Part shown: one piece after another, positions 1-41,273 of the stretch | Numbering within the stretch: position 1 is the stretch's first letter | How the letters are laid out: each line of letters opens with the position of its first letter | Sequence record: MT711527.1 | Reading direction: 5' to 3' (one strand) | DNA from: Escherichia phage vB_EcoS_fTaEco01 | Length of the DNA: 41,273 nt | Notes under the pieces: generated by a model | What the model saw: only the letters and a program-made list of their open reading frames with translations | Told to the model about the DNA's origin: nothing | The model's database searches: none | Translations under genes and position numbers: made by a program

Positions 1-1251
1 ATGAGTATTCAGCTATCCGCACCGCAGGCACTGTTCCTGAATTGCGGTAACAAATACAAAGCCTATGTCGGCGGCTTCGGCAGCGGAAAGACATTTGTTG
101 GCTGCCTTGACCTGCTTACGTTTATGCTCAAGCATCCAGGTACGCGCCTGGGTTACTTCGGCCCGACATACCCGGCTATCCGTGACATCTTCTACCCAAC
201 ATTTGAGGAAGCCGCTAACCTGCTCGGCCTCGATGTGCTGGTTAAATCTGGCGACAAAGAAGTCGTGGTTACTCGCGGTAAGACGGTGCTCGGTACAGTT
301 ATCTGCCGTTCTATGGATAACCCAGGCTCGATAGTCGGCTTCAAAATCGCTGCTGCGGTCGTGGATGAGCTTGATGTATTGAGCCGTGAGAAAGCTGAGC
401 TGGCGTGGAACAAAATAGTCGCCCGTATGCGTCTGGTTATCCCCGGCGTAACTAACCACATCTCTGTCACCACGACACCGGAAGGGTTCAAGTTCGTCTA
501 CGCCAAGTTCAAAGAGAACCCGACGCCGAGTTACTCGATGGTGCAGGCTTCTACACACGAGAACGCGCGATTCCTGCCGCCTGACTACATTAGCTCACTG
601 ACCGAGACTTACCCCGCGCAACTGATTAACGCGTACCTGAACGGTGAGTTCGTTAACCTGACATCCGGCAGCGTGTATTATGCGTATGACCGTCGCAAGC
701 ACCGCAGCAAAGAGACAATTCAACCGGGCGATACACTGTACATCGGGCAGGACTTCAACGTTACGAAGAACGCCAGCGCCGTGTATGTGCAACGTAAAGA
801 CGGCTGGCACGCGGTGGCAGAACTGAAAGGTCTGTTTGATACGCCGGACACCGTGCGTGTAATTACTGAGAAGTGGAAGTCGCAGGGCCACCGCATAGTC
901 GTTTACCCGGACGCCAGCGGCAAGAACCGCAAGACCAACTCGGCGTCAATCTCAGATATTGCGTTACTCCAGCAGGCCGGTTTCGATGTTCGCGCTAAAT
1001 CCGCCAACCCTCCGGTTAAAGACCGTGTTTTAGCCGTGAATACCGCACTGGAAAAAGGTAAGCTGTGGGTTAATGACCACTTATGCCCCGAGATAGCGAA
1101 GACGCTGGAGCAGCAGGCATACGATGATAACGGAGAGCCAGCTAAAGACGGCATCATTGACCATATGGCGGATGCTCTCGGCTATCCTGTAGTTTACGAG
1201 ATGCCGGTGGTTAAACCAGTAATCAACATCCCGGTGACTTTCGCACTTTAA
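1..1251 (+). CDS. terminase large subunit (ORF begins at window edge; N-terminus may be truncated)
   Basis: 416-aa ORF with Walker A P-loop GGFGSGKT at residues 24-31; first gene of a co-oriented packaging/head string. Confidence 0.75.
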   Translation: MSIQLSAPQALFLNCGNKYKAYVGGFGSGKTFVGCLDLLTFMLKHPGTRLGYFGPTYPAIRDIFYPTFEEAANLLGLDVLVKSGDKEVVVTRGKTVLGTVICRSMDNPGSIVGFKIAAAVVDELDVLSREKAELAWNKIVARMRLVIPGVTNHISVTTTPEGFKFVYAKFKENPTPSYSMVQASTHENARFLPPDYISSLTETYPAQLINAYLNGEFVNLTSGSVYYAYDRRKHRSKETIQPGDTLYIGQDFNVTKNASAVYVQRKDGWHAVAELKGLFDTPDTVRVITEKWKSQGHRIVVYPDASGKNRKTNSASISDIALLQQAGFDVRAKSANPPVKDRVLAVNTALEKGKLWVNDHLCPEIAKTLEQQAYDDNGEPAKDGIIDHMADALGYPVVYEMPVVKPVINIPVTFAL

Positions 1252-1262
1252 GAGGACAACAA

Positions 1263-2756
1263 ATGGTTTCCGCAAACATTAACGCAGGGCAAGGGCAGAA
1301 TGTTAAAACCCGCCACCGCCAGTACGAAGAGTATTTCCCTAAGTGGCAGAAGGTGCGACATGCGCTTTCTGGCGACCTGACATCGTATCTACGTGACGTC
1401 AGTAAGAACGAGCCGGACCCGGTTTACGGTCGCCAGCGTCAGGCTGAATACGAAGCGGGGGCAATTTGCTACAACTTCACCAAGCGAACGCTTTCAGGCA
1501 TGGTCGGCAGCGTAATGCGCAAAGACCCCGAGATGATTATTCCGTCTCAGATGGAATACCTGACCACTAACTGTGACGGGTCGGGCGTTGGCCTGTGGCA
1601 GCACGCACAGGATACTCTGTATGAGATTGATGCTGTTGGTCGCGGTGGCTTGCTGGTTGACGCCCCCGCGGTAGAAGTAGCTACCATGGCAGAGCAAAAC
1701 GAGGGTTTACTAAATCCAACAATCGCTTTCTACACCGCAGAGAATATCATCAACTGGCGTCTCCAGCGCGTCGGGTCTGTTAATCGTGTGGTTATGGTTG
1801 TATTGCGTGAGGAATACGAGTACACCGATGGCGCGGATGAGTTCAGCCCCAACTACGGCGAGCAATACCGCGTCCTTGATATTTTCGAAGGCCAGTATCG
1901 CCAGCGTCTGTACCGCTTTAACCAGAAAGGTGCACTGATGGAAGGTGGCTATATCGAAATATTCCCGAAACTCGGTAATATTCCGGTCGGGGTGATTCCG
2001 TTCACATTCATTGGTGCAGGGAATAACGACTCAACCCCTGACGATGCACCTTTGCTGCCGTTGGCTGAACTTAATATCGGGCACTTCCGCAACAGCGCGG
2101 ACAATGAGGAGTCCAGCTTCGTCGTAGGCCAGCCTACTCTGTTCATCGCCCCCGGTGAGAACATGAGCATGGGACAATGGAAAGAAGCCAACCCTCACGG
2201 AGTGCGTATGGGGTCACGTTCTGGCCATAACATCGGTTACGGCGGCAATGCGTTTCTGGTCCAGGCCAGTGAGAACAACCTAGCCAAGCAGAACATGTTG
2301 GATAAAGAGAACCAGGCAATCCAGATTGGTGCACAGCTTATTACCCCGACGCAGCAAATCACCGCGGAATCGGCACGCCTGCAACGCGGCGCTGATACGT
2401 CCGTTATGGCAACAATCGCACGTAACGTAAGCATGGCGTATACCGATGCGTTGCGCTGGGTCGCGGGTATGCTTGGGATTAGCGACAGCACTGAAATTGA
2501 GTTCAAACTGAACATGGAGTTCTTCCTGCAACCAATGACCGCTCAGGACCGCGCGCAGTGGATGGCGGATATTAACGCGGGCCTGTTACCGGCTACCGCT
2601 TACTATGCTGCGTTGCGTAAGGCGGGGGTAACTGACTGGACAGACGAGGACATTCAGAACGCTATCGAGGATGCGCCTCTGCCATTAGGTGCTGTTGCTC
2701 AGGTGGCTGGGGAGATTCCGCAGTCGGCGCAGCAAAAAGACCCCACCCAGCAGTAA
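1263..2756 (+). CDS. portal protein (positional call)
   Basis: 497-aa ORF directly downstream of terminase with RBS AAGAGG; size and position typical of portal; no diagnostic motif recognised. Confidence 0.6.
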   Translation: MVSANINAGQGQNVKTRHRQYEEYFPKWQKVRHALSGDLTSYLRDVSKNEPDPVYGRQRQAEYEAGAICYNFTKRTLSGMVGSVMRKDPEMIIPSQMEYLTTNCDGSGVGLWQHAQDTLYEIDAVGRGGLLVDAPAVEVATMAEQNEGLLNPTIAFYTAENIINWRLQRVGSVNRVVMVVLREEYEYTDGADEFSPNYGEQYRVLDIFEGQYRQRLYRFNQKGALMEGGYIEIFPKLGNIPVGVIPFTFIGAGNNDSTPDDAPLLPLAELNIGHFRNSADNEESSFVVGQPTLFIAPGENMSMGQWKEANPHGVRMGSRSGHNIGYGGNAFLVQASENNLAKQNMLDKENQAIQIGAQLITPTQQITAESARLQRGADTSVMATIARNVSMAYTDALRWVAGMLGISDSTEIEFKLNMEFFLQPMTAQDRAQWMADINAGLLPATAYYAALRKAGVTDWTDEDIQNAIEDAPLPLGAVAQVAGEIPQSAQQKDPTQQ

Positions 2757-2766
2757 GTTCACATAT

Positions 2767-2787
2767 AGCCCCGAAAGGGGCTTTCTT
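2767..2787 (+). terminator. rho-independent terminator-like hairpin
   Basis: AGCCCC-GAAA-GGGGCT stem-loop followed by TTCTT, immediately after portal stop. Confidence 0.5.
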
Positions 2788-2825
2788 ATAGTATGCTATT
2801 AACTTTAGCGCCACAGGGTTTATCT

Positions 2826-3869
2826 ATGAGCTTACTTACATCACTAATCAGCCACCAGATATGGCTGCAACGCACCGCATCCGGTGAGGTGAAAGACCTC
2901 GCGCCGTTCATTAAGGAGATGCGGGACGAAATCAAACGGCAGGTGCTGCTATTCGGCGACGACGGTCGCAGCACTGCGCGACTGAATAAACTGTTACGTG
3001 ACCTTGAAGAAGCACTGACAGGACTTACTGGTGACTGGCAAACAAAGCTGGCAGAAGACCTCAAGGAACTGGCGGTGTATGAAGCTGAGTGGAACGTAAA
3101 GACCCTGTCCGCCAACGTAGATGCGGAATTTGTTACGCCCACCGCCGAACAGGTGTGGGCCGCTGCTGAGTTTCAGCCATTATCATTGAGTGGCAAGCCA
3201 GTTGATTTCACTAAACTGATGTCAGGTTGGGGTGAAACGGAAGTAGCACGTCTTGTAACCGGCGTTAAGATGGGCTTTGTACAAGGTCAAACAACACGGC
3301 AGATTGTTAAGAATGTAGTAGGCGCCGGTGGGCTGGCTGACATCTCTGAGCGTAACGCCGCTACCGTCATCCGCACCGCGCTGTCTCACGTGTCCAACGA
3401 AGCCCGTAACGAGACGTACCGCCAGAACGACGACATCATCGAGAAGTACGAGTGGGTGTCAACGCTTGACAGCCGCACCAGTACGATTTGCAGGGTCAGA
3501 GACGGGATGACGTGGGAAATTGGTAAGGGGCCGACGCCCCCTGCCCATCCGAACTGCCGGTCGTGCACGGCTCCGGTAATCAGTTCCGAGTTCGACTTCC
3601 TCGATAAAGGCGCAAAACGCGCGGCTAAAGGCGCGGAAGGTGGCACTCAGGTAAGCGTAGACACCACTTACTACGAGTTCCTTAAACAACAACCGGCGTG
3701 GTTTCAGGACCAGGCGCTCGGCCCGGTGCGAGGTAAGATTTTCCGTAACAGCGGTATATCGCCGGAAGAGTTTCGCGTAATATCTGTAGATGGTTTCGGG
3801 AATCCGCTCACGCTTAAGCAGATGGCGGAACTCGATAAACGTGTTGCTGATTATCTGAAAGGGGAATAA
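2826..3869 (+). CDS. head morphogenesis protein (Mu F / SPP1 gp7-like minor head protein)
   Basis: Position after portal; C-terminal region with ICRVRDGMTWEIGKG...HPNCRSC resembles the conserved Cys-containing motif of this family (from memory); ATG 2826 preferred over 2793 because 2793 abuts the upstream terminator. Confidence 0.65.
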   Translation: MSLLTSLISHQIWLQRTASGEVKDLAPFIKEMRDEIKRQVLLFGDDGRSTARLNKLLRDLEEALTGLTGDWQTKLAEDLKELAVYEAEWNVKTLSANVDAEFVTPTAEQVWAAAEFQPLSLSGKPVDFTKLMSGWGETEVARLVTGVKMGFVQGQTTRQIVKNVVGAGGLADISERNAATVIRTALSHVSNEARNETYRQNDDIIEKYEWVSTLDSRTSTICRVRDGMTWEIGKGPTPPAHPNCRSCTAPVISSEFDFLDKGAKRAAKGAEGGTQVSVDTTYYEFLKQQPAWFQDQALGPVRGKIFRNSGISPEEFRVISVDGFGNPLTLKQMAELDKRVADYLKGE

Positions 3870-4330
3870 TGATGGGCTTTTTCAAAGTAACTGACGTACC
3901 GTCTCGTCGCGTAGTCCAGTACGCCCGCGTGTCTGGCTCTGGCGAGAACGTGGTGTTTATTGAAGACGAAAGTGTACTCGGAACACCAGTGGACGATATG
4001 CCGTTTGCGGACAAGACCGGTATTGCGCTGCCAGCGGCAGGTATGCTTTATGAGATTCAGTACCTGGCGGATGCTGGTGATGTGTATTTCTCCGTACAAC
4101 CGCAGGACGCTGAACTGGCAGACGGCAGCGCAAATATCGCTGTCGAAGTTAAGGCGGGCAAAGCACCATATGCGCTGACCTGGTACAAAGACGGGAAGGA
4201 AGTGGTAAACGCCCCGGAAGAGGCTCTGTCTCTGACGGTTAACGCAGTTGGTGAATACTTCGTTAAAGTCACTGATGCAGACGGTATAGAGGCCGTAAGT
4301 AAAGCAGCGAAGGTTACTAAGCCAGAATAA
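3869..4330 (+). CDS. hypothetical protein (possible Ig-like head/decoration protein)
   Basis: 153-aa ORF overlapping upstream stop (TAATG); followed by a strong terminator. Confidence 0.45.
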   Translation: MMGFFKVTDVPSRRVVQYARVSGSGENVVFIEDESVLGTPVDDMPFADKTGIALPAAGMLYEIQYLADAGDVYFSVQPQDAELADGSANIAVEVKAGKAPYALTWYKDGKEVVNAPEEALSLTVNAVGEYFVKVTDADGIEAVSKAAKVTKPE

Positions 4331-4335
4331 ACTGA

Positions 4336-4355
4336 AGCCCCGAAAGGGGCTTTTT
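4336..4355 (+). terminator. rho-independent terminator
   Basis: AGCCCC-GAAA-GGGGCT hairpin followed by TTTTT. Confidence 0.65.
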
Positions 4356-4419
4356 AGTGCCTGTGATTATTCCAGTTATTCCACTCAATTGTAAATGTTG
4401 GAATAAACTATTCGAATAG

Positions 4420-4448
4420 TTGACTTTTCACCAAAAATGTGCTAAGCT
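4420..4448 (+). promoter_or_regulatory. sigma70-like promoter (TTGACT-17 nt-TAAGCT)
   Basis: Hexamers at 4420-4425 and 4443-4448 with 17-nt spacer; the ACTATTCGAATAGT palindrome abuts the -35; near-identical architecture at 34591-34619. Confidence 0.5.
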
Positions 4449-4454
4449 CCACCT

Positions 4455-4650
4455 GAGCTTGTGAAGTATGAACAAGCGACCGCGGCGCGGCAGGTAACGG
4501 AGCCGGACGTTAAGTCCGAGTGTAGTTGCGCTGACGCGTTCGGAAGGGCCATACTCTATTGCTTGTGTAAAAAGTAACTGGTTTACTGAGATTACGCCGT
4601 TTCTATGTTTAAATGATAAGGACTAGCGCCCCGCTTTAAGGCGGGGCTTT
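4455..4650 (+). ncRNA. candidate structured leader / small RNA (copy A of a duplicated element)
   Basis: Region between promoter and hairpin terminator (stem 4628-4634/4641-4647 then TTT); contains the 38-nt core CCTGAGCTTGTGAAGTATGAACAAGCGACCGCGGCGCG (4452-4489) identical to 34623-34660; no conserved ORF. Confidence 0.3.
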
Positions 4651-4671
4651 ACTTATCGAGAAAGGGGAAAC

Positions 4672-5058
4672 ATGAATCTTAAAGCAACTGTCGTAGCGGG
4701 AGCATGTTTCATCATCCTGGCTTACGCACACGGCATCTACCAGTATCGCAGCGGCTGGAACGGAGGCCGGGCGAATCTCGTTTCGCAGCAACAGCAGAAA
4801 GCACAGGCTGAGTTAGCTAAGAAAACACAACGGCAGCAGCAGGATGAATCGAAGGCCGCCGCCGCTGATAACGAAGGCAAGACGAAATCAGAGGTAATCA
4901 CCCGTGAAGTCGTTAAGTACATTAAAACGCCTGGCCGCAGCGTGTGCACTTTTGACCCTGAGCGCGTGCAGCTCAAGTCCCGCGCCGTCGCAAACGCCAA
5001 TTCCATCCCCGGATACGACGATGATGCAGCCGCCGTGCAAACTGGCACTGCCAAGTAA
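4672..5058 (+). CDS. i-spanin (Rz-like)
   Basis: 128 aa; N-terminal hydrophobic segment, Q/A/K-rich coiled-coil-like middle; contains an overlapping out-of-frame lipoprotein ORF (Rz/Rz1 architecture). Confidence 0.55.
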   Translation: MNLKATVVAGACFIILAYAHGIYQYRSGWNGGRANLVSQQQQKAQAELAKKTQRQQQDESKAAAADNEGKTKSEVITREVVKYIKTPGRSVCTFDPERVQLKSRAVANANSIPGYDDDAAAVQTGTAK

Positions 5059-5167
5059 CGACGCGGACGAGGATTTAGCTATTGACGTCCAGAACGCAGA
5101 ATGTGTACGGCAACTGAGACTTAAAGTGTTCATGTTGCAGGATTACGTGAGGAATATTCTGGAATAG
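4904..5167 (+). CDS. o-spanin (Rz1-like outer-membrane lipoprotein), overlapped with i-spanin gene
   Basis: GTG start with GAGGT RBS; signal peptide ending in lipobox LSAC; short proline-rich mature region; starts inside 4672-5058 in another frame and extends past it. Confidence 0.55.
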   Translation: MKSLSTLKRLAAACALLTLSACSSSPAPSQTPIPSPDTTMMQPPCKLALPSNDADEDLAIDVQNAECVRQLRLKVFMLQDYVRNILE

Positions 5168-5246
5168 TTGCCTTGTATGTTGGAATAATTTATTCTTGAC
5201 ATGTAAATCCGGGTGGCCCGGATTCCAACGTCCAGGGGACATACTG

Positions 5247-5873
5247 ATGAGCGAAGAAGTGAAAGACGAAACTATCGAACAACAAGAGACTAAGACCACG
5301 TTTACCAAAGAAGAAGTTGACGCGCTGGTATCCGGTCTTAAAGCTAACAACGAGAAACTCTTGTCTGAAAAGAAAGCTGCCGCCGCTGCCGCGAAAGAAG
5401 CCGCAGATGCGAAGCTGAAAGCCGAACAGGAACGCGCAAAACAGAACGGCGAACTTGAGGCATTCGAGAAAACGTTGCGCAGTCAGTATGAGCCAGTACT
5501 CGCCGAGAAAGACGGTAAGATTAGCAAAATGGCTGAGCGTATCCTCGGCGCAGAACGTAAATCAGTTATCAGCCAGTTGTCTGGCATGTTGATTGATGAG
5601 AGCGCAGCGGATATTATCGCTATGATGGTCAAGACCGAATTTGACGGCGATGACGTTGTGACCAAGTTCACAGGTGCGGACGGTAATGTCATCACCACCG
5701 ACGCAGAGCAATTTAAAAAGTATCTGCGTGAGCACAAAGCATTCTCACATCTGATTAAAGCAGATGCAGCAACCGGCGGCGGGGCTTCCGGTAACAAAAA
5801 TTCTACTGGCGGGGCCGGTGGTACGGACGTAATTCAACAAAAACTTAACGCCAAATACGGCAAACGAGGATAA
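5247..5873 (+). CDS. scaffolding protein (positional/compositional call)
   Basis: Acidic, alanine/lysine-rich coiled-coil-like protein immediately upstream of major capsid gene; ATG 5247 preferred over the TTG at 5196 in the ORF track. Confidence 0.5.
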   Translation: MSEEVKDETIEQQETKTTFTKEEVDALVSGLKANNEKLLSEKKAAAAAAKEAADAKLKAEQERAKQNGELEAFEKTLRSQYEPVLAEKDGKISKMAERILGAERKSVISQLSGMLIDESAADIIAMMVKTEFDGDDVVTKFTGADGNVITTDAEQFKKYLREHKAFSHLIKADAATGGGASGNKNSTGGAGGTDVIQQKLNAKYGKRG

Positions 5874-5879
5874 GAGATT

Positions 5880-6848
5880 ATGGCTCTGTCAGATATGAAG
5901 GTTTATAACGACGATATCGTCGGTACCACTATCGAACTGCTTGGTCAGAAAACTGACCAGTTTAACGCGGCCTCCGGTGGTGCAATTGTACTGTCTACTG
6001 CCTCATGGCGCGGTGATTTCTCCCGTGAGTCTTTCTTTAACCAGATTGCCTCCGCTAAACGCCGCGTTGACCGTTACGCCGCTATCGCGTCTCAGGCAGC
6101 TACCGCGCTGACTCAGGGCGAGCATGTAGGCGTTAAAGTCGCTGGCGGCTTCGGACCGGTACTGTTCGAGCCTGCGCAAATGACCTGGCTGAACGAAGAC
6201 CCGGCAAGCGCGATTCGTGCTATTTCCGAAGGCTTCTCTGACGCACTGTTAGCGGACCAGCTCAACACCGCTGTTGGTGCCGCCGTTGCCGCGGTATCAG
6301 GTCAGACTGCACTGGTTAACGATGTATCCGCGACCGCTGGCTTGTCCCTGAACGTGCTGAACAACAGCCACGCTAAATTCGGCGACCAGTCTCAGCTGCT
6401 GATTACCGACATCATGACCGGTGCTGCTTACCACACGCTGGTAGATAAAGCGCTGACTAACGCAAACCAGCTGTTCGTTGCTGGTAACGTTATGGTTGTC
6501 GATGTTCTCGGCAAGCGTTACGTAATCTCTGACATTCCTGCGCTGTACGAGGCCGGCACTCCGAACAAGACTAAGGTCCTGTCCGTAGTTGCAAACGGCA
6601 TCATCGTTGATAATGCTTCTGACATTATCAGCAACATTGATACCAGCAACGGTAACACCCGCATCCAGACCACCTGGCAGGCAGATTACAGCTTCGGCCT
6701 GAAACTGAAAGGCTATAGCTGGGATGTCGCCAACGGCGGTAAATCTCCGCTGGACGCAGAACTGTTCACCGCGACTAACTGGGACAAAGCTGTTGCCGAG
6801 AACAAGCACACCCTCGGTACTCTGGCAATCGCCGACGCAGACCTGTAA
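5880..6848 (+). CDS. major capsid protein
   Basis: 322-aa ORF following scaffold-like gene and followed by a strong terminator. Confidence 0.65.
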   Translation: MALSDMKVYNDDIVGTTIELLGQKTDQFNAASGGAIVLSTASWRGDFSRESFFNQIASAKRRVDRYAAIASQAATALTQGEHVGVKVAGGFGPVLFEPAQMTWLNEDPASAIRAISEGFSDALLADQLNTAVGAAVAAVSGQTALVNDVSATAGLSLNVLNNSHAKFGDQSQLLITDIMTGAAYHTLVDKALTNANQLFVAGNVMVVDVLGKRYVISDIPALYEAGTPNKTKVLSVVANGIIVDNASDIISNIDTSNGNTRIQTTWQADYSFGLKLKGYSWDVANGGKSPLDAELFTATNWDKAVAENKHTLGTLAIADADL

Positions 6849-6867
6849 CACGGTTAGTAGTAAAAAC

Positions 6868-6889
6868 AAAGGGGCTTCGGCCCCTTTTT
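6868..6889 (+). terminator. rho-independent terminator
   Basis: AAAGGGGC-TTCG-GCCCCTTTTT immediately after capsid gene stop. Confidence 0.65.
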
Positions 6890-6905
6890 ACTAGGAGAAA
6901 TTAAA

Positions 6906-7073
6906 GTGGAAATTAAATACGTACCAATGCCAATTACCATCGAGCAGAAGCGCGAGTATAACCGTCAGGGGTTCCGTGTGGTAGATGCTCGTTTCGCACC
7001 AGAAGGCACCGTGGTAGAATCGGCTAAAGAAGAGACACCACGCCGCCAGCGCCGGGCGAAATCAGAGGAATAA
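6906..7073 (+). CDS. hypothetical small protein (55 aa, GTG start)
   Basis: AGGAG RBS 8 nt upstream of GTG; fills the gap between terminator and next gene; not in the >=60-aa ORF track. Confidence 0.3.
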   Translation: MEIKYVPMPITIEQKREYNRQGFRVVDARFAPEGTVVESAKEETPRRQRRAKSEE

Positions 7074-7076
7074 TTT

Positions 7077-7589
7077 ATGCCGCTAATCGTGGAAGATGGG
7101 TCGATAGTACCTGATGCCGACAGTTACGTTAGTCTGGCCGACGCCCGCGCGTTAGCGGCTAATTACGGTCTTGTGTTGCCGGCAGACGATACCGCCGCAG
7201 AGGTGGCCCTGCGCAACGGGGCTACTTATGTCGGGCTTGCAGAACCTCAGATGTGCGGGCGTCGCGTATCCGCTGAACAGTCTCTGGCGTACCCACGTAC
7301 AGGAACAACACTAAACGGCTTCACCGTAGCGGATAATGTTATCCCGTCGCAGTTAATCCGGGCACAAGTAATCGCTGCGATTACGTATGGTGCGGGTACT
7401 GATGTTCGGGCTAACTCAGATGGGCGTTCCGTGCAGACTGAGCGTGTTGAGGGTGCGGTAACAGTGACATACTTCAACAACGGCAACAGTGGCGCCACAA
7501 CCGCTATTACCGCTGCGGACGACGCATTACGCCCGTTACTGTGTGGTGGTCTTAACAATGGCTTCTCGTTTAATGTGTACCGGGGTTAA
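7077..7589 (+). CDS. head-tail connector / head completion protein (positional)
   Basis: 170-aa ORF between capsid and tail genes. Confidence 0.4.
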   Translation: MPLIVEDGSIVPDADSYVSLADARALAANYGLVLPADDTAAEVALRNGATYVGLAEPQMCGRRVSAEQSLAYPRTGTTLNGFTVADNVIPSQLIRAQVIAAITYGAGTDVRANSDGRSVQTERVEGAVTVTYFNNGNSGATTAITAADDALRPLLCGGLNNGFSFNVYRG

Positions 7590-7591
7590 AA

Positions 7592-7768
7592 ATGGCGAAG
7601 ACTAAATCTGAGATATTTACCCTTATAGGGCAGGAGTTACCCGACAACACGACGGGGCTTATCACTCCGGCCAAGCCGCGCGGCGTATATCCGCAAGTTG
7701 CTACCGTAACCGCATGGGGTACAGCACCATCCGCATTACTGGTTATTTCGAGACTGGAGGCCGCCTGA
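7592..7768 (+). CDS. hypothetical small protein (58 aa)
   Basis: ATG 2 nt after upstream stop; co-oriented with module; competes with an antisense ORF 7570-7851 that I consider spurious. Confidence 0.3.
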   Translation: MAKTKSEIFTLIGQELPDNTTGLITPAKPRGVYPQVATVTAWGTAPSALLVISRLEAA

Positions 7769-7862
7769 TGAATAAGTTCACATGTGGTGTAGTTTTTGGT
7801 TTTCTTACCGCGGTAGTCTTGCACAGTTACGGTGTTCTTTTGACGCTGCAAGAGGTGCTAAA

Positions 7863-8222
7863 ATGAGCACCGCTTTCAGTAAACGTATGCAAGGCGTGGG
7901 TACGCACCTGCTAACCAAATTCGGTAGCACGGTATCTCTGATTCGCGCTGGTTCAAAAGTATGGGATGAAGTTCTCGGTGAGTACGTCTGGTCTGCGGAT
8001 GAAGTGTTGCCGTTGAAGGCCGTTCCGGTTCCGGTAAACGCGGGACTGGTAAACGGTACGACGATTCAGGCTGGCGACATGATTGTTAAAGCCGATTACA
8101 GCGTCGTTCCGAAGATGGAAGACAAGGTGCAATTCGGCGGCGAGCAATGGTCCATCGTAGCTATTGAGAAGAAGATGGTTAACGATGACGTCGTGGCGTA
8201 CTTTATTCAGGTGAGAAAATGA
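7863..8222 (+). CDS. head-tail joining protein (positional)
   Basis: ATG 7863 with AAGAGGTG RBS preferred over upstream start of ORF-track 7782. Confidence 0.45.
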   Translation: MSTAFSKRMQGVGTHLLTKFGSTVSLIRAGSKVWDEVLGEYVWSADEVLPLKAVPVPVNAGLVNGTTIQAGDMIVKADYSVVPKMEDKVQFGGEQWSIVAIEKKMVNDDVVAYFIQVRK

Positions 8223-8614
8223 GTTTCGCGCTCGATGTCTCTAAGTTCGTGGAAAAGGCGAAGAAGAACCCTGAGAAGGTGATGCGTCAGGTGTCTATCA
8301 AGCTGTTTTCCGCTATTATAAAGGCGAGTCCGGTAGACACGGGCCGCTTTCGTATGAACTGGATGGCATCTGGCGGTACTCCTGCTTCCGGGATTACGGA
8401 CGCTAAGGATAAATCAGGAAACACAGCAACCGGAAACGCTACGAGTTTCGTGCTGAAAGCCGCTGACTGGCATGAGTTCACGCTGACAAATAATCTGCCG
8501 TATGCGCAACGGCTGGAGTATGGTTGGTCGCAACAGGCGCCAGCCGGGGTTGTCAGGACTAATGTGTCTCGCTTCCAGCAACTCATTAACGAAGAAGCCA
8601 ACAAGGTGAAATGA
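8219..8614 (+). CDS. tail component, HK97 gp10-like
   Basis: 131 aa with DTGRFRMNW motif resembling the DTGxLRxS signature of the HK97 gp10 family (from memory); ATGA overlap with neighbours. Confidence 0.5.
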   Translation: MSFALDVSKFVEKAKKNPEKVMRQVSIKLFSAIIKASPVDTGRFRMNWMASGGTPASGITDAKDKSGNTATGNATSFVLKAADWHEFTLTNNLPYAQRLEYGWSQQAPAGVVRTNVSRFQQLINEEANKVK

Positions 8615-9027
8615 TGGGCTACTTTGAGGACTTAACAAAAGCGTTCGATGTTCCGCTGGTAGCCTTCGGAACCGCCAACGGCATCAAGGTCGCGCTTGAA
8701 AACATCGACGCGCCGACGTCAACCGATACGCCATATCTGGCAAGTTACATGTTACTGGCGGATACCGAGCAAGCAGATTTGTTCTTCACGGAACAACGCG
8801 CGGGTGTTTATCAGGTCGACATTAACTACGCATCGGTGAAAGGTAGCGCGCCAATCAATAAAATGGCAGACTTACTTAACACGGCATTCAAAGCAGGTAA
8901 GTCATTTTCTCGTAACGACATCTGCGCCGAGGTTCAATCGGTTAGCCTGGGGCCGCTGATTGTAGAAAACGGAAGGGCCAAACGACCATTGTCAATTAAC
9001 TTTATTGCATTCACCAAGAGGCTGTGA
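8611..9027 (+). CDS. tail completion/terminator-like protein (positional)
   Basis: 138-aa ORF translationally coupled between gp10-like gene and major tail gene. Confidence 0.4.
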   Translation: MMGYFEDLTKAFDVPLVAFGTANGIKVALENIDAPTSTDTPYLASYMLLADTEQADLFFTEQRAGVYQVDINYASVKGSAPINKMADLLNTAFKAGKSFSRNDICAEVQSVSLGPLIVENGRAKRPLSINFIAFTKRL

Positions 9028-9029
9028 AT

Positions 9030-10196
9030 ATGGCTACAACTCCTTTTAAGGGCGCGAATACTGCGCAATTCTATGTGGCAGAAACTACCCCTGGCGTAAC
9101 ACCGACTAACCCGGTCTGGTCGCCATTGCGTAACACAGGTGGCGTTCCTGCCATTACCCGCGACACGCTGACCTCCAACGAACTGGACGGCAGCCGTGAA
9201 ACTACATCCATCCGCACCGGTAACAAACAGGTTAGCGGTGAATACGCGATCGAGCTTAGCTCGAAAAGCCAGGATGACTGGCTGGCTGGTGCTTTAGGCT
9301 CTACGTGGCAATCCGGTAGTTCTCTGACCGGGCTATCAATTACCGTCGCGCCTGCAGACAAGACCTTTACCCGTGCCGAAGGTAGCTTTATTTCTGACGG
9401 CGTTGAAGTGGGCGACCTGATTGCGTTTACCGACTTAACCGGTGACAACGCAAAACCGTTTATCGTAACTGCAGTAGAGGCGCTGGTAGTGACCGGGGCG
9501 GGTATCCAGCATACCCTGACCACAGAGACAGTAACTACCGCCGCTAAGACAGGGGATAAACTGGAAACGGGAAGCCAGTGCAAGACGTTCTCTATTCTCA
9601 CCTGGTACAAAGGCCAGTGCGGCGGGACTGACGCGTACACACTAACCAAAGGCGTGGAAGTTTCTGGTTTTACCATCGAACAGGCTGTTAACGCTATGGT
9701 AACTGGCAGCTTCCCGTTCATCGGTCGCAGTCAGGAGATTCTCACCACGCAGCCGTCTGGTTCTGATTTCTCCTCTGTTACGTTTGGTGACGAGCCATTC
9801 TCCTCGGTCGATGTTTCTGTGTTCGACGGTTCTACGCCGTTGCGTTGCGACAGCCTGACCATCACCAACGACAACAGCGCGTCCGCACAGTTCGAACTCG
9901 GCAACACTAACGTAGCGTTTGTGGAGCGTAGCCGAGCAGCTAACACCTTCTCCATCTCCGGTAAGCTGTACGACATGGCGATGATTCAGAAGTTTATCAA
10001 CGAGCAGCAGGTGGAGATTAACTCTATTCTGGCTGGGGTAAACGGGGCTATGTCTTTCAGTTTGAAACGTGCAGAACTTACGGCGGTTACACCTGAGATT
10101 GGAGGACCTGAGTCAATCACTCAGTCTATTGAAGGCCAGGCTACTGGCAACCAGTACCAGTCGTCTATTGTTATTCAGCGTATCACATACGCATAA
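9030..10196 (+). CDS. major tail protein (positional)
   Basis: About 389 aa, Thr/Ser/Gly-rich; AGAGG RBS before ATG 9030; followed by a strong terminator. Confidence 0.5.
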   Translation: MATTPFKGANTAQFYVAETTPGVTPTNPVWSPLRNTGGVPAITRDTLTSNELDGSRETTSIRTGNKQVSGEYAIELSSKSQDDWLAGALGSTWQSGSSLTGLSITVAPADKTFTRAEGSFISDGVEVGDLIAFTDLTGDNAKPFIVTAVEALVVTGAGIQHTLTTETVTTAAKTGDKLETGSQCKTFSILTWYKGQCGGTDAYTLTKGVEVSGFTIEQAVNAMVTGSFPFIGRSQEILTTQPSGSDFSSVTFGDEPFSSVDVSVFDGSTPLRCDSLTITNDNSASAQFELGNTNVAFVERSRAANTFSISGKLYDMAMIQKFINEQQVEINSILAGVNGAMSFSLKRAELTAVTPEIGGPESITQSIEGQATGNQYQSSIVIQRITYA

Positions 10197-10200
10197 AACT

Positions 10201-10226
10201 AAGGCCCCGTTTGGGGCCTTTTTCTT
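10201..10226. terminator. bidirectional rho-independent terminator between convergent genes
   Basis: AAGGCCCC-GTTT-GGGGCCTT hairpin flanked by A-run and T-run; nearly identical to the terminator at 22727-22750. Confidence 0.65.
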
Positions 10227-10779
10227 ACAAACCTAATCTTAAAGCAATGCCTATAGCGTTCGATTTAACGTAACCCGGTATGATGTAGGTGTCATAATCT
10301 TTTACACCATCAATATCGTACAGGTAACCGCGGCTGTCCCCTTCAAACGTATGGCCGTCTCTGTGCAAGCGGACGATTCTCACATCATGCCCCGCGGCAA
10401 CGATAGGGGCTACTTCGCTGGCGAACCCGCCATCAGACACCACAAAAACTTCGTCGCCGTCGGGCAAGTTTCCGGCAAGATACTTACCGAAATAATCATC
10501 ACCGAATACCGGTTTAATGAATTGCTCGGAAATGGCAATCATGAACTGACGCCGAGACAACCCGTTAAGGAAACCCTCTGGCTTTTCTTTCCGCGCCCGG
10601 TCGTCGTAGCCGTCGAGAAACTCGCGGTAAGCATCCTGGCCTAACGCAGCCATAGCAATATTGAACATCGGATTCTTGAAACTGGCGACACCCTTCGCAA
10701 AGCCCATTTCTACCAGCGCCCTAGCAAGTGTGTCTTTCCCGCAGCCCGCAGGACCATTAAGAATAATTACCTTAGCCAT
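10225..10779 (-). CDS. P-loop kinase (polynucleotide 5'-kinase-like or dNMP-kinase-like)
   Basis: Walker A GPAGCGKDT at residues 8-16; N-terminus (KVIILNGPAGCGKDTLARAL) resembles the T4 Pnk kinase P-loop region as recalled from memory; 1-nt overlap with upstream phosphatase gene. Confidence 0.55.
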   Translation of the reverse strand: MAKVIILNGPAGCGKDTLARALVEMGFAKGVASFKNPMFNIAMAALGQDAYREFLDGYDDRARKEKPEGFLNGLSRRQFMIAISEQFIKPVFGDDYFGKYLAGNLPDGDEVFVVSDGGFASEVAPIVAAGHDVRIVRLHRDGHTFEGDSRGYLYDIDGVKDYDTYIIPGYVKSNAIGIALRLGL

Positions 10780-11264
10780 TATTTATCACTCCCATGTGGT
10801 TTTAAGTGTGTAGAGTTCCCGTTACAGTCGTATTCAGTAACTGCGTGAGTGGTTATGCCGAGTTCGCGGAAATGCTTTATTACCGCTGGAGAGTCGTCGA
10901 ATGCACACAAGATTCTCTCCGGCCCAATAGCACGCAACACCTCTTCTTTAATTACGATGTCTTTTCTGTTGTCGTGTTTGCTGCGCATGATTAACTGATA
11001 AAATTCGACGCGGTGGCGCTGCAACCACATTCTGGTTTCTTTTTCCGCGTCATCACTACGGCCTGTTAAGATAATAACGGCATAGCGACGATTAAGGGCG
11101 TTACACAGTTCGATGTTATCTTTAATGGGTGCATCGTCTTTGCACGCCATGTTAAATGGTTTCCACGCCCAGGTTTCGCCGTAGTTATCTTTCGGCAGCA
11201 GGTGTAAACGATGAGTACCATCTGCCAATGTCCCGTCTAAATCGAAAATCACAATATCTTTCAT
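10779..11264 (-). CDS. HAD-family phosphatase resembling the 3'-phosphatase domain of T4 polynucleotide kinase-phosphatase
   Basis: DxDGT motif (IVIFDLDGTLA), VIILTGRS, RKDIVIKEEV and FDDS segments that track the order of T4 Pnkp phosphatase motifs as recalled from memory. Confidence 0.65.
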   Translation of the reverse strand: MKDIVIFDLDGTLADGTHRLHLLPKDNYGETWAWKPFNMACKDDAPIKDNIELCNALNRRYAVIILTGRSDDAEKETRMWLQRHRVEFYQLIMRSKHDNRKDIVIKEEVLRAIGPERILCAFDDSPAVIKHFRELGITTHAVTEYDCNGNSTHLKPHGSDK

Positions 11265-12391
11265 CCAAGCATCTCCGGTGAAATAGTTAAACGTGCGACC
11301 TCGCCATATTCGGCGCTATAAGTAATTACGTTTGCACTGCGGCCCGACATCCACCCACCGCGGGAGGCATATGCATCTTTAGCCGCGAGAGTGCGGTGTT
11401 GCTCAACAATCATGTTACGGCTTTCTACAATCTTTTGGTGGTGCAGGTGACCCACGTGGGCGTAGCTGTAAACACTCTCGCCGAACGCTTTGCGGAACTT
11501 GGCAATCATAACCGGTTCGATAGCGTCGAATCGTGCTTTATGCCCATGATGGAAGAACAGCGTCGTTTTGCCGTGTTGCACCATCTTGTAAACATCCGGC
11601 GACGTATCGACGAACACACGCGGTTCATTGTCGTACAGCGTACTAAACATCTCAGCTAACCAAATCATTCCGCTTTCGTCGTGGTTACCTTGCACGATAA
11701 GCAAGCGAACATTTTTATGTTTAACGAGAGCCATATCAATGACACGGCGGACCATACGAATCATGTAGCGTACAAGTTTCTGATAGCGGGTGTCAGCGTC
11801 AAGAACATGACCACTGGCAGGTGTAACGGCGTCCAGACTATCGAAATGCGCAAGGTCGCCCAGCAGATTAATAACTCCTGTTCCGGCATCCGGTGCTTTC
11901 TGGAACGCTGCGTCGAACCAGCGGGAGAACAGGTCTTCCGCAATCTTCATGTCCCAGTCGTCGCCGCTCTCGTCAGCCCAGGCCAGCATACCGAGATGGA
12001 AATCAGACACAGTGTAAAGGTTGAGTAGCTTGTCGTCTCGTTTGGCGCGAACGGCTTTAACAGGTGCAACTGGTGTAATCTCCGACTTCATGCCTTCGAT
12101 TACGGCTTTCATCAATTCAACCTGACGTTCGGCATCGGTGTCGGTCTTAACCCATTGCAACTTGGTGTTGCCAAACTCATCCACAAGTGACGACGTCCCT
12201 TTAATCTTGTAGCCGTCCGGCACAAGGTGGCTAACGTCACGCCCGTGGCCTACGCCTTTCTTCGCAAGTTTCGCTTTACGGATACGAATAACGCGGTCTG
12301 AGATGCCGTATTTACGGGCGATGTCGATATTCTTCATACCGGCGTTCAATTCTTCCTGTAACTGTTCGTCGGTTATTTTCTTCCTGGCCAT
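11261..12391 (-). CDS. calcineurin-like metallophosphoesterase with N-terminal helix-turn-helix domain
   Basis: Metallophosphoesterase motifs in order: SDFH, GDLAHFD, GNHD, HHGH, GHLHH; basic HTH-like N-terminus; GAGGA RBS. Confidence 0.7.
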   Translation of the reverse strand: MARKKITDEQLQEELNAGMKNIDIARKYGISDRVIRIRKAKLAKKGVGHGRDVSHLVPDGYKIKGTSSLVDEFGNTKLQWVKTDTDAERQVELMKAVIEGMKSEITPVAPVKAVRAKRDDKLLNLYTVSDFHLGMLAWADESGDDWDMKIAEDLFSRWFDAAFQKAPDAGTGVINLLGDLAHFDSLDAVTPASGHVLDADTRYQKLVRYMIRMVRRVIDMALVKHKNVRLLIVQGNHDESGMIWLAEMFSTLYDNEPRVFVDTSPDVYKMVQHGKTTLFFHHGHKARFDAIEPVMIAKFRKAFGESVYSYAHVGHLHHQKIVESRNMIVEQHRTLAAKDAYASRGGWMSGRSANVITYSAEYGEVARLTISPEMLG

Positions 12392-12428
12392 GCTTATTCC
12401 TCGTGTTTAGGATTTGTCCTATACTAGC

Positions 12429-12635
12429 TCACTTCTCTTTGACATTCGAGTTGCACGCCCAGATTAAGATAAATACCCACGGCAGCAGAACCCAACCAAG
12501 AAACAGATTAGCCATGAATATCGCTAACTTCGCTTTATGGTTACGGAAGTACGCAACCAGGAAAGGCGCGAAATAAGCGAGCAGTGCAAACAGAATTAAG
12601 GAAACTGGTAAACTTGACATTTTAAACCCCTTCAT
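12429..12635 (-). CDS. superinfection immunity-like small membrane protein (Imm-family)
   Basis: 68 aa, two hydrophobic helices; pattern AYFAPF..AYFRNH...AIF.ANLFLGW....W.F.LIWA matches the conserved core of superinfection-immunity family proteins (from memory). Confidence 0.65.
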   Translation of the reverse strand: MKGFKMSSLPVSLILFALLAYFAPFLVAYFRNHKAKLAIFMANLFLGWVLLPWVFILIWACNSNVKEK

Positions 12636-12650
12636 TGTTGGTGTAAGTGA

Positions 12651-12679
12651 ATAGTACCCTATTATATTGGGGTGTGCAA
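12651..12679 (-). promoter_or_regulatory. promoter (TTGCAC-17 nt-TACTAT) for the minus-strand accessory cassette
   Basis: Reverse complement gives TTGCAC-ACCCCAATATAATAGGG-TACTAT; nearly identical to plus-strand promoters at 34888-34916 and 36181-36209. Confidence 0.5.
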
Positions 12680-12787
12680 GTAATGTGATAGAATAAGTTT
12701 GCGCCTAGTGTCGCACACGAAAAGCGGGTGGTTCCCGTCTGGCGCATTTATCGTTAACCTGTAACCTCTTAACCAAAGGATTAAAGA

Positions 12788-13204
12788 ATGAAACTTTCTG
12801 ATTTTTATTTCGAAGAGAAAGCACTGGTAGGCAAGAAGATGCCCATTCTGCTGCCAAACGGCGAAGACTCCGGTGAATGGCTTAACGTTGTAAGTCCCGA
12901 TGCGGATGTCGCCGTTAAAGCGGGGCGTGCTTTCATTATTGCGTACCGTCGCGGGTTGGCGCGTTTCGAAGAACTGGAAAAAGCCGCCAAAGAATCCGGC
13001 GACTATACTGAATATAACCTGGCTATTAACGAACTGGCGGAAGACCTCAACCGGCAACTCGCGGCAGAAGTCGTAAACGGCTGGAGCTTTGATGAGCCTT
13101 TCTCTAAAGAAGCATTTAACAAATTGCTGGACCAGTTCAAGGCATTAGGCACACAGGTAGCAGCGTTCCATAACGCTGAGCGCAAAGCATTACAGGAAAA
13201 GTAG
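12788..13204 (+). CDS. tail assembly chaperone (G-like)
   Basis: 138-aa acidic ORF directly upstream of the tape measure gene; AAGGA RBS. Confidence 0.5.
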   Translation: MKLSDFYFEEKALVGKKMPILLPNGEDSGEWLNVVSPDADVAVKAGRAFIIAYRRGLARFEELEKAAKESGDYTEYNLAINELAEDLNRQLAAEVVNGWSFDEPFSKEAFNKLLDQFKALGTQVAAFHNAERKALQEK

Positions 13205-13569
13205 ACGCGCTGTACAGGTTCGCCACCTATGAGTTTGTGGATAAGCATAAAATCAGAGAGTTTGATTCTATAGCCGACGGACACGAACAGGCGCTTATCG
13301 CGATGGGTGTAATCGATAAGAAAAAACGTGCAGCGCGACGGGGTGGGCCAGAATGCCCGCCCCTTTTTATATCCACCTTCGAGACGTACTGCGACATTAA
13401 GTTTACGCGACACGTGCGCGAGGACGCTGTAGTATTGTTCGCAAGAGAATCCGTTACGTGGCAAGACCTGAAAGCCTATCTCGATGTTACGCAAAAACAG
13501 CTTAGCCTGTTCGAGATAGACATTATCATGGGCTTAGAAGCAATCTTTGAAGGTAGAAATCATGGCTGA
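13180..13569 (+). CDS. tail assembly chaperone extension (GT-like), probably expressed by -1 frameshift from 12788-13204
   Basis: Frame -1 relative to the upstream ORF is open from 13180; no ATG or RBS of its own (ORF track uses GTG 13237); slippery-like G_GAA_AAG at 13195-13201; ends overlapping tape measure start. Confidence 0.4.
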   Translation, partial: AQSITGKVDALYRFATYEFVDKHKIREFDSIADGHEQALIAMGVIDKKKRAARRGGPECPPLFISTFETYCDIKFTRHVREDAVVLFARESVTWQDLKAYLDVTQKQLSLFEIDIIMGLEAIFEGRNHG

Positions 13570-15835
13570 TACCGCTAGCTTGATCGTACGAGTATCATCG
13601 ACCGGCGTCGATAAAACCACATCACAACTGAACGGGCTTACCAAAGCCGCGGGGGCCGCCGCCGCTGCCGTTGTCAGTCTGGAAACTGCCAAACAGGTGT
13701 TCAGTGCGCTGGTGGACTCCCAGCGCAACTTCGATAAGCTGAACTCCGGCCTCATCACAATGACCGGGAGCGCCGAGAACGCTGCTAAGGCATTCAGCGT
13801 CCTGCAACAGTTCGCAAAAGAAACTCCGTATGGTCTTAACCAGGCGGTGGAAGGCTTTACTAAGCTGGTGGCCCTCGGCCTGAACCCAAGCAAAGAGGCG
13901 TTAATCTCCTACGGCAACACCGCGGCGGCTATGGGTAAAGACCTTAATCAGATGATTGAGGCGGTTGCCGACGCCAGTACCTTTGAGTTTGAGCGACTGA
14001 AAGAGTTCGGCATCAAGTCGTCGCAACAGGCGGATACAGTTTCGTTCACGTTCCGTGGCGTAACGACCACGGTTAAGAAGAACTCCGAAGAGATTCAGAA
14101 ATACCTCCTGAATATCGGCAACACCGATTTTGCCGGGGCGATGGAGACGCGCTCTAAGACGCTAGACGGCCAGTTATCGAGCCTCGCCGACTCCTTCGAT
14201 GGTCTTGTTCTTGCGGTGGCGCAGTCTGGTTTTGGCGACGCCGTAGGTGAGCAAGCGGCCACAGCGGAACACGCTATCACGGCGCTTACCGACGCCATCG
14301 CGTCTAATGAGATAGCCGCCACGCTCCAGGATTGGGTGGCGCTGTTCAATGAGTCATTCAAGTTTATTTCCGACGCCCTGAATGACCTGGCATTCGATAC
14401 CGAGGACAAATCCGTTGATATGTCTGACTCGCTGGGGACTATACCGGATGCCATCCGTGAGTGGTTGCCGGATATCCAGCAGACATTCCACGAGGTTATT
14501 GCGTGGTTCCAGCGCATTGACGACTACGCGGTAGCGTTAGGCCAGACCCTTGCTGATGTGTTTGACCCGAGCAAAACGGCAGCGCTCACATTTAAAAACC
14601 TGACCGCAGAGGCTGACGCCGCATACGCCGCCAGCATAAAACGCGCAGCGGCGGAATCCCAGGCCATTACCGACAGGTCTAAGCAGCGTAAGAAAGAAAT
14701 TGAGGAACAGCGCAAGCAGTATGACGAGCGCAAGAAGCAAGAAATTGACTTAGCCAGCCTTGTTAATAAAAAGGGTGGAACTGGCGGCACCGGAAACGCC
14801 GACGATAAAGCGGCAAAAGCAGCCGCTAAGAAAGCTGAGCAGTTGCGGAATCAGGCGCAAGACTACCTCGACACTTTGGCCCGTCAGAACAACGACGAGT
14901 TAAAGGCTATTGACGCGCAGGAACAGCAGAAACTGGCTAAAGCAAAAGAGTTCTACAGCCAGGGTGCGTTGTCTCTGAAAGAATACGAACAAGCTAAAAC
15001 AGCTATCGTCCTCGAAGCCGGACAAAAACGACAAGATGAACTGGATAAACGCCAGAAAGAAGCCCAGGAAAAGCAACAGAAAGGCGACGACTTCATGGCT
15101 CAGATTATGGGCCAGAACGCTACTGAGCTTGAGCTTCTCGACATCCAGGAACAGCAGAAACTGGCGGTAGCCGATAAGTACCGTGAACAGGGTCTGATTA
15201 GCGAGAAGCAGTATCAGGCCGCGCTTAACGCCATCAACGAGCAGTATGCTATGAAGCGCGCCGACGCAACGGCGACCGCCTTTGGTAATATGGCCTCAAA
15301 CATTGGGTCTGCGTTGGGCGAGGCTTCAGGTGCGTATAAGGCATTCGCTATCGTACAGGCCACTATAGCCACGTACACCGCAGCTATTGAAGCGTATAAG
15401 TCAACGGCTGCTATCCCTGTAGTCGGCCCGTTCCTGGCTCCTGTAGCTGCCGCCGCTGCCGTTGGGGCAGGTATGGCGCAGATTTCCGCTATCAGGTCCG
15501 CGCGTGAACAGGGGGGACAGTTATCCGCAGGGCAGGCATCCACCATCGCAGAACGCGGTAAACCAGAAGTCATCATGCCTGCTGGCGCATCTCGTGTTCG
15601 CACCGCGCAGCAGATGAAAGAAATTATGGGGCAAAACGGGTCTTCTTCCGGACCGTCTAATGTTACCATCGTAAACAACACGAGTTCTCAGATTGGCAAC
15701 GTATCCACTGAACAAGATGATGAAGGCCGTTTGCGTATCATCATTGAAGAGCAAGTGGCGGCCTCTTTGCAGAACAGCAACAGTAAGATTAGCAAGGCCC
15801 GCAAGGCCACAAGAAACGCGCCGGGGTTCAAATAA
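13562..15835 (+). CDS. tail tape measure protein
   Basis: About 757 aa, Ala/Gln/Lys-rich with long coiled-coil-like segments; follows the chaperone pair. Confidence 0.75.
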   Translation: MADTASLIVRVSSTGVDKTTSQLNGLTKAAGAAAAAVVSLETAKQVFSALVDSQRNFDKLNSGLITMTGSAENAAKAFSVLQQFAKETPYGLNQAVEGFTKLVALGLNPSKEALISYGNTAAAMGKDLNQMIEAVADASTFEFERLKEFGIKSSQQADTVSFTFRGVTTTVKKNSEEIQKYLLNIGNTDFAGAMETRSKTLDGQLSSLADSFDGLVLAVAQSGFGDAVGEQAATAEHAITALTDAIASNEIAATLQDWVALFNESFKFISDALNDLAFDTEDKSVDMSDSLGTIPDAIREWLPDIQQTFHEVIAWFQRIDDYAVALGQTLADVFDPSKTAALTFKNLTAEADAAYAASIKRAAAESQAITDRSKQRKKEIEEQRKQYDERKKQEIDLASLVNKKGGTGGTGNADDKAAKAAAKKAEQLRNQAQDYLDTLARQNNDELKAIDAQEQQKLAKAKEFYSQGALSLKEYEQAKTAIVLEAGQKRQDELDKRQKEAQEKQQKGDDFMAQIMGQNATELELLDIQEQQKLAVADKYREQGLISEKQYQAALNAINEQYAMKRADATATAFGNMASNIGSALGEASGAYKAFAIVQATIATYTAAIEAYKSTAAIPVVGPFLAPVAAAAAVGAGMAQISAIRSAREQGGQLSAGQASTIAERGKPEVIMPAGASRVRTAQQMKEIMGQNGSSSGPSNVTIVNNTSSQIGNVSTEQDDEGRLRIIIEEQVAASLQNSNSKISKARKATRNAPGFK

Positions 15836-16335
15836 TGAGCGACTTATATTTCCCACGTAGCCTTAAGCCAATTGTATCGAAAGGCTACTCAATGACCAGA
15901 CGTAACAACGTCTGGAGTGTAGATTTAGCTGGTGGTGGTGTACGTCAGGGGCGCGACACGTATTACGACGTGTTCCCGATAAGCGTAACCCTGCTCACAT
16001 CGGCGCTGGGGCGGCAAGCGTTTCTGTCGTTCCTTGAGAAAGTAGATGGCGGTGCGTCAAGTTTCTGGATGGCGCACGACTTCGGCATGGGTATTGAGGA
16101 TTATCAGGTAACCATTACGTCCACTATCGCCGAGTCCACCGAAGACGGGATTAACTGGACAATCACCTTCACGGCAACCGCTGAGAAATCGCCGTTCCAG
16201 GACCTTGAGAACCAGTGCCTTGTTAACAATCTGCCGGATTTGTATGGTTGTTACGGGGACTGTCTGGGTAGTTTCCTTAAAGCCTACGGAACCGCGCAAT
16301 CAACGTTTCCACGAATTTGGGACCCGATGCAATGA
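15835..16335 (+). CDS. minor/distal tail protein (positional)
   Basis: 166-aa ORF translationally coupled (ATGA) after tape measure. Confidence 0.45.
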   Translation: MSDLYFPRSLKPIVSKGYSMTRRNNVWSVDLAGGGVRQGRDTYYDVFPISVTLLTSALGRQAFLSFLEKVDGGASSFWMAHDFGMGIEDYQVTITSTIAESTEDGINWTITFTATAEKSPFQDLENQCLVNNLPDLYGCYGDCLGSFLKAYGTAQSTFPRIWDPMQ

Positions 16336-16847
16336 GTCAGGAATCAGTAGAAGCTGCCTATCGCCGTAAGTTGGCATCAAATCCAGACGGCGAGATGGAC
16401 TACATCACGTTGCAAATCAGCCACCCGTTGCTGTCGAAGACGTACTATCTTGTGCGCGGGCTGCAGGAACTTACGGCGACACTGGAAACCGGCGAAACTA
16501 TCACATTCGAACCCACCCCGATGGAAGCGTCGGGGGCCGCTAACAACAGTGATATGGACCAGACTACCACGTTTACTCTACCGGATATTCTCAATCAACT
16601 GGATGATGAGATGGATAAAATCCCGATGAGTAACACCGAGTTGCCGAAATTCGTCTTCCGCCGTTATGTCAGTACCGACCTGTCTTATCCGGCGGACGGC
16701 CCGGTCGTGTACGAGTTACAGGCTATCAACCAGGAGAAAGGCGAGTTCTCCGCAGATGTCGGTACACCTATGCTGAACCAACGGAGCACTGGTATACTGA
16801 TGACACCTAAAGAGATACCGTTATTGCGCGGCCTGTTGACCACATGA
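16332..16847 (+). CDS. minor tail protein (positional)
   Basis: ATG 16332 overlapping upstream stop; co-oriented. Confidence 0.45.
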   Translation: MSQESVEAAYRRKLASNPDGEMDYITLQISHPLLSKTYYLVRGLQELTATLETGETITFEPTPMEASGAANNSDMDQTTTFTLPDILNQLDDEMDKIPMSNTELPKFVFRRYVSTDLSYPADGPVVYELQAINQEKGEFSADVGTPMLNQRSTGILMTPKEIPLLRGLLTT

Positions 16848-17209
16848 ATATTAACGACTACACGGGAATACCTTACGACTTTCGCAAACGTAATTGCTGG
16901 CACCATGTGCGCATTGTCCGCGCGGATGCCGGGTTAGAAACCCCGGCGTTCGACGTTACAAGCCCAACGGCAATTAACGACGCGTTTGACGAAGGCCACC
17001 GCAACACGAAGGGGCTTACGAAAATTGATAAGCCTGAAAACTTCTGTGCGGTGCTTATGGGGTATCGCCGAGGCGGTCGTATTGTGTGGCACGCGGGAGT
17101 TTACTTCGACGGGATGGTTAGCCATTGCGAGCTTGCCTCACGTCAAGTACGGCTTGACAGGCTGGCGGACCTCAGAGACACGTACACGGAGATTGAATTT
17201 TGGCGATAA
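16844..17209 (+). CDS. tail assembly protein, possible NlpC/P60-like
   Basis: 121 aa with a Cys...His pair (NCWHH...WHAGVY...H) reminiscent of lambda K-type tail assembly peptidase domains; weak. Confidence 0.4.
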   Translation: MNINDYTGIPYDFRKRNCWHHVRIVRADAGLETPAFDVTSPTAINDAFDEGHRNTKGLTKIDKPENFCAVLMGYRRGGRIVWHAGVYFDGMVSHCELASRQVRLDRLADLRDTYTEIEFWR

Positions 17210-19713
17210 TCCTGCACTACACGCGAAACGCTGATGGCGCTTTCGACCGTACAAAACACGTCGGGATGCCGATGGAGTTTGTCGTTAACCGTATCCCGGA
17301 CGGCGTGCCAGTGCGCGTCTACCTCGGCGAAATTGGTGATGATACCGACGTAACTGACGACTTCGACGCACTCAAAGACGAATACGCCGTGTACCACATT
17401 ATAGAGGGTGCTGGTAGCGGGGCGCTTGGTGCTGTTAGTAAGGTGTTCGGTTTTATCCTTAAGCCAATCGCTAAGTTGTTTGGTCTGAACATGTCCGCAA
17501 ACGCCAACTATACGGCGACTAACAACCAGACAACATCTCCAAATAATAGCCTCACAGACCGCTCAAACAAACCACGCCCTTACGAGCGCTCCTATGACAT
17601 CTGCGGGACTGTGCAGACAATCCCTAATGACCTGATGCAGACGTATAAGGCGTTCAACTCCACTGGTGCTTTGCTGGAGTATTCGTACTATGACGCAGGG
17701 CGCGGACATCTGCATATTGAGGCTGATGGCGTCACAGAGGGCGACACCCTGATAAGCGACATCACAGGTTCCTCTGTTGCCGTATACGCGCCGTATACGT
17801 CACCGAACAACACCACATCGCCGCAACTACAAATCGGCGACGTCATCGACCAGAAACTCTATGTGACGTACTCTAACGACGACGTTGACGGTATTGTACT
17901 GAAAGCGCCAAACGACATTGGAGCTAACCCAAGCGCCGACGGCACAGCTAAACGTATTTCAAACACCGGCTACATTTATGACCCGTCAGGGGACTCTGCT
18001 TTTTCTGAGTTTCTTAGCGTCGGGGATGTCGCGGTTCTGAGCAACTTCGACGTTGCCGATGTGACTAACCTGAATGGTTCGTTTGAGGTTTTATACGTTG
18101 ACGACTTCGAAGTGAGATTAGCCGTAAACGGCGCGTCTAACTGGGCAGCGTTGACCAGCGGGCAAACGTACGCCCTAACAGAGCGTTCAGATACGTTTAT
18201 CGGCCCGAGCGACACCTATGACGTATCCCTTACAGACTGGTATTACATGGTGCGCGGAGAAGTTGACCGGGTGCTTGCTAACGTCGCGGGGCAGAACGGC
18301 CTCTACAAATACGACGGCGGCTATAACCGCACCAGCGTAACCGTAGAACTCCAGTACCAGATGATTGACTCTCGGCGCAACCCATTGAGCGATATTTACA
18401 CAGTACAGGCTACAATTACCGGTAATAGCACGGATTACGTCGGTACGTCTATCTACGGGCAATTGCCTACTGCATCGCGTTTCCGCGCCCGTATGCGCCG
18501 TATAACGAATTTTGATAAGGACTACAACGGTACAGTAAGCGACGAGATAACCTTCATCAACCTGTACGGGCAGTCGCTGGACACAACCCCACACTACGGC
18601 AACCGAACTACCGTGCATTGCGCACGTAAACAGACGCCGCGTGCCGCCAGTATCGACAACCCAGAACTGCGCATGATTGCGACCGAGATGTGCTACAAAT
18701 ATCTGGGTAATGGGGTATTCGACCCAGTAATGACGCCTAATACACAGGCGGTGCAGTCGCTAATCAGACTGGCGCGTGACCCGGCGGTTGGTAATCTGGA
18801 GCTGACAACGGCAAACATGGACAAGTTACTCGCCGTGCAGGAAGAGATTGAATCTTATTTTGGCAGCGAATTAGCCGGGCAATTCTGCTACACGTTCGAC
18901 GACTACGACACGACGATGCAGGACATTGTTCAGACCATAGCTGAAGCCGTGTTCTGTACTGCGTACCGTAAAGGCGCGGACATTATGCTGCGTTTCGACC
19001 GTCCGGTTGCAGGGCCTGAAATGGTGTTCACCCACCGTAGTAAGACGACCGGTACGGAGAAATGGACCCGCACGTTCAACGATTCTACGACCTACGATAG
19101 CCTGTCGTTCTCGTACATCGACCCGGATACGAACGTACAGGAAACGATTTATATCCCGGAAGAACTCGGTGCAAACACTGAGGAGTACGAATCGAAGGGC
19201 GTGCGCAACTATCAGCAGGCGTACTGGCTGGCATGGCGTCGCTACCAGCGCAATGCGTTAAGTAAAGTTGTCGTAGAGTTCGAAGCTACCGAAGAGGGGG
19301 CACTCGCTACACCTGGCGGCGTAATCAGCGTGGTTAAAGGCTCACGCATCGCGCCGCAGGATGGTTATGTTGTTGCCGTTAACGGGCTTACGCTTACGCT
19401 GTCTCAGCCAGTTACGTTTACCCCCGGAGACGACCACTCCATCATCCTCAAGAAGCGCGATGGCTCTGTGCAGAGTATCTCGGTTATCAAAGGAAGCCAC
19501 GACCGCGAGGTGATTATGCTCTCCGCGCCGGAAGAAGCAATCTACACGGGGAATAGCGCACTAAAAACTGAGTTTTCATTCGGCAACGAAGCAAGGCATA
19601 ATGCTCAGAAGATAGTTGTTTCTTCAATCGACCCGGGCGACGACCGCACGGTCAAGATTACTGGCTACAACTATGACGACGGATTCTATAAATACGACGG
19701 CGTCGCGCCATAA
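17200..19713 (+). CDS. tail tip / host-specificity protein (J-like); start uncertain (TTG 17200 or ATG 17266)
   Basis: 837-aa ORF after small tail assembly genes and before the tailspike. Confidence 0.5.
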   Translation: MAIILHYTRNADGAFDRTKHVGMPMEFVVNRIPDGVPVRVYLGEIGDDTDVTDDFDALKDEYAVYHIIEGAGSGALGAVSKVFGFILKPIAKLFGLNMSANANYTATNNQTTSPNNSLTDRSNKPRPYERSYDICGTVQTIPNDLMQTYKAFNSTGALLEYSYYDAGRGHLHIEADGVTEGDTLISDITGSSVAVYAPYTSPNNTTSPQLQIGDVIDQKLYVTYSNDDVDGIVLKAPNDIGANPSADGTAKRISNTGYIYDPSGDSAFSEFLSVGDVAVLSNFDVADVTNLNGSFEVLYVDDFEVRLAVNGASNWAALTSGQTYALTERSDTFIGPSDTYDVSLTDWYYMVRGEVDRVLANVAGQNGLYKYDGGYNRTSVTVELQYQMIDSRRNPLSDIYTVQATITGNSTDYVGTSIYGQLPTASRFRARMRRITNFDKDYNGTVSDEITFINLYGQSLDTTPHYGNRTTVHCARKQTPRAASIDNPELRMIATEMCYKYLGNGVFDPVMTPNTQAVQSLIRLARDPAVGNLELTTANMDKLLAVQEEIESYFGSELAGQFCYTFDDYDTTMQDIVQTIAEAVFCTAYRKGADIMLRFDRPVAGPEMVFTHRSKTTGTEKWTRTFNDSTTYDSLSFSYIDPDTNVQETIYIPEELGANTEEYESKGVRNYQQAYWLAWRRYQRNALSKVVVEFEATEEGALATPGGVISVVKGSRIAPQDGYVVAVNGLTLTLSQPVTFTPGDDHSIILKKRDGSVQSISVIKGSHDREVIMLSAPEEAIYTGNSALKTEFSFGNEARHNAQKIVVSSIDPGDDRTVKITGYNYDDGFYKYDGVAP

Positions 19714-19767
19714 GGCAGCGGTTTCTCCGATGGATTCAGCAATGGTTTTAATTAAAGAGGACTCTAT

Positions 19768-22722
19768 ATGTCAAGCGGATGTGGTGACGTTTTAAGCCTG
19801 GCGGATTTACAGACCGCCAAGAAGCACCAGATTTTTGAAGCCGAGGTTATCACGGGTAAATCCGGCGGAGTAGCCGGGGGCGCAGATATTGATTACGCGA
19901 CAAACCAGGTTACAGGGCAGACCCAGAAGACACTACCTGCCGTGTTGCGTGACGCTGGTTTTAAACTGGCAGATTTTGATTTCACGTCAGGCGGTACACT
20001 ATCCGCTAACGACCGAAACACCGCAGTTTTGTGGCCGTCGTCCTCTGGTGGCGATGGGGATTGGTACCATTGGTTGGGCGCTCTGCCAAAAACTATCCCG
20101 GCGTCATCTTCTCCGCAGTCCACCGGTGGCGTGGCAGATGGGGCGTGGCAGCCTGTCGGGTCGGTCATACTGCGGCAGCAAATATCTGATGTAAACGGTG
20201 CAATTCTGTACCCAGATTTACATGTGGCGCGATGGAAGGACGAATACGACCCGCGCGCATGGGGCGCCGTGGGCGACGGCGTAACTGATGATACTCAATC
20301 TATTTTTAATGTATTAGCAGCTTCCCACAACAATTGGATTATAGACGGCAGGGGCTTGACTTATAAAGTTTCCCAATTACCTGACATTAGTAAATTTAAG
20401 AATGCTGCATTCGTTTACGAGCGCGTAGCTGGGCAACCGCTTACTTATGTAGCTGATGGCTTCTTTAACAGCTCACTAACTAAGGTGACGGATACCCCGT
20501 TCTACAACGCATGGACGCAGGATAAAACTTTCGTCTACGACAATGTTATTTACGCTCCCTTTATGGCCGGCGAACGACATGGCGTTCAAAACTTACATGT
20601 AGCTTGGGTTCGCTCTGGTGACGACGGGCAGACTTGGTCAATGCCTGAGTGGTTGACCCCAATCCATGCTGACTATAATGCTAGGGTTTCCGCGGACAGA
20701 GTTAACTACCACTGCATGAGCATGGGTACGTGCGGCAACCGATTATATGCAGTTATAGAAACCCGCTACTTATCTAATATGCGGATGAAGAAGGCAGAAC
20801 TTTGGTCACGCCCAATGCCGTATTTTAGACACCCAACCGGCGGAATAACTATTAGTTCTGGTTCCACTACTGCTACCATTGTTATAGAAAATCACGGCCT
20901 AAAAGCAGGAGATGCGGTTAACTTCTCTAATACATCGGCAACTGGCGTATCGGGTAATATGACGGTTGCGTCTATAATTAACCGAAATACGTTCACTGTT
21001 ACGCTCTCAAGCCCGGCGAGTTCCACCATAAACAATGCGGGTGTTACCTGGAACTTCGCAACGCGATTCTGGGACAGCCCGTGGGAAATTACCGAATTGC
21101 CTGGGGTAGCATACTCCACTAACGCTGATTTGTGTGTCACGGAGACACATAGTTTTGCGGTTATAGACGATGTTAACTACACTATCGCTGTCGGCTATCA
21201 CAACGGCGATGTGTCCCCTAGGCGTCTCGGTGTCTTGTATTTTAGTAACGTGTATGACAATCCTGGCGTATTCGTTCGTCGCACTGTCGCTCAGGCATAC
21301 GCTGATAACGCTTCTGAGCCGTGCGTGAAAAGTTATGGTGGTGTGTTATACCTTACCACACGCGGCACATTACCTACTTCCCCTGGCTCTACACTGGCGA
21401 TGAGCACCGATTCTGGGCAAAACTGGAGCTACTTGCGATTTCCGAACAATGTACATCACTCCAATCTTCCGTTCGCTAAAGTAGGTGACTATCTCTACAT
21501 CTTTGGTACAGAACGTGCCTTTGGTGAGTGGGAAGGTGGTGAGCAGGACAGCCGCTATGAAGGTTCGTATCCGAGGACCTTTATGTGCAAAGTTAATGTG
21601 TCGTCCTGGCCTTCATCTTTAGATGATGTTCAGTGGTTTAATATTACCGACCAAATATACCAGGGTCATATCGTTAACTCTGCTGTCGGCGTCGGCTCGG
21701 TCTGTGTTAAAGATGGCTGGTTGTACTATATCTTTGGTGGGGAAGACTTCTTCTCTCCCTGGAGCATAGGGGATAACAGTGCGAAGTTATGGTACAAACA
21801 TGATGGGCATCCGGCTGACTTATATAGCTACCGGATAAAGATTGAAGACCACCCGTATGTATCCCGTGATTTCAAATACGGAGCAACTCCTAACCGTACA
21901 CTACCTGTCGCCATGGGGGTAGATGGTGTACGTCATGTAGGGGCACCTTTAACATTTGATAATGATGTAAGCGTGTACTCACTGCATGTAACGGGGCTGG
22001 AATACGATGGTACACAACAGTCCGCCGTGCGTGCACAGTTTGATGGTGATTACGGGCTGATTTCAAAAACAGTCCCCACTAAAAACCCATCGGGTCAAAG
22101 ACTGATAGTTAGCGGTGGTGATGGTGCATCCAGTTCCGATGGTGCGTTGCTGCAACTGTACGGGGCAAACCATGCAACGCCTAACAGGGCTATTATGTAT
22201 GCGTCAGGAGGCTTCTACTCATACAACAATTTTCTTCCTTACTTAGACTCGCAAGTGTCTTTAGGTTCGGCAGGTAATAGGTGGACTACGGTGTACGCGA
22301 CCACCGGTACGATAAATACGTCTGATGGTACACTTAAGACGAATAAAGAGGAAATTGAGGGACAACTCCTTACCGCATGGGAAGATATACATGTAATATC
22401 TTTTAAGTGGCTTGAAAGCCTAGCAATCAAGGGTGACACTGCAAGGATACACTTCGGTGTGATAGCCCAAGATGTGCGAGACATCTTGGTCAACCATGGG
22501 CTTATGGAGAAAGATTCTACCGATTGTAAATATGCTTTCTTGTGCTACGACCCAATTGAAGCTGCGTATGATATTGATGAAGATGGCCAGACTGTACAAG
22601 TATCCCCTCCCGGCGGCAGATGGGGGGTTAGGGCGGACCAGATGTTCTTCATAGAGATTGCCTATCAGCGTAAGAAGATGCGCGAGTTCGAGAAGAGGCT
22701 GGCAGCACTAGAAGATAAATAA
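19768..22722 (+). CDS. tailspike / tail fibre with sialidase-like Asp-box (BNR) repeats and C-terminal intramolecular chaperone (peptidase S74-like) domain
   Basis: 984 aa; Asp-boxes SGDDGQTW and STDSGQNW; C-terminal region with TSDGTLK...IHFGVIAQDV... resembles self-cleaving chaperone domains of endosialidases and T5 L-shaped fibre; AAAGAGG RBS. Confidence 0.6.
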   Translation: MSSGCGDVLSLADLQTAKKHQIFEAEVITGKSGGVAGGADIDYATNQVTGQTQKTLPAVLRDAGFKLADFDFTSGGTLSANDRNTAVLWPSSSGGDGDWYHWLGALPKTIPASSSPQSTGGVADGAWQPVGSVILRQQISDVNGAILYPDLHVARWKDEYDPRAWGAVGDGVTDDTQSIFNVLAASHNNWIIDGRGLTYKVSQLPDISKFKNAAFVYERVAGQPLTYVADGFFNSSLTKVTDTPFYNAWTQDKTFVYDNVIYAPFMAGERHGVQNLHVAWVRSGDDGQTWSMPEWLTPIHADYNARVSADRVNYHCMSMGTCGNRLYAVIETRYLSNMRMKKAELWSRPMPYFRHPTGGITISSGSTTATIVIENHGLKAGDAVNFSNTSATGVSGNMTVASIINRNTFTVTLSSPASSTINNAGVTWNFATRFWDSPWEITELPGVAYSTNADLCVTETHSFAVIDDVNYTIAVGYHNGDVSPRRLGVLYFSNVYDNPGVFVRRTVAQAYADNASEPCVKSYGGVLYLTTRGTLPTSPGSTLAMSTDSGQNWSYLRFPNNVHHSNLPFAKVGDYLYIFGTERAFGEWEGGEQDSRYEGSYPRTFMCKVNVSSWPSSLDDVQWFNITDQIYQGHIVNSAVGVGSVCVKDGWLYYIFGGEDFFSPWSIGDNSAKLWYKHDGHPADLYSYRIKIEDHPYVSRDFKYGATPNRTLPVAMGVDGVRHVGAPLTFDNDVSVYSLHVTGLEYDGTQQSAVRAQFDGDYGLISKTVPTKNPSGQRLIVSGGDGASSSDGALLQLYGANHATPNRAIMYASGGFYSYNNFLPYLDSQVSLGSAGNRWTTVYATTGTINTSDGTLKTNKEEIEGQLLTAWEDIHVISFKWLESLAIKGDTARIHFGVIAQDVRDILVNHGLMEKDSTDCKYAFLCYDPIEAAYDIDEDGQTVQVSPPGGRWGVRADQMFFIEIAYQRKKMREFEKRLAALEDK

Positions 22723-22726
22723 AACT

Positions 22727-22750
22727 AAGGCCCCAAACGGGGCCTTTTCT
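22727..22750. terminator. bidirectional rho-independent terminator
   Basis: AAGGCCCC-AAAC-GGGGCCTT hairpin + T-run; separates convergent structural and replication blocks. Confidence 0.65.
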
Positions 22751-22888
22751 CTACTCTTCTGATAACTTCTCCAGTACAAACGCCAGTTGCGCATTAGCGG
22801 CGTCTCTCTGCTGCCGTAGCCGTATAACCTCCTCCTCAAGTTCCTTGATACGTTTTTGCAATGCCGGAATCGGGGCTATGATGTTCAT
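22751..22888 (-). CDS. hypothetical small coiled-coil protein (45 aa)
   Basis: ATG overlaps helicase stop (ATGA coupling); charged heptad-like sequence; below ORF-track length cutoff. Confidence 0.3.
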   Translation of the reverse strand: MNIIAPIPALQKRIKELEEEVIRLRQQRDAANAQLAFVLEKLSEE

Positions 22889-24309
22889 TTCTTACCTCGT
22901 CTCTTCATGTAATTAAGCAACTCTTCCTGGACCGATTTCTTCTCGTCAGTACGCGAGGCAACAACCTCGTCCAGCGTGTCTTTAGCAACGATGTGATAGA
23001 GGAACACTGGTCGCTCATGGCCCGCCTGCTTCTGGCGCACCGGGCCTATACGCTCGACAACCTGCAAATAGTGCTCAAGGTTCCAGCCTTGCGAAATAAA
23101 CGCCAGATGATGTCCGCCGTCCTGTAAATTCAAACCATGGCCGGCTGACGCGGGGTGAACGCACAAAATCTCGATTTCACCCCGATTCCACGCTTCCATC
23201 TGCTTATTACCTTTCGCACCTTTGGCAAACGCCTGCGCCTGTGGGAATCGCTTAAGGATGCGCTCCAGTTCGTGCTTGAACTGATAAGCCACAAGTAACG
23301 GTGCGCCCTGTAGCTCCTCAACAATCGACTCAAGCGCGTCCAGTTTCGTATCGTGTACTTTCTCCCAGTCTTTGGTTGCCTCACCGTCTGGCCCCGACAC
23401 ATATACGGCACCGGAGGCAATCTGCAAACACTTTGACGTCTTCGCCGCCGCGTTAGCCGCTTCAACTTCTCCGCTCTCCAGTTCCGCGAATAACTTCTCC
23501 TCCATATCTAGGTACGCCTGACGTGCCTTCTTCGGCAGGTCGATTTCAACCGGCACTATAATAGGTGCTTCACACCCAAACCACTCAGCGGCGTCAATAG
23601 TGAGACTAATGTCCTTCATCTTCTGGTGGATCTCATTATCTGCACCAGGACGCGCATGATACTCCCGCGCCATCGCCGACTTACCTTTCTGTACCGAGTT
23701 AAACCATCGGTCGGTGAATGCCGTATATGAGGACCCCAGGCGCTCGCCGGCGTCGATAAACCAGTTCTGACCCCACAGGTCCTTGAGGCCGTTTGGTGAG
23801 GGCGTGCCGGTAAGGTTTATAAAACGCTTAACCTTTCCAAACGCCACCTTACTGAGCGCCTTTGCCCGCTTGCTACCACCTGAACGGCTGCGGAATGATT
23901 TCAGCTTCGTGCTTTCGTCGGCGACGATAACGGTAAAAGGCCAGTCGTCTTTGCCGTAGTAGTCAATCAGCCATTCGATAACTTCGTAGTTTGTACACAC
24001 CACGTTAGCGTCTGATTCCAGCGCCGCGATGCGGCGCTTCTCTGAACCTGTCGCGTCTACGACACGCAGACATGGGAAATTCCATTTCTCTTGCTCTGCC
24101 GGCCATGTGCCGGACGCAACACGTAAAGGAGCCAGAATTAACACGCGGTCGTCGTCCGTAAGTTGCCCGTTGCGGAACAGGCGGTTTAAAGTCCACAGGA
24201 CGCTGCCAGTCTTCCCGGCGCCCATGCTCGCCCAAATATTACAGCGATGGTGCTGCAACATGAACGAGGTCATGAGCTTCTGGTATTCGCGCCTTTGAAA
24301 CTTACTCAT
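22885..24309 (-). CDS. superfamily-2 DNA helicase (SNF2/DEAD-like)
   Basis: Walker A SMGAGKTG, motif II VADEST, C-terminal helicase-domain-like region. Confidence 0.7.
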   Translation of the reverse strand: MSKFQRREYQKLMTSFMLQHHRCNIWASMGAGKTGSVLWTLNRLFRNGQLTDDDRVLILAPLRVASGTWPAEQEKWNFPCLRVVDATGSEKRRIAALESDANVVCTNYEVIEWLIDYYGKDDWPFTVIVADESTKLKSFRSRSGGSKRAKALSKVAFGKVKRFINLTGTPSPNGLKDLWGQNWFIDAGERLGSSYTAFTDRWFNSVQKGKSAMAREYHARPGADNEIHQKMKDISLTIDAAEWFGCEAPIIVPVEIDLPKKARQAYLDMEEKLFAELESGEVEAANAAAKTSKCLQIASGAVYVSGPDGEATKDWEKVHDTKLDALESIVEELQGAPLLVAYQFKHELERILKRFPQAQAFAKGAKGNKQMEAWNRGEIEILCVHPASAGHGLNLQDGGHHLAFISQGWNLEHYLQVVERIGPVRQKQAGHERPVFLYHIVAKDTLDEVVASRTDEKKSVQEELLNYMKRRGKK

Positions 24310-25126
24310 TTACGGCCCCCATAAACGCCTTTATAAATTCGGCGGCTACTTGCGGGACGATGGCATTGCCGTAACCGCGCAATCGTCCCACTCTTGCGGG
24401 TATCCCATTAGCCAGCGGGAATGCGCCGGGTTCAACCGGCCGGAACTTTCCATCACGGCATCCGAGCCAGTCAGCATCTGACCAGAAGCCGTGGTGCGGG
24501 TTGGTTGACTCGCTTTCAATCCCTGCTCTGTTGAGTAGTCCAGCCTGTCGAATGTTCTGTCCCTCCCGTCCGTGCGAATCACTGTCTCTCCGCTCCCTCT
24601 GAAGTCGTTCGCACACGGTGTTGGCCAGTTGCTGCGCTCCGAAGAACAATCGATTCCTTTTGTGCGGTGCGCCGACGCTACAAGCTGGGAGTACGGCAAA
24701 CCCGACGGCGTAGTCTTCTCTTTCCAGGTGAGTTTGTAAATCGCACATCCACGATTTTGCAATTGCTGCCGCAACCTGCTCCCCAAAGATAACTGGAGGG
24801 CGGCACTCGCTGATGAGGTCGAGGAACACAGGTGCGAGGTGTCTCTGGTCGAACTGTCCGAGTTGCTTTCCTGCCGTGCTAAACGGTTGGCAAGGCGGGC
24901 TTCCCGTCCAGAGAGGCGCATCTTCCGGAACTCCCGCAAGTCTGAGCGCGAGAGGCCAGCCGCCGATACCAGCGAAAAAATGACACTGGGTGAACCCGTC
25001 AAGGTCTTCTGGCTTAACTTCGGTAATGCTTCTTTCATCTACAACTCCAAAAGGTATGTGACCATGTTTTATTAATTCACGCAGCCACGCGGCTGCGCCT
25101 TTATCCCATTCGTTGTAATAGTTCAT
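24302..25126 (-). CDS. DNA (cytosine-5)-methyltransferase, short form
   Basis: Motif I FAGIGG, motif [11 protein letters not shown], motif VIII-like HKRNRLF, C-terminal GN; only 274 aa. Confidence 0.7.
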
Positions 25127-25314
25127 TTTGCCACCAGAACTAACTCTTTACGCCCGAACGCCGTGACGTTACCCGTTACATCTTCGATAACCAGTTTACC
25201 GTTCGACTCGACGAACACCGTATCAACGGCAACAGGCTGGCGTGTCTTAACGTTGAAAATCATGTCACCCGGTACGATGTCACGTGCTGGTTTACGGTCA
25301 TATTCGTGTTTCAT
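25123..25314 (-). CDS. hypothetical protein
   Basis: 63-aa ORF with AAGGA RBS, immediately downstream of a minus-strand promoter. Confidence 0.4.
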   Translation of the reverse strand: MKHEYDRKPARDIVPGDMIFNVKTRQPVAVDTVFVESNGKLVIEDVTGNVTAFGRKELVLVAK

Positions 25315-25344
25315 TTCTCAATTCCTTATATTGTTGGTGTGTGA

Positions 25345-25629
25345 TTAACTATAATAGCTCGCTATTAGGTCGTCAACCTGTTTAAACGAACCAACGATAA
25401 AAACATTTGCACCGCGTTTACGCATCCGCTCGTGCTCACGTATCTGGTGCGGGTCTGGCTTCGTGTTTTCGTCTTTCTTAACCTCGACGAACCATATGAC
25501 GCCGCCAGGGAGAATTACCAGCAGGTCGGGAGCGCCGGAGCGCCCCTCGTAGGAGAGCTTACGAACGAGGCCGCCGATGGCCTCGAATCGCTCTTTTGCG
25601 TATTTCTGTATTTTGCCTTCCGGTGTCAT
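25345..25629 (-). CDS. VRR-NUC domain nuclease
   Basis: PD-(D/E)xK-type core GAPDLLVIL...VIWFVEVKK; ATG 25629 preferred over TTG 25644. Confidence 0.6.
   Translation of the reverse strand: MTPEGKIQKYAKERFEAIGGLVRKLSYEGRSGAPDLLVILPGGVIWFVEVKKDENTKPDPHQIREHERMRKRGANVFIVGSFKQVDDLIASYYS
25348..25376 (-). promoter_or_regulatory. internal promoter (TTGACG-17 nt-TATAGT)
   Basis: Reverse complement TTGACG-ACCTAATAGCGAGCTAT-TATAGT; lies in the 3' end of the VRR-NUC gene. Confidence 0.45.
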
Positions 25630-25778
25630 GAGCGCGGAATCCAAGTAAGGAAAGCCCCGCCTAGAACGGCAACGCCAACAAACTTAAAGAACAGGCCGTA
25701 ACAGAACATCGCGGCTATTCCCGCACCGAGTAACAGCGCGAGCATGGTTACTATCGTCCAAAATACAAACATTGTCAT
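25626..25778 (-). CDS. hypothetical small membrane protein (50 aa)
   Basis: GAGGGG RBS; two hydrophobic helices; stop overlaps VRR-NUC ATG (ATGA). Confidence 0.3.
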   Translation of the reverse strand: MTMFVFWTIVTMLALLLGAGIAAMFCYGLFFKFVGVAVLGGAFLTWIPRS

Positions 25779-25860
25779 AATACGCACCCCTCACGTTTCG
25801 TATGTTCAACACCACAGCGCGGGCAGATTCGACAGTCTTCTTCATAAAACCAGTAAATTT

Positions 25861-25992
25861 TCATTCCAGCACCCACAGATAAATTGCGATGAACATGCCC
25901 AATATGGCAACCATCATGCCGTATTGACCCTCGTGACAGTAGACACCGGCAGCAAATCCCGCCAGTACCGCGATAATCAGTTTACTTGGCAT
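25861..25992 (-). CDS. hypothetical small membrane protein (43 aa)
   Basis: Hydrophobic ORF starting 11 nt inside the 3' end of the DNA polymerase gene; weak RBS. Confidence 0.2.
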   Translation of the reverse strand: MPSKLIIAVLAGFAAGVYCHEGQYGMMVAILGMFIAIYLWVLE

Positions 25993-28162
25993 AACGCTTC
26001 ATCTCCGCGCCTTCTGCTACAAGAGGGAACCCCTCGGCCCACTCTGGTAATTCGCACATCAATCGTTCCAGTTCTGCGACATTGTATTCTGGTAAATCTG
26101 GTGTCTCGCAGATAATCTCATCGTGAACATGAAGCACAATCGGGTAGCCGTTTGCTTCGACGTTCAGCAGTGCATTAGCCAACAAATCACGGCACAGCGC
26201 CTGAGTGCAGTTTTCCACCAGTTTACCAGAGTAGGTGTACTGGAAGCCCCACTGACGGGTTAACTGGTTTTCGCCCTGGTACTTGATGCGCACGTTGGTA
26301 GACACCTTTCCATCTTCGTCTGTCTCTTTCGACACGCTCAACCCGACGCCAGGGTATGACATAACTCGACCAGACGGCAACGTCATACGCAACCACCAAC
26401 CGGCGACTTTGTTGCCGTTGTTGTCCGTTTCTACGTTGCGCGAAAACTTAACTCCCCGCGGCCCTGCGGTGAACTCTTTGCCCGGATTGCGGATAGCTGC
26501 CATAGCTGCGTCTTCAATATCCCGCCAGAAAGCTACTGTTTCCGGGTGTGACTCACGCCACATACGCTTGATAGCGTCGCAGGTACGCCACACTTTCTTA
26601 TCAAGAATATAAGATGGTCGGTCATCATTTTCACCTGGACGTGGTGGTCGCTTGGCTTCCTGAATACGCGCCCACTCATATCCACGTGCGGTAGCAGCCC
26701 AGATGTGGTCGGGGAAAGTCCCGTCCATTGTTTTTGCCATATCAACAAGGTCAAGGCCGAGGTTCTTGGCGAACTGTACGAATGCGCCGACACCACCCGC
26801 GTAGCCAAGTCCAAGTTCGCATGCCTTACCAATCTGGCGTAAGTCTTTACGTTCTTTCTTAATGTAATCCGGCTCCATGCCGAACATCTTGCCTGCGGTT
26901 ACGCAGTAAATATCCAGCCCGGCACGGAACGTATCAAGCGCGGTTTCTTCGCCAGCCAGCCACGCCAAACCGCGGCCTTCAACGTTCGAGTAGTCGGCGA
27001 CGACAAACTTATGTCCAGCTTCCGGGATAATGCAGCTGCGAACCGTAGATGCCGTTAGCTTGGCTACATCAAAACGGCGATGTGCTCGGCCCTTAAGTAA
27101 TGCTGAAATACCTTTATCCAGTTCATCATCGTGATAGTACCCACGCGCCAGGTTCTGCGGCTGGAAGCCTTTACCCGCAAATCGTAACGTACGTTTAGCT
27201 CCACCATACTGGATGCAACCGCGACGGCGGTCGTCAGACGAGCGGCCTAACAGCAGCGGGTTATATTTCGTTGACGCAGTGGATGCCGCCCCTAGGCGCA
27301 TTTCTATAATCGTGCGAGCGTCGTCCGGTAAATCATCGTCAGCAAGCAGGTCGTTAAGCGTAGACTTCTGCGCGTTGTGGATGCGATGCGCAGGCGCCAG
27401 TTCACGCAGAATCGGCAGGAAGTCCTTTCCGGTAAGCGAGCCGCCGTATTTACGTCGGGCTTCTTCCTGTAACTGCGCTTTGTGTTTCTCAACGGCTTCA
27501 ATCGCGGCTTCCGCCAGCGCAACGTCGACCTTAAACCCGCGGTCGTTAATTAACTGGTCCAGTTCCAGTACACGGTCTTCGAACTCGGAGTTACCCCAAC
27601 GCGGCAACTTATGGAACACTTCACGCATCGCGGTGATGTCGCTAACGGCGTACTTGATGAACAGCGCCCACTCATCCGGGTGCGTTTCAGCAGTGTAGCG
27701 GCGAATTTTGTAGTTCTTCGGCGTCGGTTTAGAGAAACGCTGAATAAGCGCTTTGCCGCGTTTGTCTTTCGCGTTGTCTGCAGACACGCCAAGCACTTCG
27801 CACAATGCGTCGAGTGAACCCGGCAGCGCGTGACGAAACGCCCAAATCATCGTATCAATGGTGTTGCTTACGGGAATATCAAAACCCCAGCAGTGCTTCA
27901 TGATGAGTCTGTCGAACATTGAGCCGTTGTGCCACACCATCTTAATACGGCTGTTTGGTTTCACCAGACGGCGTAACGCGCGGTGCAAATCACCCGGCAT
28001 GTCGCTGCCGTTGGTGCAATCCCATACCTGCACAGGCTCGTCGTCAAAAGCATATGTGCAGATTAGAACTTCGGTGGTTGGATGTTCGGCGTAAGCGTAG
28101 GAGCCGACTTTCTTCAAATCGGCTTCGGAGAATGTTTCAAAGTCTAAGAACAGGTAACTCAT
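25982..28162 (-). CDS. DNA polymerase, family A, with 3'-5' exonuclease domain
   Basis: Exo I FLDFET; motif A VVADYSNVEGR; motif B RQIGKACELGLGYAGG; motif C LHVHDEI. Confidence 0.85.
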   Translation of the reverse strand: MSYLFLDFETFSEADLKKVGSYAYAEHPTTEVLICTYAFDDEPVQVWDCTNGSDMPGDLHRALRRLVKPNSRIKMVWHNGSMFDRLIMKHCWGFDIPVSNTIDTMIWAFRHALPGSLDALCEVLGVSADNAKDKRGKALIQRFSKPTPKNYKIRRYTAETHPDEWALFIKYAVSDITAMREVFHKLPRWGNSEFEDRVLELDQLINDRGFKVDVALAEAAIEAVEKHKAQLQEEARRKYGGSLTGKDFLPILRELAPAHRIHNAQKSTLNDLLADDDLPDDARTIIEMRLGAASTASTKYNPLLLGRSSDDRRRGCIQYGGAKRTLRFAGKGFQPQNLARGYYHDDELDKGISALLKGRAHRRFDVAKLTASTVRSCIIPEAGHKFVVADYSNVEGRGLAWLAGEETALDTFRAGLDIYCVTAGKMFGMEPDYIKKERKDLRQIGKACELGLGYAGGVGAFVQFAKNLGLDLVDMAKTMDGTFPDHIWAATARGYEWARIQEAKRPPRPGENDDRPSYILDKKVWRTCDAIKRMWRESHPETVAFWRDIEDAAMAAIRNPGKEFTAGPRGVKFSRNVETDNNGNKVAGWWLRMTLPSGRVMSYPGVGLSVSKETDEDGKVSTNVRIKYQGENQLTRQWGFQYTYSGKLVENCTQALCRDLLANALLNVEANGYPIVLHVHDEIICETPDLPEYNVAELERLMCELPEWAEGFPLVAEGAEMKRYAK

Positions 28163-28176
28163 TATTTTTGACCCTT

Positions 28177-28202
28177 AGTAAAAAGGCCCAATGAAGGGCC
28201 TT
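28177..28202 (-). terminator. intra-operon terminator/attenuator hairpin between SSB-like gene and DNA polymerase
   Basis: On the minus strand: AAGGCCC-TTCATT-GGGCCTT followed by TTTTT. Confidence 0.35.
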
Positions 28203-28221
28203 AGTTAAATTGATTCAGATA

Positions 28222-28848
28222 TTAGCGACGACGACGCTCGCGGCGCGGTGCTTCATCTTCTTCGTCGTCTTCCAGGTCATTTACGCTGGCAGCGACTTTA
28301 GAACCGCCAAACGCTTTGCCTTCGCCAATGTATTTAATCGCCAGCAGGTTAACGCCGAGGACTTTATATTTCTGACTGAACCAGATTTCAACGCTTACGT
28401 TAGCGACGCAGCCGCTGTAAACCTGTTCACCTTCAATCTGTTCGCCGTCTACATTGAAGTCCTGTTCTACCTGAGTCTCGCCTTTTTTAGAGGTTACAAT
28501 CAGTGGCTGTTTCTGTGCCTTCGCCTTGAAGTAGAAGCCTTCCGGGAAGTCTTCAAACGGATTGTCGCGCTCGGCAATGTCTTTAATCGCACATTTATCC
28601 ATGTGCTTACCTTCGCCGTAGTTGGACTTCATCCACTTCTCAGCGGCAGCTGCGCCCAACGCTTCTTCAACCACAGCGTAAACGGTGTCGTAGAGCGCGT
28701 CGATTTGTGCGTGGTCAGACGGCAGGATGATAGTCGCGCTGTACTGGCCTTTAGTGATTGAGCCATCATCGTTTTCACGGTCTTTTTCGCGTTCGAATAC
28801 GTTAACCCATGCAGTGTTTACTTTACGCAGATTCAGTTTAATACCCAT
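28222..28848 (-). CDS. single-stranded DNA-binding protein-like (DUF2815-type)
   Basis: 208 aa with acidic tail DLEDDEEDEA; sits between a Cas4-like nuclease and the DNA polymerase. Confidence 0.5.
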   Translation of the reverse strand: MGIKLNLRKVNTAWVNVFEREKDRENDDGSITKGQYSATIILPSDHAQIDALYDTVYAVVEEALGAAAAEKWMKSNYGEGKHMDKCAIKDIAERDNPFEDFPEGFYFKAKAQKQPLIVTSKKGETQVEQDFNVDGEQIEGEQVYSGCVANVSVEIWFSQKYKVLGVNLLAIKYIGEGKAFGGSKVAASVNDLEDDEEDEAPRRERRRR

Positions 28849-28901
28849 CGTGATTTCTCGCTTTTCAGTTTACTCCGGGAACTGCCCGGCCAGTGATTAG
28901 A

Positions 28902-28930
28902 ACTATAATAGCTAACTATTCAGGTGTCAA
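28902..28930 (-). promoter_or_regulatory. internal promoter (TTGACA-17 nt-TATAGT)
   Basis: Reverse complement TTGACA-CCTGAATAGTTAGCTAT-TATAGT just upstream of the SSB-like gene. Confidence 0.5.
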
Positions 28931-28934
28931 CACT

Positions 28935-30188
28935 TTATTCCAAATCTTCTTCACTAACCTGATTCCACTCAGGACGTTTGTCGTCTGCCGTTGCGACACA
29001 TGGTGCGCCCGGCTTACGGGTAATAAACGGCTCAAGCGCTGCCATCTCATCCGCCGAAAGAACTTTTGCTGCCTCCGTAGGGGACATCAATACCTCTTTT
29101 TTGAGAATGTCGCCGTGTGACACTTCAATCGCATCGGCATCTTTCCACGCACGGTTACCCATCTTACCTTCAACCAGCTTGTACCCAGGAACTTTCTTAC
29201 CGGAATGCAATGCGGCGGTCATCGCTTTCTCAACCTTGTCGATGTGCTGGCGTAACAGCGGCAACTTCTCATACTCAACTACGAGTTGCTCCGTCGTCAG
29301 TTCCAGCACAAAGTCGTCTTCAAGTTCTTCCGCCAGTACAGAATTAACCGTCTTTGTACGCGCGGCACACTGTTCAGAGAACCGGCACCACTGGCAACCA
29401 TCTACTGACGGCTTAAAGTCTGACGCTTTCAGGTTCTTCTTACCGCGGAAATATGCATCAAGTGCTAACAGTGCTCGTTTTTGTGCGAACTTAGCGAACA
29501 GTTCCAGGCCTTCAACCGAGATATCCCACTCCGACGCACCCCCAGCGTACGGCTGGAAGATGACCAGACGAACAGTTGTTATGTTATAACGTCTCTTGAG
29601 TCGGCGATAGACACCGAGCGCGTAAAGCATAAGCTGCTTGTTTTCTTTCGCTTCAACACGATGCCGTCCAGTTTTAAGGTCGCCAATAATGAGCATGTGC
29701 TCGTCGGTGTTCGCCAGTTCCTGGACAGCAACGAGGTCAGCCGTTCCGAACGTCTCGACACCTTCATACCCAGGATGCAATACCTCAGTAAGATTGACTC
29801 GCATTTCCAGCTTGGCGTAAGTCGCTACGTCGATAATCGCTTTGCAGTAGTCGGTGTACTTGCGCACCTGCTCAATCATGTCCGCCGTAATCAGTACCGC
29901 GCCTTTCATTGGGCTGATTAGCGCCTTAATCTGGCCTTTACCTTCATCCAGCACGTAAGCGCCGACTTCGCGCTCTAACGGCAACGCGGTTCCTTTGATG
30001 TACTGGTTTAAATGGACCTCAGCTATAGTGTGGCACGCGGTTCCTGTAACGGCGGCTTTACCGGACGTGTTAGGAATATCTTTTTCACAGGCCAGAGAAG
30101 CCGGGCAGGTTAGCCACTTTTTAGCGCCTGACGGTGATAGTAAGGCGTGTACATCGTTATTGCCGCCGCGCTCTTTTAGAATCATCAT
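28935..30188 (-). CDS. PD-(D/E)xK family nuclease, Cas4/RecB-like (DUF2800-type)
   Basis: N-terminal LLSPSGAKKWLTCPASLAC, C-terminal Cys cluster DGCQWCRFSEQC consistent with Cas4-like Fe-S nucleases. Confidence 0.6.
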   Translation of the reverse strand: MMILKERGGNNDVHALLSPSGAKKWLTCPASLACEKDIPNTSGKAAVTGTACHTIAEVHLNQYIKGTALPLEREVGAYVLDEGKGQIKALISPMKGAVLITADMIEQVRKYTDYCKAIIDVATYAKLEMRVNLTEVLHPGYEGVETFGTADLVAVQELANTDEHMLIIGDLKTGRHRVEAKENKQLMLYALGVYRRLKRRYNITTVRLVIFQPYAGGASEWDISVEGLELFAKFAQKRALLALDAYFRGKKNLKASDFKPSVDGCQWCRFSEQCAARTKTVNSVLAEELEDDFVLELTTEQLVVEYEKLPLLRQHIDKVEKAMTAALHSGKKVPGYKLVEGKMGNRAWKDADAIEVSHGDILKKEVLMSPTEAAKVLSADEMAALEPFITRKPGAPCVATADDKRPEWNQVSEEDLE

Positions 30189-30442
30189 TTAGTGCCCTCC
30201 GGCAGTTCCGGTAAATACATCCAGTGAGTTATGCCCATCTCGATATACCGTTTCGTATATAGCTGATTTCCGTTCTCATCCAGCCCAGCCGTAATGTCGT
30301 CGAAATAGTCCTGTATATGTACAAAATCGATCCCACCTTCCGGGAACCCGTTATCGTCATATTTACCACCATCTACTGAGCAAACTAAAACAGAATCATC
30401 TTTTGACTCCGGCAATGCTTCGTTTACACTAACCCAATTCAT
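30185..30442 (-). CDS. DUF551-like hypothetical protein
   Basis: C-terminus GITHWMYLPELPE matches the THWMPLPEPP signature also seen in 35665-35865; ATG 30442 preferred over GTG 30457. Confidence 0.45.
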   Translation of the reverse strand: MNWVSVNEALPESKDDSVLVCSVDGGKYDDNGFPEGGIDFVHIQDYFDDITAGLDENGNQLYTKRYIEMGITHWMYLPELPEGTK

Positions 30443-30711
30443 ACCCTGTTCTCCCACTGGTCAATTAAATGTCGCGTCTTATGGTCGCAATGCATAGCCC
30501 AACCATACATCGACTCGAAGACATAAAAGTCAGGCTTGGCGAATGTCGTGCGCTTAATCTGCGACACGTGACGGCCTATATCTTTAGACAGCGGTACTTT
30601 GCCTAAGTACGCCATCTCTTCCATCTGGTGTGCACCGGACGGCGCACGTAACAGCCATAGCGCCTCTGTGTTATCCCGCCGGTCAACGGCGCGGTATAGT
30701 TGGTAAATCAT
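30439..30711 (-). CDS. hypothetical protein
   Basis: 90-aa ORF, GAGGG RBS, ATGA-coupled to downstream gene. Confidence 0.4.
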   Translation of the reverse strand: MIYQLYRAVDRRDNTEALWLLRAPSGAHQMEEMAYLGKVPLSKDIGRHVSQIKRTTFAKPDFYVFESMYGWAMHCDHKTRHLIDQWENRV

Positions 30712-30754
30712 AATCCCGACCCTCGGTTAAAGCGGCCCGAAGGCCGCGGGATAG

Positions 30755-31276
30755 TTATTCTTCTTCGAAATACTTGTTCTTGATTGCTGTCAGGCGCTCC
30801 AGATACTCAGCCAGGTCTTCGTCTTTAATCGCTGCAATCTTCATCTTCTTACCGGTAAACTCTTCCAGCAGTTCGTCAGAATCGTCGCACGCGGCATCGC
30901 TTGGGCCTTCGTTAATCGCATCGTCGATAGCCTGAATCTGGTCGCGCAGATACTGGTAATCGACTTCTTCTTTCTCTTCTTCCGGCTCTGGCGTTGGCTC
31001 CTCTACTTTAGCTTTACGCGGCTTGCGCTTCGGCTTCTCTTCTTCTGCTGGTTTAGTGTCGACGATGTCTTCACCTTCAACCGGGATTTCTTTCGCCTTC
31101 TCGACTTCTTCAAGTGCTTTAGCCAGTTCTTTTTTAACTGTCTCTACCCCAGTTACCGCGACGTCAACAGTCAATTCACCTACAGATTTGCTAGTCGGTT
31201 GTTTCACACTGTTTGCAGCAATCAGTTCGTGGGCGACTACGAAACGTTCCAGTAATACTAAGAATTTCTCTAACAT
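30755..31276 (-). CDS. acidic hypothetical protein (first gene downstream of promoter 31308-31336)
   Basis: 173 aa, strongly acidic with a short basic stretch (KPKRKPRKAK); strong GAGGAG RBS. Confidence 0.45.
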   Translation of the reverse strand: MLEKFLVLLERFVVAHELIAANSVKQPTSKSVGELTVDVAVTGVETVKKELAKALEEVEKAKEIPVEGEDIVDTKPAEEEKPKRKPRKAKVEEPTPEPEEEKEEVDYQYLRDQIQAIDDAINEGPSDAACDDSDELLEEFTGKKMKIAAIKDEDLAEYLERLTAIKNKYFEEE

Positions 31277-31307
31277 TTGTTTCTCTCCTCTCGTTTGGTA
31301 TGGGCTA

Positions 31308-31336
31308 ACTATAATAGCGAACTATTCACTTGTCAA
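31308..31336 (-). promoter_or_regulatory. promoter (TTGACA-17 nt-TATAGT) for leftward operon
   Basis: Reverse complement TTGACA-AGTGAATAGTTCGCTAT-TATAGT. Confidence 0.5.
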
Positions 31337-31340
31337 TGGG

Positions 31341-31369
31341 CTTTTCTAAAATAATTAATATGGTACTAT
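31341..31369 (+). promoter_or_regulatory. possible rightward promoter with extended -10 (TGG-TACTAT)
   Basis: TG-n-TACTAT at 31361-31369 upstream of the regulator gene; -35 poor. Confidence 0.3.
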
Positions 31370-31400
31370 TCACATATCAACTGACTAAGGAGTAATTGGC

Positions 31401-31616
31401 ATGCAACCATCTGAACTAGGTATCCGTGTAGAGCAACGCCGTAAAGAACTCGGTATCTCCCAGCGCCATCTGGCTGTCCTGGCCGGTGTTTCCCAAGGCG
31501 CAATTAACCAGCTTGCACTCGGTGTAACTCAGGACGTCCGCCCGGCGACGCTGTTTAAACTGGCGGAAGTGCTTGAAGTAGACGCCAAGTGGCTGGCGTT
31601 CGGTGAAGGGGCTTAA
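31401..31616 (+). CDS. XRE-family helix-turn-helix transcriptional regulator (Cro/CI-like)
   Basis: 71 aa with HTH core LGISQRHLAVLAGVSQGAINQLA; AAGGAG RBS; own terminator; only plus-strand gene inside the minus-strand block. Confidence 0.7.
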   Translation: MQPSELGIRVEQRRKELGISQRHLAVLAGVSQGAINQLALGVTQDVRPATLFKLAEVLEVDAKWLAFGEGA

Positions 31617-31631
31617 CGCCCCTTTCTTTTT
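31606..31631 (+). terminator. rho-independent terminator
   Basis: AAGGGGC-TTAAC-GCCCCTT followed by TCTTTTT. Confidence 0.6.
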
Positions 31632-31633
31632 AC

Positions 31634-33895
31634 CTATTCCAAATCCTCCTCTGTCACTGTCAGCATTTCATTCGGTTCGTATATTGTCTTAGGAATTTTG
31701 TTGTCGTTTATACCCCACGGCAGCCGGTACTGCTTAGGTATTGGCCTGTTGTTGTTATCCAGACCCGAGACGATAATCCCGGCCTCATGCATCTCTTCCA
31801 GTTTCTTTCGAAGGTCGTTATTAGCGTTAATCGGTACGCCGTAACTATCTTCTTTCGCCGCTTTGACGATAGCGGACATAGAAAACCCGCGCTTGTCGTC
31901 ACCCTGCTCCTGCAATTTACCCAATGCGTAAATAACCGTAGCCTCTTTGGAATCCAGTTTCTCGAACTGGCCTACCTTTTCTTTAACGGCTTCCTTCTGT
32001 TCGTCGGTCATACCTTCTACTTTCTTCACGAAGACAGAGAAGGCGTTGAAGTTGACAAAGACATCAATATGCGGATTTCCCGCGTCAAAATCGCGCACAT
32101 CGTCGCTACTGTACCCTTCTGGAAGACCCATGAAGTTGTGAGTTGGTTCTTTCTTTTCTGGTGGTTCCGCTATCTGAATCTTCTGTATTACGAATCCTCT
32201 GGCTTTCTGCCGTTCTCCGTTTCGGTTCTTTATGTGGTACAGGTTTATCTCTAAGTTGTTATCGTTGTCCGGTTTATGCAGAAACATCCCGTTATCGATG
32301 GAGTTGTGAAAATCACTACCACCTTTCGGCATCATGCCGTTCTCGGATGGTACGGTTTCGTCGATGTTTTTAGTCGGGTGCACCATTGCACCTACCGCGG
32401 CGTTAAGCGTCGATGCTATTTCGTTAAGCGCCTGCGCTGCTTCTTTCATAGACCGGTTGTCGTTCTCGTCGAAGCCCGGTATGCAAGTTTGTAGAGTATC
32501 AAACGTAACCTTTACAATTTTCTCTTCACCGGCAACACGGCGCATCATTCTCACCGCCTGGCGGCGCCACGCCTCATCAAGTAAATTACACCCATCGGCG
32601 ACACAATCGATAATGTGCAAGCGGTCCAGGCTATCCCCGAGGGCAATCTGCAAAGACTTTTTATGTCGCTCGAACGACTGCGCACCTTCACCCGCAAAAA
32701 TGAACGCATGTCCTTCTGCGACCTCAGCCCCGCCGAACGCATATCTTTTTTCAGCGGCAATAGCGGCGTCAATCGCCATACTAAATGTTGACTTACCAGT
32801 GTGGGACTTTGCGCAAATGTAGAAGGATTCATTAGTCTGCATAAGGCCGTCTACGACGGAGTAAGCAGGTTCTTTTTCTACTTCCGGCTCGTCTTCAAGG
32901 TCTTCCAGCGTGCAAGTTACAGGCTCTTCGTTCTCTGTGCGGTGCAATTCCTCAATCTCTTCGTCCGGTAAATCCGGCAAAGCCGCACGAATGCTGTTAA
33001 TACTGATAGGTTGCTTGTCTACGTTAAGCTCGTCTGGCAGTCCGCACATACGCAAGGCCAAATGTTGTCGACGGTTAAGTTCAGTGCAAGCGCCGTTGTT
33101 TGTGTGCTGGCACACGAAGCGCACTTCTTTACCGTCAAGCATAATGCTGGTGGAACCTTTGCCTGTATGCAGATGTTCATTAGGGCATGGCACTTCATAC
33201 CCTCGGCCGGAAGATAAAGCGTCAAGGCCCAGCTCGGCTTCGCAGAAATGAGCTATATCTGCGTTAAGCCCGTGCTCATCGGCGGCAAGTGTCTTAGCCT
33301 CGCGTTTACGCAGCCCCATCTCTTCGGCTTTCTTGATGTACCGCTCCGCACGGATAACACGCCCTTCTGTAACCGTTATCTTAGACTCTTTATGCGGCAG
33401 GTAGATGAGGCGGTTGCCGTCTTCCGTGCAGTGGTCGCGCAGCGATTCATCTATTTCTAACTCGGCACAAATAGCACGTTGCACCATCCACGCGTCGTTA
33501 GAGTTAAACGGCGTGCGAGCTGGAACCAGAACGCGGAATGCGTAATCCCCGTTTTTACACGCGTGCTGGTGTGACGCCGTTGTATGCAGAATGTTGAAGA
33601 ACGGCGCATTCTTAAATTTGCGTGTCAGGTTGCGGTACTGAGTACGGTTGAGATGGTCAAAGTCGAACTTAACCACACTGTCTTCCAGAATCGCGTTCTT
33701 ACGGCGACCACCAACAGGTGCGATAGCTTTCTGTTTAATCTTGGCGGCGTCGTACTCTTCCTTAGTCCACGACGGGTCCACGGATAAACGCTTCGATGTA
33801 TCACAGACATACTCCACAAACTGCTCCAGCGGCATTTCACGCGCTACAGGGTTTTTATCGAATGTGTTACGCAGCGTCGCAAAAACAATATTCAT
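31634..33895 (-). CDS. DNA primase/helicase (zinc-binding primase-like N-terminal region plus P-loop ATPase)
   Basis: 753 aa; Cys/His cluster CPNEHLH...CQHTNNGAC; Walker A AKSHTGKST. Confidence 0.7.
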   Translation of the reverse strand: MNIVFATLRNTFDKNPVAREMPLEQFVEYVCDTSKRLSVDPSWTKEEYDAAKIKQKAIAPVGGRRKNAILEDSVVKFDFDHLNRTQYRNLTRKFKNAPFFNILHTTASHQHACKNGDYAFRVLVPARTPFNSNDAWMVQRAICAELEIDESLRDHCTEDGNRLIYLPHKESKITVTEGRVIRAERYIKKAEEMGLRKREAKTLAADEHGLNADIAHFCEAELGLDALSSGRGYEVPCPNEHLHTGKGSTSIMLDGKEVRFVCQHTNNGACTELNRRQHLALRMCGLPDELNVDKQPISINSIRAALPDLPDEEIEELHRTENEEPVTCTLEDLEDEPEVEKEPAYSVVDGLMQTNESFYICAKSHTGKSTFSMAIDAAIAAEKRYAFGGAEVAEGHAFIFAGEGAQSFERHKKSLQIALGDSLDRLHIIDCVADGCNLLDEAWRRQAVRMMRRVAGEEKIVKVTFDTLQTCIPGFDENDNRSMKEAAQALNEIASTLNAAVGAMVHPTKNIDETVPSENGMMPKGGSDFHNSIDNGMFLHKPDNDNNLEINLYHIKNRNGERQKARGFVIQKIQIAEPPEKKEPTHNFMGLPEGYSSDDVRDFDAGNPHIDVFVNFNAFSVFVKKVEGMTDEQKEAVKEKVGQFEKLDSKEATVIYALGKLQEQGDDKRGFSMSAIVKAAKEDSYGVPINANNDLRKKLEEMHEAGIIVSGLDNNNRPIPKQYRLPWGINDNKIPKTIYEPNEMLTVTEEDLE

Positions 33896-34020
33896 TTCTT
33901 TTTCTCCGCACGTTCTAAGGCTTCCTGCATACGGCGCATTGCGCGGTTCATCTTTACTGGTGCGAAGAAATCAGCGCCGTGTTTCTGGCGGCGTAGCTGT
34001 GGAACTATTAACTTCGTCAT
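33892..34020 (-). CDS. hypothetical small basic protein (42 aa)
   Basis: AAGGA RBS; stop overlaps primase ATG (ATGA). Confidence 0.3.
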   Translation of the reverse strand: MTKLIVPQLRRQKHGADFFAPVKMNRAMRRMQEALERAEKKK

Positions 34021-34070
34021 TGTATAATCCTTGTGCTTACTTTGATGATTTATGCTTCGGCCCCGACGTT

Positions 34071-34304
34071 CTAGCGTTGGGGTTTCTTTTGTCTACGCAC
34101 CGCATTAACCCACTCTCCTTCGCTACGGTAAAAACTGCAATCAAGGATATCCTCTATAGAAAATTTAACTATTTTAGTGGGTCCACAAAAGTTATAAGGG
34201 AAAAGTTCTACATAACACCCATCGTCGGTTATATTTGACGCAATCTTGAAATAATATTTAATGCTGCCGTCTTCGCGGAAGCTACAACCCATACGCCCAA
34301 TCAT
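34071..34304 (-). CDS. hypothetical protein
   Basis: 77-aa ORF ATGA-coupled to upstream HTH gene. Confidence 0.4.
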   Translation of the reverse strand: MIGRMGCSFREDGSIKYYFKIASNITDDGCYVELFPYNFCGPTKIVKFSIEDILDCSFYRSEGEWVNAVRRQKKPQR

Positions 34305-34483
34305 TTCACGTTCTCCTTAATCCATGCTTCAACTTTATTACGGTCGAATGTTCCCGGTAAACGGCGACCCATAACCTTAATACAACAATCCGGGAATTTA
34401 CCACTGCGTAACCAGTTATTAATTGTCTGACGTGTCACCCCAATACGCTCGGCTACTTCATTCTGGGTCATGTAATGTTGCAT
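34301..34483 (-). CDS. helix-turn-helix DNA-binding protein (AlpA/excisionase-like fold), first gene of leftward early operon
   Basis: MTQNEVAERIGVTRQTINNWL HTH core; CAGGAG RBS before ATG 34483. Confidence 0.55.
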   Translation of the reverse strand: MQHYMTQNEVAERIGVTRQTINNWLRSGKFPDCCIKVMGRRLPGTFDRNKVEAWIKENVK

Positions 34484-34514
34484 TTTTAAATCTCCTGTTT
34501 GTTTGGTGAAGCCA

Positions 34515-34543
34515 AGTATAGGATAGCGGGAATGTAAAAGCAA
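34515..34543 (-). promoter_or_regulatory. leftward early promoter (TTGCTT-17 nt-TATACT)
   Basis: Reverse-complement hexamers with 17-nt spacer; back-to-back with the rightward promoter at 34591-34619. Confidence 0.45.
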
Positions 34544-34590
34544 CCAAAACACCACACAAAGTTACTAAGATACAAAAGATGCTACTAGTA

Positions 34591-34619
34591 TTGACTTTTA
34601 CTAAGAAATATGGTAAGCT
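34591..34619 (+). promoter_or_regulatory. rightward sigma70-like promoter (TTGACT-17 nt-TAAGCT)
   Basis: Same hexamers and spacing as the promoter at 4420-4448. Confidence 0.5.
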
Positions 34620-34625
34620 CAGCCT

Positions 34626-34825
34626 GAGCTTGTGAAGTATGAACAAGCGACCGCGGCGCGCGGCAGGCGAAACGAGCACGTGTAACGTGTGGAGTGAGGC
34701 TCGCTGGCGCGTTTGGGAGGCCCAAAGTCTATTGTAATTCCCGCCTAATTATCTAAGTTACTGATTTGCCGTAGGTTAGAACCGCCAGCTCACTCACTCA
34801 CTCTTGGTGCCTTCGGCACCACGTT
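34626..34825 (+). ncRNA. candidate structured leader / small RNA (copy B of duplicated element)
   Basis: 38-nt core at 34623-34660 identical to 4452-4489; short hairpin GGTGCC-TTC-GGCACC at 34806-34820; no conserved ORF. Confidence 0.3.
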
Positions 34826-34887
34826 CGTTTCGTTTCGCTCGCTACCCCCTTAAACGAAAGAATCACAACGGCAACGTAACTAATCTC

Positions 34888-34916
34888 TTGCACACCCCAA
34901 CATAATAGGATACTAT
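34888..34916 (+). promoter_or_regulatory. promoter (TTGCAC-17 nt-TACTAT) for rightward small-gene cluster
   Basis: TTGCAC-ACCCCAACATAATAGGA-TACTAT. Confidence 0.5.
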
Positions 34917-34950
34917 TCACTTATCGAAACGAGACAGAGGAGTGAGGGTT

Positions 34951-35136
34951 ATGTTTAAACGTGGTCAGTTGGTTAAATGCGCCGACGATAAACACGGCAT
35001 AATTGAATTAAAATCTGCTTTATTTCCAGGAAAGTACGTAGTTACCGTGCAAAATGTGAGAGGAGTAAATTCACAAATATACGTAGCGGAGGAGAACTTA
35101 AAACTCATCGGCAACAATTTTAAATTTAAAGGGTGA
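34951..35136 (+). CDS. hypothetical protein
   Basis: GAGGAG RBS 8 nt upstream of ATG. Confidence 0.5.
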   Translation: MFKRGQLVKCADDKHGIIELKSALFPGKYVVTVQNVRGVNSQIYVAEENLKLIGNNFKFKG

Positions 35137-35140
35137 AGTG

Positions 35141-35341
35141 ATGGAAGAATTATTTGAAGAACTGAAACATCATGATTTCGAGGAAATATATTTCGTAGCT
35201 GAACGCTACGAGGTGCATTTATCGGACGGTATAACGGTTATTACATCTACCAGCGAGCGAATGTTAAATAGCTTACGAGCAATACGAACGGCATCGAATC
35301 ATGATGCTTGTGCCGACGACGCTGAGGGAGGTTGCCGTTAA
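35141..35341 (+). CDS. hypothetical protein
   Basis: Acidic 66-aa ORF tightly spaced after upstream gene. Confidence 0.45.
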   Translation: MEELFEELKHHDFEEIYFVAERYEVHLSDGITVITSTSERMLNSLRAIRTASNHDACADDAEGGCR

Positions 35342-35520
35342 TGCGAATCCGTATAACTGACCGCAGGCTTGTCCGTATAACTGACCGCAGGCTTATAGAT
35401 TTCGGTATCTCGGTAGGTGATGTTTTTCCGGCGTTCAGCATCAACCATTATGGTTTTATGATTGAGTACAAAGGGTCGTTATTGTTCGTGTATCGGGATG
35501 AATGTGAGGTTCTGGTATGA
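35341..35520 (+). CDS. hypothetical protein containing an in-frame tandem repeat
   Basis: 59-aa ORF (TAATG overlap) encoding RITDRRLVRITDRRLI from a 23-nt tandem duplication. Confidence 0.4.
   Translation: MRIRITDRRLVRITDRRLIDFGISVGDVFPAFSINHYGFMIEYKGSLLFVYRDECEVLV
35348..35394 (+). repeat. tandem direct repeat, two 23-nt copies with 24-nt period
   Basis: TCCGTATAACTGACCGCAGGCTT at 35348-35370 and 35372-35394. Confidence 0.8.
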
Positions 35521-35672
35521 GAGAAGCATTTGAACGGTGGGCTGTGGTCGAGGGTCTGCCGGTTAACAAGGGTTCAAAGAAAGAGTACCTGAACGTTAAG
35601 ACGCGTCTCGCGTGGCGGGCGTGGAAAGCTGGTGTGCAATCCTTGATTGAAAGAGGTGTGAGGTATGGGTGA
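35517..35672 (+). CDS. hypothetical small protein (51 aa)
   Basis: ATGA coupling at both ends. Confidence 0.35.
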   Translation: MREAFERWAVVEGLPVNKGSKKEYLNVKTRLAWRAWKAGVQSLIERGVRYG

Positions 35673-35865
35673 GTGGATTAAGTGTAGTGAGATGCTGCCG
35701 GGTAATGGGTATACGGATAAAGAGTTCCTGGTGTATGAAACGTTAAATAACGCAGTTCAGCACGATTATTACATAGTTCCTGATGACGGGAGAAAGCCTT
35801 TCTGGAATCACTACGATAAGTACGTGACGCACTGGATGCCGTTACCCGAGCCGCCAGAAGTGTGA
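35665..35865 (+). CDS. DUF551-like hypothetical protein
   Basis: C-terminal VTHWMPLPEPPEV signature; paralogous to 30185-30442. Confidence 0.5.
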   Translation: MGEWIKCSEMLPGNGYTDKEFLVYETLNNAVQHDYYIVPDDGRKPFWNHYDKYVTHWMPLPEPPEV

Positions 35866-35999
35866 TGTTCAATAGTTTGGGATTTTACTGAGTGACTTAC
35901 GCTGCTACACAGCAGCGTACAACTTTAACTTAGTGTCGTCAAAAGGCGACACTTTCATCAAACGCAACAATCGAAGCGACTATTGCAGGAGATGCAACA

Positions 36000-36173
36000 A
36001 TGATTACTAAAGAACAGGCTGAACGACTAATCACGTTAATCGACACGATGGTTGATGCGAAAACCGATTTAGCAACGGCGACAGAGGAATCCGCTACCTG
36101 GTCGCTTGAAGAAAGAGAGGCAGAAGCGGAAAGGGAGTTACTGGCGTTCATCGACTCTATAACACACCAATAA
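36000..36173 (+). CDS. hypothetical small acidic protein (57 aa)
   Basis: AGGAG RBS 9 nt upstream of ATG. Confidence 0.35.
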   Translation: MITKEQAERLITLIDTMVDAKTDLATATEESATWSLEEREAEAERELLAFIDSITHQ

Positions 36174-36180
36174 AATTTAC

Positions 36181-36209
36181 TTGCACACTAAGATAGAATA
36201 GGCTACTAT
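36181..36209 (+). promoter_or_regulatory. promoter (TTGCAC-17 nt-TACTAT)
   Basis: TTGCAC-ACTAAGATAGAATAGGC-TACTAT. Confidence 0.45.
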
Positions 36210-36240
36210 TCATTTACACAAACGAGAGGAGAGACAGAAT

Positions 36241-36369
36241 ATGAAAGATTATAGCGAAGTAACTTTAGGTGAGTTGCAGGACGAGTACGAAGATATGCTC
36301 TACCCGTTCATCTGCGACGGGGACTACAACGGCGTCTATAACGGGGTGAGCGAAGAATATGAACACTAA
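36241..36369 (+). CDS. hypothetical small protein (42 aa)
   Basis: GAGGAG RBS; overlaps start of next gene. Confidence 0.35.
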   Translation: MKDYSEVTLGELQDEYEDMLYPFICDGDYNGVYNGVSEEYEH

Positions 36370-36907
36370 AAACGAAATATTCGAGTACCTGATCGACCAG
36401 CTACGGCAGCAGGTAAATAACAGCCGGAGCGAAGACCTGGCTCATGAGGTGCAGTCACTTAAGAATCAGTTACGTGATGCTTCGGCGCAGATTAAGGAGT
36501 TACATATGGCGCTGGCTACCGCCACCGGGGATGTAGAGGCTTACAAACTTGTGCGTAAGGGTGGGTACATTTCTAGGGGCCAGAGCTACGTGGTTGGCGA
36601 ACATGTGCCCGGGCCAACGGTAAATTGTCGGTGCACCCAGACGCCTGTACCGCCGGAGCAATCTGGTTGCCGTAAAGAAGATACCCAGGAATGCGAGCAC
36701 TCTTGGATTATTATGCCTGGGTTGTTTCTCAGCGAAGGCAATCCGAACAACGTTCCTGGTAGCGAGCTTTGCTCTAAATGTGGTAAACGTGAGTGGGACG
36801 ACAAGGAATATAAACCGAAAAACGATACTCAGGAATGTGATCATGATTGGGTTCTTGATGCCGACGAGGATTATTTTGTGTGCCGCAGATGTGGAGAGAC
36901 GACATGA
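36359..36907 (+). CDS. hypothetical protein with Cys-rich C-terminal half (possible zinc-ribbon)
   Basis: 182 aa; paired Cys motifs CRC, CRKEDTQEC, CSKCGK, CRRCGE. Confidence 0.45.
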   Translation: MNTKNEIFEYLIDQLRQQVNNSRSEDLAHEVQSLKNQLRDASAQIKELHMALATATGDVEAYKLVRKGGYISRGQSYVVGEHVPGPTVNCRCTQTPVPPEQSGCRKEDTQECEHSWIIMPGLFLSEGNPNNVPGSELCSKCGKREWDDKEYKPKNDTQECDHDWVLDADEDYFVCRRCGETT

Positions 36908-37107
36908 CCAGCATCTTATTTATCTGGGTGCTAACTGCGGGCCAGATGCAACTAGCGGCATCAGAAACGTTTTATTCGATGGGGGCGTGCCAGTCAGCGG
37001 CACGCGCCGCAGAGAACGCACACTTCCTGTTTCAGGGCGACAAGCCCAACGATTCAGAGGTACGCGCTATCTGCTCACCTAAGCGACTTGGCAATCAGGA
37101 GAAGTGA
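36904..37107 (+). CDS. hypothetical protein with N-terminal hydrophobic segment
   Basis: ATGA-coupled; MTSILFIWVLTAGQ start. Confidence 0.4.
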   Translation: MTSILFIWVLTAGQMQLAASETFYSMGACQSAARAAENAHFLFQGDKPNDSEVRAICSPKRLGNQEK

Positions 37108-37109
37108 TT

Positions 37110-37289
37110 ATGGTACAGAGATATTTATTACAAGGCGGTTTTGTCGCCCCGTATGATGAAGGACACTGGGTATTATATAACGATTACGAGAAACTCGAAG
37201 CTGAGTTACAGAAATACAAAGACCAGTTCCCGGATTACGTAGAGTGCGAGAACTGTGGGTCAATTACACATGTGGAAGGGGTGGAGTGA
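37110..37289 (+). CDS. hypothetical small protein (MVQRY paralogue 1)
   Basis: Begins MVQRY and shares ..Y.DYEKLE.. with the next ORF. Confidence 0.45.
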   Translation: MVQRYLLQGGFVAPYDEGHWVLYNDYEKLEAELQKYKDQFPDYVECENCGSITHVEGVE

Positions 37290-37468
37290 TGGTGCAGAGA
37301 TACGAAAACGACCACGGCGATATGTTTCAGGCCACGGAAGGTGATTTTGTCCGCTATGAAGATTACGCGAAACTGGAGCGCAAACTGCGTAACTTCGCCG
37401 ACCAGGTATTGTACGCGCCTTGTTCGAAAGTTACCGAAGAAATGGCCTGCGAGATTCTCGGAATATGA
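37289..37468 (+). CDS. hypothetical small protein (MVQRY paralogue 2)
   Basis: TGATG overlap with paralogue 1. Confidence 0.45.
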   Translation: MVQRYENDHGDMFQATEGDFVRYEDYAKLERKLRNFADQVLYAPCSKVTEEMACEILGI

Positions 37469-37758
37469 GCCTGGCAACTGACATCCTGAAACGAAGCGGC
37501 CTTGCGCCGCTGTCACCGAGAGCTAAAACACAGATATACAAGCGCCGCCGTAACGCGCTGTACCCTGAGATTCAGGCCCGACGCAAAGCTATCAGCGCCT
37601 GTGGCTTCCAGAACGGGAAGGCCGTGAATCTCGGTGAGTTCAAAACACAGGAACGTGCAGCTATAGCTAATCGGTTATTTAATTACTGGAAATCGCTTGG
37701 ATACGATGATATTCCGACGAAACCACAGAGACGACAATACATCTGGAGACATAAATAA
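37465..37758 (+). CDS. hypothetical basic protein
   Basis: 97-aa ORF, ATGA-coupled. Confidence 0.4.
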   Translation: MSLATDILKRSGLAPLSPRAKTQIYKRRRNALYPEIQARRKAISACGFQNGKAVNLGEFKTQERAAIANRLFNYWKSLGYDDIPTKPQRRQYIWRHK

Positions 37759-37833
37759 ACCGTTATTAAGATAATTCCTAACCGTGCTATCCTCCAGTTA
37801 CTGCATACTTAATACGCACCTGGAGGATTCATC

Positions 37834-38142
37834 TTGGATAAATTTACTGAAACAGTGACGGGGTGGCTTCTCGCTGCCGCGCTCGCCGGAGGGGTCATCG
37901 GACTACGACAACATAAGTCCGTTATTTCTGGCCCTATCGACGGATTCTGCTTTATTGCTACTGGTTTCGCCTGCGCTGTATTTGGCGCACCTCTCGCGGC
38001 TCAATGGTTCGGTATCACGGGCGACCGTGAAATCGCTGGCCTTGGCTTCATCATCGCTATTCTCTGGATGCCTATCTATTCCCGTCTCTCCAGTATCGTC
38101 GCTGGAGAATACATCGCGCGTCGAGGAGGCACAGATGAATGA
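37834..38142 (+). CDS. holin-like membrane protein (TTG start)
   Basis: 102 aa with about three hydrophobic helices; GGAGGA RBS 6 nt before TTG; directly upstream of endolysin. Confidence 0.5.
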   Translation: MDKFTETVTGWLLAAALAGGVIGLRQHKSVISGPIDGFCFIATGFACAVFGAPLAAQWFGITGDREIAGLGFIIAILWMPIYSRLSSIVAGEYIARRGGTDE

Positions 38143-38407
38143 GTTATTCTGGTTCGGCGGTATGCTGGCAATCGGCGGCACATCGCTGTTTAATGTATAC
38201 CATCCGAGCGTGGATGACGGGCTATTTGGTCGGGTGCTCTATATCCTGACTGCTATCGTCTGCGCTGCCGGATGTATCCACCTGTTACAGGGCAGCATGT
38301 CACCAACGCTGCCTGAGACATTAATCACATTAGTTGCGCTGCGCCAGATTCGCCAGGCGTGGCTGTCATACGGAGGGCATAAGCGTGTCTCGAAACATTT
38401 CAGATAA
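38135..38407 (+). CDS. second small membrane protein of lysis cassette (holin/antiholin-like)
   Basis: GAGGAGG RBS; two hydrophobic helices; overlaps neighbours. Confidence 0.4.
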   Translation: MNELFWFGGMLAIGGTSLFNVYHPSVDDGLFGRVLYILTAIVCAAGCIHLLQGSMSPTLPETLITLVALRQIRQAWLSYGGHKRVSKHFR

Positions 38408-38873
38408 TGGATTGCATTTTACCGCCGCATGGGAGACTTTCTGCGGAACTGCGTATCGTGCTACGCCGAACGAGAAGTACCTGACTATTGGTTATGGTCA
38501 CTACGGGCCAGACGTAACACCAGGTAAGACCATCACACCAGGACAGGGCTTGCTGTTACTGAATCGCGATATGGCTAAGGCTGTAGCTGCTGTTGACGCA
38601 GCAGCACACCATTCTCTTACACAGGCACAGTTCGATGCGGTGTGTGACCTGGTCTATAACGCAGGTGCTGGTGTGATAGCAGCTACTACCGGAACCGGTA
38701 AGGCGCTGCGTTCGGGTGATATTACGACGCTGCGGGCTAAGCTGGCGCTGTTCATCAACCAGAACGGCAAACCGTTACTTGGCCTGCGTCGCCGTACCGC
38801 AGGACGTCTGGCATTGTTCGACGGTAAACCGTGGCAGGAGGCTGAGGCTATTGGGCGCGCGGTGAAAGGTTGA
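38385..38873 (+). CDS. endolysin, lysozyme-like (glycoside hydrolase family 24-like)
   Basis: AWETFCG...YLTIGYGHYG resembles the catalytic Glu ... TIGxGH region of phage lysozymes; GTG 38385 with GGAGGG RBS preferred, TTG 38334 possible. Confidence 0.65.
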   Translation: MSRNISDNGLHFTAAWETFCGTAYRATPNEKYLTIGYGHYGPDVTPGKTITPGQGLLLLNRDMAKAVAAVDAAAHHSLTQAQFDAVCDLVYNAGAGVIAATTGTGKALRSGDITTLRAKLALFINQNGKPLLGLRRRTAGRLALFDGKPWQEAEAIGRAVKG

Positions 38874-38939
38874 CACCTAAGACTAATCCGACGATACTTA
38901 AATCACCTCCTGTTCCATCCCTCTGCTCTCCAGTTTTAT

Positions 38940-38970
38940 CCCGGCCCTGACCCAGCCGGGATTTTTTTTT
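38940..38970 (+). terminator. strong rho-independent terminator
   Basis: CCCGGC stem with 9-nt loop and GCCGGG, followed by nine consecutive T. Confidence 0.75.
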
Positions 38971-38992
38971 ATCTATCTTCCGCAATGACTAG

Positions 38993-39021
38993 TTGACTAT
39001 TACTCTCACACCAATTATATT
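38993..39021 (+). promoter_or_regulatory. sigma70-like promoter (TTGACT-17 nt-TATATT)
   Basis: Hexamers with 17-nt spacer downstream of the strong terminator. Confidence 0.45.
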
Positions 39022-39054
39022 TACTCCATCGACAACGAGAACGGAGTAGAGAAA

Positions 39055-39204
39055 ATGAAAATCACAGACATCGAAGCATTCAAAGACGCACAACTGATGG
39101 CACGCATCGCCGTTAGTAACCTGAGCAACAGCATTCCTGCGGACGCGTTCTGGTTCGCTGCGATGCAGACACTTAAAGCAGCTTACGCAGGAGAGAAGAA
39201 ATGA
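39055..39204 (+). CDS. hypothetical small protein (49 aa)
   Basis: GGAG RBS; first ORF after promoter. Confidence 0.35.
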   Translation: MKITDIEAFKDAQLMARIAVSNLSNSIPADAFWFAAMQTLKAAYAGEKK

Positions 39205-39359
39205 GCGAGTCAGAAGGAAATATCACGACACCATCCGCCGGGAAGAAAGTCAACCGCACCCCGTTCCCGACACGAGAGGAACTGATGAAACGTAACAGTT
39301 TCCCTGGGCCGGACAAGAACAAGTATCTTAATCGCATGTGGGGAGAGCGTAAAGAATGA
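39201..39359 (+). CDS. hypothetical small protein (52 aa)
   Basis: ATGA coupling. Confidence 0.35.
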   Translation: MSESEGNITTPSAGKKVNRTPFPTREELMKRNSFPGPDKNKYLNRMWGERKE

Positions 39360-39541
39360 CTGACCGCGAATACGAAAAGATGATGGTAGAGGCTGTTAAC
39401 GGCGGCGTAGACATCGGACACGTGATGCACGTCCTGAATACTAAAATCGCGGTAGCTGAGCAAATGGTTGAGTCGCTTTATGAGACGCGCCGTGAACTGA
39501 TTAACCGCTTCAACCTGAACAAAGGTGACACCAATGCCTAA
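39356..39541 (+). CDS. hypothetical protein
   Basis: 61-aa ORF, ATGA-coupled. Confidence 0.45.
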   Translation: MTDREYEKMMVEAVNGGVDIGHVMHVLNTKIAVAEQMVESLYETRRELINRFNLNKGDTNA

Positions 39542-39782
39542 AATCACAATCGCATCGCTCGAGCGCCGTATTCTGGTGCTTGAGTCGGAGAAACAGACGT
39601 TAGGCGGGCAACTGTCAATTAACGGTGAGTACCAGTTAGCCGCATTTAAGGTTCTTCTCATGTTGTTGAGAGGAGAAGAGGAAAAGATGAACGCCTGCGA
39701 GCATGATTACCGCCTGCATTTAGTTGATGGGGTGCATCGAGTCACATGCTTAAAATGCGGTAAAGCGTATGAAGTCGCCTGA
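39534..39782 (+). CDS. hypothetical protein with C-terminal CxxC...CxxC-like motif
   Basis: ATG 39534 preferred over GTG 39525; ACEHDY...CLKCGK. Confidence 0.4.
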   Translation: MPKITIASLERRILVLESEKQTLGGQLSINGEYQLAAFKVLLMLLRGEEEKMNACEHDYRLHLVDGVHRVTCLKCGKAYEVA

Positions 39783-39951
39783 ACCGGTAGTTATTGATGG
39801 CGTCCTGTGGAAACCTTACTCGGTTAACCACATCGACGCCGACGGGAAGAAGTTCAGCTTCTACATTTTTGCAATTAGCCGTGAGCACGCCGCCTGTGTG
39901 GTCGATGATATACGAGAAACGGCGTGGCTTGGCGATGAGATAGTGGGGTAA
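39769..39951 (+). CDS. hypothetical protein
   Basis: 60-aa ORF overlapping upstream gene. Confidence 0.4.
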   Translation: MKSPEPVVIDGVLWKPYSVNHIDADGKKFSFYIFAISREHAACVVDDIRETAWLGDEIVG

Positions 39952-39953
39952 GT

Positions 39954-40124
39954 ATGTTCAGTGACATTAACGCGGCAATCGAAGAAGCAATCTGGCGTCG
40001 CTACAACGGCGAGCAACAACGGCACTTCTGCCTGGTGCAGCGCGGTAACGTGATTGCCGTGGTACAGGACCGCGATAGTAAATATCCGAATGCGATGTGG
40101 ACAACGAGGAATTTCTTAGGATGA
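39954..40124 (+). CDS. hypothetical small protein (56 aa)
   Basis: Tightly spaced, co-oriented. Confidence 0.35.
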   Translation: MFSDINAAIEEAIWRRYNGEQQRHFCLVQRGNVIAVVQDRDSKYPNAMWTTRNFLG

Positions 40125-40357
40125 TTACCAGCATTCCGAACCTGATTAAAGAATTCGGCACGATGGCGGAGACATGCCGACAAACCGGCATCAACGAGAT
40201 GACGATTGCCAAGTACAGCAAAGACGTTAACTGCGAGCGCCATGTAATTTATAACAACCGTCTGATGACGCACGTTAAGACAAGCCCGGTGTTATTCACG
40301 CGCCGGGGTATCACTAAAACGGAGCAACGTATTGCTAAAGAGGAGAGTGGGGAATGA
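40121..40357 (+). CDS. hypothetical protein, possible DNA-binding
   Basis: ATGA-coupled; ATG 40121 preferred over ORF-track start 40097. Confidence 0.4.
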   Translation: MITSIPNLIKEFGTMAETCRQTGINEMTIAKYSKDVNCERHVIYNNRLMTHVKTSPVLFTRRGITKTEQRIAKEESGE

Positions 40358-40512
40358 TTAGTATTCTGGAGTTCATCGACGACCAAGTTTGGTACGAGCC
40401 AGAGTTAAATAAGTATTCAGTTAATGGGAAAATATTTCGGCGCAAAGGCCAGGCAGAGCGTTACGCAGCTAAACTATACCGTCAGCTTGTCAAGGATGGT
40501 TTCTTCAAATGA
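40354..40512 (+). CDS. hypothetical small protein (52 aa)
   Basis: ATGA-coupled; followed by terminator. Confidence 0.35.
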   Translation: MISILEFIDDQVWYEPELNKYSVNGKIFRRKGQAERYAAKLYRQLVKDGFFK

Positions 40513-40613
40513 GACTACTAATCATCCCTAACGCCCGGGCCATTCCCGTAGCTAACGACCATTACGGCGGCGACGGTAAAAGAGCACCACGCCACGGCCT
40601 ATACAACTGATAC

Positions 40614-40637
40614 AAGCCCTCTACCGAGGGCTTTTCT
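40614..40637 (+). terminator. rho-independent terminator
   Basis: AGCCCTC-TACC-GAGGGCT followed by TTTTCT. Confidence 0.55.
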
Positions 40638-40731
40638 GTACATCCTGCCCAATCACCCTATATAATCCCTTTAGACGCGTAGGGCGCGTCTGGTGCGCTC
40701 TGATGGTCAGACGCATATGCAAGGGGATTAT

Positions 40732-41273
40732 ATGAAGCTGAAACTCAAGCAGCCATCGCCAGAGGTGGTGCAAGCTGCACATGAAGAAGCTGTTAGCGCA
40801 AACCGCCGACGTAAACGACCGCGTGGGAAACAGAGCCTTTATCAATCGTCCCGTAATTCCGCCGCGTTGTGGGACCCGGACTATTGCGACGCGTTAATCG
40901 AGTTCTTCGACCGTACGTCGTGGGAACTTGTGCCTACGTCCAAGGGTGACGAACGTCCGCTGATTCAGGATAAACCGCCGTCACTGGCCCGCTTCGCCTC
41001 ACACATCGGCGTAACTATCCCGATTATTAAGCTGTGGCTGCGTGAGATTCCCGCATTTGCAGAAGCCTATGAAACAGCACAGGCGCTGGAAGAGGCATAT
41101 TTCACTGAGACAGGGGCCGCGGGCATCTCTGCTACGTTCGCCGCAGCTAAACTGGGCCTCGGTAAAGAGAAACCAGTCGAATCCACCGAAGAAACGGCAC
41201 CGACTGAGATTATTTTTAGTGTTGCAGAGCCTGTAGGTAAAATTGTAACAACGAATATGGGTGAGGTAGAGGA
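40732..41273 (+). CDS. 3'-truncated ORF (at least 180 aa, runs off window); candidate terminase small subunit
   Basis: AAGGGGA RBS; no stop before window end; basic N-terminus; if the genome is circularly permuted it would sit directly upstream of the large terminase at position 1; not in ORF track because it lacks a stop. Confidence 0.35.
   Translation, partial: MKLKLKQPSPEVVQAAHEEAVSANRRRKRPRGKQSLYQSSRNSAALWDPDYCDALIEFFDRTSWELVPTSKGDERPLIQDKPPSLARFASHIGVTIPIIKLWLREIPAFAEAYETAQALEEAYFTETGAAGISATFAAAKLGLGKEKPVESTEETAPTEIIFSVAEPVGKIVTTNMGEVE

Follow-up and report, generated by a model that had tools for sequence, protein, structure and literature searches.

Conserved GGAATAA repeats at two internal promoters of Guernseyvirinae phages and a candidate phage-encoded DNA-binding partner

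INTRODUCTION

Guernseyvirinae phages, a group that includes Kagunavirus, Jerseyvirus and relatives, are widely isolated for therapy and biocontrol, and their transcription programme is essentially unmapped; the promoter literature that we found on Kagunavirus, Jerseyvirus and Guernseyvirinae consists of PHIRE or BPROM predictions only. In Escherichia phage vB_EcoS_fTaEco01, a Kagunavirus (record MT711527.1; its 41,273 nucleotides, analyzed here in full, are referred to as the window), short GGAATAA/TTATTCC repeats lie in front of the spanin genes and again in front of the scaffold and capsid genes. A preliminary description of this DNA had suggested that they form an activator binding site or an UP-like element at two late-region promoters. 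Protein-binding repeats at phage promoters are a familiar kind of element, and neither these sites nor a regulator acting on them has been described previously. What the repeats are, and whether one factor ties the two places together, is the question addressed below.

RESULTS

Repeat units and their enrichment

The repeat coordinates in the preliminary description were correct within 1 base, and the two inverted copies reported there are present: the TTATTCCA copies at 4367-4374 and 4376-4383 form a direct repeat, 9 bp apart, and the TGGAATAA copy at 4399-4406 stands in the opposite orientation to both. In the window, GTTGGAATAA is found at 4397-4406 and 5179-5188, TGGAATA at 5160-5166, TTGACT at 4420-4425 and TTGACA at 5196-5201. 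The unit common to both sites is larger than had been noted, being a 19-mer (ATGTTGGAATAAACTATTC / ATGTTGGAATAATTTATTC) that includes the dyad GAATA-N3-TATTC.

That the repeats are real elements, as had been supposed, was borne out by counts exceeding chance. TGGAATAA was present in five copies versus 1.17 expected, a number reached in 0 of 100 shuffles, and the dyad was present twice in the window (at 4401-4413 and 5183-5195 only) versus 0.03 expected. Four of the five TGGAATAA copies lie in two short intergenic regions, about 420 nt of DNA in all; the fifth, at 28935-28942, runs across the stop codon of a nuclease gene. With one mismatch allowed, the 10-mer GTTGGAATAA was not significantly enriched on its own in the window (3 versus 2.45 expected), nor was clustering of the hexamer GGAATA/TATTCC alone significant there (P ~0.08); hexamer clustering was significant in TS33, SenTO17 and phiEap-2. 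The enrichment signal is carried by the 8-mer and the dyad, not by the hexamer, and the half-site consensus is GGAATAA. The features of the locus are collected in Table 1.

Table 1. Features at the two repeat sites and the candidate regulator gene (positions in the window; promoters and starts are predictions)
Feature	Position	Strand	Remarks
Bidirectional terminator hairpin	4335..4352	.	Terminates the terminase-to-Hoc-like operon; bounds site 1 on the left
Leftward promoter-like element, TTTACA-18-TGgAATAAT	4366..4395	-	Predicted start ~4359
Pair A, TTATTCCA g TTATTCCA (reverse complement TGGAATAA), a direct pair of half-sites 9 bp apart	4367..4383	-	
Pair B / dyad D1, TGGAATAAACTATTC (GAATA-N3-TATTC)	4399..4413	.	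Centre 4407
16-bp perfect palindrome AACTATTCGAATAGTT	4406..4421	.	Abuts the -35; Kagunavirus-specific
P1: -35 TTGACT (4420-4425), 17-bp spacer, extended -10 TGcTAAGCT (4440-4448)	4420..4448	+	Predicted start ~4455
Conserved structured non-coding leader or small RNA	4455..4652	+	Terminator-like hairpin 4628-4647 at its end
Rz-like i-spanin	4672..5058	+	
o-spanin	4904..5167	+	Embedded in/overlapping with i-spanin
Upstream half-sites of site 2, AGGAATATTC and TGGAATAG	5150..5167	+	About -53 to -36 from predicted P2 start
P2: -35 TTGCCT (5168-5173), 17-bp spacer, -10 TATTCT (5191-5196)	5168..5196	+	Predicted start ~5203
Dyad D2, TGGAATAATTTATTC	5181..5195	.	Centre 5189, about -14; right half is the P2 -10
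Hairpin at the 5' end of the predicted P2 transcript, AATCCGGG tgg CCCGGATT	5206..5224	+	
NinH-like helix-turn-helix gene, 78 aa	40121..40357	+	Candidate trans-acting factor

Two predicted internal promoters

In a sigma-70 consensus scan P1 stayed below threshold because its -10 matches only 3/6 positions, and P2 stayed below threshold at 8/12; all positions relative to starts are therefore predictions. On these predictions, pair A lies at about -88 to -72 from the P1 start, and the centre of D1 is 48 bp from the P1 start and 48 bp from the leftward start. The TGnTAnnCT -10 of P1 and its spacing are conserved across lineages. Conservation of the palindrome AACTATTCGAATAGTT does not extend to the SETP3, Cornellvirus or TS33 types. 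The promoter at 4420 had been described as a late-gene promoter, but it is not a late structural gene that follows it: P1 fronts a conserved structured non-coding leader of about 200 nt and then the Rz/Rz1 spanin (lysis) genes.

The second promoter had to be relocated. The TTGACA at 5196, named in the preliminary description, is not its -35: this hexamer reads TTGTTA in the SETP3 clade, has changed to TATATT in TS33 and to TCGTAA in Tsm2, and is followed by no -10. The promoter conserved in all lineages is the one at 5168/5191, with the form TTGCNN(5168-5173)-17-TATTCT(5191-5196). Its hexamers align in 8/8 lineages compared, also where the NinH-like gene is missing (TTGCCC-17-TATATT in Tsm2 and TTGCAC-17-TATTCT in L240). 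Because P2 is conserved at this place, the GTTGGAATAA copy at 5179-5188 falls in its spacer and the remaining dyad half forms its -10, so that D2 has a geometry that looks like an operator and not like an upstream activator site. The left half of D2, GGAATAA, was found only in genomes with the NinH-like gene. Upstream, the half-sites of site 2 overlap the end of the o-spanin gene in the window; GGAATAGTTGCC is retained in Cornellvirus, where it is non-coding, and is missing from lineages without the NinH-like gene. In the hairpin that would begin the P2 transcript, the stem letters vary by lineage and the pairing is kept (ACACCGGG/CCCGGTGT, AGCCGGG/CCCGGCT, GCGAGC/GCTCGC, GAGTGGGG/CCCTACTC).

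The leftward promoter-like element, made of a conserved TGTAAAT block and the first repeat, is the top sigma-70 match of the region (10/12, with TG, in the consensus scan), and its functional role is uncertain. It raises the alternative that the repeats are core-promoter elements without a dedicated factor, in which TGGAATAAT would be an extended -10 (TGnAATAAT) that at site 1 makes up, together with TTTACA, a promoter directed leftward and divergent from P1, the TATTCT of site 2 would be merely the P2 -10, and the likeness of the two sites would result from promoter duplication. In addition to the score of the leftward element, lineages that lack the NinH-like gene still keep the right half of D2 as a -10, and a leftward gene is found here in phiEap-2, Cornellvirus and K1H, with TGGAATAAT as its obvious -10 in phiEap-2. 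However, most copies are unfit as a -10, since the TG or the -7 T is missing from TGGAATAAC, TGGAATAAA and AGGAATAAA; most Kagunaviruses, among them those of the insert type, have lost the -7 T of the leftward element and keep TATTCC; and a leftward transcript in the window would meet the terminator after about 30 nt. As this alternative also leaves co-loss at both sites and the conserved G-G unexplained, we consider it quite unlikely.

Conservation across Guernseyvirinae

The GGAATAA/TTATTCC repeats are real conserved sites at the two internal promoters. The preliminary description had named absence from the corresponding regions of related phages, together with dispensability for promoter activity, as evidence against them; on the first point they withstood the check, since related and also quite divergent phages keep them at the homologous places. 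The array, two direct TTATTCC copies 9 bp apart followed by a dyad, is shared with Jerseyvirus, Cornellvirus and phiEap-2 at a kept distance from the promoter, with diverged flanking sequence. The i-spanin is only 47-64% identical in the lineages compared, yet the half-sites keep their columns with respect to the P1 -10, and the spacers between them diverge. The TATTCC cores of pair A fall in the same columns in the window, K1H, SETP3, SP-049 and phiEap-2, and the position of D1 relative to the -10 is unchanged in SETP3, SP-049 and phiEap-2. In Hafnia phage TS33 the array is block-inverted, with the two pairs swapped and the positions unchanged. The dyad is present exactly twice per ~40-kb genome, in two homologous places, in the window, SETP3 and TS33; it is also found at both homologous places in Cornellvirus and phiEap-2, and perfect 7-1-7 palindromes are present in TS33, SP-049 and phiEap-2. 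Among the matches listed for the exact 15-mer TATTCCAGTTATTCC in IMG/VR, most were unrelated contigs.

The conserved positions are those of GGAATA including both G's, not the T's needed by a -10, and AGGAATAA copies are without TG. This bears on the UP-like part of the original proposal. UP elements, which always lie upstream of the -35 at about -40 to -60, consist of A-tracts and T-tracts only, are read by their shape and have no need of G or C. An upstream element that is AT-rich and either UP-like or intrinsically bent, acting via the RNA polymerase alpha subunit without a specific protein, would fit the AT-rich region at -40 to -90 of P1 and the A-tract that forms the spacer between half-site pairs in the Cornellvirus and phiEap-2 types. 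Against it, G-G and C-C are among the conserved positions and the AT-rich spacers are variable, the motif is also present inside the P2 core promoter (spacer and -10), and lineages without the sites keep working-looking promoters; we give such an element very little credence. Thus, of the two forms of the proposal, a protein-binding site is the best explanation of these conserved repeats, and a plain UP element fails on the conserved G/C, the inversion and the core-promoter location.

The phages without the sites provide natural controls, since they also lack the NinH-like gene. In Tsm2 and the L236/L237/L240 lineage, gene order, P1 and P2 and the P2 hairpin are kept and the half-sites are missing at both places. 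Of D2, the -10 half alone remains in L240. At the equivalent spot in P2 of Tsm2 there is a different palindrome, AAATAGtgcgCTATA, which would amount to an operator swap: in the window, six promoter-like sites of the early region have palindromes of this type in their spacer/-10 region.

Rearrangements at the array could also mean that the repeats are junctions for module exchange or recombination, with regulation incidental. Many relatives carry extra DNA exactly between the hairpin at 4335..4352 and the first repeat, leftward-gene insertions always lie beside the first repeat, phiEap-2 has a second, inverted array beyond such a leftward gene, the TS33 array is inverted, and homology to most relatives stops at the scaffold start codon, just past site 2. 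On the other hand, no recombinase is evident, the position relative to the -10 is base-exact across lineages, which argues for a promoter-linked function, and the pattern of occurrence matches that of a DNA-binding gene, so that recombination junctions seem to us hardly credible.

The leader RNA between P1 and the spanin genes

The leader was at least 94% identical in 178 phage records. Covariation supported a conserved structure: 97.7% of cells were paired (slid controls, 32-48%), and 8 pairs were compensatory. No credible match to the leader was obtained in Rfam (gathering thresholds over the whole window; E-value mode over 4300-5300), and ARAGORN found no tRNA or tmRNA. The leader has no conserved reading frame and contains single-base indels. 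A 36-aa open reading frame annotated in fKuEco01 at 4468-4578 stops after 9 codons in the window because of a 1-base indel and meets larger indels in the SETP3 type, and we therefore rejected it as a gene. The terminator-like hairpin has an interrupted T-tract in the window (TTTACTT) and a weak one in the SETP3 type (TTAGCGT); the Cornellvirus and phiEap-2 types have none.

In the late region of phage lambda, PR' is followed by 6S RNA, tR' and then the lysis and head genes, under Q antitermination. The order found here is similar, with a promoter, a non-coding RNA of about 200 nt, a terminator-like hairpin and lysis and then head genes, and the NinH-like gene stands last in the operon before it, in the place that ninH and Q have in lambda. 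Unlike lambda 6S/tR', an efficient terminator is not present in all members, and the leader here is structurally conserved. Antitermination of the lambda Q type was considered and rejected, as no Q family was found by Pfam among 20 small early-region proteins.

Co-occurrence with a NinH-like gene

The sites co-occur with the NinH-like gene. Both were present in 5 complete genomes and in 28/28 IMG/VR loci with the region covered, and both were absent from Tsm2, Eta, L236, L237 and L240, with zero discordant cases. One locus, L239, has the sites and showed no NinH-like gene and so resembled a counter-example; it was left out because its 10-kb flank stops within the terminase gene, leaving the NinH-like region uncovered. 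The lineages without the gene are only three or four and host-dependent, two being Serratia phages. Two neighbouring small open reading frames (39201-39359 and 39356-39541) have a phyletic pattern identical to that of the NinH-like gene, which is therefore not singled out by the phyletic match. Two other candidates were rejected, an XRE helix-turn-helix protein that is also present in Tsm2, which is without sites, and an HTH_17 protein that is absent from TS33 and SenTO17, which carry sites.

The NinH-like protein of the window matched Pfam PF06322 weakly (21.8 bits, E = 1.8e-4; cut-off 29.8 bits); close relatives have a precomputed PF06322 assignment, and several records use the name NinH. 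The helix-turn-helix residues are near-invariant across lineages, matching the invariant half-site. Outside the subfamily, Klebsiella phage Wooten has a NinH-like protein that is 50% identical and no dyads; the recognition helix of that protein is different, and the case bears little on the link either way. An AlphaFold2 model of modest confidence (pLDDT 66) has a three-helix helix-turn-helix and a beta hairpin. With this model, Foldseek against the PDB gave weak helix-turn-helix matches only (N15 Cro and LysR DNA-binding domains), none significant, and a PDB sequence search with the protein found nothing.

For NinH of phage lambda a Fis-like character is proven: both proteins bind 15-bp pseudo-palindromes with an AT-rich core and bend the DNA there (PMC7166090). 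Lambda NinH has no known target promoters. The Fis/NinH site has a 15-bp core with G at -7, C at +7 and pyrimidine-purine steps at -4/-3 and +3/+4 (PMC7166090). The sites described here resemble these in that the candidate is of the NinH family and the perfect dyads of TS33 and Cornellvirus are 15-bp G-N13-C sequences; GGAATAAnTTATTCC, in TS33, SP-049 and phiEap-2, is of this form. They differ in that 11 nt, not 13, separate the conserved G and C in the window copies and in most copies overall, and in that positions -4/-3 are purine-pyrimidine, not pyrimidine-purine (the half-site GGAATAA has A-T). D1 (G...G) and D2 (G...T) miss G-N13-C. By a by-eye alignment, the residue matching Fis Arg85 is Glu in the NinH-like protein.

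A host Enterobacterales protein, either a transcription factor or a nucleoid-associated protein (Fis, Lrp or other), might instead bind the sites and be used by the phage to tune P1 and P2. The site-bearing phages all infect Escherichia, Salmonella, Hafnia or Enterobacter and two site-less lineages infect Serratia, and the perfect dyads GGAATAAnTTATTCC have the 15-bp G-N13-C form and AT-rich core of Fis sites (PMC7166090). We consider a host protein unlikely, since the window copies violate the G-N13-C rule and a phage factor accounts more simply for the sites going together, without exception, with a block of phage genes. Compared by eye with consensus sequences, the half-site is also unlike the ARG box, IclR/AllR, RcsAB box, Fur, Lrp, TyrR, IHF, DnaA box and CRP motifs, differing in spacing or key bases. 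The phage P2 Ogr-type motif TGT-N12-ACA was dismissed by the same comparison.

DISCUSSION

The reading that we favour, with slightly more confidence than doubt, is that the repeats form a multi-site array for one phage-encoded DNA-binding protein, the NinH-like protein being the best candidate, and that this array ties the two promoters together. It would link two internal sigma-70 promoters that would restart transcription past the terminator at 4335-4352, P1 into the structured leader and the spanin genes and P2 into the scaffold and capsid genes. The existence of the sites, their non-randomness, their fixed position in diverged lineages and their co-occurrence with the NinH-like gene are observations; binding of a protein, the identity of that protein, the transcription starts and the direction of regulation are inferred. 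At P1, two half-site pairs would lie upstream of the core promoter on the same helix face, and the direct pair at about -88 to -72 with the dyad centred at -48 suggests an upstream activating or architectural layout; the half-sites would also cover the -10 and spacer of the leftward promoter-like element. At P2, half-sites at about -53 to -36 would abut the -35 and the dyad would sit on the spacer and -10 (centre ~-14), as in an operator layout. With respect to these predicted promoters, the dyads would overlap the core promoter at P2 and at the leftward element but not at P1 (centre -48). The protein may activate or repress, the activator first suggested being only one possibility; our preferred scheme is a dual regulator that would occlude P2 and the leftward element and act at P1 by DNA bending or recruitment of RNA polymerase. 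A single dimeric protein on both direct and inverted half-site pairs would be unusual.

Two well-studied systems offer parallels. The phi29 protein p4 is a small DNA-bending protein with repeat sites at A2b/A2c/A3 that activates one promoter from an upstream site and represses others, whose core elements it overlaps. The locus described here similarly has several repeat sites in a compact promoter region, where binding is predicted, but the sequence and sites are unrelated, and p4 is not of the NinH/Fis type. At lambda OR, cI and Cro bind dyads at the divergent PR and PRM, and one site may repress one promoter and activate the other. Here, too, dyad sites are found between and within back-to-back promoters, and the dyad symmetry GAATA-N3-TATTC at both sites resembles that of a phage operator. 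In contrast to lambda OR, the window phage is virulent with no evident immunity region at the locus, the promoters are those of lysis and head genes, and the half-sites are arranged as direct as well as inverted pairs, pair A being a direct repeat.

The narrower proposal, that the NinH-like protein is the dedicated regulator of both internal lysis/head promoters in Guernseyvirinae via the GGAATAA array, is one that we make tentatively and with more doubt than conviction. If it is true, a widespread phage protein family that is now without a function would gain one, the NinH family would have its first defined targets and first physiological role, and a Fis-type fold would have been re-tuned to a new half-site. 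It is a possibility that a NinH-like regulator and the structured leader RNA together form a timing switch for spanin and capsid expression. In any case, the analysis provides two testable predicted promoters, a cis-element with clear mutational targets and one candidate regulator.

Record notes of SETP3 state that its Hoc-like gene matches p21 of MB78, a Salmonella phage that is a relative. A strong MB78 promoter reportedly interacts with a phage-specific factor, according to Zargar et al. in Virus Genes in 1997, and this work may concern the region studied here.

For Kagunavirus fBC-Eco01, a PHIRE "phage promoter" motif, tgAATAGTa-ccTATTat-T, has been reported in a paper that does not mention the GGAATAA array (PMC9825357). 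Both are repeated palindromes at promoters in the same genus, and the letters GAATAG are shared between the PHIRE motif and the palindrome at 4406-4421. The PHIRE motif AATAG-N4-CTATT differs from the GGAATAA half-site, in which GAATA is 6 bp from the centre, and is associated with other promoters and another lineage distribution. In the window, the PHIRE palindrome has six exact sites, at 12650, 25353, 28907, 31313, 34904 and 36197.

The repeat array at the two sites

The genome was of Kagunavirus type (Guernseyvirinae) and complete, its gene order was collinear with that of phage K1H, and across 3800-5900 it was 99.7% identical to Escherichia phage fKuEco01. Around the repeats the order was terminase, portal, head morphogenesis, Hoc-like, terminator hairpin, gene-free gap, spanins, scaffold, and major capsid, with 340 nt free of genes between the terminator hairpin and the spanins and 80 nt of intergenic DNA between spanins and scaffold. 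Site 1 (4367-4413) was positioned between the terminator and P1, the predicted sigma-70 promoter of the leader and spanins; site 2 (5150-5195) was at P2, that of scaffold and capsid.

All elements listed in the preliminary description were found in place. TGGAATAA occurred five times in the window (1.17 expected; none of 100 shuffles gave as many), with four copies within the two intergenic regions and the fifth, at 28935, spanning a stop codon. The unit common to both sites was larger than first described and comprised the 19-mer ATGTTGGAATAA(AC/TT)TATTC and likewise GAATAGTTG(A/C)CTT. Its sharpest description was the dyad GAATA-N3-TATTC, which had just two occurrences in the window, 4401-4413 and 5183-5195 (0.03 expected). 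Both copies of TTATTCCA were in direct orientation to each other, spaced 9 bp, and inverted relative to the first half of the dyad.

Features of the window around the two sites and in the early region
Feature	Position	Strand	Remarks
Hoc-like decoration protein	3869-4330		
Terminator hairpin	4335-4352		
P1 (predicted)	TTGACT(4420)-17-TGcTAAGCT(4440-4448)	+	predicted start ~4455
Leader RNA	4455-4652		~200 nt, non-coding; ends in hairpin 4628-4647
Rz/Rz1 spanin genes	4672-5058 and 4904-5167		
P2 (predicted)	TTGCCT 5168-5173, TATTCT 5191-5196		predicted start near 5203
5' hairpin of scaffold/capsid mRNA	5206-5224		at predicted 5' end
Scaffold gene	starts 5248		
Major capsid gene	starts 5880		
AATAG-N4-CTATT copies	12650-12663, 25353-25366, 28907-28920, 31313-31326, 34904-34917, 36197-36210		variant 31358-31371
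XRE-type protein	31401-31616		helix-turn-helix, early region
HTH_17-type protein	34301-34555		helix-turn-helix, early region
NinH-like protein	40121-40357		helix-turn-helix, early region

Conservation in related phages

Rather than being missing from relatives, the repeats were conserved in them. The 341-nt Hoc-spanin intergenic region was at least 94% identical in 178 Escherichia, Salmonella, Shigella, and Raoultella phage records, and in many of these its identity exceeded that of the flanking spanin protein. In the diverged SETP3-type clade (i-spanin ~64% identical, region rewritten), ATTATTCCAGTTATTCC, TGTAAAT, and GGAATA-N3-TATTC were retained at site 1 despite the rewritten surroundings, and AGGAATATTCTGGAATAGTTGCCTT...TGGAATAATTTATTCTTG was retained at site 2. 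Cornellvirus FSL SP-049, Enterobacter phage phiEap-2, and Hafnia phage TS33 kept the same array with a leader of different sequence. When the window, K1H, SETP3, SP-049, and phiEap-2 were aligned on the P1 -10, both TATTCC cores and the dyad fell in identical columns; in TS33 the direct pair and the dyad were exchanged, yet the same two positions, ~32 bp (three helical turns) apart, were filled. The window, SETP3, and TS33 each had exactly two dyads per genome, at the two homologous spots.

Judged by this comparison of sequences, the GGAATAA repeats are a real, conserved cis-regulatory array, and their earlier reading as binding sites is supported; the activator role proposed with it is unproven. 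An UP element, the other function suggested at the time, explains less of the pattern, as do recombination junctions, and we consider both very improbable. Repeats that bind proteins are familiar elements of phage promoters; in the literature we found no description of this array, its NinH-like link, or the leader RNA. Older work on the relative MB78 may bear on the array region.

P1 and its probable structured leader

The extended -10 pattern TGnTAnnCT of P1 and its spacing were retained in all lineages compared. A sigma-70 consensus scan did not call P1, because its -10 matches in just 3 of 6 positions. P1 does not front a structural gene (the preliminary description erred on what it drives): the non-coding leader RNA follows it, and then the spanins. 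The leader had no match in Rfam and no conserved reading frame. Covariation in the leader was clear: 97.7% of cells were paired (32 to 48% with partners slid), and 8 pairs had compensatory changes (0 to 3 in slid controls). The motif CGGAAGGGCC was common to the otherwise differing leaders of Kagunavirus, Jerseyvirus, and Cornellvirus/phiEap-2 (CGGAAAG in Serratia phage Tsm2). In other lineages the terminal hairpin has a weak T-tract or none. A structured 5' leader belonging to the spanin mRNA is therefore likelier than an independent small RNA, and the RNA looks like an undescribed family. A 36-aa "hypothetical protein" annotated in the fKuEco01 leader (4468-4578) shrinks to 9 codons in the window (4468-4497) through a 1-base indel and is probably an artefact of annotation.

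Upstream of P1, many Kagunaviruses had an insert of ~170 nt separating the first repeat from the terminator (4355-4530 in K1H, locus L001; corresponding to 4353-4367 in the window), whose minus strand encoded a hydrophobic protein of 35 aa behind an AATAG-type promoter of its own. Other leftward genes were found at this spot in phiEap-2 and Cornellvirus, which makes it a hotspot for inserted genes.

P2 and site 2

TTGACA at 5196, previously taken for a promoter element, was not conserved (TTGTTA in the SETP3 clade, TATATT in TS33, TCGTAA in Tsm2), and it has no -10 behind it. When eight lineages were aligned with the ribosome-binding region as anchor, P2 lined up throughout as TTGC(C/A/T)N, 17 bp, and TATTCT (TATATT in Tsm2), always 12 to 13 nt ahead of a hairpin. 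The stem sequence of this hairpin varied among five lineages while pairing was always kept, which points to a 5'-terminal RNA element in the scaffold/capsid mRNA, probably an mRNA-stabilising stem-loop.

This placement of P2 means that the dyad TGGAATAATTTATTC spans the spacer and -10, with its right half serving as the -10. The further half-sites GGAATATTC and TGGAATAG (5150-5167) adjoined the P2 -35 and overlapped the final o-spanin codons in the window; GGAATAGTTGCC was equally present in Cornellvirus, where it is non-coding, and is thus not conserved for protein alone. That the repeats are mere promoter elements would account for the right half of the site 2 dyad and perhaps for the first repeat, but some copies cannot serve as a -10, TATTCC is retained in most Kagunaviruses although the -7 T is lost, and co-loss at both sites is left unexplained; we regard this reading as quite improbable.

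The scaffold start codon (5247/5248) was the exact end of homology to most Kagunaviruses, the scaffold/capsid module being of one type in the window, K1H, TS33, and Tsm2 and of another in most relatives. Site 2 is located on a mosaic junction.

Lineages without the sites and a second palindrome

Tsm2 had the same gene order, P1 (TTGCGG-17-TATGCT), P2, and hairpin, with a GGAATAA half-site at neither place and no dyad across its whole genome. The sites were also absent from Serratia phage Eta, in which a whole lysis cassette occupies the position, and from a metagenomic lineage (IMG/VR contigs L236, L237, and L240), in which the P2 -10 half TTTATTCTTGACA was kept and GCCTTTAC stood where others have TGGAATAA. 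At the same spot in the Tsm2 P2 spacer, AAATAGtgcgCTATA reproduced another palindrome, AATAG-N4-CTATT, almost perfectly. In the window this second palindrome occurred at six promoter-like sites among the early and replication genes, each time in the spacer/-10 stretch, and it matched the PHIRE "phage promoter" consensus of fBC-Eco01. The AATAG-N4-CTATT copies in the window are probably operators of the XRE protein. Exchanged operators would be expected to look like this, with one palindrome standing in for the other at the same P2 position.

The promoters with AATAG-N4-CTATT were near-consensus sigma-70 promoters on either strand, and two copies flanked the XRE-type gene. A 16-bp perfect palindrome confined to the Kagunavirus type, AACTATTCGAATAGTT (4406-4421), overlapped the site 1 dyad, touched the P1 -35, and had GAATAGT in common with this family; cross-talk between two regulators may result.

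Candidate binding protein and possible mode of action

These findings support a trans-acting protein recognising GGAATAA, whose sites would link both promoters. Two early-region helix-turn-helix proteins had a mismatched distribution: the XRE-type protein was also present in Tsm2, which is without sites, and the HTH_17 protein was missing from TS33 and SenTO17, which have them. The NinH-like protein was found in SETP3, TS33, SenTO17, and phiEap-2 (62 to 71% identity) and was absent from Tsm2 and Eta. Among IMG/VR loci fetched with 10-kb flanks, dyads were present in 28/28 carrying the NinH-like gene and in 0/3 comparable loci without it (L236, L237, L240), a comparison with few lineages lacking the gene; L239, which has dyads and ends before the NinH-like region, was left out. 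Two small neighbouring ORFs had the identical presence/absence pattern. The helix-turn-helix residues of the NinH-like protein were almost invariant, consistent with the invariant half-site. Lambda NinH has been proven Fis-like, in that it binds 15-bp pseudo-palindromes and bends the DNA there; it has no known target (PMC7166090). The array sites of the window do not match the published Fis/lambda NinH motif (G-N13-C plus pyrimidine-purine steps), and a by-eye alignment puts Glu where Fis has Arg85. A structure model of moderate confidence yielded no significant match in a structure search. The NinH-like protein is a possible, tentative candidate for the factor binding the sites. A host factor would fit the partial coincidence of site loss with host change, and we think it unlikely.

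Upstream of P1 the binding protein would fill four half-sites, and around P2 three or four. At P1, the fixed position, reversible orientation, pairs three helical turns apart, and weak GC-rich -10 suggest that a complex forms upstream, either architectural or activating; overlap of the sites with the -10 at P2 suggests occlusion. Occlusion is also suggested for TTTACA-18-TGgAATAAT, a promoter-like element that points leftward and gave the region's best sigma-70 match, since the two direct repeats form its -10 and spacer. The centre of the site 1 dyad (4407) was 48 bp from each predicted divergent start (4359, 4455). A dual regulator in the manner of phi29 p4 or lambda cI would fit this layout, from which we only infer the direction of regulation at each promoter.

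The Cornellvirus-like contig L238 (IMG/VR 3300024308_000053) had the NinH-like gene and site 2, but the 300 nt ahead of its spanin gene held no GGAATAA array, so site 1 can be lost or moved independently. In Cornellvirus-type phages (SP-049, locus L176 1550-1566; SenTO17; L239), ATGAATAAATTATTCC at the o-spanin start was a perfect dyad copy, which may be a third site or may coincide with the dyad only because of what it encodes (MNKLFL signal peptide). In phiEap-2 (locus L181) the whole array, dyad and two direct repeats, was present twice in inverted orientation (11499-11540 and 11840-11890), flanking a small leftward gene and terminator, the left copy without an obvious adjacent promoter.

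Follow-up and report, generated by a model that had tools for sequence, protein, structure and literature searches.

The window, by which we mean the whole 41,273-nt stretch of DNA from Escherichia phage vB_EcoS_fTaEco01 (MT711527.1) that was analyzed, is, judged by its size (41.3 kb) and gene order, a complete Kagunavirus genome. It carries two copies of a leader element, termed A and B (Table 1), each placed behind a predicted promoter. The 401 bases around copy A match 180 phage records, nearly all at 94 to 99.5% identity, and these are Escherichia and Salmonella phages of the K1G/K1ind type, genus Kagunavirus, subfamily Guernseyvirinae. In annotated relatives, the gap that holds copy A is flanked by a Hoc-like head-decoration gene and by an i-spanin/o-spanin pair, after which come the scaffold and major capsid genes; some records place a small hypothetical protein within the gap. 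The i-spanin open reading frame of the window starts at 4672, and the records of K1ind1 and Shashou label it a spanin.

Promoters A and B have the same hexamers and spacing, and from these near-consensus matches we infer that both are of the host (sigma-70) type; the position of the -10 hexamer would put the start of transcript A at ~4455/4456. Promoter A is the sole strong plus-strand promoter within 1-12600 and averages 0.935 per-column identity to the window sequence across 29 Kagunavirus loci. Promoter B is divergent from an HTH regulator gene (34301-34555, minus strand), whose protein matches transcriptional-regulator PHROGs. Promoter and element travel jointly, as one cassette. The TTATTCC/GGAATAA repeats, centered ~65 nt upstream of the putative start A, also precede the homologous promoter of Jersey and that of Cornell-like IMG/VR loci and are absent upstream of copy B; they are a possible regulator site or UP-like region belonging to promoter A only.

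The first-pass annotation had described a 38-nt core shared by the two leaders, and this duplication is borne out: the run at 4452-4489 is identical to that at 34623-34660, and a 37-nt core has exactly two matches in the window at ≤3 mismatches, compared with 0.00 expected from 100 shuffles. The likeness is not confined to those 38 nt, since a repeat search returns a direct repeat that includes the promoter (4420-4489 and 34591-34660, 70 nt, 87% identity) and the copies agree at 79% identity across ~145 nt, with a peak between -35 and +35. A covariance model of the element (R1, described below) matches copy A at 4454-4564 with 121.7 bits and copy B at 34625-34737 with 85.7 bits (E 1.6e-21); it gives at most two matches per contig, and no third copy was found in the window or in relatives. 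Just past the identical run lies the 2-nt indel that had been reported between the copies, GCGGCGCGGCAGG in A and GCGGCGCGCGGCAGG in B. Both leaders also contain an additional short module of the pattern ACUGA..AUU..GCCGU (ACTGAGATTACGCCGT at 4585-4600, ACTGATTTGCCGT at 34760-34772).

Beyond the element, leader A continues through a spacer (4562-4627) to a terminator-like hairpin. Mean identity to the window sequence over the 29 Kagunavirus loci is 0.98 in the spacer and 0.978 in the hairpin, vs 0.869 at spanin third codon positions; the whole leader is under constraint, its spacer and hairpin being more conserved than the synonymous sites of the next gene. In DNA, the hairpin reads GCCCCGCT-TTAA-GGCGGGGC (4628-4647) with a T-rich tail (TTTACTTATC). 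It is the top terminator-like match on the plus strand of 1-13000, lies 21 nt upstream of the spanin start codon and has an 8-bp stem with 7 GC pairs, which is kept by compensatory change at one position (C-G in the window, A-U in Shashou, G-C in Jersey). The "strong promoter" and "terminator" of the first-pass annotation are both present as sequence, at the level of consensus matches, and the layout that it outlined, from promoter through structured RNA and terminator-like hairpin to genes, is real. The GC-rich hairpin with its T-rich tail is less canonical in relatives: the T tract, already imperfect in the window (UUUACUUAU), is worse in Jerseyvirus (UUAGCGUAU). The leader of Serratia phage Tsm2 has no counterpart of this hairpin.

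Further predicted plus-strand terminators in the late region lie at 2767 (AGCCCCGAAAGGGGCU-UUCUUAU), 4335, 6868 and 10201. That at 6868 (AAAGGGGCUUCGGCCCCUUUUU) is strong and directly follows the capsid gene, and no recognizable promoter follows those at 2767, 4335 and 6868. Internal terminators are not specific to element-led operons, because a strong terminator-like site is present as well in the tail operon (13340-13363), which has an operator-type promoter and no element.

A distance of ~320 nt separates copy B from its first gene, and the downstream leader of the copy includes a (CTCA)n repeat whose number of units differs among relatives; in RNA, this C-rich, G-poor tract could be a Rho loading site. 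Copy B is separated from the first early-right gene (ATG 34951, within ORF 34942-35136) by a second predicted promoter, a member of a repeated AATAGnnnnCTATTAT family, and this palindrome/promoter family (AATAGGATACTATT) likewise stands at the head of the tail operon and of three leftward operons. In a related phage, this consensus has already been described as repeated "phage promoters" (PMC9825357). There thus appear to be two classes of promoter in the genome, of which the element marks one.

Table 1. Features of the two leaders and their surroundings (window coordinates)
Feature	Position	Strand	Sequence or pairing	Basis
Repeats upstream of promoter A	4367-4406	+	TTATTCC 4367-4373 and 4376-4382; inverted GGAATAA 4400-4406	Direct reading
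Promoter A (putative)	4420-4448	+	TTGACT 4420-4425, 17-nt spacer, TAAGCT 4443-4448	Direct reading
P1, 5'-terminal hairpin	4457-4477	+	GCUUGU/ACAAGC, loop GAAGUAUGA	Helix 1 of R1 alignment
P2/P3, long irregular stem	4480-4543	+	~22 bp with internal loops	RNAalifold and R1 alignment
P2 closing pairs	4480-4483, 4541-4543	+	C4480-G4543, C4481-G4542, G4482-C4541; C4483 bulged	Fold
P2 G.U pairs	4484-4485, 4539-4540	+	G4484.U4540, G4485.U4539	Fold
P2 helix	4486-4489, 4535-4538	+	CGCG with CGCG	Fold
Stem helix	4491-4493, 4531-4533	+	CAG with CUG	Fold
Stem helix	4494-4498, 4525-4529	+	GUAAC with GUUGC	Fold
Conserved purine-rich internal loop	within 4480-4543	+	GGAGC / AGUGUA	Fold
Apical hairpin	4504-4518	+	CGGAC 4504-4508, loop GUUAA, GUCCG 4514-4518	Fold
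Conserved unpaired tail	4544-4561	+	AAGGGCC AUACUCUAUUG	Kept in homologues
Spacer module	4585-4600	+	ACUGAGAUUACGCCGU	Recurs in copy B leader and both Jersey leaders
Terminator-like hairpin A	4628-4650	+	GCCCCGCU-UUAA-GGCGGGGC, tail UUUACUUAU	Terminator scan
Promoter B (putative)	34591-34619	+	TTGACT, 17 nt, TAAGCT	Same hexamers and spacing as promoter A
Copy B of element	34625-34737	+		Covariance-model match and folds
Copy B downstream leader	34760-34838	+	Module ACUGAUUUGCCGU 34760-34772; (CUCA)n run 34789-34803	Direct reading
Copy B hairpin	34805-34821	+	UGGUGCC-UUC-GGCACCA, tail CGUUCGUUUCGUUUCG	Terminator scan; U tract poor
Second promoter (putative)	34888-34916	+	TTGCAC, 17 nt, TACTAT; overlaps palindrome AATAGGATACTATT	Direct reading

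A conserved RNA structure in both leaders

To gather homologues from the phage collection and IMG/VR, we used the neighboring head-morphogenesis protein as query, which yielded 35 distinct sequences. A five-helix structure was written from compensatory changes seen by eye and made into model R1, all hits were re-aligned, and pairs were counted. In this alignment of 38 distinct sequences, whose fitting to R1 somewhat inflates the pairing and covariation figures, standard pairs occupy 90.7% of 984 cells, compared with 29-40% when partners are slid by one to three columns; 12 of the 28 pairs change on both sides (77 cells), and the observed covariation score is reached by 0 of 500 shuffles. RNAalifold on a plain MAFFT alignment returns the closing helix, ACCGCGG with UUCGG, and one of its column pairs is CG in 12 sequences, UA in 9 and AU in 3. 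When copy A, copy B and the Jersey homologue are folded singly, each shows a matching long-stem architecture, and the energies of the two copies are only modestly better than those of shuffles (z -2.0 for copy A, -0.5 for copy B). Covariance and structure modeling across related phages, which the first-pass annotation had suggested, reveals helices that covary both by RNAalifold and in the R1 alignment. The element is a conserved, covarying RNA structure of ~110 nt, made up of a 5'-terminal hairpin, a long irregular stem and a conserved tail.

The 5'-terminal hairpin, P1, begins 2-3 nt from the putative 5' end in every homologue. It is paired in 91% of cells, with UA to UG changes, and its counterparts at the same place read GCUUGUGA-GAUA-UCGCAAGC in AV104 copy B and L145 and ACGCU-UUC-AGCGU in Jersey. 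A GA linker joins P1 to the long stem in copy A. Besides the elements listed in Table 1, the long stem holds one G.A mismatch and one bulged G. Of the 12 pairs that change on both sides, 11 lie in helices 2-5, which are 74-98% paired in the R1 alignment. The apical hairpin is variable, with GGAC/GUCC in copy A and GGUGC/GCACU, GUGCC/GGCAC or GGGCGU/ACGCCC elsewhere. Primary sequence is strictly conserved in ACCGCGG, UUCGGAAGGGCC and UCUAUUG, and the tail motif CGGAAGGG(C/U)C..UCUAUUG is kept in the A and B copies of Kagunavirus and in Jerseyvirus. Across the 29 Kagunavirus loci, identity of the element to the window sequence is 0.926, and the changes cluster in the covarying stems.

Copy B has a P1 identical to that of copy A, a 2-nt insertion in P2, an apical hairpin of ACGUG-UAA-CGUGU and the tail GGGAGGCCCAAAGUCUAUUG. 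Its variants in six other Kagunaviruses keep the helices by compensatory changes, as in CGCG/CGCG vs UGCG/CGCA. Two further pairings were considered and rejected. The single-sequence fold of copy A pairs the P1 loop (AGUAUG) with the tail (CAUACU); copy B cannot form this pairing, and we discarded it because the tail position after A4553 varies among C, G, U and A without compensation. An antiterminator/terminator alternative, in which P2 would pair with the hairpin at 4628, is not kept in Jersey as inspected by eye.

The element is non-coding. The frame begun by its only ATG (4468) has 9 codons in copy A but 32 in copy B; owing to a 1-nt difference (GGGCAGG vs GGCAGG), most other Kagunaviruses have 36 codons, in a different frame. 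The counts differ because indels of 1-2 nt shift and truncate every frame, and no peptide or reading frame conserved among copies was found. The 36-codon frame of this majority variant is the one annotated as a hypothetical protein in Shashou. The earlier view that conservation lies at the nucleotide level is upheld and can be extended to RNA structure, the frames being broken by indels while the helices covary. An upstream mini-ORF, formed by the SD-like GGAAGGG and the UUG of CUAUUG, was also rejected: its length ranges from 1 to 19 codons, and the UUG is CUG in some Jersey variants.

Distribution and comparison with known leader RNAs

The copy A position is filled in every Kagunavirus examined. 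The Jersey version of the leader matches 268 records (Jerseyvirus) and keeps the promoter, the P1 position, the closing helix, the internal-loop motif and the tail; blastn does not connect it with the Kagunavirus version. The position of copy A, and with it the conservation in related phages that the first-pass annotation had made a condition of its proposal, is shared by Kagunavirus and, in diverged form, by Jerseyvirus. Copy B occurs only in Kagunaviruses, in many but not all of them, with variants of its own, and its position in Jersey and some Kagunaviruses is taken by a different structured leader. Cornell-like, Tsm2-like and other IMG/VR relatives were not accepted as members, R1 matching them only at E 0.6-1.7 with ambiguous folds. 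These leaders share at most P1, a CCGC/GCGG helix and the AAGGGCC tail, which in Cornell-like loci comes after the helix. More distant relatives have other long, highly structured leaders in the same position, and in Vibrio and Pseudomonas phages whose capsid genes are related this position either leaves no space for such a leader or shows another gene order. A first pattern scan of IMG/VR (ACCGCGG..TTYGGRAGG) gave mostly chance matches. The element is absent from 5,426 complete E. coli genomes, and GTDB species representatives contain no credible copy, their 54 pattern matches being scattered over unrelated taxa and resembling chance; the single "plasmid" match is a Kagunavirus genome. As none occurs in the bacterial genomes searched, the element is, as far as these searches reach, confined to these virulent phages.

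Rfam has no match at gathering thresholds in the whole window, and at E up to 5 the three loci with copies A and B return one chance snoRNA match, elsewhere in the locus; EAR is not matched in these scans of window and loci. With the primers and numbering given in PMC9378689, the putL and putR sites of HK022 could be placed, and both went into an nhmmer profile. The profile recovers both HK022 sites (E 1e-20 and 1e-16) and finds nothing better than E 5 in the window or Jersey, and nothing at 4450-4570 or 34620-34740. Blastn-short gives chance 10-12-mers only, and model R1 has no match in HK022. By these searches, the element is not homologous to HK022 put; the first-pass description of it as put-like stands as an analogy of layout and fails as homology, the profile search, R1 and Rfam all being negative. 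By the same comparisons, it is in no known family, being absent from Rfam and unannotated in public genomes except as a hypothetical protein.

HK022 put acts in cis and needs no phage protein; it suppresses both pausing and termination by way of the beta' zinc-binding domain. The element resembles it in occurring as two copies per genome, each past a major promoter and before terminators or terminator-like hairpins, in forming a non-coding folded nascent RNA of two stem-loop units with bulges and internal loops, and in belonging to a host-polymerase phage without a recognizable antiterminator protein, here among 30 small ORFs scanned; putL, too, starts within a few nt of the transcript 5' end (PMC9378689). 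Unlike put (~70 nt), the element is ~110 nt long, combines a small 5' hairpin with one long stem without evidence of the put triple helix, and is found in virulent Guernseyvirinae, not in lambdoid temperate phages. That a cis-acting RNA can make polymerase terminator-resistant is established for put (PMC9378689), and EAR and Tn916 canT are further such RNAs (PMC11658703). EAR, canT and pLS20 conAn2 are, like the element, large structured leader RNAs in long operons of mobile elements, and they act in cis, processively, on terminators within those operons (PMC11658703); they differ from it in their Gram-positive hosts and unrelated sequences.

The layout is also similar to PR'-qut-6S-tR' of lambda, in which a constitutive-looking promoter and a ~195-nt untranslated leader lead to a terminator before late (lysis and structural) genes; the 6S RNA of lambda is 194 nt long. 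The lambda late leader, however, relies on the DNA-binding Q and a sigma-dependent pause, RNA structure not being the signal, whereas here the helices covary. As with lambda/P22 nut and N, an RNA signal would lie in the leaders of two operons, upstream of terminators, but we detected no boxA-like sequence, no adjoining small boxB-type hairpin and no N-like protein. BoxA (YGCUCUUUAACA-like) has no match at ≤3 mismatches within 4449-4671 or 34620-34941, and boxA-like matches window-wide are at chance level (61 vs 61.6 expected). None of 30 small phage ORFs scanned against PHROGs matches an N or Q antiterminator family; they include holins, an endolysin, two HTH regulators and many families of no known function. 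The RfaH/ops sequence GGCGGTAGnnTG has no plus-strand match at ≤2 mismatches in either leader, with ops-like matches near chance across the window (48 vs 35 expected). Finally, with its hairpin 2-3 nt from the putative 5' end and its long irregular stem in an untranslated leader of a highly expressed phage operon, the element resembles 5'-terminal stabilizing stem-loops (ompA type) and phage RNase III processing hairpins (T7 R1.1 type). Elements of these types need little primary-sequence conservation, whereas here both paired and unpaired motifs stay invariant from genus to genus.

Possible roles in expression of the downstream operons

The element most plausibly controls the extent or stability of transcription of the operon behind it. 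The three candidate functions of the first-pass annotation, a small RNA, an antitermination RNA and an RNase site, are all represented among the explanations below. We tentatively favor a leader that acts in cis and enables RNA polymerase, unaided or helped by a cofactor, to pass the terminator-like hairpins downstream, although we hold this as a working possibility and not as the probable answer. The element would then be the 5' part of a long untranslated leader, transcribed from the two sigma-70 promoters and acting in cis as RNA. Its 5' hairpin and long stem would fold on the nascent transcript and condition the host RNA polymerase, either through the RNA itself or by way of a cofactor, from host or phage, that the conserved unpaired tail would bind, and the conditioned polymerase would read through the next terminator-like hairpin and possibly later terminators of the same operon. 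For copy A, the operon served would be that of the spanin, scaffold, capsid and head-completion genes; for copy B, it would be the rightward one, which runs through the lysis and packaging genes. That the two promoters are used, that the hairpins terminate and that the RNA affects polymerase is what we infer from sequence.

We favor read-through because the element directly follows two promoters and precedes terminator-like hairpins, because predicted terminators lie inside the operons behind it, and because put, EAR and canT provide precedent. The covarying fold, the broken reading frames, the constraint on the whole leader and the compensatory changes in the distal hairpin are likewise counted in its favor. 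In addition, the tandem promoters at copy B would send two transcript classes into the same genes, one of them element-bearing, a situation that resembles early vs antiterminated transcription in lambdoid phages. We also count as support that no Q or N family occurs among the 30 small proteins scanned; on the other hand, the many phage ORFs without known function could include an antiterminator protein. Read-through is weakened further because the "terminator" at 4628 is non-canonical in relatives, so that the presumed target may be no terminator, and because the tail operon holds a strong terminator-like site without the element. The lack of put or Rfam similarity, the small folding z-scores and the invariably 5'-terminal hairpin, which fits an mRNA-stabilizing leader equally well, also weigh against it. 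A bolder proposal, which we consider doubtful, is that the element represents a new class of protein-independent RNA that, while emerging, binds the RNA polymerase of E. coli or Salmonella and makes it terminator-resistant, a functional analogue of put of independent origin in virulent siphoviruses; polymerase would be contacted by the conserved closing helix together with the AAGGGCC tail.

The leader might instead govern mRNA stability and processing, with the 5' hairpin blocking decay by RppH/RNase E and the stem and distal hairpin acting as RNase III/RNase E sites of processing or protection, setting the half-life and translation of the highly expressed late mRNA; we regard this as possible, on a weaker footing than read-through. 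The constant distance of P1 from the putative 5' end and the joint travel of promoter and element suit such a role. In outline, P2/P3 (~22 bp, interrupted by internal loops) resembles an RNase III substrate, and distant relatives have other long structured leaders at the same position. Persistence of the distal hairpin where its U tract is lost likewise fits this role better than that of a terminator. Strict conservation of ACCGCGG, UUCGGAAGGGCC, UCUAUUG and the spacer would be left unexplained, however, and many transcripts into the copy B operon would lack the element, given the ~320 nt and the promoter between copy B and its first gene. The layout evidence for read-through serves as well for a nut-like site, at which the leader RNA would load a phage (or host) RNA-binding protein for timed read-through, the late genes staying off until the protein accumulates. 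The conserved unpaired tail and the spacer module resemble a protein-binding sequence more than a structure, a constitutive-looking promoter before late genes would need a timing device, and many early ORFs have no known function. We nevertheless think this somewhat unlikely, in view of the missing boxA-like sequence, the chance-level count in the window, the failure of the 30 small proteins to match N- or Q-like families and a first gene after copy B that, translated by hand, is not arginine-rich.

Two remaining explanations move the function away from a cis-acting leader. Promoter, folded RNA and terminator-like hairpin together resemble a complete small-RNA gene, and terminated leader transcripts act as small RNAs in other phages. 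The two copies could accordingly be paralogous small RNA genes whose transcripts end at the hairpins (~195 nt for A; 210-230 nt for B) and act in trans through the conserved single-stranded tail as seed, with the late genes expressed by leakage and those behind copy B served by their separate promoter. This is unlikely: at ≤3 mismatches on either strand the tail matches only its own site and has no complementary phage target, the hairpins of relatives lack U tracts, and, promoter A being the only recognizable promoter of the capsid operon, efficient termination would starve the phage of its most abundant proteins. A purely DNA-level signal is unlikely given the covariation, and its concrete forms, a promoter-proximal regulator site or a lambda Q/qut-type sigma-dependent pause/loading site with an incidental RNA fold, seem to us very improbable. 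The identity peak around the start site would agree with it, as would AAGTAT at 4464-4469, which fits the weak -10-like pattern NANNAT discussed for putL (PMC9378689). Yet that hexamer is lost in AV104-B, L145 and Jersey, compensatory changes in four helices, out to +90, are unexpected for a DNA site, and no Q-like protein was found among the 30 scanned.

What is new here is a duplicated, covariation-supported RNA motif; what is familiar is its kind, a structured cis-regulatory leader. Few phages for therapy and biocontrol of E. coli and Salmonella are isolated more often than those of Kagunavirus and Jerseyvirus, and several hundred genomes in the phage collection carry the leader. Their transcription program is essentially unstudied, a search of the literature on transcription, antitermination and transcriptomes of these phages having turned up nothing relevant, and public annotation gives the element nothing or a spurious "hypothetical protein." Provided that the RNA does modify polymerase, it would be the second enterobacterial example of a mechanism known almost only from HK022, and a compact one that works in E. 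coli and for which nature already supplies a set of compensatory variants. Should it control only the fate of the mRNA, the element would still mark the point at which the capsid and lysis genes are controlled, and it merits annotation as an RNA.

Promoters and candidate operators

The genome holds a second promoter/operator family, TTGACA..AATAGnnnnCTATTATAGT, whose members stand at the head of the tail operon, of the early-right genes and of the replication operons that run leftward (see table). A palindrome in this family, AATAG-N4-CTATT, suggests a dimeric regulator, which is possibly one of two helix-turn-helix (HTH) proteins encoded in the window. The consensus has been termed a "phage RNA polymerase promoter" (PMC9825357); despite this label, no RNA polymerase gene was seen in the phages that carry it.

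Upstream of promoter A, direct and inverted TTATTCC/GGAATAA repeats are centered ~65 nt before the inferred start and are kept in Jersey and Cornell-like relatives, while the region upstream of promoter B contains none. A regulator that acts on the late promoter alone could bind at these repeats. A third promoter (TTGACT-17 nt-TATATT), with a -35 hexamer identical to that of promoters A and B, lies 3' of the endolysin gene and 5' of a series of small genes that extends towards terminase. The element is absent behind this promoter, whose short leader contains a small hairpin.

Coordinates of promoters, repeats, motifs and candidate regulators
Feature	Genome	Position	Strand
TTGACA..AATAGnnnnCTATTATAGT family	window	12650-12672	+
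TTGACA..AATAGnnnnCTATTATAGT family	window	25348-25376	-
TTGACA..AATAGnnnnCTATTATAGT family	window	28902-28930	-
TTGACA..AATAGnnnnCTATTATAGT family	window	31308-31336	-
TTGACA..AATAGnnnnCTATTATAGT family	window	31356-31378	
TTGACA..AATAGnnnnCTATTATAGT family	window	34898-34927	+
HTH protein, candidate regulator of this family	window	34301-34555	-
HTH protein, candidate regulator of this family	window	31401-31616	+
TTATTCC/GGAATAA repeats	window	4367-4406	
Third promoter	window	38993-39021	
(CTCA)n tract	window	34789-34803	
Tandem direct repeat	window	35348-35394	
Terminator-like hairpin	window	13340-13363	
ACGGCA(G/A)C	window	34866-34876	
ACGGCA(G/A)C	L005 (relative)	9885-9985 and 20547-20560	
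ACGGCA(G/A)C	leaders of L171, L173, L200, L203 (relatives)		

Repeats, motifs and hairpins

The copy B leader contains a (CTCA)n microsatellite whose unit number varies from about 2.5 to 6 among closely related phages. The tract is rich in C, poor in G and closely followed by a hairpin, so Rho could load there; alternatively, it could be simply a slippage hotspot. In the early-right region, the 23-nt sequence TCCGTATAACTGACCGCAGGCTT occurs twice in tandem and in the same orientation, without mismatch and with 1 nt between the units; an iteron-like role or protein binding are possibilities.

Leaders from several Guernseyvirinae clades share the motif ACGGCA(G/A)C, which has three copies in the early leader of Serratia phage Tsm2. 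It agrees with the RfaH ops core, GCGGTAGCGTG, at 9 of 11 positions; its assignment as an ops site was rejected, since the critical T6 is replaced by C. The tail operon has a strong terminator-like hairpin (GGGGTGGGCCAGAATGCCCGCCCC, then TTTTTAT) in its tail-chaperone region, probably within coding sequence (ORF 13237-13569). Attenuation of transcription is one possible role for this hairpin, and a link to the chaperone frameshift is another.

Database labels and leaders of distant relatives

Two records look like database mislabels. CP088689.1 (44 kb), deposited as an E. coli plasmid, is evidently the genome of a Kagunavirus, as it contains copy A as well as copy B. The record of phage SHAK7858 (OR594183.1, locus L209) files it under Autographiviridae/Kayfunavirus, yet its copy-B leader is of the Kagunavirus type.

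In seven more distant IMG/VR relatives (L175, L177, L181, L182, L187, L188 and L202), the 300-400 nt before the spanin gene hold quite different leaders at this same position, long and highly structured. These include complementary purine-rich and pyrimidine-rich tracts, and in L188 and L202 the leader has a tail, CAUCGGGGAUAGUCUAUUCAG, resembling that of the element. The late-operon leader seems to be a hotspot for swapping structured RNA modules.

Follow-up and report, generated by a model that had tools for sequence, protein, structure and literature searches.

The genome of Escherichia phage vB_EcoS_fTaEco01 (MT711527.1) carries four minus-strand genes within a module of plus-strand morphogenesis genes, which raises the question of what these genes encode and whether their products act together. 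From the sequence of this 41,273-nucleotide stretch (the window), an earlier note had proposed that three of the products form a complete, split version of the Pnkp kit for healing RNA or tRNA ends and serve as a counter-defence, with nucleotide metabolism as the main alternative. We examined the layout of this cassette, the relationships of its products and its distribution in other phages, and weighed the possible functions against these data.

Layout and expression signals of the cassette

An ORF scan detected four minus-strand ORFs with the same orientation between positions 10225 and 12635, with the tail-tube gene on one side and the tail chaperones on the other (Table 1). The window derives from a Kagunavirus, a phage of E. 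coli K1, and has 99.4% nucleotide identity to Escherichia phage vB_EcoS_fKuEco01. In the annotated record of this near-identical phage, the remaining genes from 1 to ~22.7 kb are all located on the plus strand, and hence the cassette is the sole antisense break in the morphogenesis module, as the earlier note had stated. The four-gene operon is already known from public records, the fKuEco01 products being annotated as a putative deoxynucleotide kinase, a PNK/phosphatase, a metallophosphoesterase and a superinfection immunity protein. The same four genes occupy the same tail tube/chaperone site in Kagunavirus and Guernseyvirinae phages (fKuEco01, MT711525, KE1_017-020; K1G, K1H and K1ind1-3), and these cassettes exhibited essentially no difference from that of the window. 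The GC content of the cassette (0.485-0.503) was slightly below that of the flanks and its position is conserved across the subfamily, so that there was no sign of a recent horizontal insertion. The overlap is 4 nt between the MPE and HAD genes and 1 nt between the HAD and kinase genes. A 41-aa ORF at 12622-12747(-), which is annotated in GenBank, was not accepted as a further gene of the cassette, since it and the promoter block overlap.

Table 1. Coordinates of the predicted genes and expression signals of the cassette (HAD, HAD phosphatase; MPE, metallophosphoesterase)
Feature	Position	Strand	Length	Description and basis
Kinase ORF	10225-10779	-	184 aa	Predicted P-loop kinase, T4 gp1/T5 Dnk dNMP-kinase family; ORF scan, PHROG, hhalign, AF2/Foldseek
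HAD phosphatase ORF	10779-11264	-	161 aa	Predicted standalone HAD (DxDxT) phosphatase, Pnkp-phosphatase clade; ORF scan, PF25109, PHROG 415, hhalign
HTH-MPE ORF	11261-12391	-	376 aa	LuxR/GerE-like HTH ~8-44, beta-hairpin and helix linker, dinuclear MPE domain ~119-376; ORF scan
Imm-like gene	12429-12620	-	63 aa	Two hydrophobic segments, Imm_superinfect family; alternative start 12635
Imm-like ORF, longest form	12429-12635	-	68 aa	ORF scan
Promoter-like motif TTGCAC-N17-TACTAT	12651-12679	-		Belongs to a conserved phage promoter block found three times in the window
Other copies of the motif	34888-34916 and 36181-36209	+		Exact pattern match
GC-rich hairpin	10201-10220	both		Candidate bidirectional intrinsic terminator between the convergent tail-tube gene (+) and kinase gene (-)

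The cassette is bounded by a promoter-like motif and a hairpin, and both of these features of the earlier note were upheld. Three exact matches to the promoter motif were detected in the window compared with 0.03 expected, and the two plus-strand copies confirmed that this promoter type is shared with the rightward small-gene cluster. An alignment of the three copies identified a common block of ~46 nt extending beyond the -10 element, and the motif upstream of the cassette was kept in 13 of 16 Guernseyvirinae loci. The hairpin, AAGGCCCC-GTTT-GGGGCCTT, had a terminator-like score on either strand, with folding energies of -15.5 kcal/mol (z = -3.6) and -19.1 kcal/mol (z = -4.4) for the plus and minus strands, respectively. 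Of the two T-runs, that of the plus strand (TTTTCTT) was good and that of the minus strand (AGTTTTAT) was weaker. The four genes would presumably be transcribed together, and early transcription of the cassette is plausible from the promoter type. In an RNA-seq study of a related Kagunavirus, which utilized three coarse classes over 120 min, the Imm homologue was assigned to the "late" class with the DNA polymerase genes, and the cassette enzymes were not mentioned (PMC12645636).

Relationships of the four products

No match above the cut-off was obtained with NCBIfam, and none with PADLOC, for any of the four cassette proteins. The first gene has two possible starts, of which the ATG at 12620 is more likely than that at 12635, as an AAGGGG Shine-Dalgarno sequence is present 8 nt upstream. 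The product matched Imm_superinfect (PF14373) at 9.3e-13, with 48.3 bits compared to a gathering cut-off of 27.9, and fell into PHROG 1039. This Pfam score and the two hydrophobic segments place the protein in the T4 Imm family, in agreement with the earlier description of a superinfection-immunity-like protein, and it is most likely a small inner-membrane superinfection-exclusion moron.

The product of the second gene exhibited weak Pfam matches to Metallophos and to a GerE-type HTH, and sequence searches of the PDB detected HTH matches and only marginal Mre11/MPE matches. All five MPE motifs (DxH, GD, GNH[D/E], H and GHxH) were present, with D130, H132, G178, D179, N236, H237, H282, G314 and H317 invariant, and H315 nearly so, among 65 homologues; the HTH-metallophosphoesterase assignment of the earlier note was therefore retained. 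The nearest solved structures were the DNA nucleases PolD-DP1, SbcD and Mre11, and the protein appears closest to this nuclease-like branch. A search for a Rad50/SbcC ATPase or PolD DP2 partner found none in the genome annotation. The Pnkp of Clostridium thermocellum (CthPnkp), a kinase-metallophosphoesterase-ligase of the Pnkp/Hen1 type, resembles the cassette in that a P-loop kinase and a dinuclear metallophosphoesterase occur together. The phosphatase of CthPnkp has been placed in the lambda-phosphatase branch (PMC2190708). Signs of a lambda-phosphatase (PPP) or CthPnkp type were looked for in the window MPE and not found; unlike CthPnkp, the window enzyme groups with the Mre11, SbcD and DP1 nucleases, and neither a ligase domain nor Hen1 is present.

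Likeness of the HAD protein to the 3'-phosphatase domain of T4 Pnkp (pseT), as claimed in the earlier note, was strongly supported. The protein matched HAD_PNKP (PF25109) at 6.7e-20, above the cut-off, and PHROG 415 at 8e-67, and it aligned with T4 Pnkp residues 159-298, the whole phosphatase domain, with an hhalign probability of 98% (E of 1e-13). The best PDB sequence matches were the RNA-repair enzymes Pnkp1 (4xrp) and T4 Pnkp (5uj0/1ltq). The 3'-phosphatase residues of T4 Pnkp are Asp165, Asp167, Ser211, Lys258 and Asp278 (PMC3592404). Equivalents of T4 D165, D167, R176, S211, R213, D254, K258, D277 and D278 were present and nearly invariant among 35 homologues, so that the catalytic residues are complete. 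Similarity was also detected to the T5 5'-deoxyribonucleotidase Dmp (244 aa): a DLDGT...HR motif, an N-x-AC-x-D insert and a T-x-R motif are common to the two proteins, and the region inserted behind motif I exceeds that of T4 Pnkp in length and looks more Dmp-like. This similarity (hhalign probability of 93%) was restricted to the N-terminal 81 columns, whereas the C-terminal half of the window protein had no detectable similarity to Dmp and the protein was closer overall to the T4 Pnkp phosphatase. The T5 5'-dNMPase family PF26880 gave no match for the window protein in a local copy of Pfam and weak or faint matches for T1-like homologues. By these comparisons, the HAD protein resembles classical nucleotidases less than it does the Pnkp phosphatase. 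The 120 nearest homologues were all standalone proteins of 101 to 237 aa, and no HAD-kinase Rosetta-stone fusions were found among them. As the protein has no kinase domain, the public label of "polynucleotide kinase" on this gene is misleading. A nucleotide-level role for this clade has a precedent, since 3'-dNMPs are turned over by the phosphatase of T4 Pnkp at a rate of 24 per second (PMC3592404).

The kinase is the product for which the earlier assignment, to the N terminus of T4 Pnkp, did not hold. Sequence and profile searches of the PDB were uninformative, detecting only P-loop matches to AAA+ ATPases, and the placement of this protein rests on profile-profile and structure comparisons. 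A match to PHROG 139 ("dNMP kinase") was obtained at 3.8e-46. Alignment by hhalign extended end to end over 171 columns of T4 gp1, with a probability of just 81%, and had a probability of 95% against the N terminus of T5 Dnk, whereas alignment to T4 Pnkp was limited to 28 columns of the P-loop (the Walker A loop). The AF2 model (pLDDT of 94.3) had the T4 dNMP kinase 1DEK as its top PDB match in Foldseek, with a TM-score of 0.66, followed by other small-molecule kinases; Pnkp was absent from the top 50. In the family alignment, a Walker A motif (GPAGCGKDT) and invariant SDGGFxxE and GDSR motifs were observed, and GKDT, Asp116 and Glu122 were invariant. The fold, the G-x-GKDT Walker A and the D-x-x-F/x-x-x-E motif are shared with T4 gp1 and T5 Dnk, and an N-terminal "SF-K-P" region is shared with T5 Dnk. 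The window kinase differs from these enzymes in being shorter (184 aa compared to 241 and 250 aa), in having similarity at the profile level only and in having an invariant Gly in place of the Arg of the D-x-R motif (SDGGFxxE compared to SDTRQDHE in T4 and TDVRFPNE in T5). We take this Arg to be nucleotide-binding, and its replacement suggests that the substrate may differ from that of canonical dNMP kinases. Polynucleotide kinases are defined by an acceptor-site pair, Asp35/Arg38 in T4 Pnk (PMC2831316). This pair is missing from the window kinase, in which an invariant Lys, and not an Asp, lies 20 residues beyond the Lys of the P-loop. Overall, the protein looks like a gp1/Dnk-type dNMP kinase rather than an RNA-repair kinase.

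Distribution of the enzyme block

The first position of the operon is variable in close relatives, two of which (L009 and L019) have another envelope gene, for a 108-aa signal-peptide protein, in place of the Imm-like gene, and the three enzyme genes stay fixed. Homologues of the MPE (42% identity), HAD (~50%) and kinase (~42%) were found in the same order and orientation in the T1-like Drexlerviridae. In contrast to the window, the block of these phages lies outside the tail module and is without an Imm-like gene; it closes the replication module directly upstream of the lysis genes. A survey of Drexlerviridae found that the exonuclease was persistent in 508 of 522 genomes, often with "PNK" and dNMP kinase genes following it, and its authors also read this block as nucleotide supply (PMC13164509). 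The MPE gene is an almost invariant part of the core genome in two large groups of phages that are employed in phage therapy.

The MPE-HAD-kinase order was present in 27 of 87 kinase-bearing loci, including T1-like phages; 14 further loci had the HAD-kinase pair without an MPE, and the kinase was alone in 45. Even where protein identity is down to 40-50%, distinct groups of phages retain this order and the overlap of stop with start codons, which suggests that the arrangement is under selection. In other phages the block is located within replication/recombination modules and, in one instance, two genes upstream of a DNA ligase. The kinase had other neighbors elsewhere, as in the arrangements PolA-dCMP deaminase-kinase, with ThyX nearby, and PolA-dCMP deaminase-MPE-DUF4406-kinase. 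In podovirus L006, a 351-aa protein encoded upstream of the HAD was rejected as an MPE homologue, having no similarity.

Possible functions of the cassette

The kinase's resemblance to dNMP kinases favors DNA and nucleotide metabolism over anti-defence RNA healing, and the earlier note was right to list nucleotide metabolism as its main alternative. With somewhat better than even confidence, we regard the cassette as an operon for DNA processing and nucleotide supply that also carries an exclusion moron of separate function. It would be an independently transcribed operon of two functionally separate parts, a swappable first gene and a conserved, translationally coupled three-enzyme block belonging to the DNA-replication and nucleotide-metabolism repertoire and not to RNA repair. 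The HTH-MPE, whose gene belongs to the core set of T1-like phages, would act as a Mn/Mg-dependent DNA nuclease of the Mre11/SbcD/PolD-DP1 type. The HAD phosphatase would remove 3'-phosphates from DNA ends or 3'-dNMPs or possibly trim 5'-dNMPs like T5 Dmp, and the gp1/Dnk-type kinase would convert dNMPs into dNDPs for the host Ndk. The block would thereby process DNA, either the host chromosome or replication/recombination intermediates, and feed or balance the dNTP pool. Such a role would be ordinary phage housekeeping, a replication supply for a small siphovirus in which genome annotation and ORF assignments identified no other nucleotide-metabolism genes. We found no biochemical characterization of the three enzyme families in Guernseyvirinae or Drexlerviridae in the literature; the substrates and a single joint pathway are proposed from the comparisons above. 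Several points weigh against this reading, among them the modest hhalign probability and TM-score of the kinase match to T4 gp1 and the Arg-to-Gly change in its D-x-R motif. Nucleases of the MPE type leave 5'-phosphate products, salvage with a dNMP kinase has no obvious need of a phosphatase, and a 5'-dNMPase would oppose the kinase. Furthermore, the recurrent tight pairing of HAD and kinase genes mirrors, by analogy, the phosphatase-plus-kinase logic of Pnkp.

As the genes are also found separately, the three enzymes need not form one pathway. The MPE could be a replication/recombination nuclease or an HTH regulator and the HAD and kinase separate pool-tuning enzymes, with the Imm gene a hitch-hiking moron on the same promoter. 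The wider and non-identical distributions of the families (4636 representative clusters for the MPE, 2994 phage records for the HAD and the many loci with the kinase alone) are consistent with this explanation, as are an MPE gene standing alone beside antiterminator Q (L090), a T1-like phage in which the HAD gene is truncated and the MPE and kinase are retained, and a level of conservation far higher for the MPE than for its partners. The maintenance of gene order and overlapping codons in divergent phages argues against it, and we consider it rather unlikely.

A role in healing DNA ends is also unlikely. In this scheme, 3'-phosphates at DNA nicks or breaks would be removed by the HAD, 5'-OH ends phosphorylated by the kinase, damaged ends trimmed by the MPE and the DNA sealed by the host LigA, which would protect phage DNA during replication from nucleases generating 3'-P/5'-OH ends. 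A Pnkp-type HAD next to a nuclease-like MPE with a DNA-binding HTH is in keeping with such a role, as is the location of the block in replication/recombination modules and, once, near a ligase gene. The host NAD-dependent ligase could supply the sealing activity. However, the fold and profile of the kinase are those of a gp1-type small-molecule kinase and not of a polynucleotide kinase, and the dCMP deaminase and ThyX genes found near the kinase in other phages indicate a link to the nucleotide pool and not to DNA ends.

The RNA or tRNA end-healing proposed in the earlier note would require the MPE to open 2',3'-cyclic phosphates, the HAD to remove 3'-phosphates and the kinase to phosphorylate 5'-OH ends, so as to undo the cuts made by anticodon nucleases or by other defences that cleave RNA. 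The HAD, which truly belongs to the Pnkp-phosphatase clade and has RNA-repair enzymes as its best PDB relatives, is compatible with this function, and so are the tight HAD-kinase coupling in many lineages and a promoter type matching that of two small-gene, presumably early, operons. The note had named, among the grounds for abandoning its proposal, a kinase clustering with dNMP kinases and an HAD clustering with nucleotidases; the former was observed, but the HAD was closer to Pnkp. Likewise, the comparison of the three enzymes with known Pnkp proteins supported a Pnkp-type HAD but returned a kinase of the gp1 type and an MPE that is not of the lambda-phosphatase/CthPnkp type. The likeness of the kinase to T4 Pnkp is confined to the P-loop, and, in contrast to T4 Pnkp, phosphatase and kinase are separate polypeptides, in that order, with no partner RNA ligase. 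The annotation of the near-identical complete genome lists neither an RNA ligase nor a DNA ligase, in agreement with the note, and all ORFs of >250 aa were otherwise assigned. Ends healed to 3'-OH/5'-P could no longer serve as substrate for the host RtcB ligase. The T4 HAD domain by itself removes 2',3'-cyclic phosphates, so that a separate MPE is not needed for this step (PMC3592404). With PADLOC matches also lacking, a complete RNA-healing kit is improbable.

Equally doubtful is a variant in which the HAD and the gp1-fold kinase constitute a split polynucleotide end-healing enzyme, the dNMP-kinase scaffold with its Arg-to-Gly change having been recruited for 5'-OH ends of DNA or RNA and acting with the HTH-MPE and a host ligase against nucleic-acid-cleaving defences. 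Recruitment of a dNMP-kinase fold as a counter-defence polynucleotide kinase would be the only reading of wider interest. Least probable is a role of the MPE, unrelated to the rest of the cassette, as a phosphodiesterase degrading the cyclic-nucleotide signals of immune systems (CBASS, Pycsar or type III CRISPR), a possibility suggested by the presence of the cyclic-nucleotide phosphodiesterase Rv0805 among its top Foldseek matches.

Layout and transcription signals of the cassette

An earlier note had described four antisense genes in the tail module, preceded by a promoter of the type found at the rightward small-gene cluster and closed by a bidirectional terminator. The cassette was confirmed, since the minus-strand ORFs, the hairpin and the repeated promoter motif were all reproduced (see the table). 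In the near-identical genome of Escherichia phage vB_EcoS_fKuEco01 (MT711525; Guernseyvirinae, Kagunavirus), all genes from the terminase to the endosialidase tailspike are annotated on the plus strand except for the block at 10.2 to 12.7 kb. Overlaps of 4 and 1 nt between the three enzyme genes were of a pattern typical of translational coupling. The hairpin is terminator-like on both strands and far more stable than shuffled sequence, although its T-run on the minus strand is weak.

Features of the cassette and of related or neighbouring loci (window coordinates unless another record or locus is named)
Feature	Coordinates	Strand	Remarks
Kinase ORF	10225-10779	-	184 aa, ORF scan
HAD phosphatase ORF	10779-11264	-	161 aa, ORF scan
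Metallophosphoesterase (MPE) ORF	11261-12391	-	376 aa, ORF scan
Superinfection-immunity-like (Imm-like) ORF	12429-12635	-	68 aa, ORF scan
Hairpin AAGGCCCC-GTTT-GGGGCCTT	10201-10220	both	terminator-like
TTGCAC-N17-TACTAT	12651-12679	-	upstream of cassette
TTGCAC-N17-TACTAT	34888-34916	+	upstream of rightward small-gene cluster at 34.9 kb
TTGCAC-N17-TACTAT	36181-36209	+	upstream of rightward small-gene cluster at 36.2 kb
Gene for 108-aa protein	L009 3997-4323; L019 3997-4323		slot equivalent to window 12429-12620
Tail assembly chaperone pair	12788-13569	+	downstream of cassette; annotated programmed frameshift product, join 12789-13570 in MT711525
Nested methyltransferase ORFs	~24300-25130	-	24303-25127 and 24347-25039 in MT711525

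The TTGCAC-N17-TACTAT motif was observed three times in the window against an expectation of 0.03, and the copy upstream of the cassette was kept in 13 of 16 related loci. All three copies shared a block of ~46 nt, CTTGCACAC..AATAGG.TACTATTCAyTTA..AAC, in which the conserved positions are not confined to the -35 and -10 hexamers and include the start of the transcribed region. In each case a Shine-Dalgarno sequence with an ATG follows within ~25 to 30 nt. The extended conservation suggests that these promoters form a co-regulated family or have an operator in common. Early transcription of the cassette is consistent with the shared block and is unproven, the sole related RNA-seq study being too coarse for early versus late timing. 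A 41-aa ORF on the minus strand (12622-12747), for which MT711525 gives 'hypothetical protein', was probably called as a gene in error, because it overlaps with the promoter block and is located 5' of the predicted start of transcription. The divergent promoter region between the cassette and the chaperone pair spans only ~110 nt.

At 41,273 bp, the window approximates a whole genome of the Kagunavirus type. Positions 10000-12900 matched 202 phage records, with 99.4% identity to vB_EcoS_fKuEco01 and 96 to 98% identity to the K1-capsule phages K1G, K1H and K1ind1-3. The genes are labelled 'putative deoxynucleotide kinase', 'putative polynucleotide kinase/phosphatase', 'metallophosphoesterase' (with a note on similarity to the PolD small subunit) and 'superinfection immunity protein' in MT711525. 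Public annotation already covered the cassette together with its genes and location, and a homologous T1-like block has been described previously with the same functional guess. The cassette is a real but ordinary finding; what is new is mainly negative, namely that the kinase is not Pnkp-like and that the MPE does not look CthPnkp-like, with the promoter family and a variable first slot as lesser points. Elsewhere in MT711525, a second 'putative methyltransferase (Mte8-like)' ORF is wholly nested on the same strand within the DNA cytosine methyltransferase gene.

Assignment of the three enzymes

Profile and structure searches placed the kinase with dNMP kinases, not with Pnkp, and sequence and profile comparisons placed the HAD protein with the T4 Pnkp phosphatase and in part with T5 Dmp. 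The proposed resemblance of the kinase to the T4 Pnkp N-terminus was not borne out: the family profile aligned end to end with the T4 gp1 dNMP kinase (171 columns) but with T4 Pnkp, in a sequence checked to be identical to PDB 1LTQ, over only 28 residues around the P-loop. Pfam detected the P-loop only, PHROG 139 'deoxynucleoside monophosphate kinase' was matched at 3.8e-46, and the N-terminus of the T5 dNMP kinase also matched (95% probability). The best PDB match of the AlphaFold model (pLDDT 94.3) was the T4 dNMP kinase 1DEK, followed by gluconate, shikimate, adenylate and phosphomevalonate kinases, and Pnkp was absent from the top 50 PDB matches. No counterpart was found in the kinase of Asp35 and Arg38, the defining acceptor-site residues of polynucleotide kinase (PMC2831316). 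Residues N8, G14, K15, D16, K35, K64, R77, S84, E85, K89, D116, G118, F119, E122, D148 and R150 were invariant in a 53-sequence family alignment. The substrate may be non-canonical, as the family has an SDGGFxxE motif where gp1 and Dnk have D-x-R.

The likeness of the HAD protein to the T4 Pnkp 3'-phosphatase was upheld. The protein scored above the cut-off for PF25109 (HAD_PNKP), its best solved relatives were Pnkp1 and the T4 Pnkp phosphatase domain, and it matched T4 Pnkp residues 159-298 with 98% probability (hhalign). All of the T4 phosphatase catalytic residues, whose roles are established (PMC3592404), were present and nearly invariant among 35 homologues. The insert after motif I and the HR and T-x-R motifs resembled the T5 5'-deoxyribonucleotidase Dmp (93% over the N-terminal half; hhalign), and T4 Pnkp efficiently hydrolyses 3'-dNMPs (PMC3592404). 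The fold family is clear, and polynucleotide 3' ends, 3'-dNMP and 5'-dNMP are the candidate substrates. Homologues were present in 2994 phage records, and the nearest 120 were all standalone proteins (120/120); the widespread annotation as 'polynucleotide kinase' is a misnomer because the protein has no kinase domain.

The fusion of an HTH to a metallophosphoesterase was also seen in the MPE model (pLDDT 93.1), in which a three-helix N-terminal HTH resembling GerE, LuxR and FixJ is followed by a linker of a beta-hairpin and a helix and by the catalytic domain. The family comprises 4636 representative clusters, usually of 380 to 400 aa, with all metal-binding motifs invariant. The match to PHROG 704 'DNA repair exonuclease' (1.3e-167), the HTH and the lack of profile similarity to the NinI/lambda-type phosphatase make the MPE look like a DNA nuclease and unlike the cyclic-phosphodiesterase module that bacterial Pnkp possesses. 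It was the most conserved of the three enzymes across Guernseyvirinae loci L008-L023 (94.7 to 99.5% identity, against 84.5 to 100% for the HAD protein and 81.5 to 100% for the kinase).

HAD alleles in these loci fell into two classes relative to the window (~85 to 87% and 95 to 100%), which suggests mosaic exchange inside the operon. In a T1-like phage (L093, 4585-4842), a truncated HAD gene of 85 aa lies between an intact MPE gene and an intact kinase gene, so that at least one lineage appears able to do without the phosphatase.

Distribution in other phages and proposed role

Among 87 loci with a kinase homologue, the MPE-HAD-kinase order was found in 27, HAD-kinase only in 14, MPE-kinase in 1 and the kinase alone in 45. 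The T1-like phages carry the full block at 40 to 50% protein identity, flanked on one side by replication genes (helicase, VRR-NUC, Dam) and on the other by the lysis cassette. In ~70-kb phages, the kinase gene comes after those for PolA and dCMP deaminase, with ThyX close by, and another phage of this class has the order PolA-dCMP deaminase-MPE-DUF4406-kinase two genes upstream of DNA ligase. At L005 (4341-8202), from a 74-kb phage, the MPE and kinase genes are separated not by a HAD gene but by one for a DUF4406 protein, presumably related to the nucleoside 2-deoxyribosyltransferase superfamily, and the flanking genes encode dCMP deaminase and ATP-dependent DNA ligase. A podovirus has HAD and kinase genes between those for endonuclease VII and RNA polymerase. 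In a nin-like lambdoid region (L090, 6001-7487), a lone HTH-MPE homologue lies directly upstream of antiterminator Q, at a position equivalent to that of the unrelated MPE phosphatase NinI in lambda. In Drexlerviridae, a 'DNA repair exonuclease' was persistent in 508 of 522 genomes and was frequently followed by 'polynucleotide kinase' and dNMP kinase, for which nucleotide supply was proposed as the role (2026 paper; PMC13164509).

On balance, we lean towards an operon in which the enzyme block would serve DNA processing and nucleotide supply and the Imm-like gene would be a separate exclusion moron. That the genes are co-located but act independently is unlikely, and a variant in which the cassette repairs DNA ends is, by our ranking, about as unlikely. 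The end-healing kit against RNA- or tRNA-cleaving nucleases put forward in the earlier note is highly improbable: the HAD protein is the one member that argues for it, but it conflicts with the assignments of both the kinase and the MPE, no ligase is encoded, as had been recognized, and the T4 HAD domain opens cyclic phosphates without a helper.

Variable first slot

The identification of an Imm-like membrane protein was supported by a PF14373 score above the cut-off and by two hydrophobic segments. The second ATG (12620), preceded by an AAGGGG Shine-Dalgarno sequence, is the probable start of its gene and would give 63 aa. The gene was found in 11/16 related loci. In K1H-like phages and some other Guernseyvirinae, the promoter is the same but the slot is occupied by a gene for a 108-aa protein whose N-terminus (MRKLVLALGLMSFATFGAPC...) resembles a signal peptide. 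Owing to this replacement, the first slot acts as a moron site for envelope proteins, separate from the enzyme block that stays fixed, and appears to accept different envelope or exclusion genes.

What the first reader, a model, noticed from the sequence alone, without database searches (positions are those of the whole stretch)
13180..13204. Probable programmed -1 frameshift joining the two tail chaperone ORFs
The ORF after the tail chaperone gene has no ATG or RBS, is open in the -1 frame from 13180 (about 22 nt before the upstream stop at 13202-13204), and ends overlapping the tape measure start. This is the canonical G/GT arrangement. The last codons contain G_GAA_AAG (13195-13201), where a lysine tRNA could re-pair on AAA after slipping; it is not the textbook XXXYYYZ heptamer.
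Basis: partly seen in the sequence, partly recalled or inferred. Interest (0 to 1): 0.5.

Follow-up and report, generated by a model that had tools for sequence, protein, structure and literature searches.

The report
Tail chaperone frameshift site, already annotated
This is the usual ribosomal slip that lets a tailed phage make a short and a long tail-assembly chaperone from two overlapping genes; it is already annotated for identical phages, but relatives show that the slip site is a minimal A_AAG next to the stop codon, followed by a conserved RNA helix that no source I found describes.

Summary
The window is a K1G-like Kagunavirus. The chaperone gene 12788-13204 ends CAG GAA AAG TAG. The -1 frame is open from 13180 and runs to 13569, overlapping the tape measure start at 13562.

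The frameshift reading is well supported.
- All 76 distinct relatives (43-100% protein identity) end the first gene with NNA AAG TAR.
- In some relatives the -1 frame opens only 7 nt before the stop, so the shift must occur on the last two codons.
- No start codon or ribosome binding site is conserved in the second frame.
- The second ORF is a real chaperone domain (Pfam Phage_TAC_18, E = 1e-18).

It is not new. The exact fusion protein (...ALQEK|VDALY...) is already in NCBI for K1G and fKuEco01.

What I add is a refinement. The conserved core is the tetramer A_AAG plus the adjacent stop. G_GAA_AAG is a near-cognate heptamer. A long-range helix (13206-13215 with 13328-13337) begins 4-5 nt after the site. 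Every relative has such a helix, in one of two registers, with compensatory changes. It is probably the frameshift stimulator.

Nothing has been tested experimentally. Overall interest is low to moderate.

The parts
12788..13204 (+). G-like tail assembly chaperone ORF (138 aa), zero frame
   Evidence: ORF list. Pfam PF08748 Phage_TAC_4, 26.5 bits against a cut-off of 21.1. PHROG 15027 positions 1-138.
13180..13204 (+). Overlap window: the -1 frame is open while the zero frame is still being read
   Evidence: Translation of the -1 frame shows stops at 13171 and 13177, then an open frame.
13195..13201 (+). Near-cognate slippery heptamer G_GAA_AAG (P-site GAA, A-site AAG)
   Evidence: Sequence. 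In relatives with a penultimate GAA, the preceding base is G after seven different codons: CAG, TCG, GCG, ATG, TTG, CTG, AAG.
13198..13201 (+). Invariant slip core A_AAG (tRNA-Lys re-pairs from AAG to AAA)
   Evidence: The terminal codon is AAG in 76 of 76 distinct relatives. Elsewhere in the gene Lys codons are AAA 517 to AAG 249. The penultimate codon is one of six types (GAA, GCA, GTA, TCA, AAA, GGA), all ending in A.
13202..13204 (+). Zero-frame stop TAG, directly abutting the slip site
   Evidence: The stop is TAG or TAA directly after AAG in 79 of 79 loci, and never TGA.
13201..13569 (+). T segment read in the -1 frame after the shift (122 codons plus stop). The GT product is join(12788..13201, 13201..13569), 260 aa.
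   Evidence: Pfam PF23812 Phage_TAC_18, E = 1.1e-18. The exact 260-aa fusion is present in NCBI as YP_009168804.1, ADA82267.1 and QNO11738.1.
13206..13215 (+). 5' arm (CGCGCUGUAC) of the predicted long-range helix. It starts 4-5 nt after the slip site.
   Evidence: Ala codon GCG is invariant in 76 of 76 and the Leu codon is only CTG or TTG, although synonymous sites nearby are saturated.
13328..13337 (+). 3' arm (GUGCAGCGCG) of the long-range helix: 10 bp, duplex energy -17.4 kcal/mol
   Evidence: Pair probabilities are about 1.0. RNAalifold recovers the helix independently. Covariation: C-G in 12 sequences against U-A in 8 at one pair with none broken, and 86% of cells paired against 20-54% when the partner is slid.
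13340..13372 (+). Terminator-like hairpin (9 bp, 8 G-C) plus UUUUUAUAU inside the T ORF. Whether it belongs to the frameshift signal is uncertain.
   Evidence: It is present with lineage-specific stem extensions in many relatives but not all.
13562..15835 (+). Tape measure protein gene. Its ATG overlaps the end of the T ORF (ATGGCTGA).
   Evidence: PHROG 1538, E = 1.5e-193. The overlap is conserved in relatives.

Best explanation
A small fraction of ribosomes translating the chaperone gene slip back one nucleotide on its last two codons, G_GAA_AAG (13195-13201). The essential event is tRNA-Lys moving from AAG to AAA. In this phage tRNA-Glu can also re-pair from GAA to GGA, with a G:U pair in the middle position. 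Slipped ribosomes read GUA (Val, 13201-13203) next and continue through the T ORF to 13569. The result is a 260-aa GT fusion alongside the abundant 138-aa G protein, as in lambda G/GT.

A long-range RNA helix probably stimulates the slip. It pairs 13206-13215 with 13328-13337, and its first base pairs sit at the ribosome's mRNA entrance when GAA and AAG occupy the P and A sites. Ribosomes that do not slip terminate at once on the adjacent UAG.

Shown here: the gene arrangement, the family assignments, the nucleotide-level conservation of A_AAG plus the stop, and the conserved complementarity with covariation.

Inferred: that slippage actually occurs, its efficiency, that the helix is the stimulator, and any role for the adjacent stop.

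My confidence is about 0.85 for the frameshift at this site and about 0.6 for the helix as its stimulator.
For: **Arrangement and families**
- G hits Phage_TAC_4, T hits Phage_TAC_18, and the tape measure gene follows directly.

**Conservation of the site**
- 79 of 79 related loci end G with NNA AAG TAR, across 19 different four-codon endings.
- The terminal Lys codon is AAG in 76 of 76 distinct sequences, against 33% AAG elsewhere in the gene.
- The penultimate codon encodes six different amino acids and always ends in A, although A is only 22% of third positions.
- The Leu codon three positions upstream uses all six synonymous codons, so synonymous sites are saturated.

**Position of the shift**
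- L076 and L078 have a -1 stop 7 nt before the zero-frame stop, which confines the shift to C_GCA_AAG.

**No independent start**
- The first in-frame start codon lies from 121 nt before to 323 nt after the stop (from +8 in most relatives), depending on the relative.
- Shine-Dalgarno pairing at GTG 13237 and ATG 13303 is at background level.
- The conserved residues V-x-A-L-Y are encoded upstream of any start codon.

**Natural variants**
- RP180 carries the canonical G_GGA_AAG. L101 and L103 carry A_AAA_AAG.

**Precedent from the literature**
- A_AAG is the most frameshift-prone tetramer in E. coli. It gives 5.6% with the IS3 pseudoknot placed 5 nt downstream, and is barely above background without a stimulator (PMC4066793).
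- NNA_AAG sites are used by IS1222. E. coli has a single tRNA-Lys (PMC5009743).
- The window encodes no tRNA.

**Helix**
- Every distinct relative has a helix whose 5' arm starts 1-4 nt (mostly 2-3) after the stop. Its partner ends near +132/133 (6-10 bp) or near +206 (8-16 bp).
- Covariation exceeds every shuffle (0 of 500) and every slid control.
- RNAalifold finds the helix without being told.
- Pair probabilities are about 1.0 in most sequences.
- It is the longest conserved helix in the 767-nt G+T region of the +206 group, and ties for longest in the other group.
- The segment 13202-13375 folds with z = -4.05 against shuffles.
Against: - There is no experimental evidence for the fusion protein in any of these phages.
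- The P-site re-pairing in G_GAA_AAG is imperfect. In many relatives (C_GCA_AAG) it is absent altogether, so the efficiency without a stimulator would be very low.
- Short downstream segments do not fold better than shuffles (z = -0.41 and -0.31).
- Both helix arms lie in coding sequence and the sequences are phylogenetically related. The covariation counts therefore overstate the number of independent events.
- In the +132 group the helix only ties with other conserved helices by the strict scan. Its pair probability is 0.3-0.4 in L054 and L111.
- Many GenBank records annotate the T ORF as a separate gene. One paper on a Kagunavirus states that there is no canonical slippery sequence.
Confidence: 0.8

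Rival explanations
1. The product is the same but the timing differs. The slip happens after translocation, when tRNA-Lys sits alone on AAG in the P site and the slowly decoded stop UAG occupies the A site. This would be a -1 'shifty stop' or hungry-site slip of a single tRNA. The helix would play no mechanical role at that step.
For: - The stop abuts A_AAG in 79 of 79 loci.
- P-site re-pairing of the upstream tRNA is impossible in the C_GCA_AAG, A_GCA_AAG and G_TCA_AAG lineages.
- The base after the stop is A or C in 75 of 76 sequences. From my own knowledge, these are weak termination contexts in E. coli.
- In actinobacteriophage chaperone frameshifts the slip site lies on average 26 nt from the stop (PMC10885494). 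Zero distance is therefore unusual.
Against: - The helix starts 4-5 nt after AAG. This is the classical spacing for a slip with AAG in the A site, and it matches the 5-nt IS3 spacer.
- With AAG in the P site, most of the 5' arm would already be inside the ribosome.
- The position of the stop may be conserved simply by descent, because G is 138 aa in nearly all relatives.
Confidence: 0.25
2. There is no frameshift. The downstream ORF is translated on its own from an internal start (GTG 13237, or TTG just after the stop in relatives) and acts as a separate small chaperone.
For: - Many records annotate it as a separate gene, including SE2, Shashou and most hits labelled 'hypothetical protein'.
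- In the SE2-like and Shashou-like lineages a TTG lies 6 nt after the stop, with AGGA about 12 nt upstream.
Against: - The position of the first start codon lies from 121 nt before to 323 nt after the stop (from +8 in most relatives), depending on the relative. It is often deep inside the conserved domain.
- In this window the position equivalent to that TTG is CTG.
- That T/C position covaries with its helix partner: C-G in 12 sequences, U-A in 8.
- Shine-Dalgarno pairing at GTG 13237 and ATG 13303 is at background level.
- The residues encoded between the stop and GTG 13237 are conserved as protein, including invariant V, A and L.
Confidence: 0.07
3. The conserved long-range complementarity is real but serves another purpose. 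It might affect mRNA stability or processing, set up the adjacent terminator-like hairpin, or act at the DNA level. The frameshift would then rely on the site alone.
For: - A strong terminator-like hairpin follows the 3' arm by 2 nt in this phage and in several lineages.
- No Rfam family matches the region.
- The strict conserved-helix scan is not uniquely significant for the +132 group.
Against: - The 5' arm keeps the same position relative to the slip site, 1-4 nt (mostly 2-3) after the stop, while the 3' partner changes between lineages (+132 or +206). That pattern is expected if the position next to the slip site is what is selected.
- A_AAG alone is barely above background in E. coli, so some stimulator is needed.
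Confidence: 0.3
4. RNA polymerase slippage on the A run, rather than ribosomal slippage, produces an mRNA with one base fewer or more that encodes the fusion.
For: GGAAAAG contains four consecutive A residues. L101 and L103 have six.
Against: - Lineages ending GCA AAG, GTA AAG or TCA AAG have only three consecutive A residues. From my own knowledge, productive transcriptional slippage needs longer runs.
- The invariant G of AAG and the adjacent helix fit ribosomal slippage.
Confidence: 0.02

Closest known systems
Phage lambda G/GT tail assembly chaperone frameshift (Levin 1993; Xu, Hendrix and Duda 2004, 2013, 2014, as summarised in PMC5009743)
   Same: - Two overlapping ORFs lie directly upstream of the tape measure gene.
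- The shift is -1, near the end of the first ORF.
- The A-site codon is AAG. Lambda uses G_GGA_AAG, which differs from this site by one base and is actually present in the close relative RP180.
- A low-level fusion product is expected.
   Different: - The P-site triplet is not a perfect repeat (G_GA rather than G_GG).
- The stop codon abuts the site directly.
- A conserved downstream helix is predicted.
- The proteins fall in Pfam Phage_TAC_4 and Phage_TAC_18. No lambda G or T family was hit at E <= 0.1.
- A 2.4-kb block of reverse-oriented genes separates the tail tube gene from the chaperone gene.
Annotated ORF22A/ORF22B of Escherichia phage K1G (GU196277, NC_027993) and KE1_022/023 of vB_EcoS_fKuEco01 (MT711525)
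   Same: The DNA is identical over 12700-13650. The joined CDS is the same and so is the 260-aa product.
   Different: Nothing differs at the sequence level. Those records give no slip-site rationale and no stimulator. Other records for the same genus leave the two ORFs unjoined.
IS3 orfA-orfB frameshift (A_AAG, 5-nt spacer, pseudoknot) and NNA_AAG hexanucleotide sites such as IS1222 G_CGA_AAG (PMC4066793, PMC5009743)
   Same: - The essential slip is tRNA-Lys on A_AAG.
- P-site re-pairing is weak or absent.
- The site depends on a structure about 5 nt downstream.
- The host has a single tRNA-Lys.
   Different: - The predicted stimulator is a helix closing a domain of about 110 nt (about 175 nt in some relatives), not a compact pseudoknot.
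- The zero-frame stop is adjacent to the site rather than 8 codons downstream.
Long-range frameshift stimulators: IS3411-type loop-loop pairing 44-104 nt downstream, and the T7 gene 10 dependence on a terminator element more than 200 nt downstream (PMC5009743)
   Same: The distal partner lies 100-200 nt 3' of the shift site. In this phage a terminator-like hairpin lies next to that distal partner.
   Different: Here the 5' partner is a single strand directly after the site, not the loop of a proximal stem. Function has not been tested.
E. coli dnaX A_AAA_AAG frameshift
   Same: The A-site codon and tRNA-Lys are the same. Two relatives (L101, L103) carry exactly A_AAA_AAG.
   Different: dnaX has a fully cognate heptamer, an upstream Shine-Dalgarno-like element and a local stem-loop. 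Its efficiency is about 50%, and the shifted product is the truncated one.

Membership tests
G/GT-type tail assembly chaperone pair with programmed -1 frameshift | Two overlapping ORFs lie directly upstream of the tape measure gene, with the second in the -1 frame | tested here: met
   ORFs 12788-13204 and 13180-13569 are followed by the tape measure ATG at 13562.
G/GT-type tail assembly chaperone pair with programmed -1 frameshift | The pair lies downstream of the major tail (tube) gene | tested here: met
   The tail gene is at 9030-10196 (the homologue is annotated as tail tube in Shashou). Four reverse-strand genes at 10225-12635 lie in between.
G/GT-type tail assembly chaperone pair with programmed -1 frameshift | The second ORF has no conserved translation start of its own | tested here: met
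   The position of the first start codon varies among relatives, from 121 nt before to 323 nt after the stop (from +8 in most). Shine-Dalgarno energy is at background level.
G/GT-type tail assembly chaperone pair with programmed -1 frameshift | The overlap contains a slippery sequence that allows re-pairing in the -1 frame, and it is conserved in relatives | tested here: met
   A_AAG is invariant in 76 of 76 distinct sequences. G_GAA_AAG is present here.
G/GT-type tail assembly chaperone pair with programmed -1 frameshift | Both G and GT proteins are made at a fixed ratio and both are needed for tail assembly | not testable with these tools
   This needs proteomics and genetics.
Lambda gpG / gpT protein families (sequence homology) | A significant match to the Pfam families of lambda G and T | tested here: not met
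   The Pfam scan at E <= 0.1 returns only Phage_TAC_4 and DUF7179 for G, and Phage_TAC_18 for T. The PDB sequence search gave no relevant hit.
Pfam PF08748 Phage_TAC_4 and PF23812 Phage_TAC_18 | The score exceeds the curated gathering threshold | tested here: met
   26.5 bits against a cut-off of 21.1, and 67.5 bits against a cut-off of 27.
Canonical X_XXY_YYZ heptanucleotide -1 site | X_XX are three identical bases, giving cognate P-site re-pairing | tested here: not met
   The triplet is G_GA. GAA to GGA needs a G:U pair at the middle position.
Canonical X_XXY_YYZ heptanucleotide -1 site | Y_YYZ allows A-site re-pairing | tested here: met
   A_AAG at 13198-13201.
Z_ZZN tetranucleotide / NNA_AAG hexanucleotide -1 sites (IS3, IS1222 type) | An A_AAG motif decoded in a host with a single tRNA-Lys(UUU) | tested here: met
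   The motif is present. Hosts of identical phages are E. coli. The window has no tRNA gene. The single tRNA-Lys in E. coli is taken from PMC5009743.
Z_ZZN tetranucleotide / NNA_AAG hexanucleotide -1 sites (IS3, IS1222 type) | A stimulatory RNA structure starts about 5 nt downstream of the motif | tested here: inconclusive
   A conserved, covarying helix starts 4-5 nt downstream. Its stimulatory function has not been tested.
Z_ZZN tetranucleotide / NNA_AAG hexanucleotide -1 sites (IS3, IS1222 type) | A frameshift product has been demonstrated | not testable with these tools
   This needs a reporter assay or mass spectrometry.

The most novel reading that the evidence does not exclude
Across Guernseyvirinae, the tail chaperone frameshift runs on a minimal A_AAG tetramer fused to the stop codon. 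It is driven by a long-range helix whose 5' arm is fixed 1-4 nt (mostly 2-3) after the stop. The 3' partner has been exchanged during evolution between two sites, about 130 and about 205 nt downstream, and some lineages carry both. Several lineages also have an adjacent terminator-like hairpin. This would be a previously undescribed stimulator architecture for phage G/GT frameshifting. It would also explain why annotators report 'no canonical slippery sequence' in these phages.
Probability: 0.5. Interest if true: 0.5.

Novelty: already known. Interest (0 to 1): 0.3.

Why it matters
The frameshift itself is routine. It is the standard way siphoviruses set the ratio of two tail assembly chaperones, and public records for identical phages already join the two ORFs.

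There are two practical gains.

- Annotation. Hundreds of Kagunavirus and Jerseyvirus records still list the second ORF as a separate hypothetical protein, and at least one paper says no slippery sequence exists. The family-wide signature given here justifies joining the ORFs consistently. The signature is NNA AAG TAR followed by GCG YTG.
- A possible model system. If the long-range helix is confirmed, these easily grown E. coli and Salmonella phages would offer a natural series for studying how site strength and a distal structure trade off in bacterial -1 frameshifting. The series has slip sites from no P-site re-pairing, through near-cognate, to canonical, and two alternative helix partners.

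Tried and rejected
- **Local hairpin stimulator.** Folding 13202-13290 and 13150-13350 gave energies no better than shuffles (z = -0.41 and -0.31). A simple local stem-loop is therefore not supported.
- **Known RNA family.** The Rfam scan of 13100-13600 gave only chance-level hits, with E above 2.
- **Naturally fused versions.** SS3e and GE_vB_M4 looked like in-frame fusions in tblastn. Inspection shows several frame-breaking indels inside G as well, so these are sequencing errors and were discarded.
- **Other slip sites in the 25-nt window.** CGC AAA GCA offers no -1 re-pairing and is not conserved. Fusion products joined at two other positions within the window are absent from the protein collection.
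- **Stop-codon readthrough.** I considered this because of the helix after the stop. The zero frame closes after 22 more codons, and the conserved domain is in the -1 frame.
- **Upstream Shine-Dalgarno-like stimulator.** No conserved candidate appears among the last ten codons of G in relatives.
- **Solved structures.** The PDB sequence search returned no relevant relative.
- **Literature.** Searches for a description of this frameshift in Kagunavirus or Jerseyvirus found only the Shashou statement. The paper on the proposed subfamily (PMID 25663216) is not held in the library.

Full report
**Identity of the window.** The segment 12700-13650 is 100% identical to Escherichia phage K1G, vB_EcoS_fKuEco01 and other members of Kagunavirus (Guernseyvirinae). 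In all, 116 phage records match at 80-100% identity.

**Check of the observation.**
- The zero-frame ORF 12788-13204 ends ...GCA TTA CAG GAA AAG TAG.
- The -1 frame has stops at 13171 and 13177. It is then open from 13180 to TGA at 13567-13569.
- The tape measure ATG is at 13562, so the two genes overlap by 8 nt.
- G GAA AAG lies at 13195-13201.
In-frame GTG 13237 and ATG 13303 exist. Their Shine-Dalgarno pairing is at background level (-2.2 and -2.5 kcal/mol, background mean -2.4), against -5.4 and -5.0 for the real starts of the two flanking genes.
- The string AAAGTAG is not rare in the window: 6 occurrences against 5.0 expected. The case therefore rests on context and conservation.

**What the two ORFs encode.**
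- The first ORF matches Pfam Phage_TAC_4 above its threshold. The second matches Phage_TAC_18 at E = 1.1e-18.
- PHROG 15027, a 259-position profile built from fused proteins, matches the first ORF over positions 1-138 and the second over positions 135-259.
- The next gene is the tape measure protein (PHROG 1538, E = 1.5e-193).
- A tail gene lies upstream at 9030-10196. Four reverse-strand genes separate it from the chaperone gene.

**It is already annotated.**
- RefSeq K1G (NC_027993) and MT711525 carry a two-piece joined CDS for a 260-aa tail assembly chaperone over identical DNA.
- An exact-sequence look-up shows that the fusion with junction ...ALQEK|VDALY... is in NCBI as ADA82267.1, YP_009168804.1, QNO11738.1 and QNO11960.1. 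Fusions joined at two other positions are not present.
- Many other records leave the second ORF as a separate hypothetical protein.
- The genome announcement of the Kagunavirus Shashou says there is no canonical slippery sequence (PMC6776780). Shashou nevertheless has the same CAG GAA AAG TAG.

**Comparative evidence for the site.** I collected 112 IMG/VR loci (L003-L034 and L038-L117, overlapping sets drawn from the same contigs) encoding relatives with 43-100% identity in G.
- All 79 complete loci end G with NNA AAG TAR, across 19 different four-codon endings.
- Among 76 distinct sequences the terminal Lys codon is always AAG. Elsewhere in the gene, AAA outnumbers AAG by 517 to 249.
- The penultimate codon is GAA, GCA, GTA, TCA, AAA or GGA. 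That is six amino acids, always ending in A, while A is only 22% of third positions.
- The invariant Leu three codons upstream uses all six synonymous codons. Synonymous sites are therefore saturated, and the A_AAG conservation is a constraint at the nucleotide level.
- In L076 and L078 the -1 frame opens only 7 nt before the stop. The shift must occur on the last two codons.
- When the penultimate codon is GAA, the preceding base is G after seven different codons. This suggests selection for G_GAA_AAG, where tRNA-Glu can re-pair on GGA with one G:U pair.
- Other lineages have C_GCA_AAG, with no re-pairing.
- RP180 has the lambda heptamer G_GGA_AAG. L101 and L103 have the dnaX heptamer A_AAA_AAG.
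- The first in-frame start codon in the T frame lies from 121 nt before to 323 nt after the stop (from +8 in most relatives), depending on the relative. The residues right after the junction (V-x-A-L-Y/F/C) are conserved. This argues against independent initiation.

**Relation to known slip sites.**
- In E. coli, A_AAG is the most shift-prone tetramer. It reaches 5.6% with the IS3 pseudoknot placed 5 nt downstream, and is barely above background without a stimulator (PMC4066793).
- NNA_AAG sites are used productively by IS1222. E. coli has a single tRNA-Lys for AAA and AAG (PMC5009743).
- The window encodes no tRNA.

The site therefore belongs to a known class, and that class needs a stimulator.

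**A conserved long-range helix.**
- In the window, CGCGCUGUAC (13206-13215) is complementary to GUGCAGCGCG (13328-13337). The helix is 10 bp with a duplex energy of -17.4 kcal/mol.
- It starts 4 nt after the slip site. The first pair that is universal among relatives starts 5 nt after it.
- Every distinct relative has a helix whose 5' arm begins 1-4 nt (mostly 2-3) after the stop. The 3' arm ends either at +132/133 (6-10 bp) or at +206 (8-16 bp).
- L075-L081 have both an 11-15 bp partner at +206 and a 10-bp partner at +125.

Statistics for the two groups, each on an ungapped alignment:

| Measure | Partner at +132 (20 sequences) | Partner at +206 (22 sequences) |
|---|---|---|
| Cells paired | 86% | 83% |
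| Cells paired when the partner is slid | 20-54% | 20-50% |
| Pairs with changes on both sides | one pair switches C-G (12) to U-A (8), none broken; three further pairs covary | five pairs |
| Shuffles reaching the covariation score | 0 of 500 | 0 of 500 |
| Source | | |

- RNAalifold recovers the helix independently in both alignments.
- Predicted pair probabilities are about 1.0 in most sequences, and 0.3-0.4 in L054 and L111.
- In a blind scan of the 767-nt G+T region, this helix is the longest conserved helix in the +206 group. It ties for longest in the +132 group.
- In the 5' arm the Ala codon is GCG in 76 of 76 sequences and the Leu codon is only CTG or TTG. A nearby Ala uses all four codons.

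The fixed 5' position combined with a changing 3' partner is what selection for a structure next to the slip site would produce. The spacing matches the IS3 arrangement.

Caveats:
- The sequences are related, so the covariation counts are not independent events.
- Both arms are coding sequence.
- Nothing has been tested experimentally.
- I found no description of this element in Rfam or in the literature searched.

**The adjacent stop.**
- The stop follows AAG directly in every relative. It is TAG or TAA and never TGA. The next base is A or C in 75 of 76 sequences.
- In actinobacteriophage chaperone frameshifts the slip site lies on average 26 nt from the stop (PMC10885494).
- The stop could prolong the pause with tRNA-Lys in the P site. 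It could also simply be inherited. I treat this as an open sub-question and list it as a rival mechanism that yields the same product.

**Verdict.** The frameshift is of a well-known kind and is already annotated for this very sequence. The new elements are the definition of the conserved core and a probable long-range stimulator. Both are computational inferences.

Noticed in passing
window 13340-13372: A strong hairpin resembling an intrinsic terminator lies inside the T ORF: GGGGUGGGC-CAGAAU-GCCCGCCCC (9 bp, 8 G-C), then UUUUUAUAU. It starts 2 nt after the 3' arm of the long-range helix. The segment 13202-13375 folds with z = -4.05. Many relatives keep a hairpin plus U tract, with lineage-specific stem extensions. 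The SE2-like and Shashou-like lineages and several others do not. It could be a partial terminator that sets chaperone-to-tape-measure stoichiometry, or part of the frameshift signal, as in T7 gene 10.
   Followed up: partly
L075-L081 (for example L076:1615-1835): In this Jerseyvirus-like lineage the same 5' arm has two mutually exclusive partners. One is 10 bp and ends at +125. The other is 11-15 bp and ends at +206. This could be an evolutionary intermediate or a structural switch.
   Followed up: partly
L010 / L045 (Raoultella phage RP180), last codons of G: This relative has 97-98% protein identity in G (97% nucleotide identity over 12700-13650) and has GGA in place of GAA. That gives the canonical lambda heptamer G_GGA_AAG and a Glu-to-Gly change at the penultimate residue. 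L101 and L103 carry A_AAA_AAG.
   Followed up: partly
window 10225-12635, minus strand: A block of four reverse-oriented genes lies between the tail gene (9030-10196) and the chaperone gene. In K1G they are annotated as an ATP-binding protein, a polynucleotide kinase/phosphatase, a metallophosphoesterase/exonuclease and superinfection immunity. The block interrupts the usual tube-chaperone-tape measure order.
   Followed up: no
L035 (NC_006940.2 SS3e) and L036 (MG969409 GE_vB_M4): These public records contain several frame-breaking indels within the chaperone gene. The indels make the two ORFs look fused in one frame. They are very likely sequencing errors.
   Followed up: yes
window 13231-13239 with 13302-13310: RNAalifold also predicts an inner helix within the domain enclosed by the long-range helix. 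One of its pairs covaries (G-U 10, C-G 8, A-U 2). It is rich in G-U pairs and I give it low confidence.
   Followed up: no
window 12689-12661, minus strand: A promoter-like site (ATCACA, 17-nt spacer, TATAAT; 10 of 12 matches) faces the superinfection immunity gene, in the intergenic region upstream of the chaperone gene. The simple scan found no plus-strand promoter for the chaperone gene.
   Followed up: no

Follow-up and report, generated by a model that had tools for sequence, protein, structure and literature searches.

The closest described systems to the tailspike analysed here are the endosialidases of other phages that infect Escherichia coli K1. Endolytic hydrolysis of α2,8-linked polysialic acid was demonstrated for the orthologues from phages K1H, JSSK01 (ORF40) and 63D, which share 97–98% protein identity with our protein; the same activity is predicted for it. 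Recombinant K1H depolymerase degrades purified K1 capsule and runs at 93 kDa "after proteolysis" (PMC5696595). For JSSK01 ORF40, immunogold labelling located the protein at the end of the tail, while the recombinant enzyme stripped the capsule, formed halos and agglutinated K1 strains specifically (PMC11641727). Machida 2000, as cited in PMC5380687, describes the 63D enzyme as specific for polysialic acid (K1) and as a homotetramer; the latter report conflicts with the trimeric model, which derives from the structures of K1F and phi92. This literature on orthologues is the source for enzyme activity, processing by proteolysis and tail-tip location. Our own analysis shows the arrangement of the domains, the conservation of residues, orthology and the genomic setting.

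The window, the whole stretch of 41,273 nt under analysis, constitutes a near-complete Kagunavirus (Guernseyvirinae) genome, 98–99% identical to that of Escherichia phage vB_EcoS_fTaEco03 and colinear over its full length with Kagunavirus relatives at 97–99%. The gene under study almost certainly encodes the receptor-destroying endosialidase tailspike of a K1-capsule-dependent Kagunavirus, i.e. a siphophage of the K1G/K1H/63D type. Its features are as follows:

19755..19761, plus strand: ribosome-binding site (Shine-Dalgarno) AAGAGGA, 6 nt 5' of the ATG, read from the sequence
19768..22722, plus strand: open reading frame of the predicted tailspike endosialidase precursor, ATG start, 984 aa, 108.0 kDa, TAA stop included
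19768..20181, plus strand: N-terminal virion-anchor module, aa 1–138, matched by phrog_29731 over aa 1–138 and common to tailspikes with other catalytic domains
20056..20160, plus strand: Tail_spike_N (PF18668) motif region, aa 97–131, Pfam E = 1.3e-13
20266..20466, plus strand: endosialidase N-terminal extension, aa 167–233, PF12218, E = 4e-37, profile positions 1–67 of 67
20467..21846, plus strand: catalytic six-bladed β-propeller, aa 234–693, PF12217 (End_beta_propel), E = 1e-222, profile positions 1–367 of 367
20818..21066, plus strand: β-barrel domain within the propeller, aa 351–433, PF12195, E = 1.8e-41, profile positions 1–83 of 83
20614..20637, plus strand: Asp-box 1, SGDDGQTW, aa 283–290, fully invariant in K1H, JSSK01, 63D, phi92 and K1F
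21403..21426, plus strand: Asp-box 2, STDSGQNW, aa 546–553, core S546, D548, G550 and W553 invariant across six endosialidases
20578–20580 (H271), 21220–21222 (R485), 21316–21318 (E517), 21361–21363 (R532) and 21514–21516 (R583), plus strand: codons of the putative catalytic residues, mapped to endoNF of phage K1F
21847..22320, plus strand: stalk or tail-spike domain, aa 694–851, including R838 (22279–22281), PF12219, E = 2.3e-74, profile positions 1–160 of 160
22318..22323, plus strand: predicted autocleavage site T851|S852, from alignment to T910|S911 of endoNF
22321..22719, plus strand: C-terminal intramolecular chaperone domain, aa 852–984, 15.2 kDa, with S852 as predicted nucleophile and K857 (22336–22338) as predicted general base, from PF13884 and 3GW6

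The original prediction had placed a tailspike of 984 aa at 19768–22722, and the reading frame indeed runs there from ATG to TAA on the plus strand, with a ribosome-binding site annotated at the equivalent place in the 63D record. The tail spike family phrog_1171 matches the protein with E = 1.4e-291. Assignment as a tailspike is further borne out by the N-terminal Guernseyvirinae anchor and by the position of the gene, directly downstream of a J-like tail-tip gene coding for an 837-aa protein that matches phrog_469/phrog_31 (tail / central tail fibre J), in a locus syntenic with those of K1G and fTaEco03.

At the nucleotide level the gene is 99.9% identical to the gene annotated as "tailspike endosialidase" in fTaEco03, 98.3% to that of K1G, 97.4% to that of K1H and 96% to the endo-N-acetylneuraminidase gene of phage 63D; annotated endosialidase genes in about 20 Kagunavirus genomes, most of them from phages isolated on K1 strains, fall between 95 and 99.9%. 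Whole-protein identity amounts to 98% for K1G and K1H, 97% for JSSK01 and 63D, 75% for phi92 gp143 and 51% for K1F. The Kagunavirus endosialidases of K1G, K1H, 63D ("Phage #D", AB015437), JSSK01, fTaEco03, fKuEco01 and ULINTec2 share with our protein the length of 984 aa, the gene position, the five-module architecture, 97–99.7% protein identity and the E. coli K1 host type. The fTaEco03 protein differs at only 2 unambiguous residues, while K1G differs at 15 and 63D at 28, in scattered substitutions that affect neither a catalytic nor a cleavage residue.

Two more distant endosialidases are structurally characterized. The phi92 enzyme endoN92 (gp143; 4HIZ) is 75–79% identical in propeller, β-barrel, stalk and chaperone, but belongs to a 148-kb myovirus and carries another, shorter N-terminal attachment region. 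K1F endoNF (1V0E, 3GVL, 3JU4, 3GW6) shares fold, domain order, both Asp-boxes, the catalytic residues and the S/K/R autocleavage machinery, whereas it is a podovirus spike of 1064 aa whose N-terminal capsid-binding domain is T7 gp17-like and whose chaperone has longer insertions in the "tentacle" region.

The N-terminal part relates the protein to a different set of phages. In tblastn, aa 1–138/147 displayed 60–73% identity to the tailspikes of Jerseyvirus (SETP13, L13, SETP5) and of K1-independent Kagunavirus, and the nucleotide matches of these phages end at query nt 250–393. With this anchor and a locus 3' of the tail-tip gene, the protein groups with the Guernseyvirinae (Kagunavirus/Jerseyvirus) tailspikes. 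Those of SETP13, L13 and the K1-independent phages share the anchor (aa 1–138) and the place after the tail-tip gene, but carry unrelated catalytic modules, P22-like endorhamnosidase or of pectate-lyase type, which target O-antigen instead of the K1 capsule (PMC11641727). The Tail_spike_N motif region (aa 97–131) recurs in the N-terminal part of K1F endoNF, where the alignment reveals a conserved DGDWYxWxGxLPK...GAW..VG block.

Downstream of the anchor, all four endosialidase Pfam domains and Peptidase_S74 scored above their cut-offs in canonical order, the four endosialidase domains being matched end to end. The sialidase-type β-propeller that had been proposed from the sequence thus proved to be the six-bladed propeller of endosialidases. 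The two canonical Asp-boxes, SGDDGQTW and STDSGQNW, from which it had been proposed were found within this propeller at aa 283–290 and 546–553, aligned with those of K1F, phi92 and 63D. They are the sole matches to SxDxGxxW in six frames over the entire window, while from amino-acid composition about 0.015 matches would be expected in our protein. By alignment, H350, R549, E581, R596 and R647 of endoNF, a list of catalytic residues taken from PMC12632334, correspond to H271, R485, E517, R532 and R583, and all five are invariant across six endosialidases.

Comparison with endosialidase structures, which the original prediction had put forward as a check, yielded in phmmer a match of aa 166–851 to 4HIZ, the crystal structure of the phi92 endosialidase (PMC6116203), with E = 0. 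The K1F endoNF structures 1V0E and 3GVL matched with E of about 1e-229, and all three structures align with the tailspike over the whole crystallised region. Since, besides the match to 4HIZ, there is an annotated gene that is 99.9% identical in nucleotides, fold and family can be considered settled. Propeller type, the two Asp-boxes, active-site residues, β-barrel and stalk domain are all those of a phage endosialidase (endo-N-acetylneuraminidase, EC 3.2.1.129; CAZy GH58).

The C-terminal segment had been likened to the chaperone of endosialidases and T5 L-shaped fibres, and both similarities were recovered. Peptidase_S74 (PF13884, "Chaperone of endosialidase") matches aa 852–912 with E = 7.8e-13 (49 bits, the cut-off being 22), and the K1F structure 3GW6, which comprises chaperone domain plus stalk, matches aa 754–984 with E = 2.2e-57. 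Further structure matches of the chaperone domain are 3GUD, from the neck appendage of GA-1 (E = 1.8e-10), and 4UW8, from the L-shaped fibre of T5 (E = 1.6e-6). T5 pb1, the GA-1 appendage and eukaryotic MYRF possess a homologous autoproteolytic chaperone with a Ser-Lys dyad (PMC4690869, PMC3742443), but unrelated passenger domains, and similarity is confined to aa 818–984. Self-cleavage of this domain, likewise proposed beforehand, is supported at the sequence level by an intact dyad. The endoNF cleavage residues R897, S911 and K916, whose roles are described in PMC8326128 and PMC3828593, correspond to R838, S852 and K857 and are conserved, with S852 and K857 invariant in the six-enzyme alignment. 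In domain family, Ser-Lys dyad and stalk Arg, the protein conforms to the Peptidase S74 / CIMCD group. The phi92 record places the boundary between mature peptide and CTD at the position aligned with T851|S852, and the chain crystallised in 4HIZ has as its last residue the one aligned with T851. Cleavage at this site would leave a mature protein of 92.8 kDa, which agrees with the 93 kDa of the processed K1H depolymerase.

We propose a model, based in its trimer-dependent cleavage step on homology to endoNF, in which the 108-kDa precursor would assemble into a homotrimer, with the chaperone domain (aa 852–984) nucleating folding of the triple-β-helix stalk. Upon correct assembly of the stalk, R838 of the neighbouring chain would complete the S852/K857 dyad, and the chain would cut itself between T851 and S852, releasing a 15-kDa chaperone fragment and leaving the 92.8-kDa mature spike. 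Held at the tail tip via its N-terminal anchor (aa 1–138), the mature spike would bind α2,8-linked polysialic acid through the propeller (aa 234–693, with E517, R532, R583, H271 and R485), the β-barrel and the stalk and hydrolyse it endolytically, so that the phage could bore its way through the capsule of E. coli K1 and reach the cell surface.

Many β-propeller glycosidases carry Asp-boxes, and weak Pfam matches to BNR_2 (E = 0.025) and BNR (E = 0.48) would also fit a generic BNR/Asp-box glycosidase, such as a GH33-type exo-sialidase or another β-propeller hydrolase, in place of an endosialidase. However, both matches are sub-threshold (14.4 bits against a cut-off of 31.4 and 11.1 against 27), while End_beta_propel, with a cut-off of 24 bits, reaches 739 and the endosialidase-specific models are matched over their full length. 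Considering in addition the 79% identity to a crystallised endosialidase and the conserved endoNF active-site residues, the protein falls outside the exo-sialidases and generic BNR-repeat glycosidases (GH33-like), and we ruled out this practically negligible candidate. Hardly more credible is a catalytically dead fibre that merely binds, or a spike that keeps its C-terminal domain without autoproteolysis. Inactive polySia-binding endosialidase variants do exist as engineered reagents (PMC5380687), but nothing specific supports such a state here, and it is contradicted by the fact that the stalk Arg, both dyad residues (Ser and Lys) and all five residues of the active site are invariant, as well as by the orthologue K1H, which is active and processed to 93 kDa (PMC5696595).

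A broadened linkage specificity has more in its favour, although we consider it rather unlikely as well. The catalytic part of our protein is much closer to phi92 endoN92 (79% in tblastn; 75% over the whole protein) than to K1F endoNF (52%), and endoN92, with high α2,8 and some α2,9 activity, is described as an enzyme that cleaves the K92 polymer as well as that of K1 (phi92 record; review PMC10975011). Because of this closeness to a bifunctional enzyme, there is a small chance that endosialidases of the 63D/K1G type might also cut α2,9 linkages and act non-processively, in which case the phage could also use K92-type capsules with alternating α2,8/α2,9 linkages. If true, this would be a cryptic siphophage ability against K92-type or other mixed-linkage polysialic capsules. 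Against α2,9 activity stand the close relatives, which were isolated on K1 strains and are described as K1-dependent, and JSSK01 ORF40, reported as K1-specific in agglutination tests (PMC11641727). The literature searched contained no report of a 63D-type enzyme being assayed on α2,9 linkages, and sequence alone does not determine whether specificity is restricted to α2,8 or extends to α2,9. Nothing in the sequence argues against the preferred reading as a K1 endosialidase.

Immediately downstream of the gene, a terminator scan detected a further element:

22727..22746, no strand assigned: G+C-rich hairpin AAGGCCCC-AAAC-GGGGCCTT, bordered on both strands by T-runs

Its RNA fold has an energy of −15.5 kcal/mol (z = −4.4), and none of 200 shuffles was as stable. 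It likely serves as a terminator in both directions, lying between the tailspike gene and the replication genes that converge on it from the minus strand. Elsewhere in the window, a frame embedded in the methylase gene resembles distant phages in tblastn, which at first suggested an overprinted gene. This evidence was rejected, since in a six-frame control stop-filled frames scored equally well or better; the resemblance hitch-hikes on the methylase frame. A tRNA scan of the window found none.

The capsule depolymerase of the original prediction, considered there as possibly acting on polysialic acid, is in keeping with the experiments on the near-identical enzymes of K1H, JSSK01 (ORF40) and 63D. 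Since the gene family is already sequenced, annotated and assayed, and a homologue of about 79% identity is crystallised, the biology is known and the prediction constitutes a confirmation, not a discovery. Receptor and uses of the enzyme are already established for K1H, 63D and JSSK01, and no open question becomes newly testable. The value lies in annotation: the window represents a K1-capsule-dependent Kagunavirus with E. coli K1 polysialic acid as primary receptor, which is of use for the choice of phage-therapy candidates and for deploying the enzyme as a reagent in diagnostics or against virulence.

The gene at 19768..22722 (+) is a single open reading frame of 984 codons, running from an ATG, preceded by a good Shine-Dalgarno sequence (AAGAGGA, 19755-19761), to a TAA stop codon. 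The tailspike endosialidase that it encodes is already known: about 20 sequenced phages have the gene annotated, assays have been done on purified orthologues, and a crystal structure exists for a homologue about 79% identical. Nucleotide identity of the gene reaches 99.9% with the 'tailspike endosialidase' of Escherichia phage vB_EcoS_fTaEco03 (fTaEco03), followed by fKuEco01 (99.7%), ULINTec2 (99.6%), K1G (98.3%), K1H (97.4%), the endo-N-acetylneuraminidase gene of 'Phage #D' (63D, 96.0%) and JSSK01 (95.4%). Only 4 nt, one of them an N in the fTaEco03 record, and two unambiguous amino acids separate it from fTaEco03. We additionally observed that this closest record (MT711528.1) carries an N at gene nt 812, within codon 271 of the catalytic histidine, where the window reads CAT (H271).

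Six Pfam domains above curated cut-offs and two Asp-boxes were located in the protein:

aa 97-131, Tail_spike_N (Pfam, E = 1.3e-13)
aa 167-233, End_N_terminal (Pfam, E = 4e-37)
aa 234-693, End_beta_propel, whole profile (Pfam, E = 1e-222)
aa 283-290, nt 20614-20637 (+), Asp-box SGDDGQTW
aa 351-433, End_beta_barrel, nested in the propeller (Pfam, E = 1.8e-41)
aa 546-553, nt 21403-21426 (+), Asp-box STDSGQNW
aa 694-851, End_tail_spike (Pfam, E = 2.3e-74)
aa 852-912, Peptidase_S74, 'chaperone of endosialidase' (Pfam, E = 7.8e-13)

Both Asp-boxes are present letter for letter as in the original prediction, and they are the sole matches to SxDxGxxW across all six frames of the window, a motif expected about 0.015 times in this protein by its composition. 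In a search of solved structures, residues 166-851 matched chain 4HIZ_A, the phi92 endosialidase (PMC6116203), with E = 0 and no large gaps, as well as the K1F endosialidase endoNF (1V0E, 3GVL; E about 1e-229). Residues 754-984 matched 3GW6, the uncleaved stalk and chaperone domain of endoNF (E = 2e-57), and the last 130-170 residues gave weaker matches to the GA-1 neck appendage 3GUD and the T5 L-shaped fibre 4UW8. Together with Peptidase_S74, the 3GW6 and 4UW8 matches bear out the resemblance of the C-terminus to the chaperones of endosialidases and T5 L-shaped fibres proposed from the sequence.

Numbering could be transferred from endoNF by two protein alignments of the window tailspike with K1G, K1H, JSSK01, 63D, phi92 gp143 and endoNF. 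The residues that serve catalysis and substrate binding in endoNF, H350, R549, E581, R596 and R647 (PMC12632334), correspond to H271, R485, E517, R532 and R583. For autocleavage, endoNF has its scissile bond at T910|S911, its general base at K916 and its stalk arginine at R897 (PMC3828593, PMC8326128), which correspond to T851|S852, K857 and R838. Every one of them is invariant in the six sequences aligned. The mature-peptide boundary in the phi92 GenBank record, beyond which the C-terminal chaperone domain lies, and the end of the 4HIZ chain as crystallised both align with T851|S852. Cleavage at this bond is predicted to yield a mature chain of 92.8 kDa and a fragment of 15.2 kDa, and recombinant K1H depolymerase runs at 93 kDa 'after proteolysis' (PMC5696595). 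A generic BNR glycosidase is contradicted by the endosialidase models, which match, whereas the BNR and BNR_2 Pfam models stay below threshold on this protein; a dead, binding-only fibre is contradicted by the invariant catalytic residues, and a non-cleaving C-terminus by the conserved cleavage residues.

By homology with endoNF, whose mechanism is established, the precursor would form a trimer in which the C-terminal domain serves as template for the triple β-helix, and an arginine from the neighbouring chain would complete the Ser-Lys site in the correctly folded trimer only, so that self-cleavage, which would free the chaperone domain, signals successful folding (PMC4690869, PMC3742443, PMC3828593, PMC8326128). 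The mature spike, attached at the tail tip, would then cut α2,8-polysialic acid endolytically. Activity is documented for orthologues: the K1H enzyme degraded purified K1 capsule in vitro and rescued infected mice (PMC5696595), while JSSK01 ORF40, which immunogold labelling localised to the end of the tail, stripped capsule, made halos and specifically agglutinated K1 strains (PMC11641727). For 63D, PMC5380687 cites a characterisation of the enzyme by Machida et al. 2000. The proposal of a polysialic-acid depolymerase tailspike with a self-cleaving chaperone is therefore supported, by endosialidase domains and conserved residues, by activity of orthologues, and by the conserved Ser-Lys dyad and arginine and the agreement of 92.8 kDa with processed K1H.

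Citing Machida 2000, PMC5380687 gives the 63D endosialidase, a 97% identical protein, as a homotetramer, in contrast to the K1F and phi92 homologues, which are trimers in crystals. Since the chaperone-domain mechanism also needs a trimer, the tetramer is likely a historical mis-assignment. The catalytic part is far closer to the phi92 enzyme endoN92, described as cleaving K1 and K92 polymers alike (phi92 GenBank record; PMC10975011), than to endoNF, which makes some additional α2,9 activity conceivable, though we consider it unlikely.

Four bases past the tailspike stop, a perfect 8-bp G+C-rich hairpin (22727-22746; -15.5 kcal/mol, z = -4.4) with T-runs on both strands divides the late (tail) genes, tailspike included, from the convergent minus-strand early (replication) genes, and is likely a bidirectional terminator. 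Gene order, identical in K1G and fTaEco03, runs from the tape measure through small tail genes, an 837-aa J-like tail-tip protein and the tailspike to the convergent helicase/C5-methylase/VRR-NUC/DNA polymerase block. Because it is colinear from coordinate 1 with the complete genomes of fTaEco03 (41,972 bp) and fKuEco01 (40,825 bp) at 97-99% identity, the window looks like an essentially complete Kagunavirus (Guernseyvirinae) genome, opened at the conventional start that they use. A tRNA scan of 1-41273 found none. Next to the hairpin, a 45-aa ORF (22751-22888 (-); MNIIAPIPALQKRIKELEEEVIRLRQQRDAANAQLAFVLEKLSEE) of charged, heptad-like sequence overlaps the helicase stop codon with its start by 4 nt (ATGA); it is a hypothetical protein in the fTaEco03 record and longer (61 aa) in K1G.

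A 230-aa ORF (24346..25038 (-)) lies wholly within the 274-aa C5-cytosine methylase gene (24302..25126 (-)), on the same strand in another frame. Annotations for the two exist in K1G ('Mte8-like') as well as fTaEco03, and two separate PHROG 'DNA methyltransferase' families, phrog_363 and phrog_1008, match one each. In the six-frame control, frames with 8-14 stop codons gave equally significant tblastn matches, so similarity is no evidence for translation of the embedded frame and is ruled out as proof of an overprinted gene. Three distant phages, Klebsiella ZX4, Edwardsiella eiAU-183 and Xanthomonas FoX4, likewise have both frames open, and in FoX4 the embedded frame is annotated and the methylase frame not; this repeated openness alone hints at a real overprinted gene.

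Over residues 1-138, the tailspike is 60-73% identical to the N-terminal ends of K1-independent Kagunavirus spikes and of spikes from Jerseyvirus phages, SETP13, L13 and SETP5 among them; the catalytic parts of these spikes are unrelated. Nucleotide matches are confined to the start of the query in those phages (nt 1-250 or 1-393) and to nt 407-2955 in phage XY1, which places the recombination boundary near aa 131-138. The catalytic module also occurs in phages with other types of virion:

phi92/phAPEC8-type myoviruses, 79% identity
one podovirus, P64441, 68% identity
K1F-type phages, 52% identity
K1E/K1-5-type phages, 50% identity
Mannheimia phages, 37% identity

A K1F-like endosialidase tailspike (52% identity, full catalytic query) was also seen in IME207 (NC_031924.1), named a Salmonella phage with Klebsiella pneumoniae as listed host. 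To our knowledge, neither bacterium is known for K1-type polysialic capsules, and the host may be mislabelled or the receptor may be an unexpected one. In the Mannheimia haemolytica A2 phages 587AP1 and 1127AP1 (KP137434.1, NC_047750.1), 'tail fiber protein H' aligns with the endosialidase propeller at 37% identity, covering 74% of the catalytic query (E = 8e-90). Given this match and the polysialic-acid capsule that M. haemolytica A2 makes, judging by PMC3724679, these proteins are probably endosialidases not annotated as such, in phages of a host other than E. coli. The pattern of anchor and catalytic parts fits the textbook picture of module exchange among tailspikes (PMC5380687).

Follow-up and report, generated by a model that had tools for sequence, protein, structure and literature searches.

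In the replication operon of Escherichia phage vB_EcoS_fTaEco01 (MT711527.1; analysed as a stretch of 41,273 nucleotides, hereafter the window), a gene for a short C5-cytosine DNA methyltransferase contains a second gene, nested in its +1 frame on the same strand. Each of the two frames encodes protein and is under selection, and codon-position conservation maps which part of the locus is read in which frame. We consider it probable that these two fully overlapping same-strand genes specify a C5-cytosine DNA methyltransferase of two polypeptides, with a catalytic chain (alpha) encoded by gene A and a small subunit (beta) encoded by gene B. We infer that the subunits associate, that both chains are needed, that the modules of beta set specificity, and that the enzyme is active at a particular target site and has a protective role.

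24302..25126, minus strand: gene A, the proposed large subunit alpha, 274 aa (ORF; PF00145; PHROG 363; annotated in relatives as 'DNA cytosine methyltransferase')
24346..25038, minus strand: gene B, the proposed small subunit beta, 230 aa, in the +1 frame and covering 84% of gene A (ORF; relatives' annotation; PHROG 1008 and 31772)

Both ORFs are already annotated in GenBank, and in phages K1G and fKuEco01 the product of gene B is called 'Mte8-like protein' or 'DNA methyltransferase'. A search of the literature on Mte8, Kagunavirus methyltransferases and overlapping genes found no analysis of the A/B overlap. The nested ORF at 24346..25038 was also absent from a first-pass annotation of this DNA, which had described gene A as an unusually short orphan methyltransferase with little room for target recognition.

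That annotation's recognition of C5-cytosine methyltransferase motifs within 274 aa is confirmed. Motifs I, IV, VI, VIII and X can be read directly in frame A and vary little or not at all across the alignments. Frame A passes the Pfam threshold for PF00145 (61.8 bits, cut-off 22) over residues 70-165 only, is matched by PHROG 363 ('DNA methyltransferase') across its full length, and scores 42.5 against TIGR00675, below the cut-off of 100.65. With hhalign, alpha motifs IV-VIII align to E. coli Dcm, motif IV falling on the PCQPFS of that enzyme. Two departures from the C5 consensus are seen: GEQV has Q for the N of ENV, and HKRNR has H for the Q of QxRxR. No motif IX is recognisable anywhere in frame A, including the interval between motifs VIII and X. 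An AF2 model of alpha built from a 63-sequence alignment was unusable (pLDDT 43). The features of alpha are as follows.

24959..24979, minus strand: motif I, FFAGIGG, the AdoMet-binding loop, residues 50-56 (F50, F51, A52, G53 and G55 invariant in alignments)
24878..24904, minus strand: motif IV, GSPPCQPFS, residues 75-83, with the catalytic Cys79 (G75, S76, P78, C79, Q80, P81 and S83 invariant in alignments)
24641..24784, minus strand: motifs VI (GEQV, residues 115-118) to VIII (residues 153-162), from alignments and hhalign to Dcm
24497..24631, minus strand: Gly-, Arg-, Ala- and Ser-rich linker, residues 166-210, at the canonical position of the target-recognition domain (codon-position conservation)
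24350..24496, minus strand: conserved C-terminal block, residues 211-259, taking in motif X, with many invariant residues in alignments
24344-24373, minus strand: motif X, residues 252-261, containing YGNAIV, read from the sequence

The coding status of the two frames was assessed in 86 diverse related loci, 80 of them metagenomic viral loci with a GC content of 53-68%; the relatives include phages of Rhodobacter, Pseudomonas and Bordetella, a T4-like coliphage and a cyanophage. In all 86, frames A and B are both open, B lying within A in the same orientation and shifted by +1; the third frame holds short ORFs only. Stop codons were scored in 81 of the genes. Frame B contains none in 81/81, where synonymous shuffles of A predict 3.2 per gene, and frame A likewise contains none in 81/81 against 7.7 per gene expected from synonymous shuffles of B; the third frame carries 13.75 stops per gene. 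Conservation at the three codon positions changes phase along the gene, passing from A only through dual constraint to B only, and then through dual constraint back to A only. The 5' part evolves as frame A alone. Motifs VI-VIII are doubly constrained, with identity at the third codon position of A reaching 0.60-0.66 over a baseline of 0.33-0.49. The variable region, the usual site of the target-recognition domain, evolves as frame B only. Double constraint then returns in the last ~40 codons, where frame A adds to B at residues 217-252 and all three codon positions of the alpha C-terminal block are conserved (0.67-0.95). Motif X itself is encoded by frame A, downstream of the stop codon of gene B.

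Among 1770 pairwise blastp comparisons of the variable region, 859 were significant in frame B, 114 in frame A and 176 in the non-coding third frame; frame B outscored frame A in 490 pairs and the reverse was found in 1. Residues 166-210 of alpha are a linker that is unselected in sequence yet kept stop-free: amino-acid identity in frame A is 0.20-0.35, the first codon position of A is the least conserved, and stops in frame A number 0 in 79/79 genes against 134 expected. The first-pass view that frame A leaves little room for a target-recognition domain is borne out; the region is unconstrained there and lacks motif IX. The view that gene A encodes a compact, self-sufficient enzyme is unsupported, since the stretch from motif VIII to the conserved C-terminal block is free of amino-acid selection in frame A, and the +1 frame of the same nucleotides is a conserved protein with cassettes and a motif IX-like element.

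A 274-aa orphan methyltransferase acting alone, with the nested ORF untranslated and open only because frame A is conserved, is in our judgement scarcely credible. Its appeal lies in the five canonical motifs and the Pfam match in frame A, and in the fact that most annotators call frame A alone. In a by-product frame, however, stops would build up and similarity would decay, as happens in the third frame, while frame B has 0 stops in 81/81 genes, holds the only conserved information of the variable region and constrains the wobble positions of A. On the strength of stop depletion, codon-phase switching and frame-specific similarity, conservation of B as a by-product was rejected. The shortness of alpha (274 aa against a family median of 314 aa, at the short end) is instead explained by the nested gene, which has one module where relatives have 2-7.

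None of the 86 loci has the catalytic motifs and the WPTP and motif IX elements of gene B in the same frame. An apparent case, in cyanophage Cr-LKS3, was rejected, as annotators had called B in place of A. Automatic annotation handles the family poorly: mostly one frame is called (the wrong one in Cr-LKS3), and PGAP labels an intact gene as two partial pseudogenes.

Gene B belongs to a family of 21,477 clusters at 50% identity and matches PHROG 1008 and 31772. One member of the family is fused to MT-A70. The architecture of beta in the window is as follows.

25036..25048, minus strand: candidate start of gene B, with GGAG (25048-25045), a 6-nt spacer ending in an in-frame TAG, and ATG (25038-25036) (sequence)
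24814..25038, minus strand: N-terminal extension of beta, residues 1-75, without amino-acid constraint but with the frame kept open (codon-position identity)
24664..24813, minus strand: conserved helix and beta-hairpin of beta, residues 76-125 (alignments; AF2; B-frame constraint)
24511..24627, minus strand: single WPTP cassette module of beta, residues 138-176 (region evolves in frame B)
24388..24435, minus strand: motif IX-like element of beta, residues 202-217, 16 residues (near-invariance; spacing pattern)

The candidate start agrees with the relatives. The B proteins of close relatives all begin MKEA or MKEV, most of the distant ones begin at either of two conserved Met residues, which lie six codons apart, and the stop-free stretch of the B frame begins near the candidate start, at about A codon 30-45. 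In the N-terminal extension, identity at the second codon position of B is 0.37-0.51 and AF2 pLDDT is below 50, with stops at 0.07 per gene against 1.31 expected. Residues 76-125, which overlap the motif VI-VIII stretch of alpha, are the part of beta with a confident fold (pLDDT 88-94), comprising a helix at 76-95 and strands at 101-109 and 115-123. Here L81, L85, L89, G97, W105, K106, P111, A121, S122 and R125 are invariant or nearly so, and this helix-hairpin probably docks on alpha.

Downstream of it lies the cassette region. Relatives carry 1-7 WPTP modules per B protein, falling into ~65 sequence clusters; the window's sole module is a member of the commonest class. The module is probably a target-recognition element, and given its membership of that class it could instead be a structural core. 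B homologues differ in length by steps of 5 aa, and a tandem 15-nt repeat was considered as the source of these steps; it was ruled out, and the length differences correspond to whole cassette modules.

The most conserved stretch of the entire locus is the element at residues 202-217, with a column identity of 0.95. Among 62 diverse sequences, P204, H206, S207, R208, W209, L210, M211, G212, P214 and W217 are invariant, and AF2 places a helix at 204-210. The element shows the spacing L-x-P-x5-L-M-G-[FY]-P, which is that of the canonical motif IX consensus, and on this 13-residue pattern it resembles motif IX. Searches with the B sequence or profile against Pfam, NCBIfam and PDB sequences found no family or structure, and the motif IX comparison by hhalign of the B profile with E. 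coli Dcm gave no alignment. The AF2 model of beta alone was confident at residues 76-125 only, and Foldseek against the PDB returned nothing below E = 0.35.

These searches bear on a different reading of gene B, namely that beta is a real, selected protein of DNA-binding, regulatory or anti-defence function that has been overprinted on gene A, with alpha working alone and making its DNA contacts through the C-terminal block. The selection evidence shows B to be coding and nothing more, neither profile nor fold searches tied B to a methyltransferase, and variable cassette-like modules would also suit a protein engaged in an arms race. Against this, all 85 loci from B-based searches have B nested in an alpha gene, never apart from it. 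Moreover, the most conserved element of B has the spacing of the very motif that alpha lacks, the variable modules occupy the exact nucleotides of the target-recognition domain of one-chain enzymes, and the experimentally proven M.EcoHK31I has the same layout. We regard an unrelated beta as unlikely.

The order of the elements also invites an explanation in which only one polypeptide is made, through two programmed ribosomal frameshifts: A would be read through motif VIII, a +1 shift would lead into B for the modules and motif IX, and a -1 shift back to A for motif X. Read as A-B-A, the locus does give the canonical order of motifs I-VIII, target-recognition domain, IX and X, with ~10 residues separating the GYP of the motif IX-like element from the GN of motif X. 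However, frame B is constrained and confidently structured at B residues 76-125, well upstream of motif VIII. A single shifted chain would need neither this nor the opening of B from about A codon 30-45, nor a stop-free frame A through the linker, nor the constraint of A on top of B at residues 217-252. We regard a frameshifted single chain as quite improbable.

We return to the two-subunit enzyme. In a C5-methyltransferase, the small domain consists of the variable region and motif IX and makes all specific DNA contacts (PMC3404938). Alpha would supply the large catalytic domain, with motif I for AdoMet binding, motif IV with Cys79, and also VI, VIII and X; at the position of the target-recognition domain of one-chain enzymes it would hold only the unconstrained linker. 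Beta, predicted to start at the ATG at 25038 behind its own GGAG, would provide the parts missing from alpha: its helix-hairpin would dock on alpha, the WPTP module would read the DNA target, and the motif IX-like helix would be added. Together, alpha and beta would form the cleft between large and small domains of a normal C5-methyltransferase. The enzyme may then methylate one sequence in phage DNA during replication, shielding that DNA from host restriction, and relatives with 2-7 modules may protect several sequences.

The setting of the gene is in keeping with such a role. The genome is that of a K1G-like Kagunavirus, a lytic phage. An SNF2-type helicase gene lies downstream of gene A and starts overlapping it, and upstream is a 99-aa ORF annotated as VRR_NUC or Holliday junction resolvase in near-identical phages. 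The neighbours are as first described, a helicase and a VRR-NUC nuclease, the label of the latter coming from the annotation of those phages; the ORF itself has no Pfam match at 1e-3. The proposed absence of a partner endonuclease is likewise borne out by fKuEco01, 99% identical, in whose genome no restriction endonuclease is annotated. No plasmid or E. coli chromosomal copies beside a restriction enzyme were found, the contexts recovered being prophages and phage-plasmids only. A self-protection role for the methyltransferase is plausible from this context.

The two-subunit arrangement would explain an anomaly, a methyltransferase that seems too small for DNA recognition, by a recognition part hidden in the second frame. 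If the cassette modules set specificity, they would provide a naturally modular means of redirecting cytosine methylation, and the family would also mark which host restriction systems are open to evasion by therapeutic K1 and Salmonella phages. As a pair of overlapping genes the locus is deeply and well sampled, and codon-position conservation shows directly where single constraint gives way to double. A wider proposal, which we put forward tentatively as a real possibility, is that the gene belongs to a family of more than 20,000 clusters (50% identity) of phage and prophage C5-methyltransferases, in all of which a catalytic part and a specificity part (1-7 shufflable cassettes and motif IX) lie in different frames and form separate subunits, with alpha reading the cassette nucleotides as a meaningless stop-free linker. 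If so, few long same-strand gene overlaps known from dsDNA viruses would match this one in size and conservation, and cassette swapping would be a route to multi-site anti-restriction.

Several known systems share parts of this design. The Bacillus phage enzymes M.SPRI, M.Phi3TI, M.Rho11sI and M.H2I are orphan, multispecific methyltransferases whose variable region consists of tandem interchangeable target-recognising domains that protect several sites (references in PMC8936443). The relatives of the gene described here are alike in that their corresponding region holds 1-7 cassette modules, of many types. However, each Bacillus phage enzyme is one chain from a single frame, whereas the modules here lie in the other frame, +1 relative to the catalytic motifs at every locus examined, and on a different predicted polypeptide from the catalytic domain. 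The phage gene in the window also differs from these multispecific enzymes in having one module, putatively target-recognising.

The closest parallel is M.EcoHK31I of E. coli HK31, which according to the published descriptions is a natural heterodimeric C5-methyltransferase with the target YGGCCR; motifs I-VIII and X are on its alpha chain and motif IX on beta, activity needs both chains, and the target-recognition domain is placed on alpha, not beta (PMC2836561, PMC3404938). As far as the published description goes, the small-subunit gene there also lies wholly inside the large-subunit gene in another frame, and alpha likewise has motifs I-VIII and X without IX. The N-terminal part of its beta is described as important in association with alpha, which is compatible with the conserved helix-hairpin of beta in the phage. 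There are also differences. M.EcoHK31I is part of a restriction-modification system, while the gene in the window is an orphan in a lytic phage, and the variable region that the available literature assigns to alpha of M.EcoHK31I as target-recognition domain is here selected in the beta frame only. Should the split-frame reading of more than 20,000 clusters be true, the published placement of the M.EcoHK31I target-recognition domain on alpha would probably be mistaken.

M.AquI is another C5-methyltransferase built from two polypeptides (PMC3404938). There the chain is cut within the variable region, giving an alpha with motifs I-VIII and a beta with IX-X from consecutive genes, unlike the phage locus, which keeps motif X on alpha and has a nested beta gene. 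Finally, the locus resembles the long overprinted same-strand genes of viruses in that a single stretch of nucleotides is used in two frames and is doubly constrained in places. It differs in that its overlap, ~230-390 codons (stop to stop, fused ORFs excluded), is maintained in thousands of dsDNA phage and prophage clusters. Overprinted viral genes mostly code for functionally unrelated proteins, whereas both products of this locus look like components of a single enzyme.

The window is in essence a complete K1G-like siphophage genome (Kagunavirus, Guernseyvirinae). Across 24000-25700 it shares 99% identity with Escherichia phage vB_EcoS_fKuEco01 and 90-95% with K1G, K1H and K1ind1-3. In the replication operon, the first-pass annotation had described an unusually short C5-cytosine methyltransferase beside a helicase and without a partner endonuclease. 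The 274-aa ORF is borne out by the ORF call, and a second ORF lies entirely inside it:

24302..25126, minus strand: gene A, 274-aa ORF (alpha) within the minus-strand replication operon
24346..25038, minus strand: gene B, 230-codon ORF (beta) in the +1 frame, wholly within gene A
25345-25644: small upstream ORF, annotated VRR_NUC or resolvase in relatives

The stop codon of a 63-aa ORF overlaps the ATG of gene A, and the final codons of gene A overlap the start of a SNF2-type helicase gene. Upstream are genes for a family A DNA polymerase, an Enc34-type ssDNA-binding protein and a PD-(D/E)XK nuclease, in keeping with the operon location first described. The annotation of the near-identical fKuEco01 genome lists no restriction endonuclease, and the role in self-protection of phage DNA suggested at first pass would fit both this absence and the replication-gene setting. 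Several tiny ORFs of 30-53 aa, such as 25982-26115 and 25861-25992 (both minus strand), lie between the DNA polymerase and VRR-NUC-like genes; stop and start codons overlap in some of them, and the annotation of relatives lists these ORFs as hypothetical. The operon ends at a terminator-like hairpin (22746-22727) and is convergent with a 984-aa tailspike gene (19768-22722, plus strand), an endosialidase by the fKuEco01 annotation. The window has 41,273 bases versus 40,825 in fKuEco01, and since coordinates near gene A are shifted by only 1, the ~450 extra bases fall in another part of the window, either as an indel or as a repeated end.

Frame A encodes an incomplete cytosine methyltransferase. 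Motifs I, IV, VI, VIII and X are legible and invariant or nearly so across alignments, while nothing similar to motif IX is present in this frame and motifs VIII and X lie only 90 residues apart. The Pfam model PF00145 scores above threshold (61.8 bits) over residues 70-165 only, and TIGR00675 falls under its cut-off. The early impression of a short enzyme with scant room for a target-recognition domain was therefore sound. Despite the strongly conserved Rossmann-type methyltransferase motifs, the AF2 model of alpha is unusable (pLDDT 43, 63-sequence alignment), perhaps because the alignment has too little diversity or because the chain needs beta to complete its fold.

Gene B has a start preceded by GGAG at 6-nt spacing, with an in-frame TAG ahead of the ATG. 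Annotations going back to 2010 name it 'putative Mte8-like protein', and RefSeq lists it as a second 'DNA methyltransferase'; a literature search found no publication discussing the nested ORF. Frames A and B are both under selection, and four independent measures agree on this. Permuting the synonymous codons of A introduces 3.2 B-frame stops per gene (for the window 3.9, with at least 1 in each of 100 trials), and permuting those of B introduces 7.7 A-frame stops per gene. Observed stops are zero in both frames in 81 of 81 genes, and 13.75 per gene in the third frame. Codon-position conservation, computed on 62 non-redundant genes, is informative because the A wobble position is the B second position and the A first position is the B wobble. 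A wobble identity is 0.33-0.49 over A residues 1-108, as in normal single coding, and from residue 109 to 156 it climbs to 0.60-0.66. Between residues 169 and 216 the A first position is the least conserved (0.33-0.47) and A amino-acid identity drops to 0.20-0.35, which indicates B-only coding; at residues 217-252 conservation extends to all three positions (0.67-0.95), as in double coding, and downstream of the B stop A wobble identity returns to 0.32-0.44. The reciprocal alignment based on B is consistent with this pattern.

When the variable region that lies between motif VIII and the conserved C-terminus was compared among 60 genes by all-against-all blastp, 859 of 1770 pairs matched significantly in frame B, 114 in frame A and 176 in the third frame; frame B outscored frame A in 490 pairs and the reverse held in 1. 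Even so, the A frame has no stops across this region in 79 of 79 genes versus 134 expected, so that alpha appears to be read straight through a meaningless linker. The B frame is kept open from about 10 codons upstream of motif I (0.07 stops per gene versus 1.31 expected), with stops at chance rate farther upstream. Taken with the constraint, this places the beta start near A codon 30-45, followed by an unconstrained N-terminal extension and then a constrained core. That the nested ORF is an untranslated by-product is hardly credible given these selection tests. The first description holds for a short C5-methyltransferase with no annotated restriction partner, and its interpretation is supported in part, but it missed the nested gene and with it the double coding.

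The beta chain is divided as follows:

residues 1-75: unconstrained, AF2 pLDDT below 50
residues 76-125: conserved helix and beta-hairpin, AF2 pLDDT 88-94
residues 138-176: single 'WPTPxAxD...' module
residues 179-220: segment terminating in the motif IX-like element [16 protein letters not shown]

AF2 on beta alone is confident at residues 76-125 only. The motif IX-like element (residues 202-217) is the most conserved of the locus, with a column identity of 0.95 and 10 invariant residues among 62 sequences, and its spacing, L-x-P, five residues, L-M-G-[F/Y]-P, is that of the canonical motif IX consensus. A single chain made through two frameshifts, from A to B and back to A, would give the canonical motif order, but is quite improbable, as it does not account for the constraint and structure that frame B shows ahead of motif VIII, for an A frame that stays open across the linker or for the added A-frame constraint at residues 217-252. 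In close Kagunavirus and Jerseyvirus relatives whole modules are inserted or exchanged, each beginning W[PAQ][TS]P with a median length of 39 aa. Close relatives carry 1-3 per gene and distant ones 2-7, in ~65 sequence clusters. The 274/230-aa form in the window is the minimal one with one module, which is why the gene looks short.

The arrangement is widespread. A tblastn search with the C-terminal 99 residues of B matched 242 phage records, including phages of Pseudomonas, Rhodobacter, Burkholderia, Klebsiella, Xanthomonas and other hosts at 34-59% identity. The match was always +1 relative to the catalytic motifs in the six records examined (phages of Rhodobacter, Pseudomonas, Bordetella and E. 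coli, a T4-like Krischvirus and a cyanophage). In 80 of 80 diverse metagenomic viral loci (GC 53-68%), frame A contains motifs I, IV, VI, VIII and X; a 'TWK' block, at least one 'WPTP' block and 'HSRWLMG' are read in frame B, and the third frame holds short ORFs only. A profile of B reached 21,477 clusters (50% identity), among which 8,530 had E <= 1e-30, and a Pfam domain is absent from all matched clusters. Every profile and fold comparison failed to link B to a methyltransferase, as expected if its function were unconnected with methylation, a reading we consider unlikely though the least so of the alternatives.

Annotation of such loci varies. In Cylindrospermopsis phage Cr-LKS3 (L089:1021-1758) the beta frame is called 'methyltransferase' and the alpha frame, with all catalytic motifs, is left unannotated. 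In the lambdoid prophage of E. coli Ec1117 (NZ_CP126602.1; L091:2863-4032) PGAP gives two 'incomplete, partial' pseudogene pieces, although both frames are intact (A of 389 aa); the annotation model apparently fails on the long variable linker, and the neighbouring MT-A70 gene is flagged as frameshifted. In IMGVR_UViG_3300007085_000007 (L020:2459-3937) the stop-less beta frame continues into MT-A70 (N6-adenine methyltransferase, DPPW) as a 492-codon ORF, which could be a true fusion or merely a downstream gene in the same frame. In two further loci (L023:2483-3832 and L024:2483-3844), beta ORFs of ~450 codons each extend into a C-terminal HNH / endonuclease VII-like domain (CAICG...HVDHCH...GLLCRGCN).

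[quoted passage not shown] By analogy with this architecture, whose layout it shares, the present locus is a doubly coded and probably two-subunit alpha/beta methyltransferase. The published description of EcoHK31I puts the target-recognition domain on alpha, whereas the variable region here is demonstrably in the beta frame; target recognition is therefore assigned to beta, which would be the target-recognising chain of the enzyme. One characterised enzyme so far represents this kind of arrangement, and the present locus would be a variant of the kind, within a very large, apparently undescribed family. The cassette arrays of the relatives resemble the target-recognising domains that multispecific Bacillus phage enzymes carry in tandem, except that the present cassettes lie on a separate, overprinted chain.
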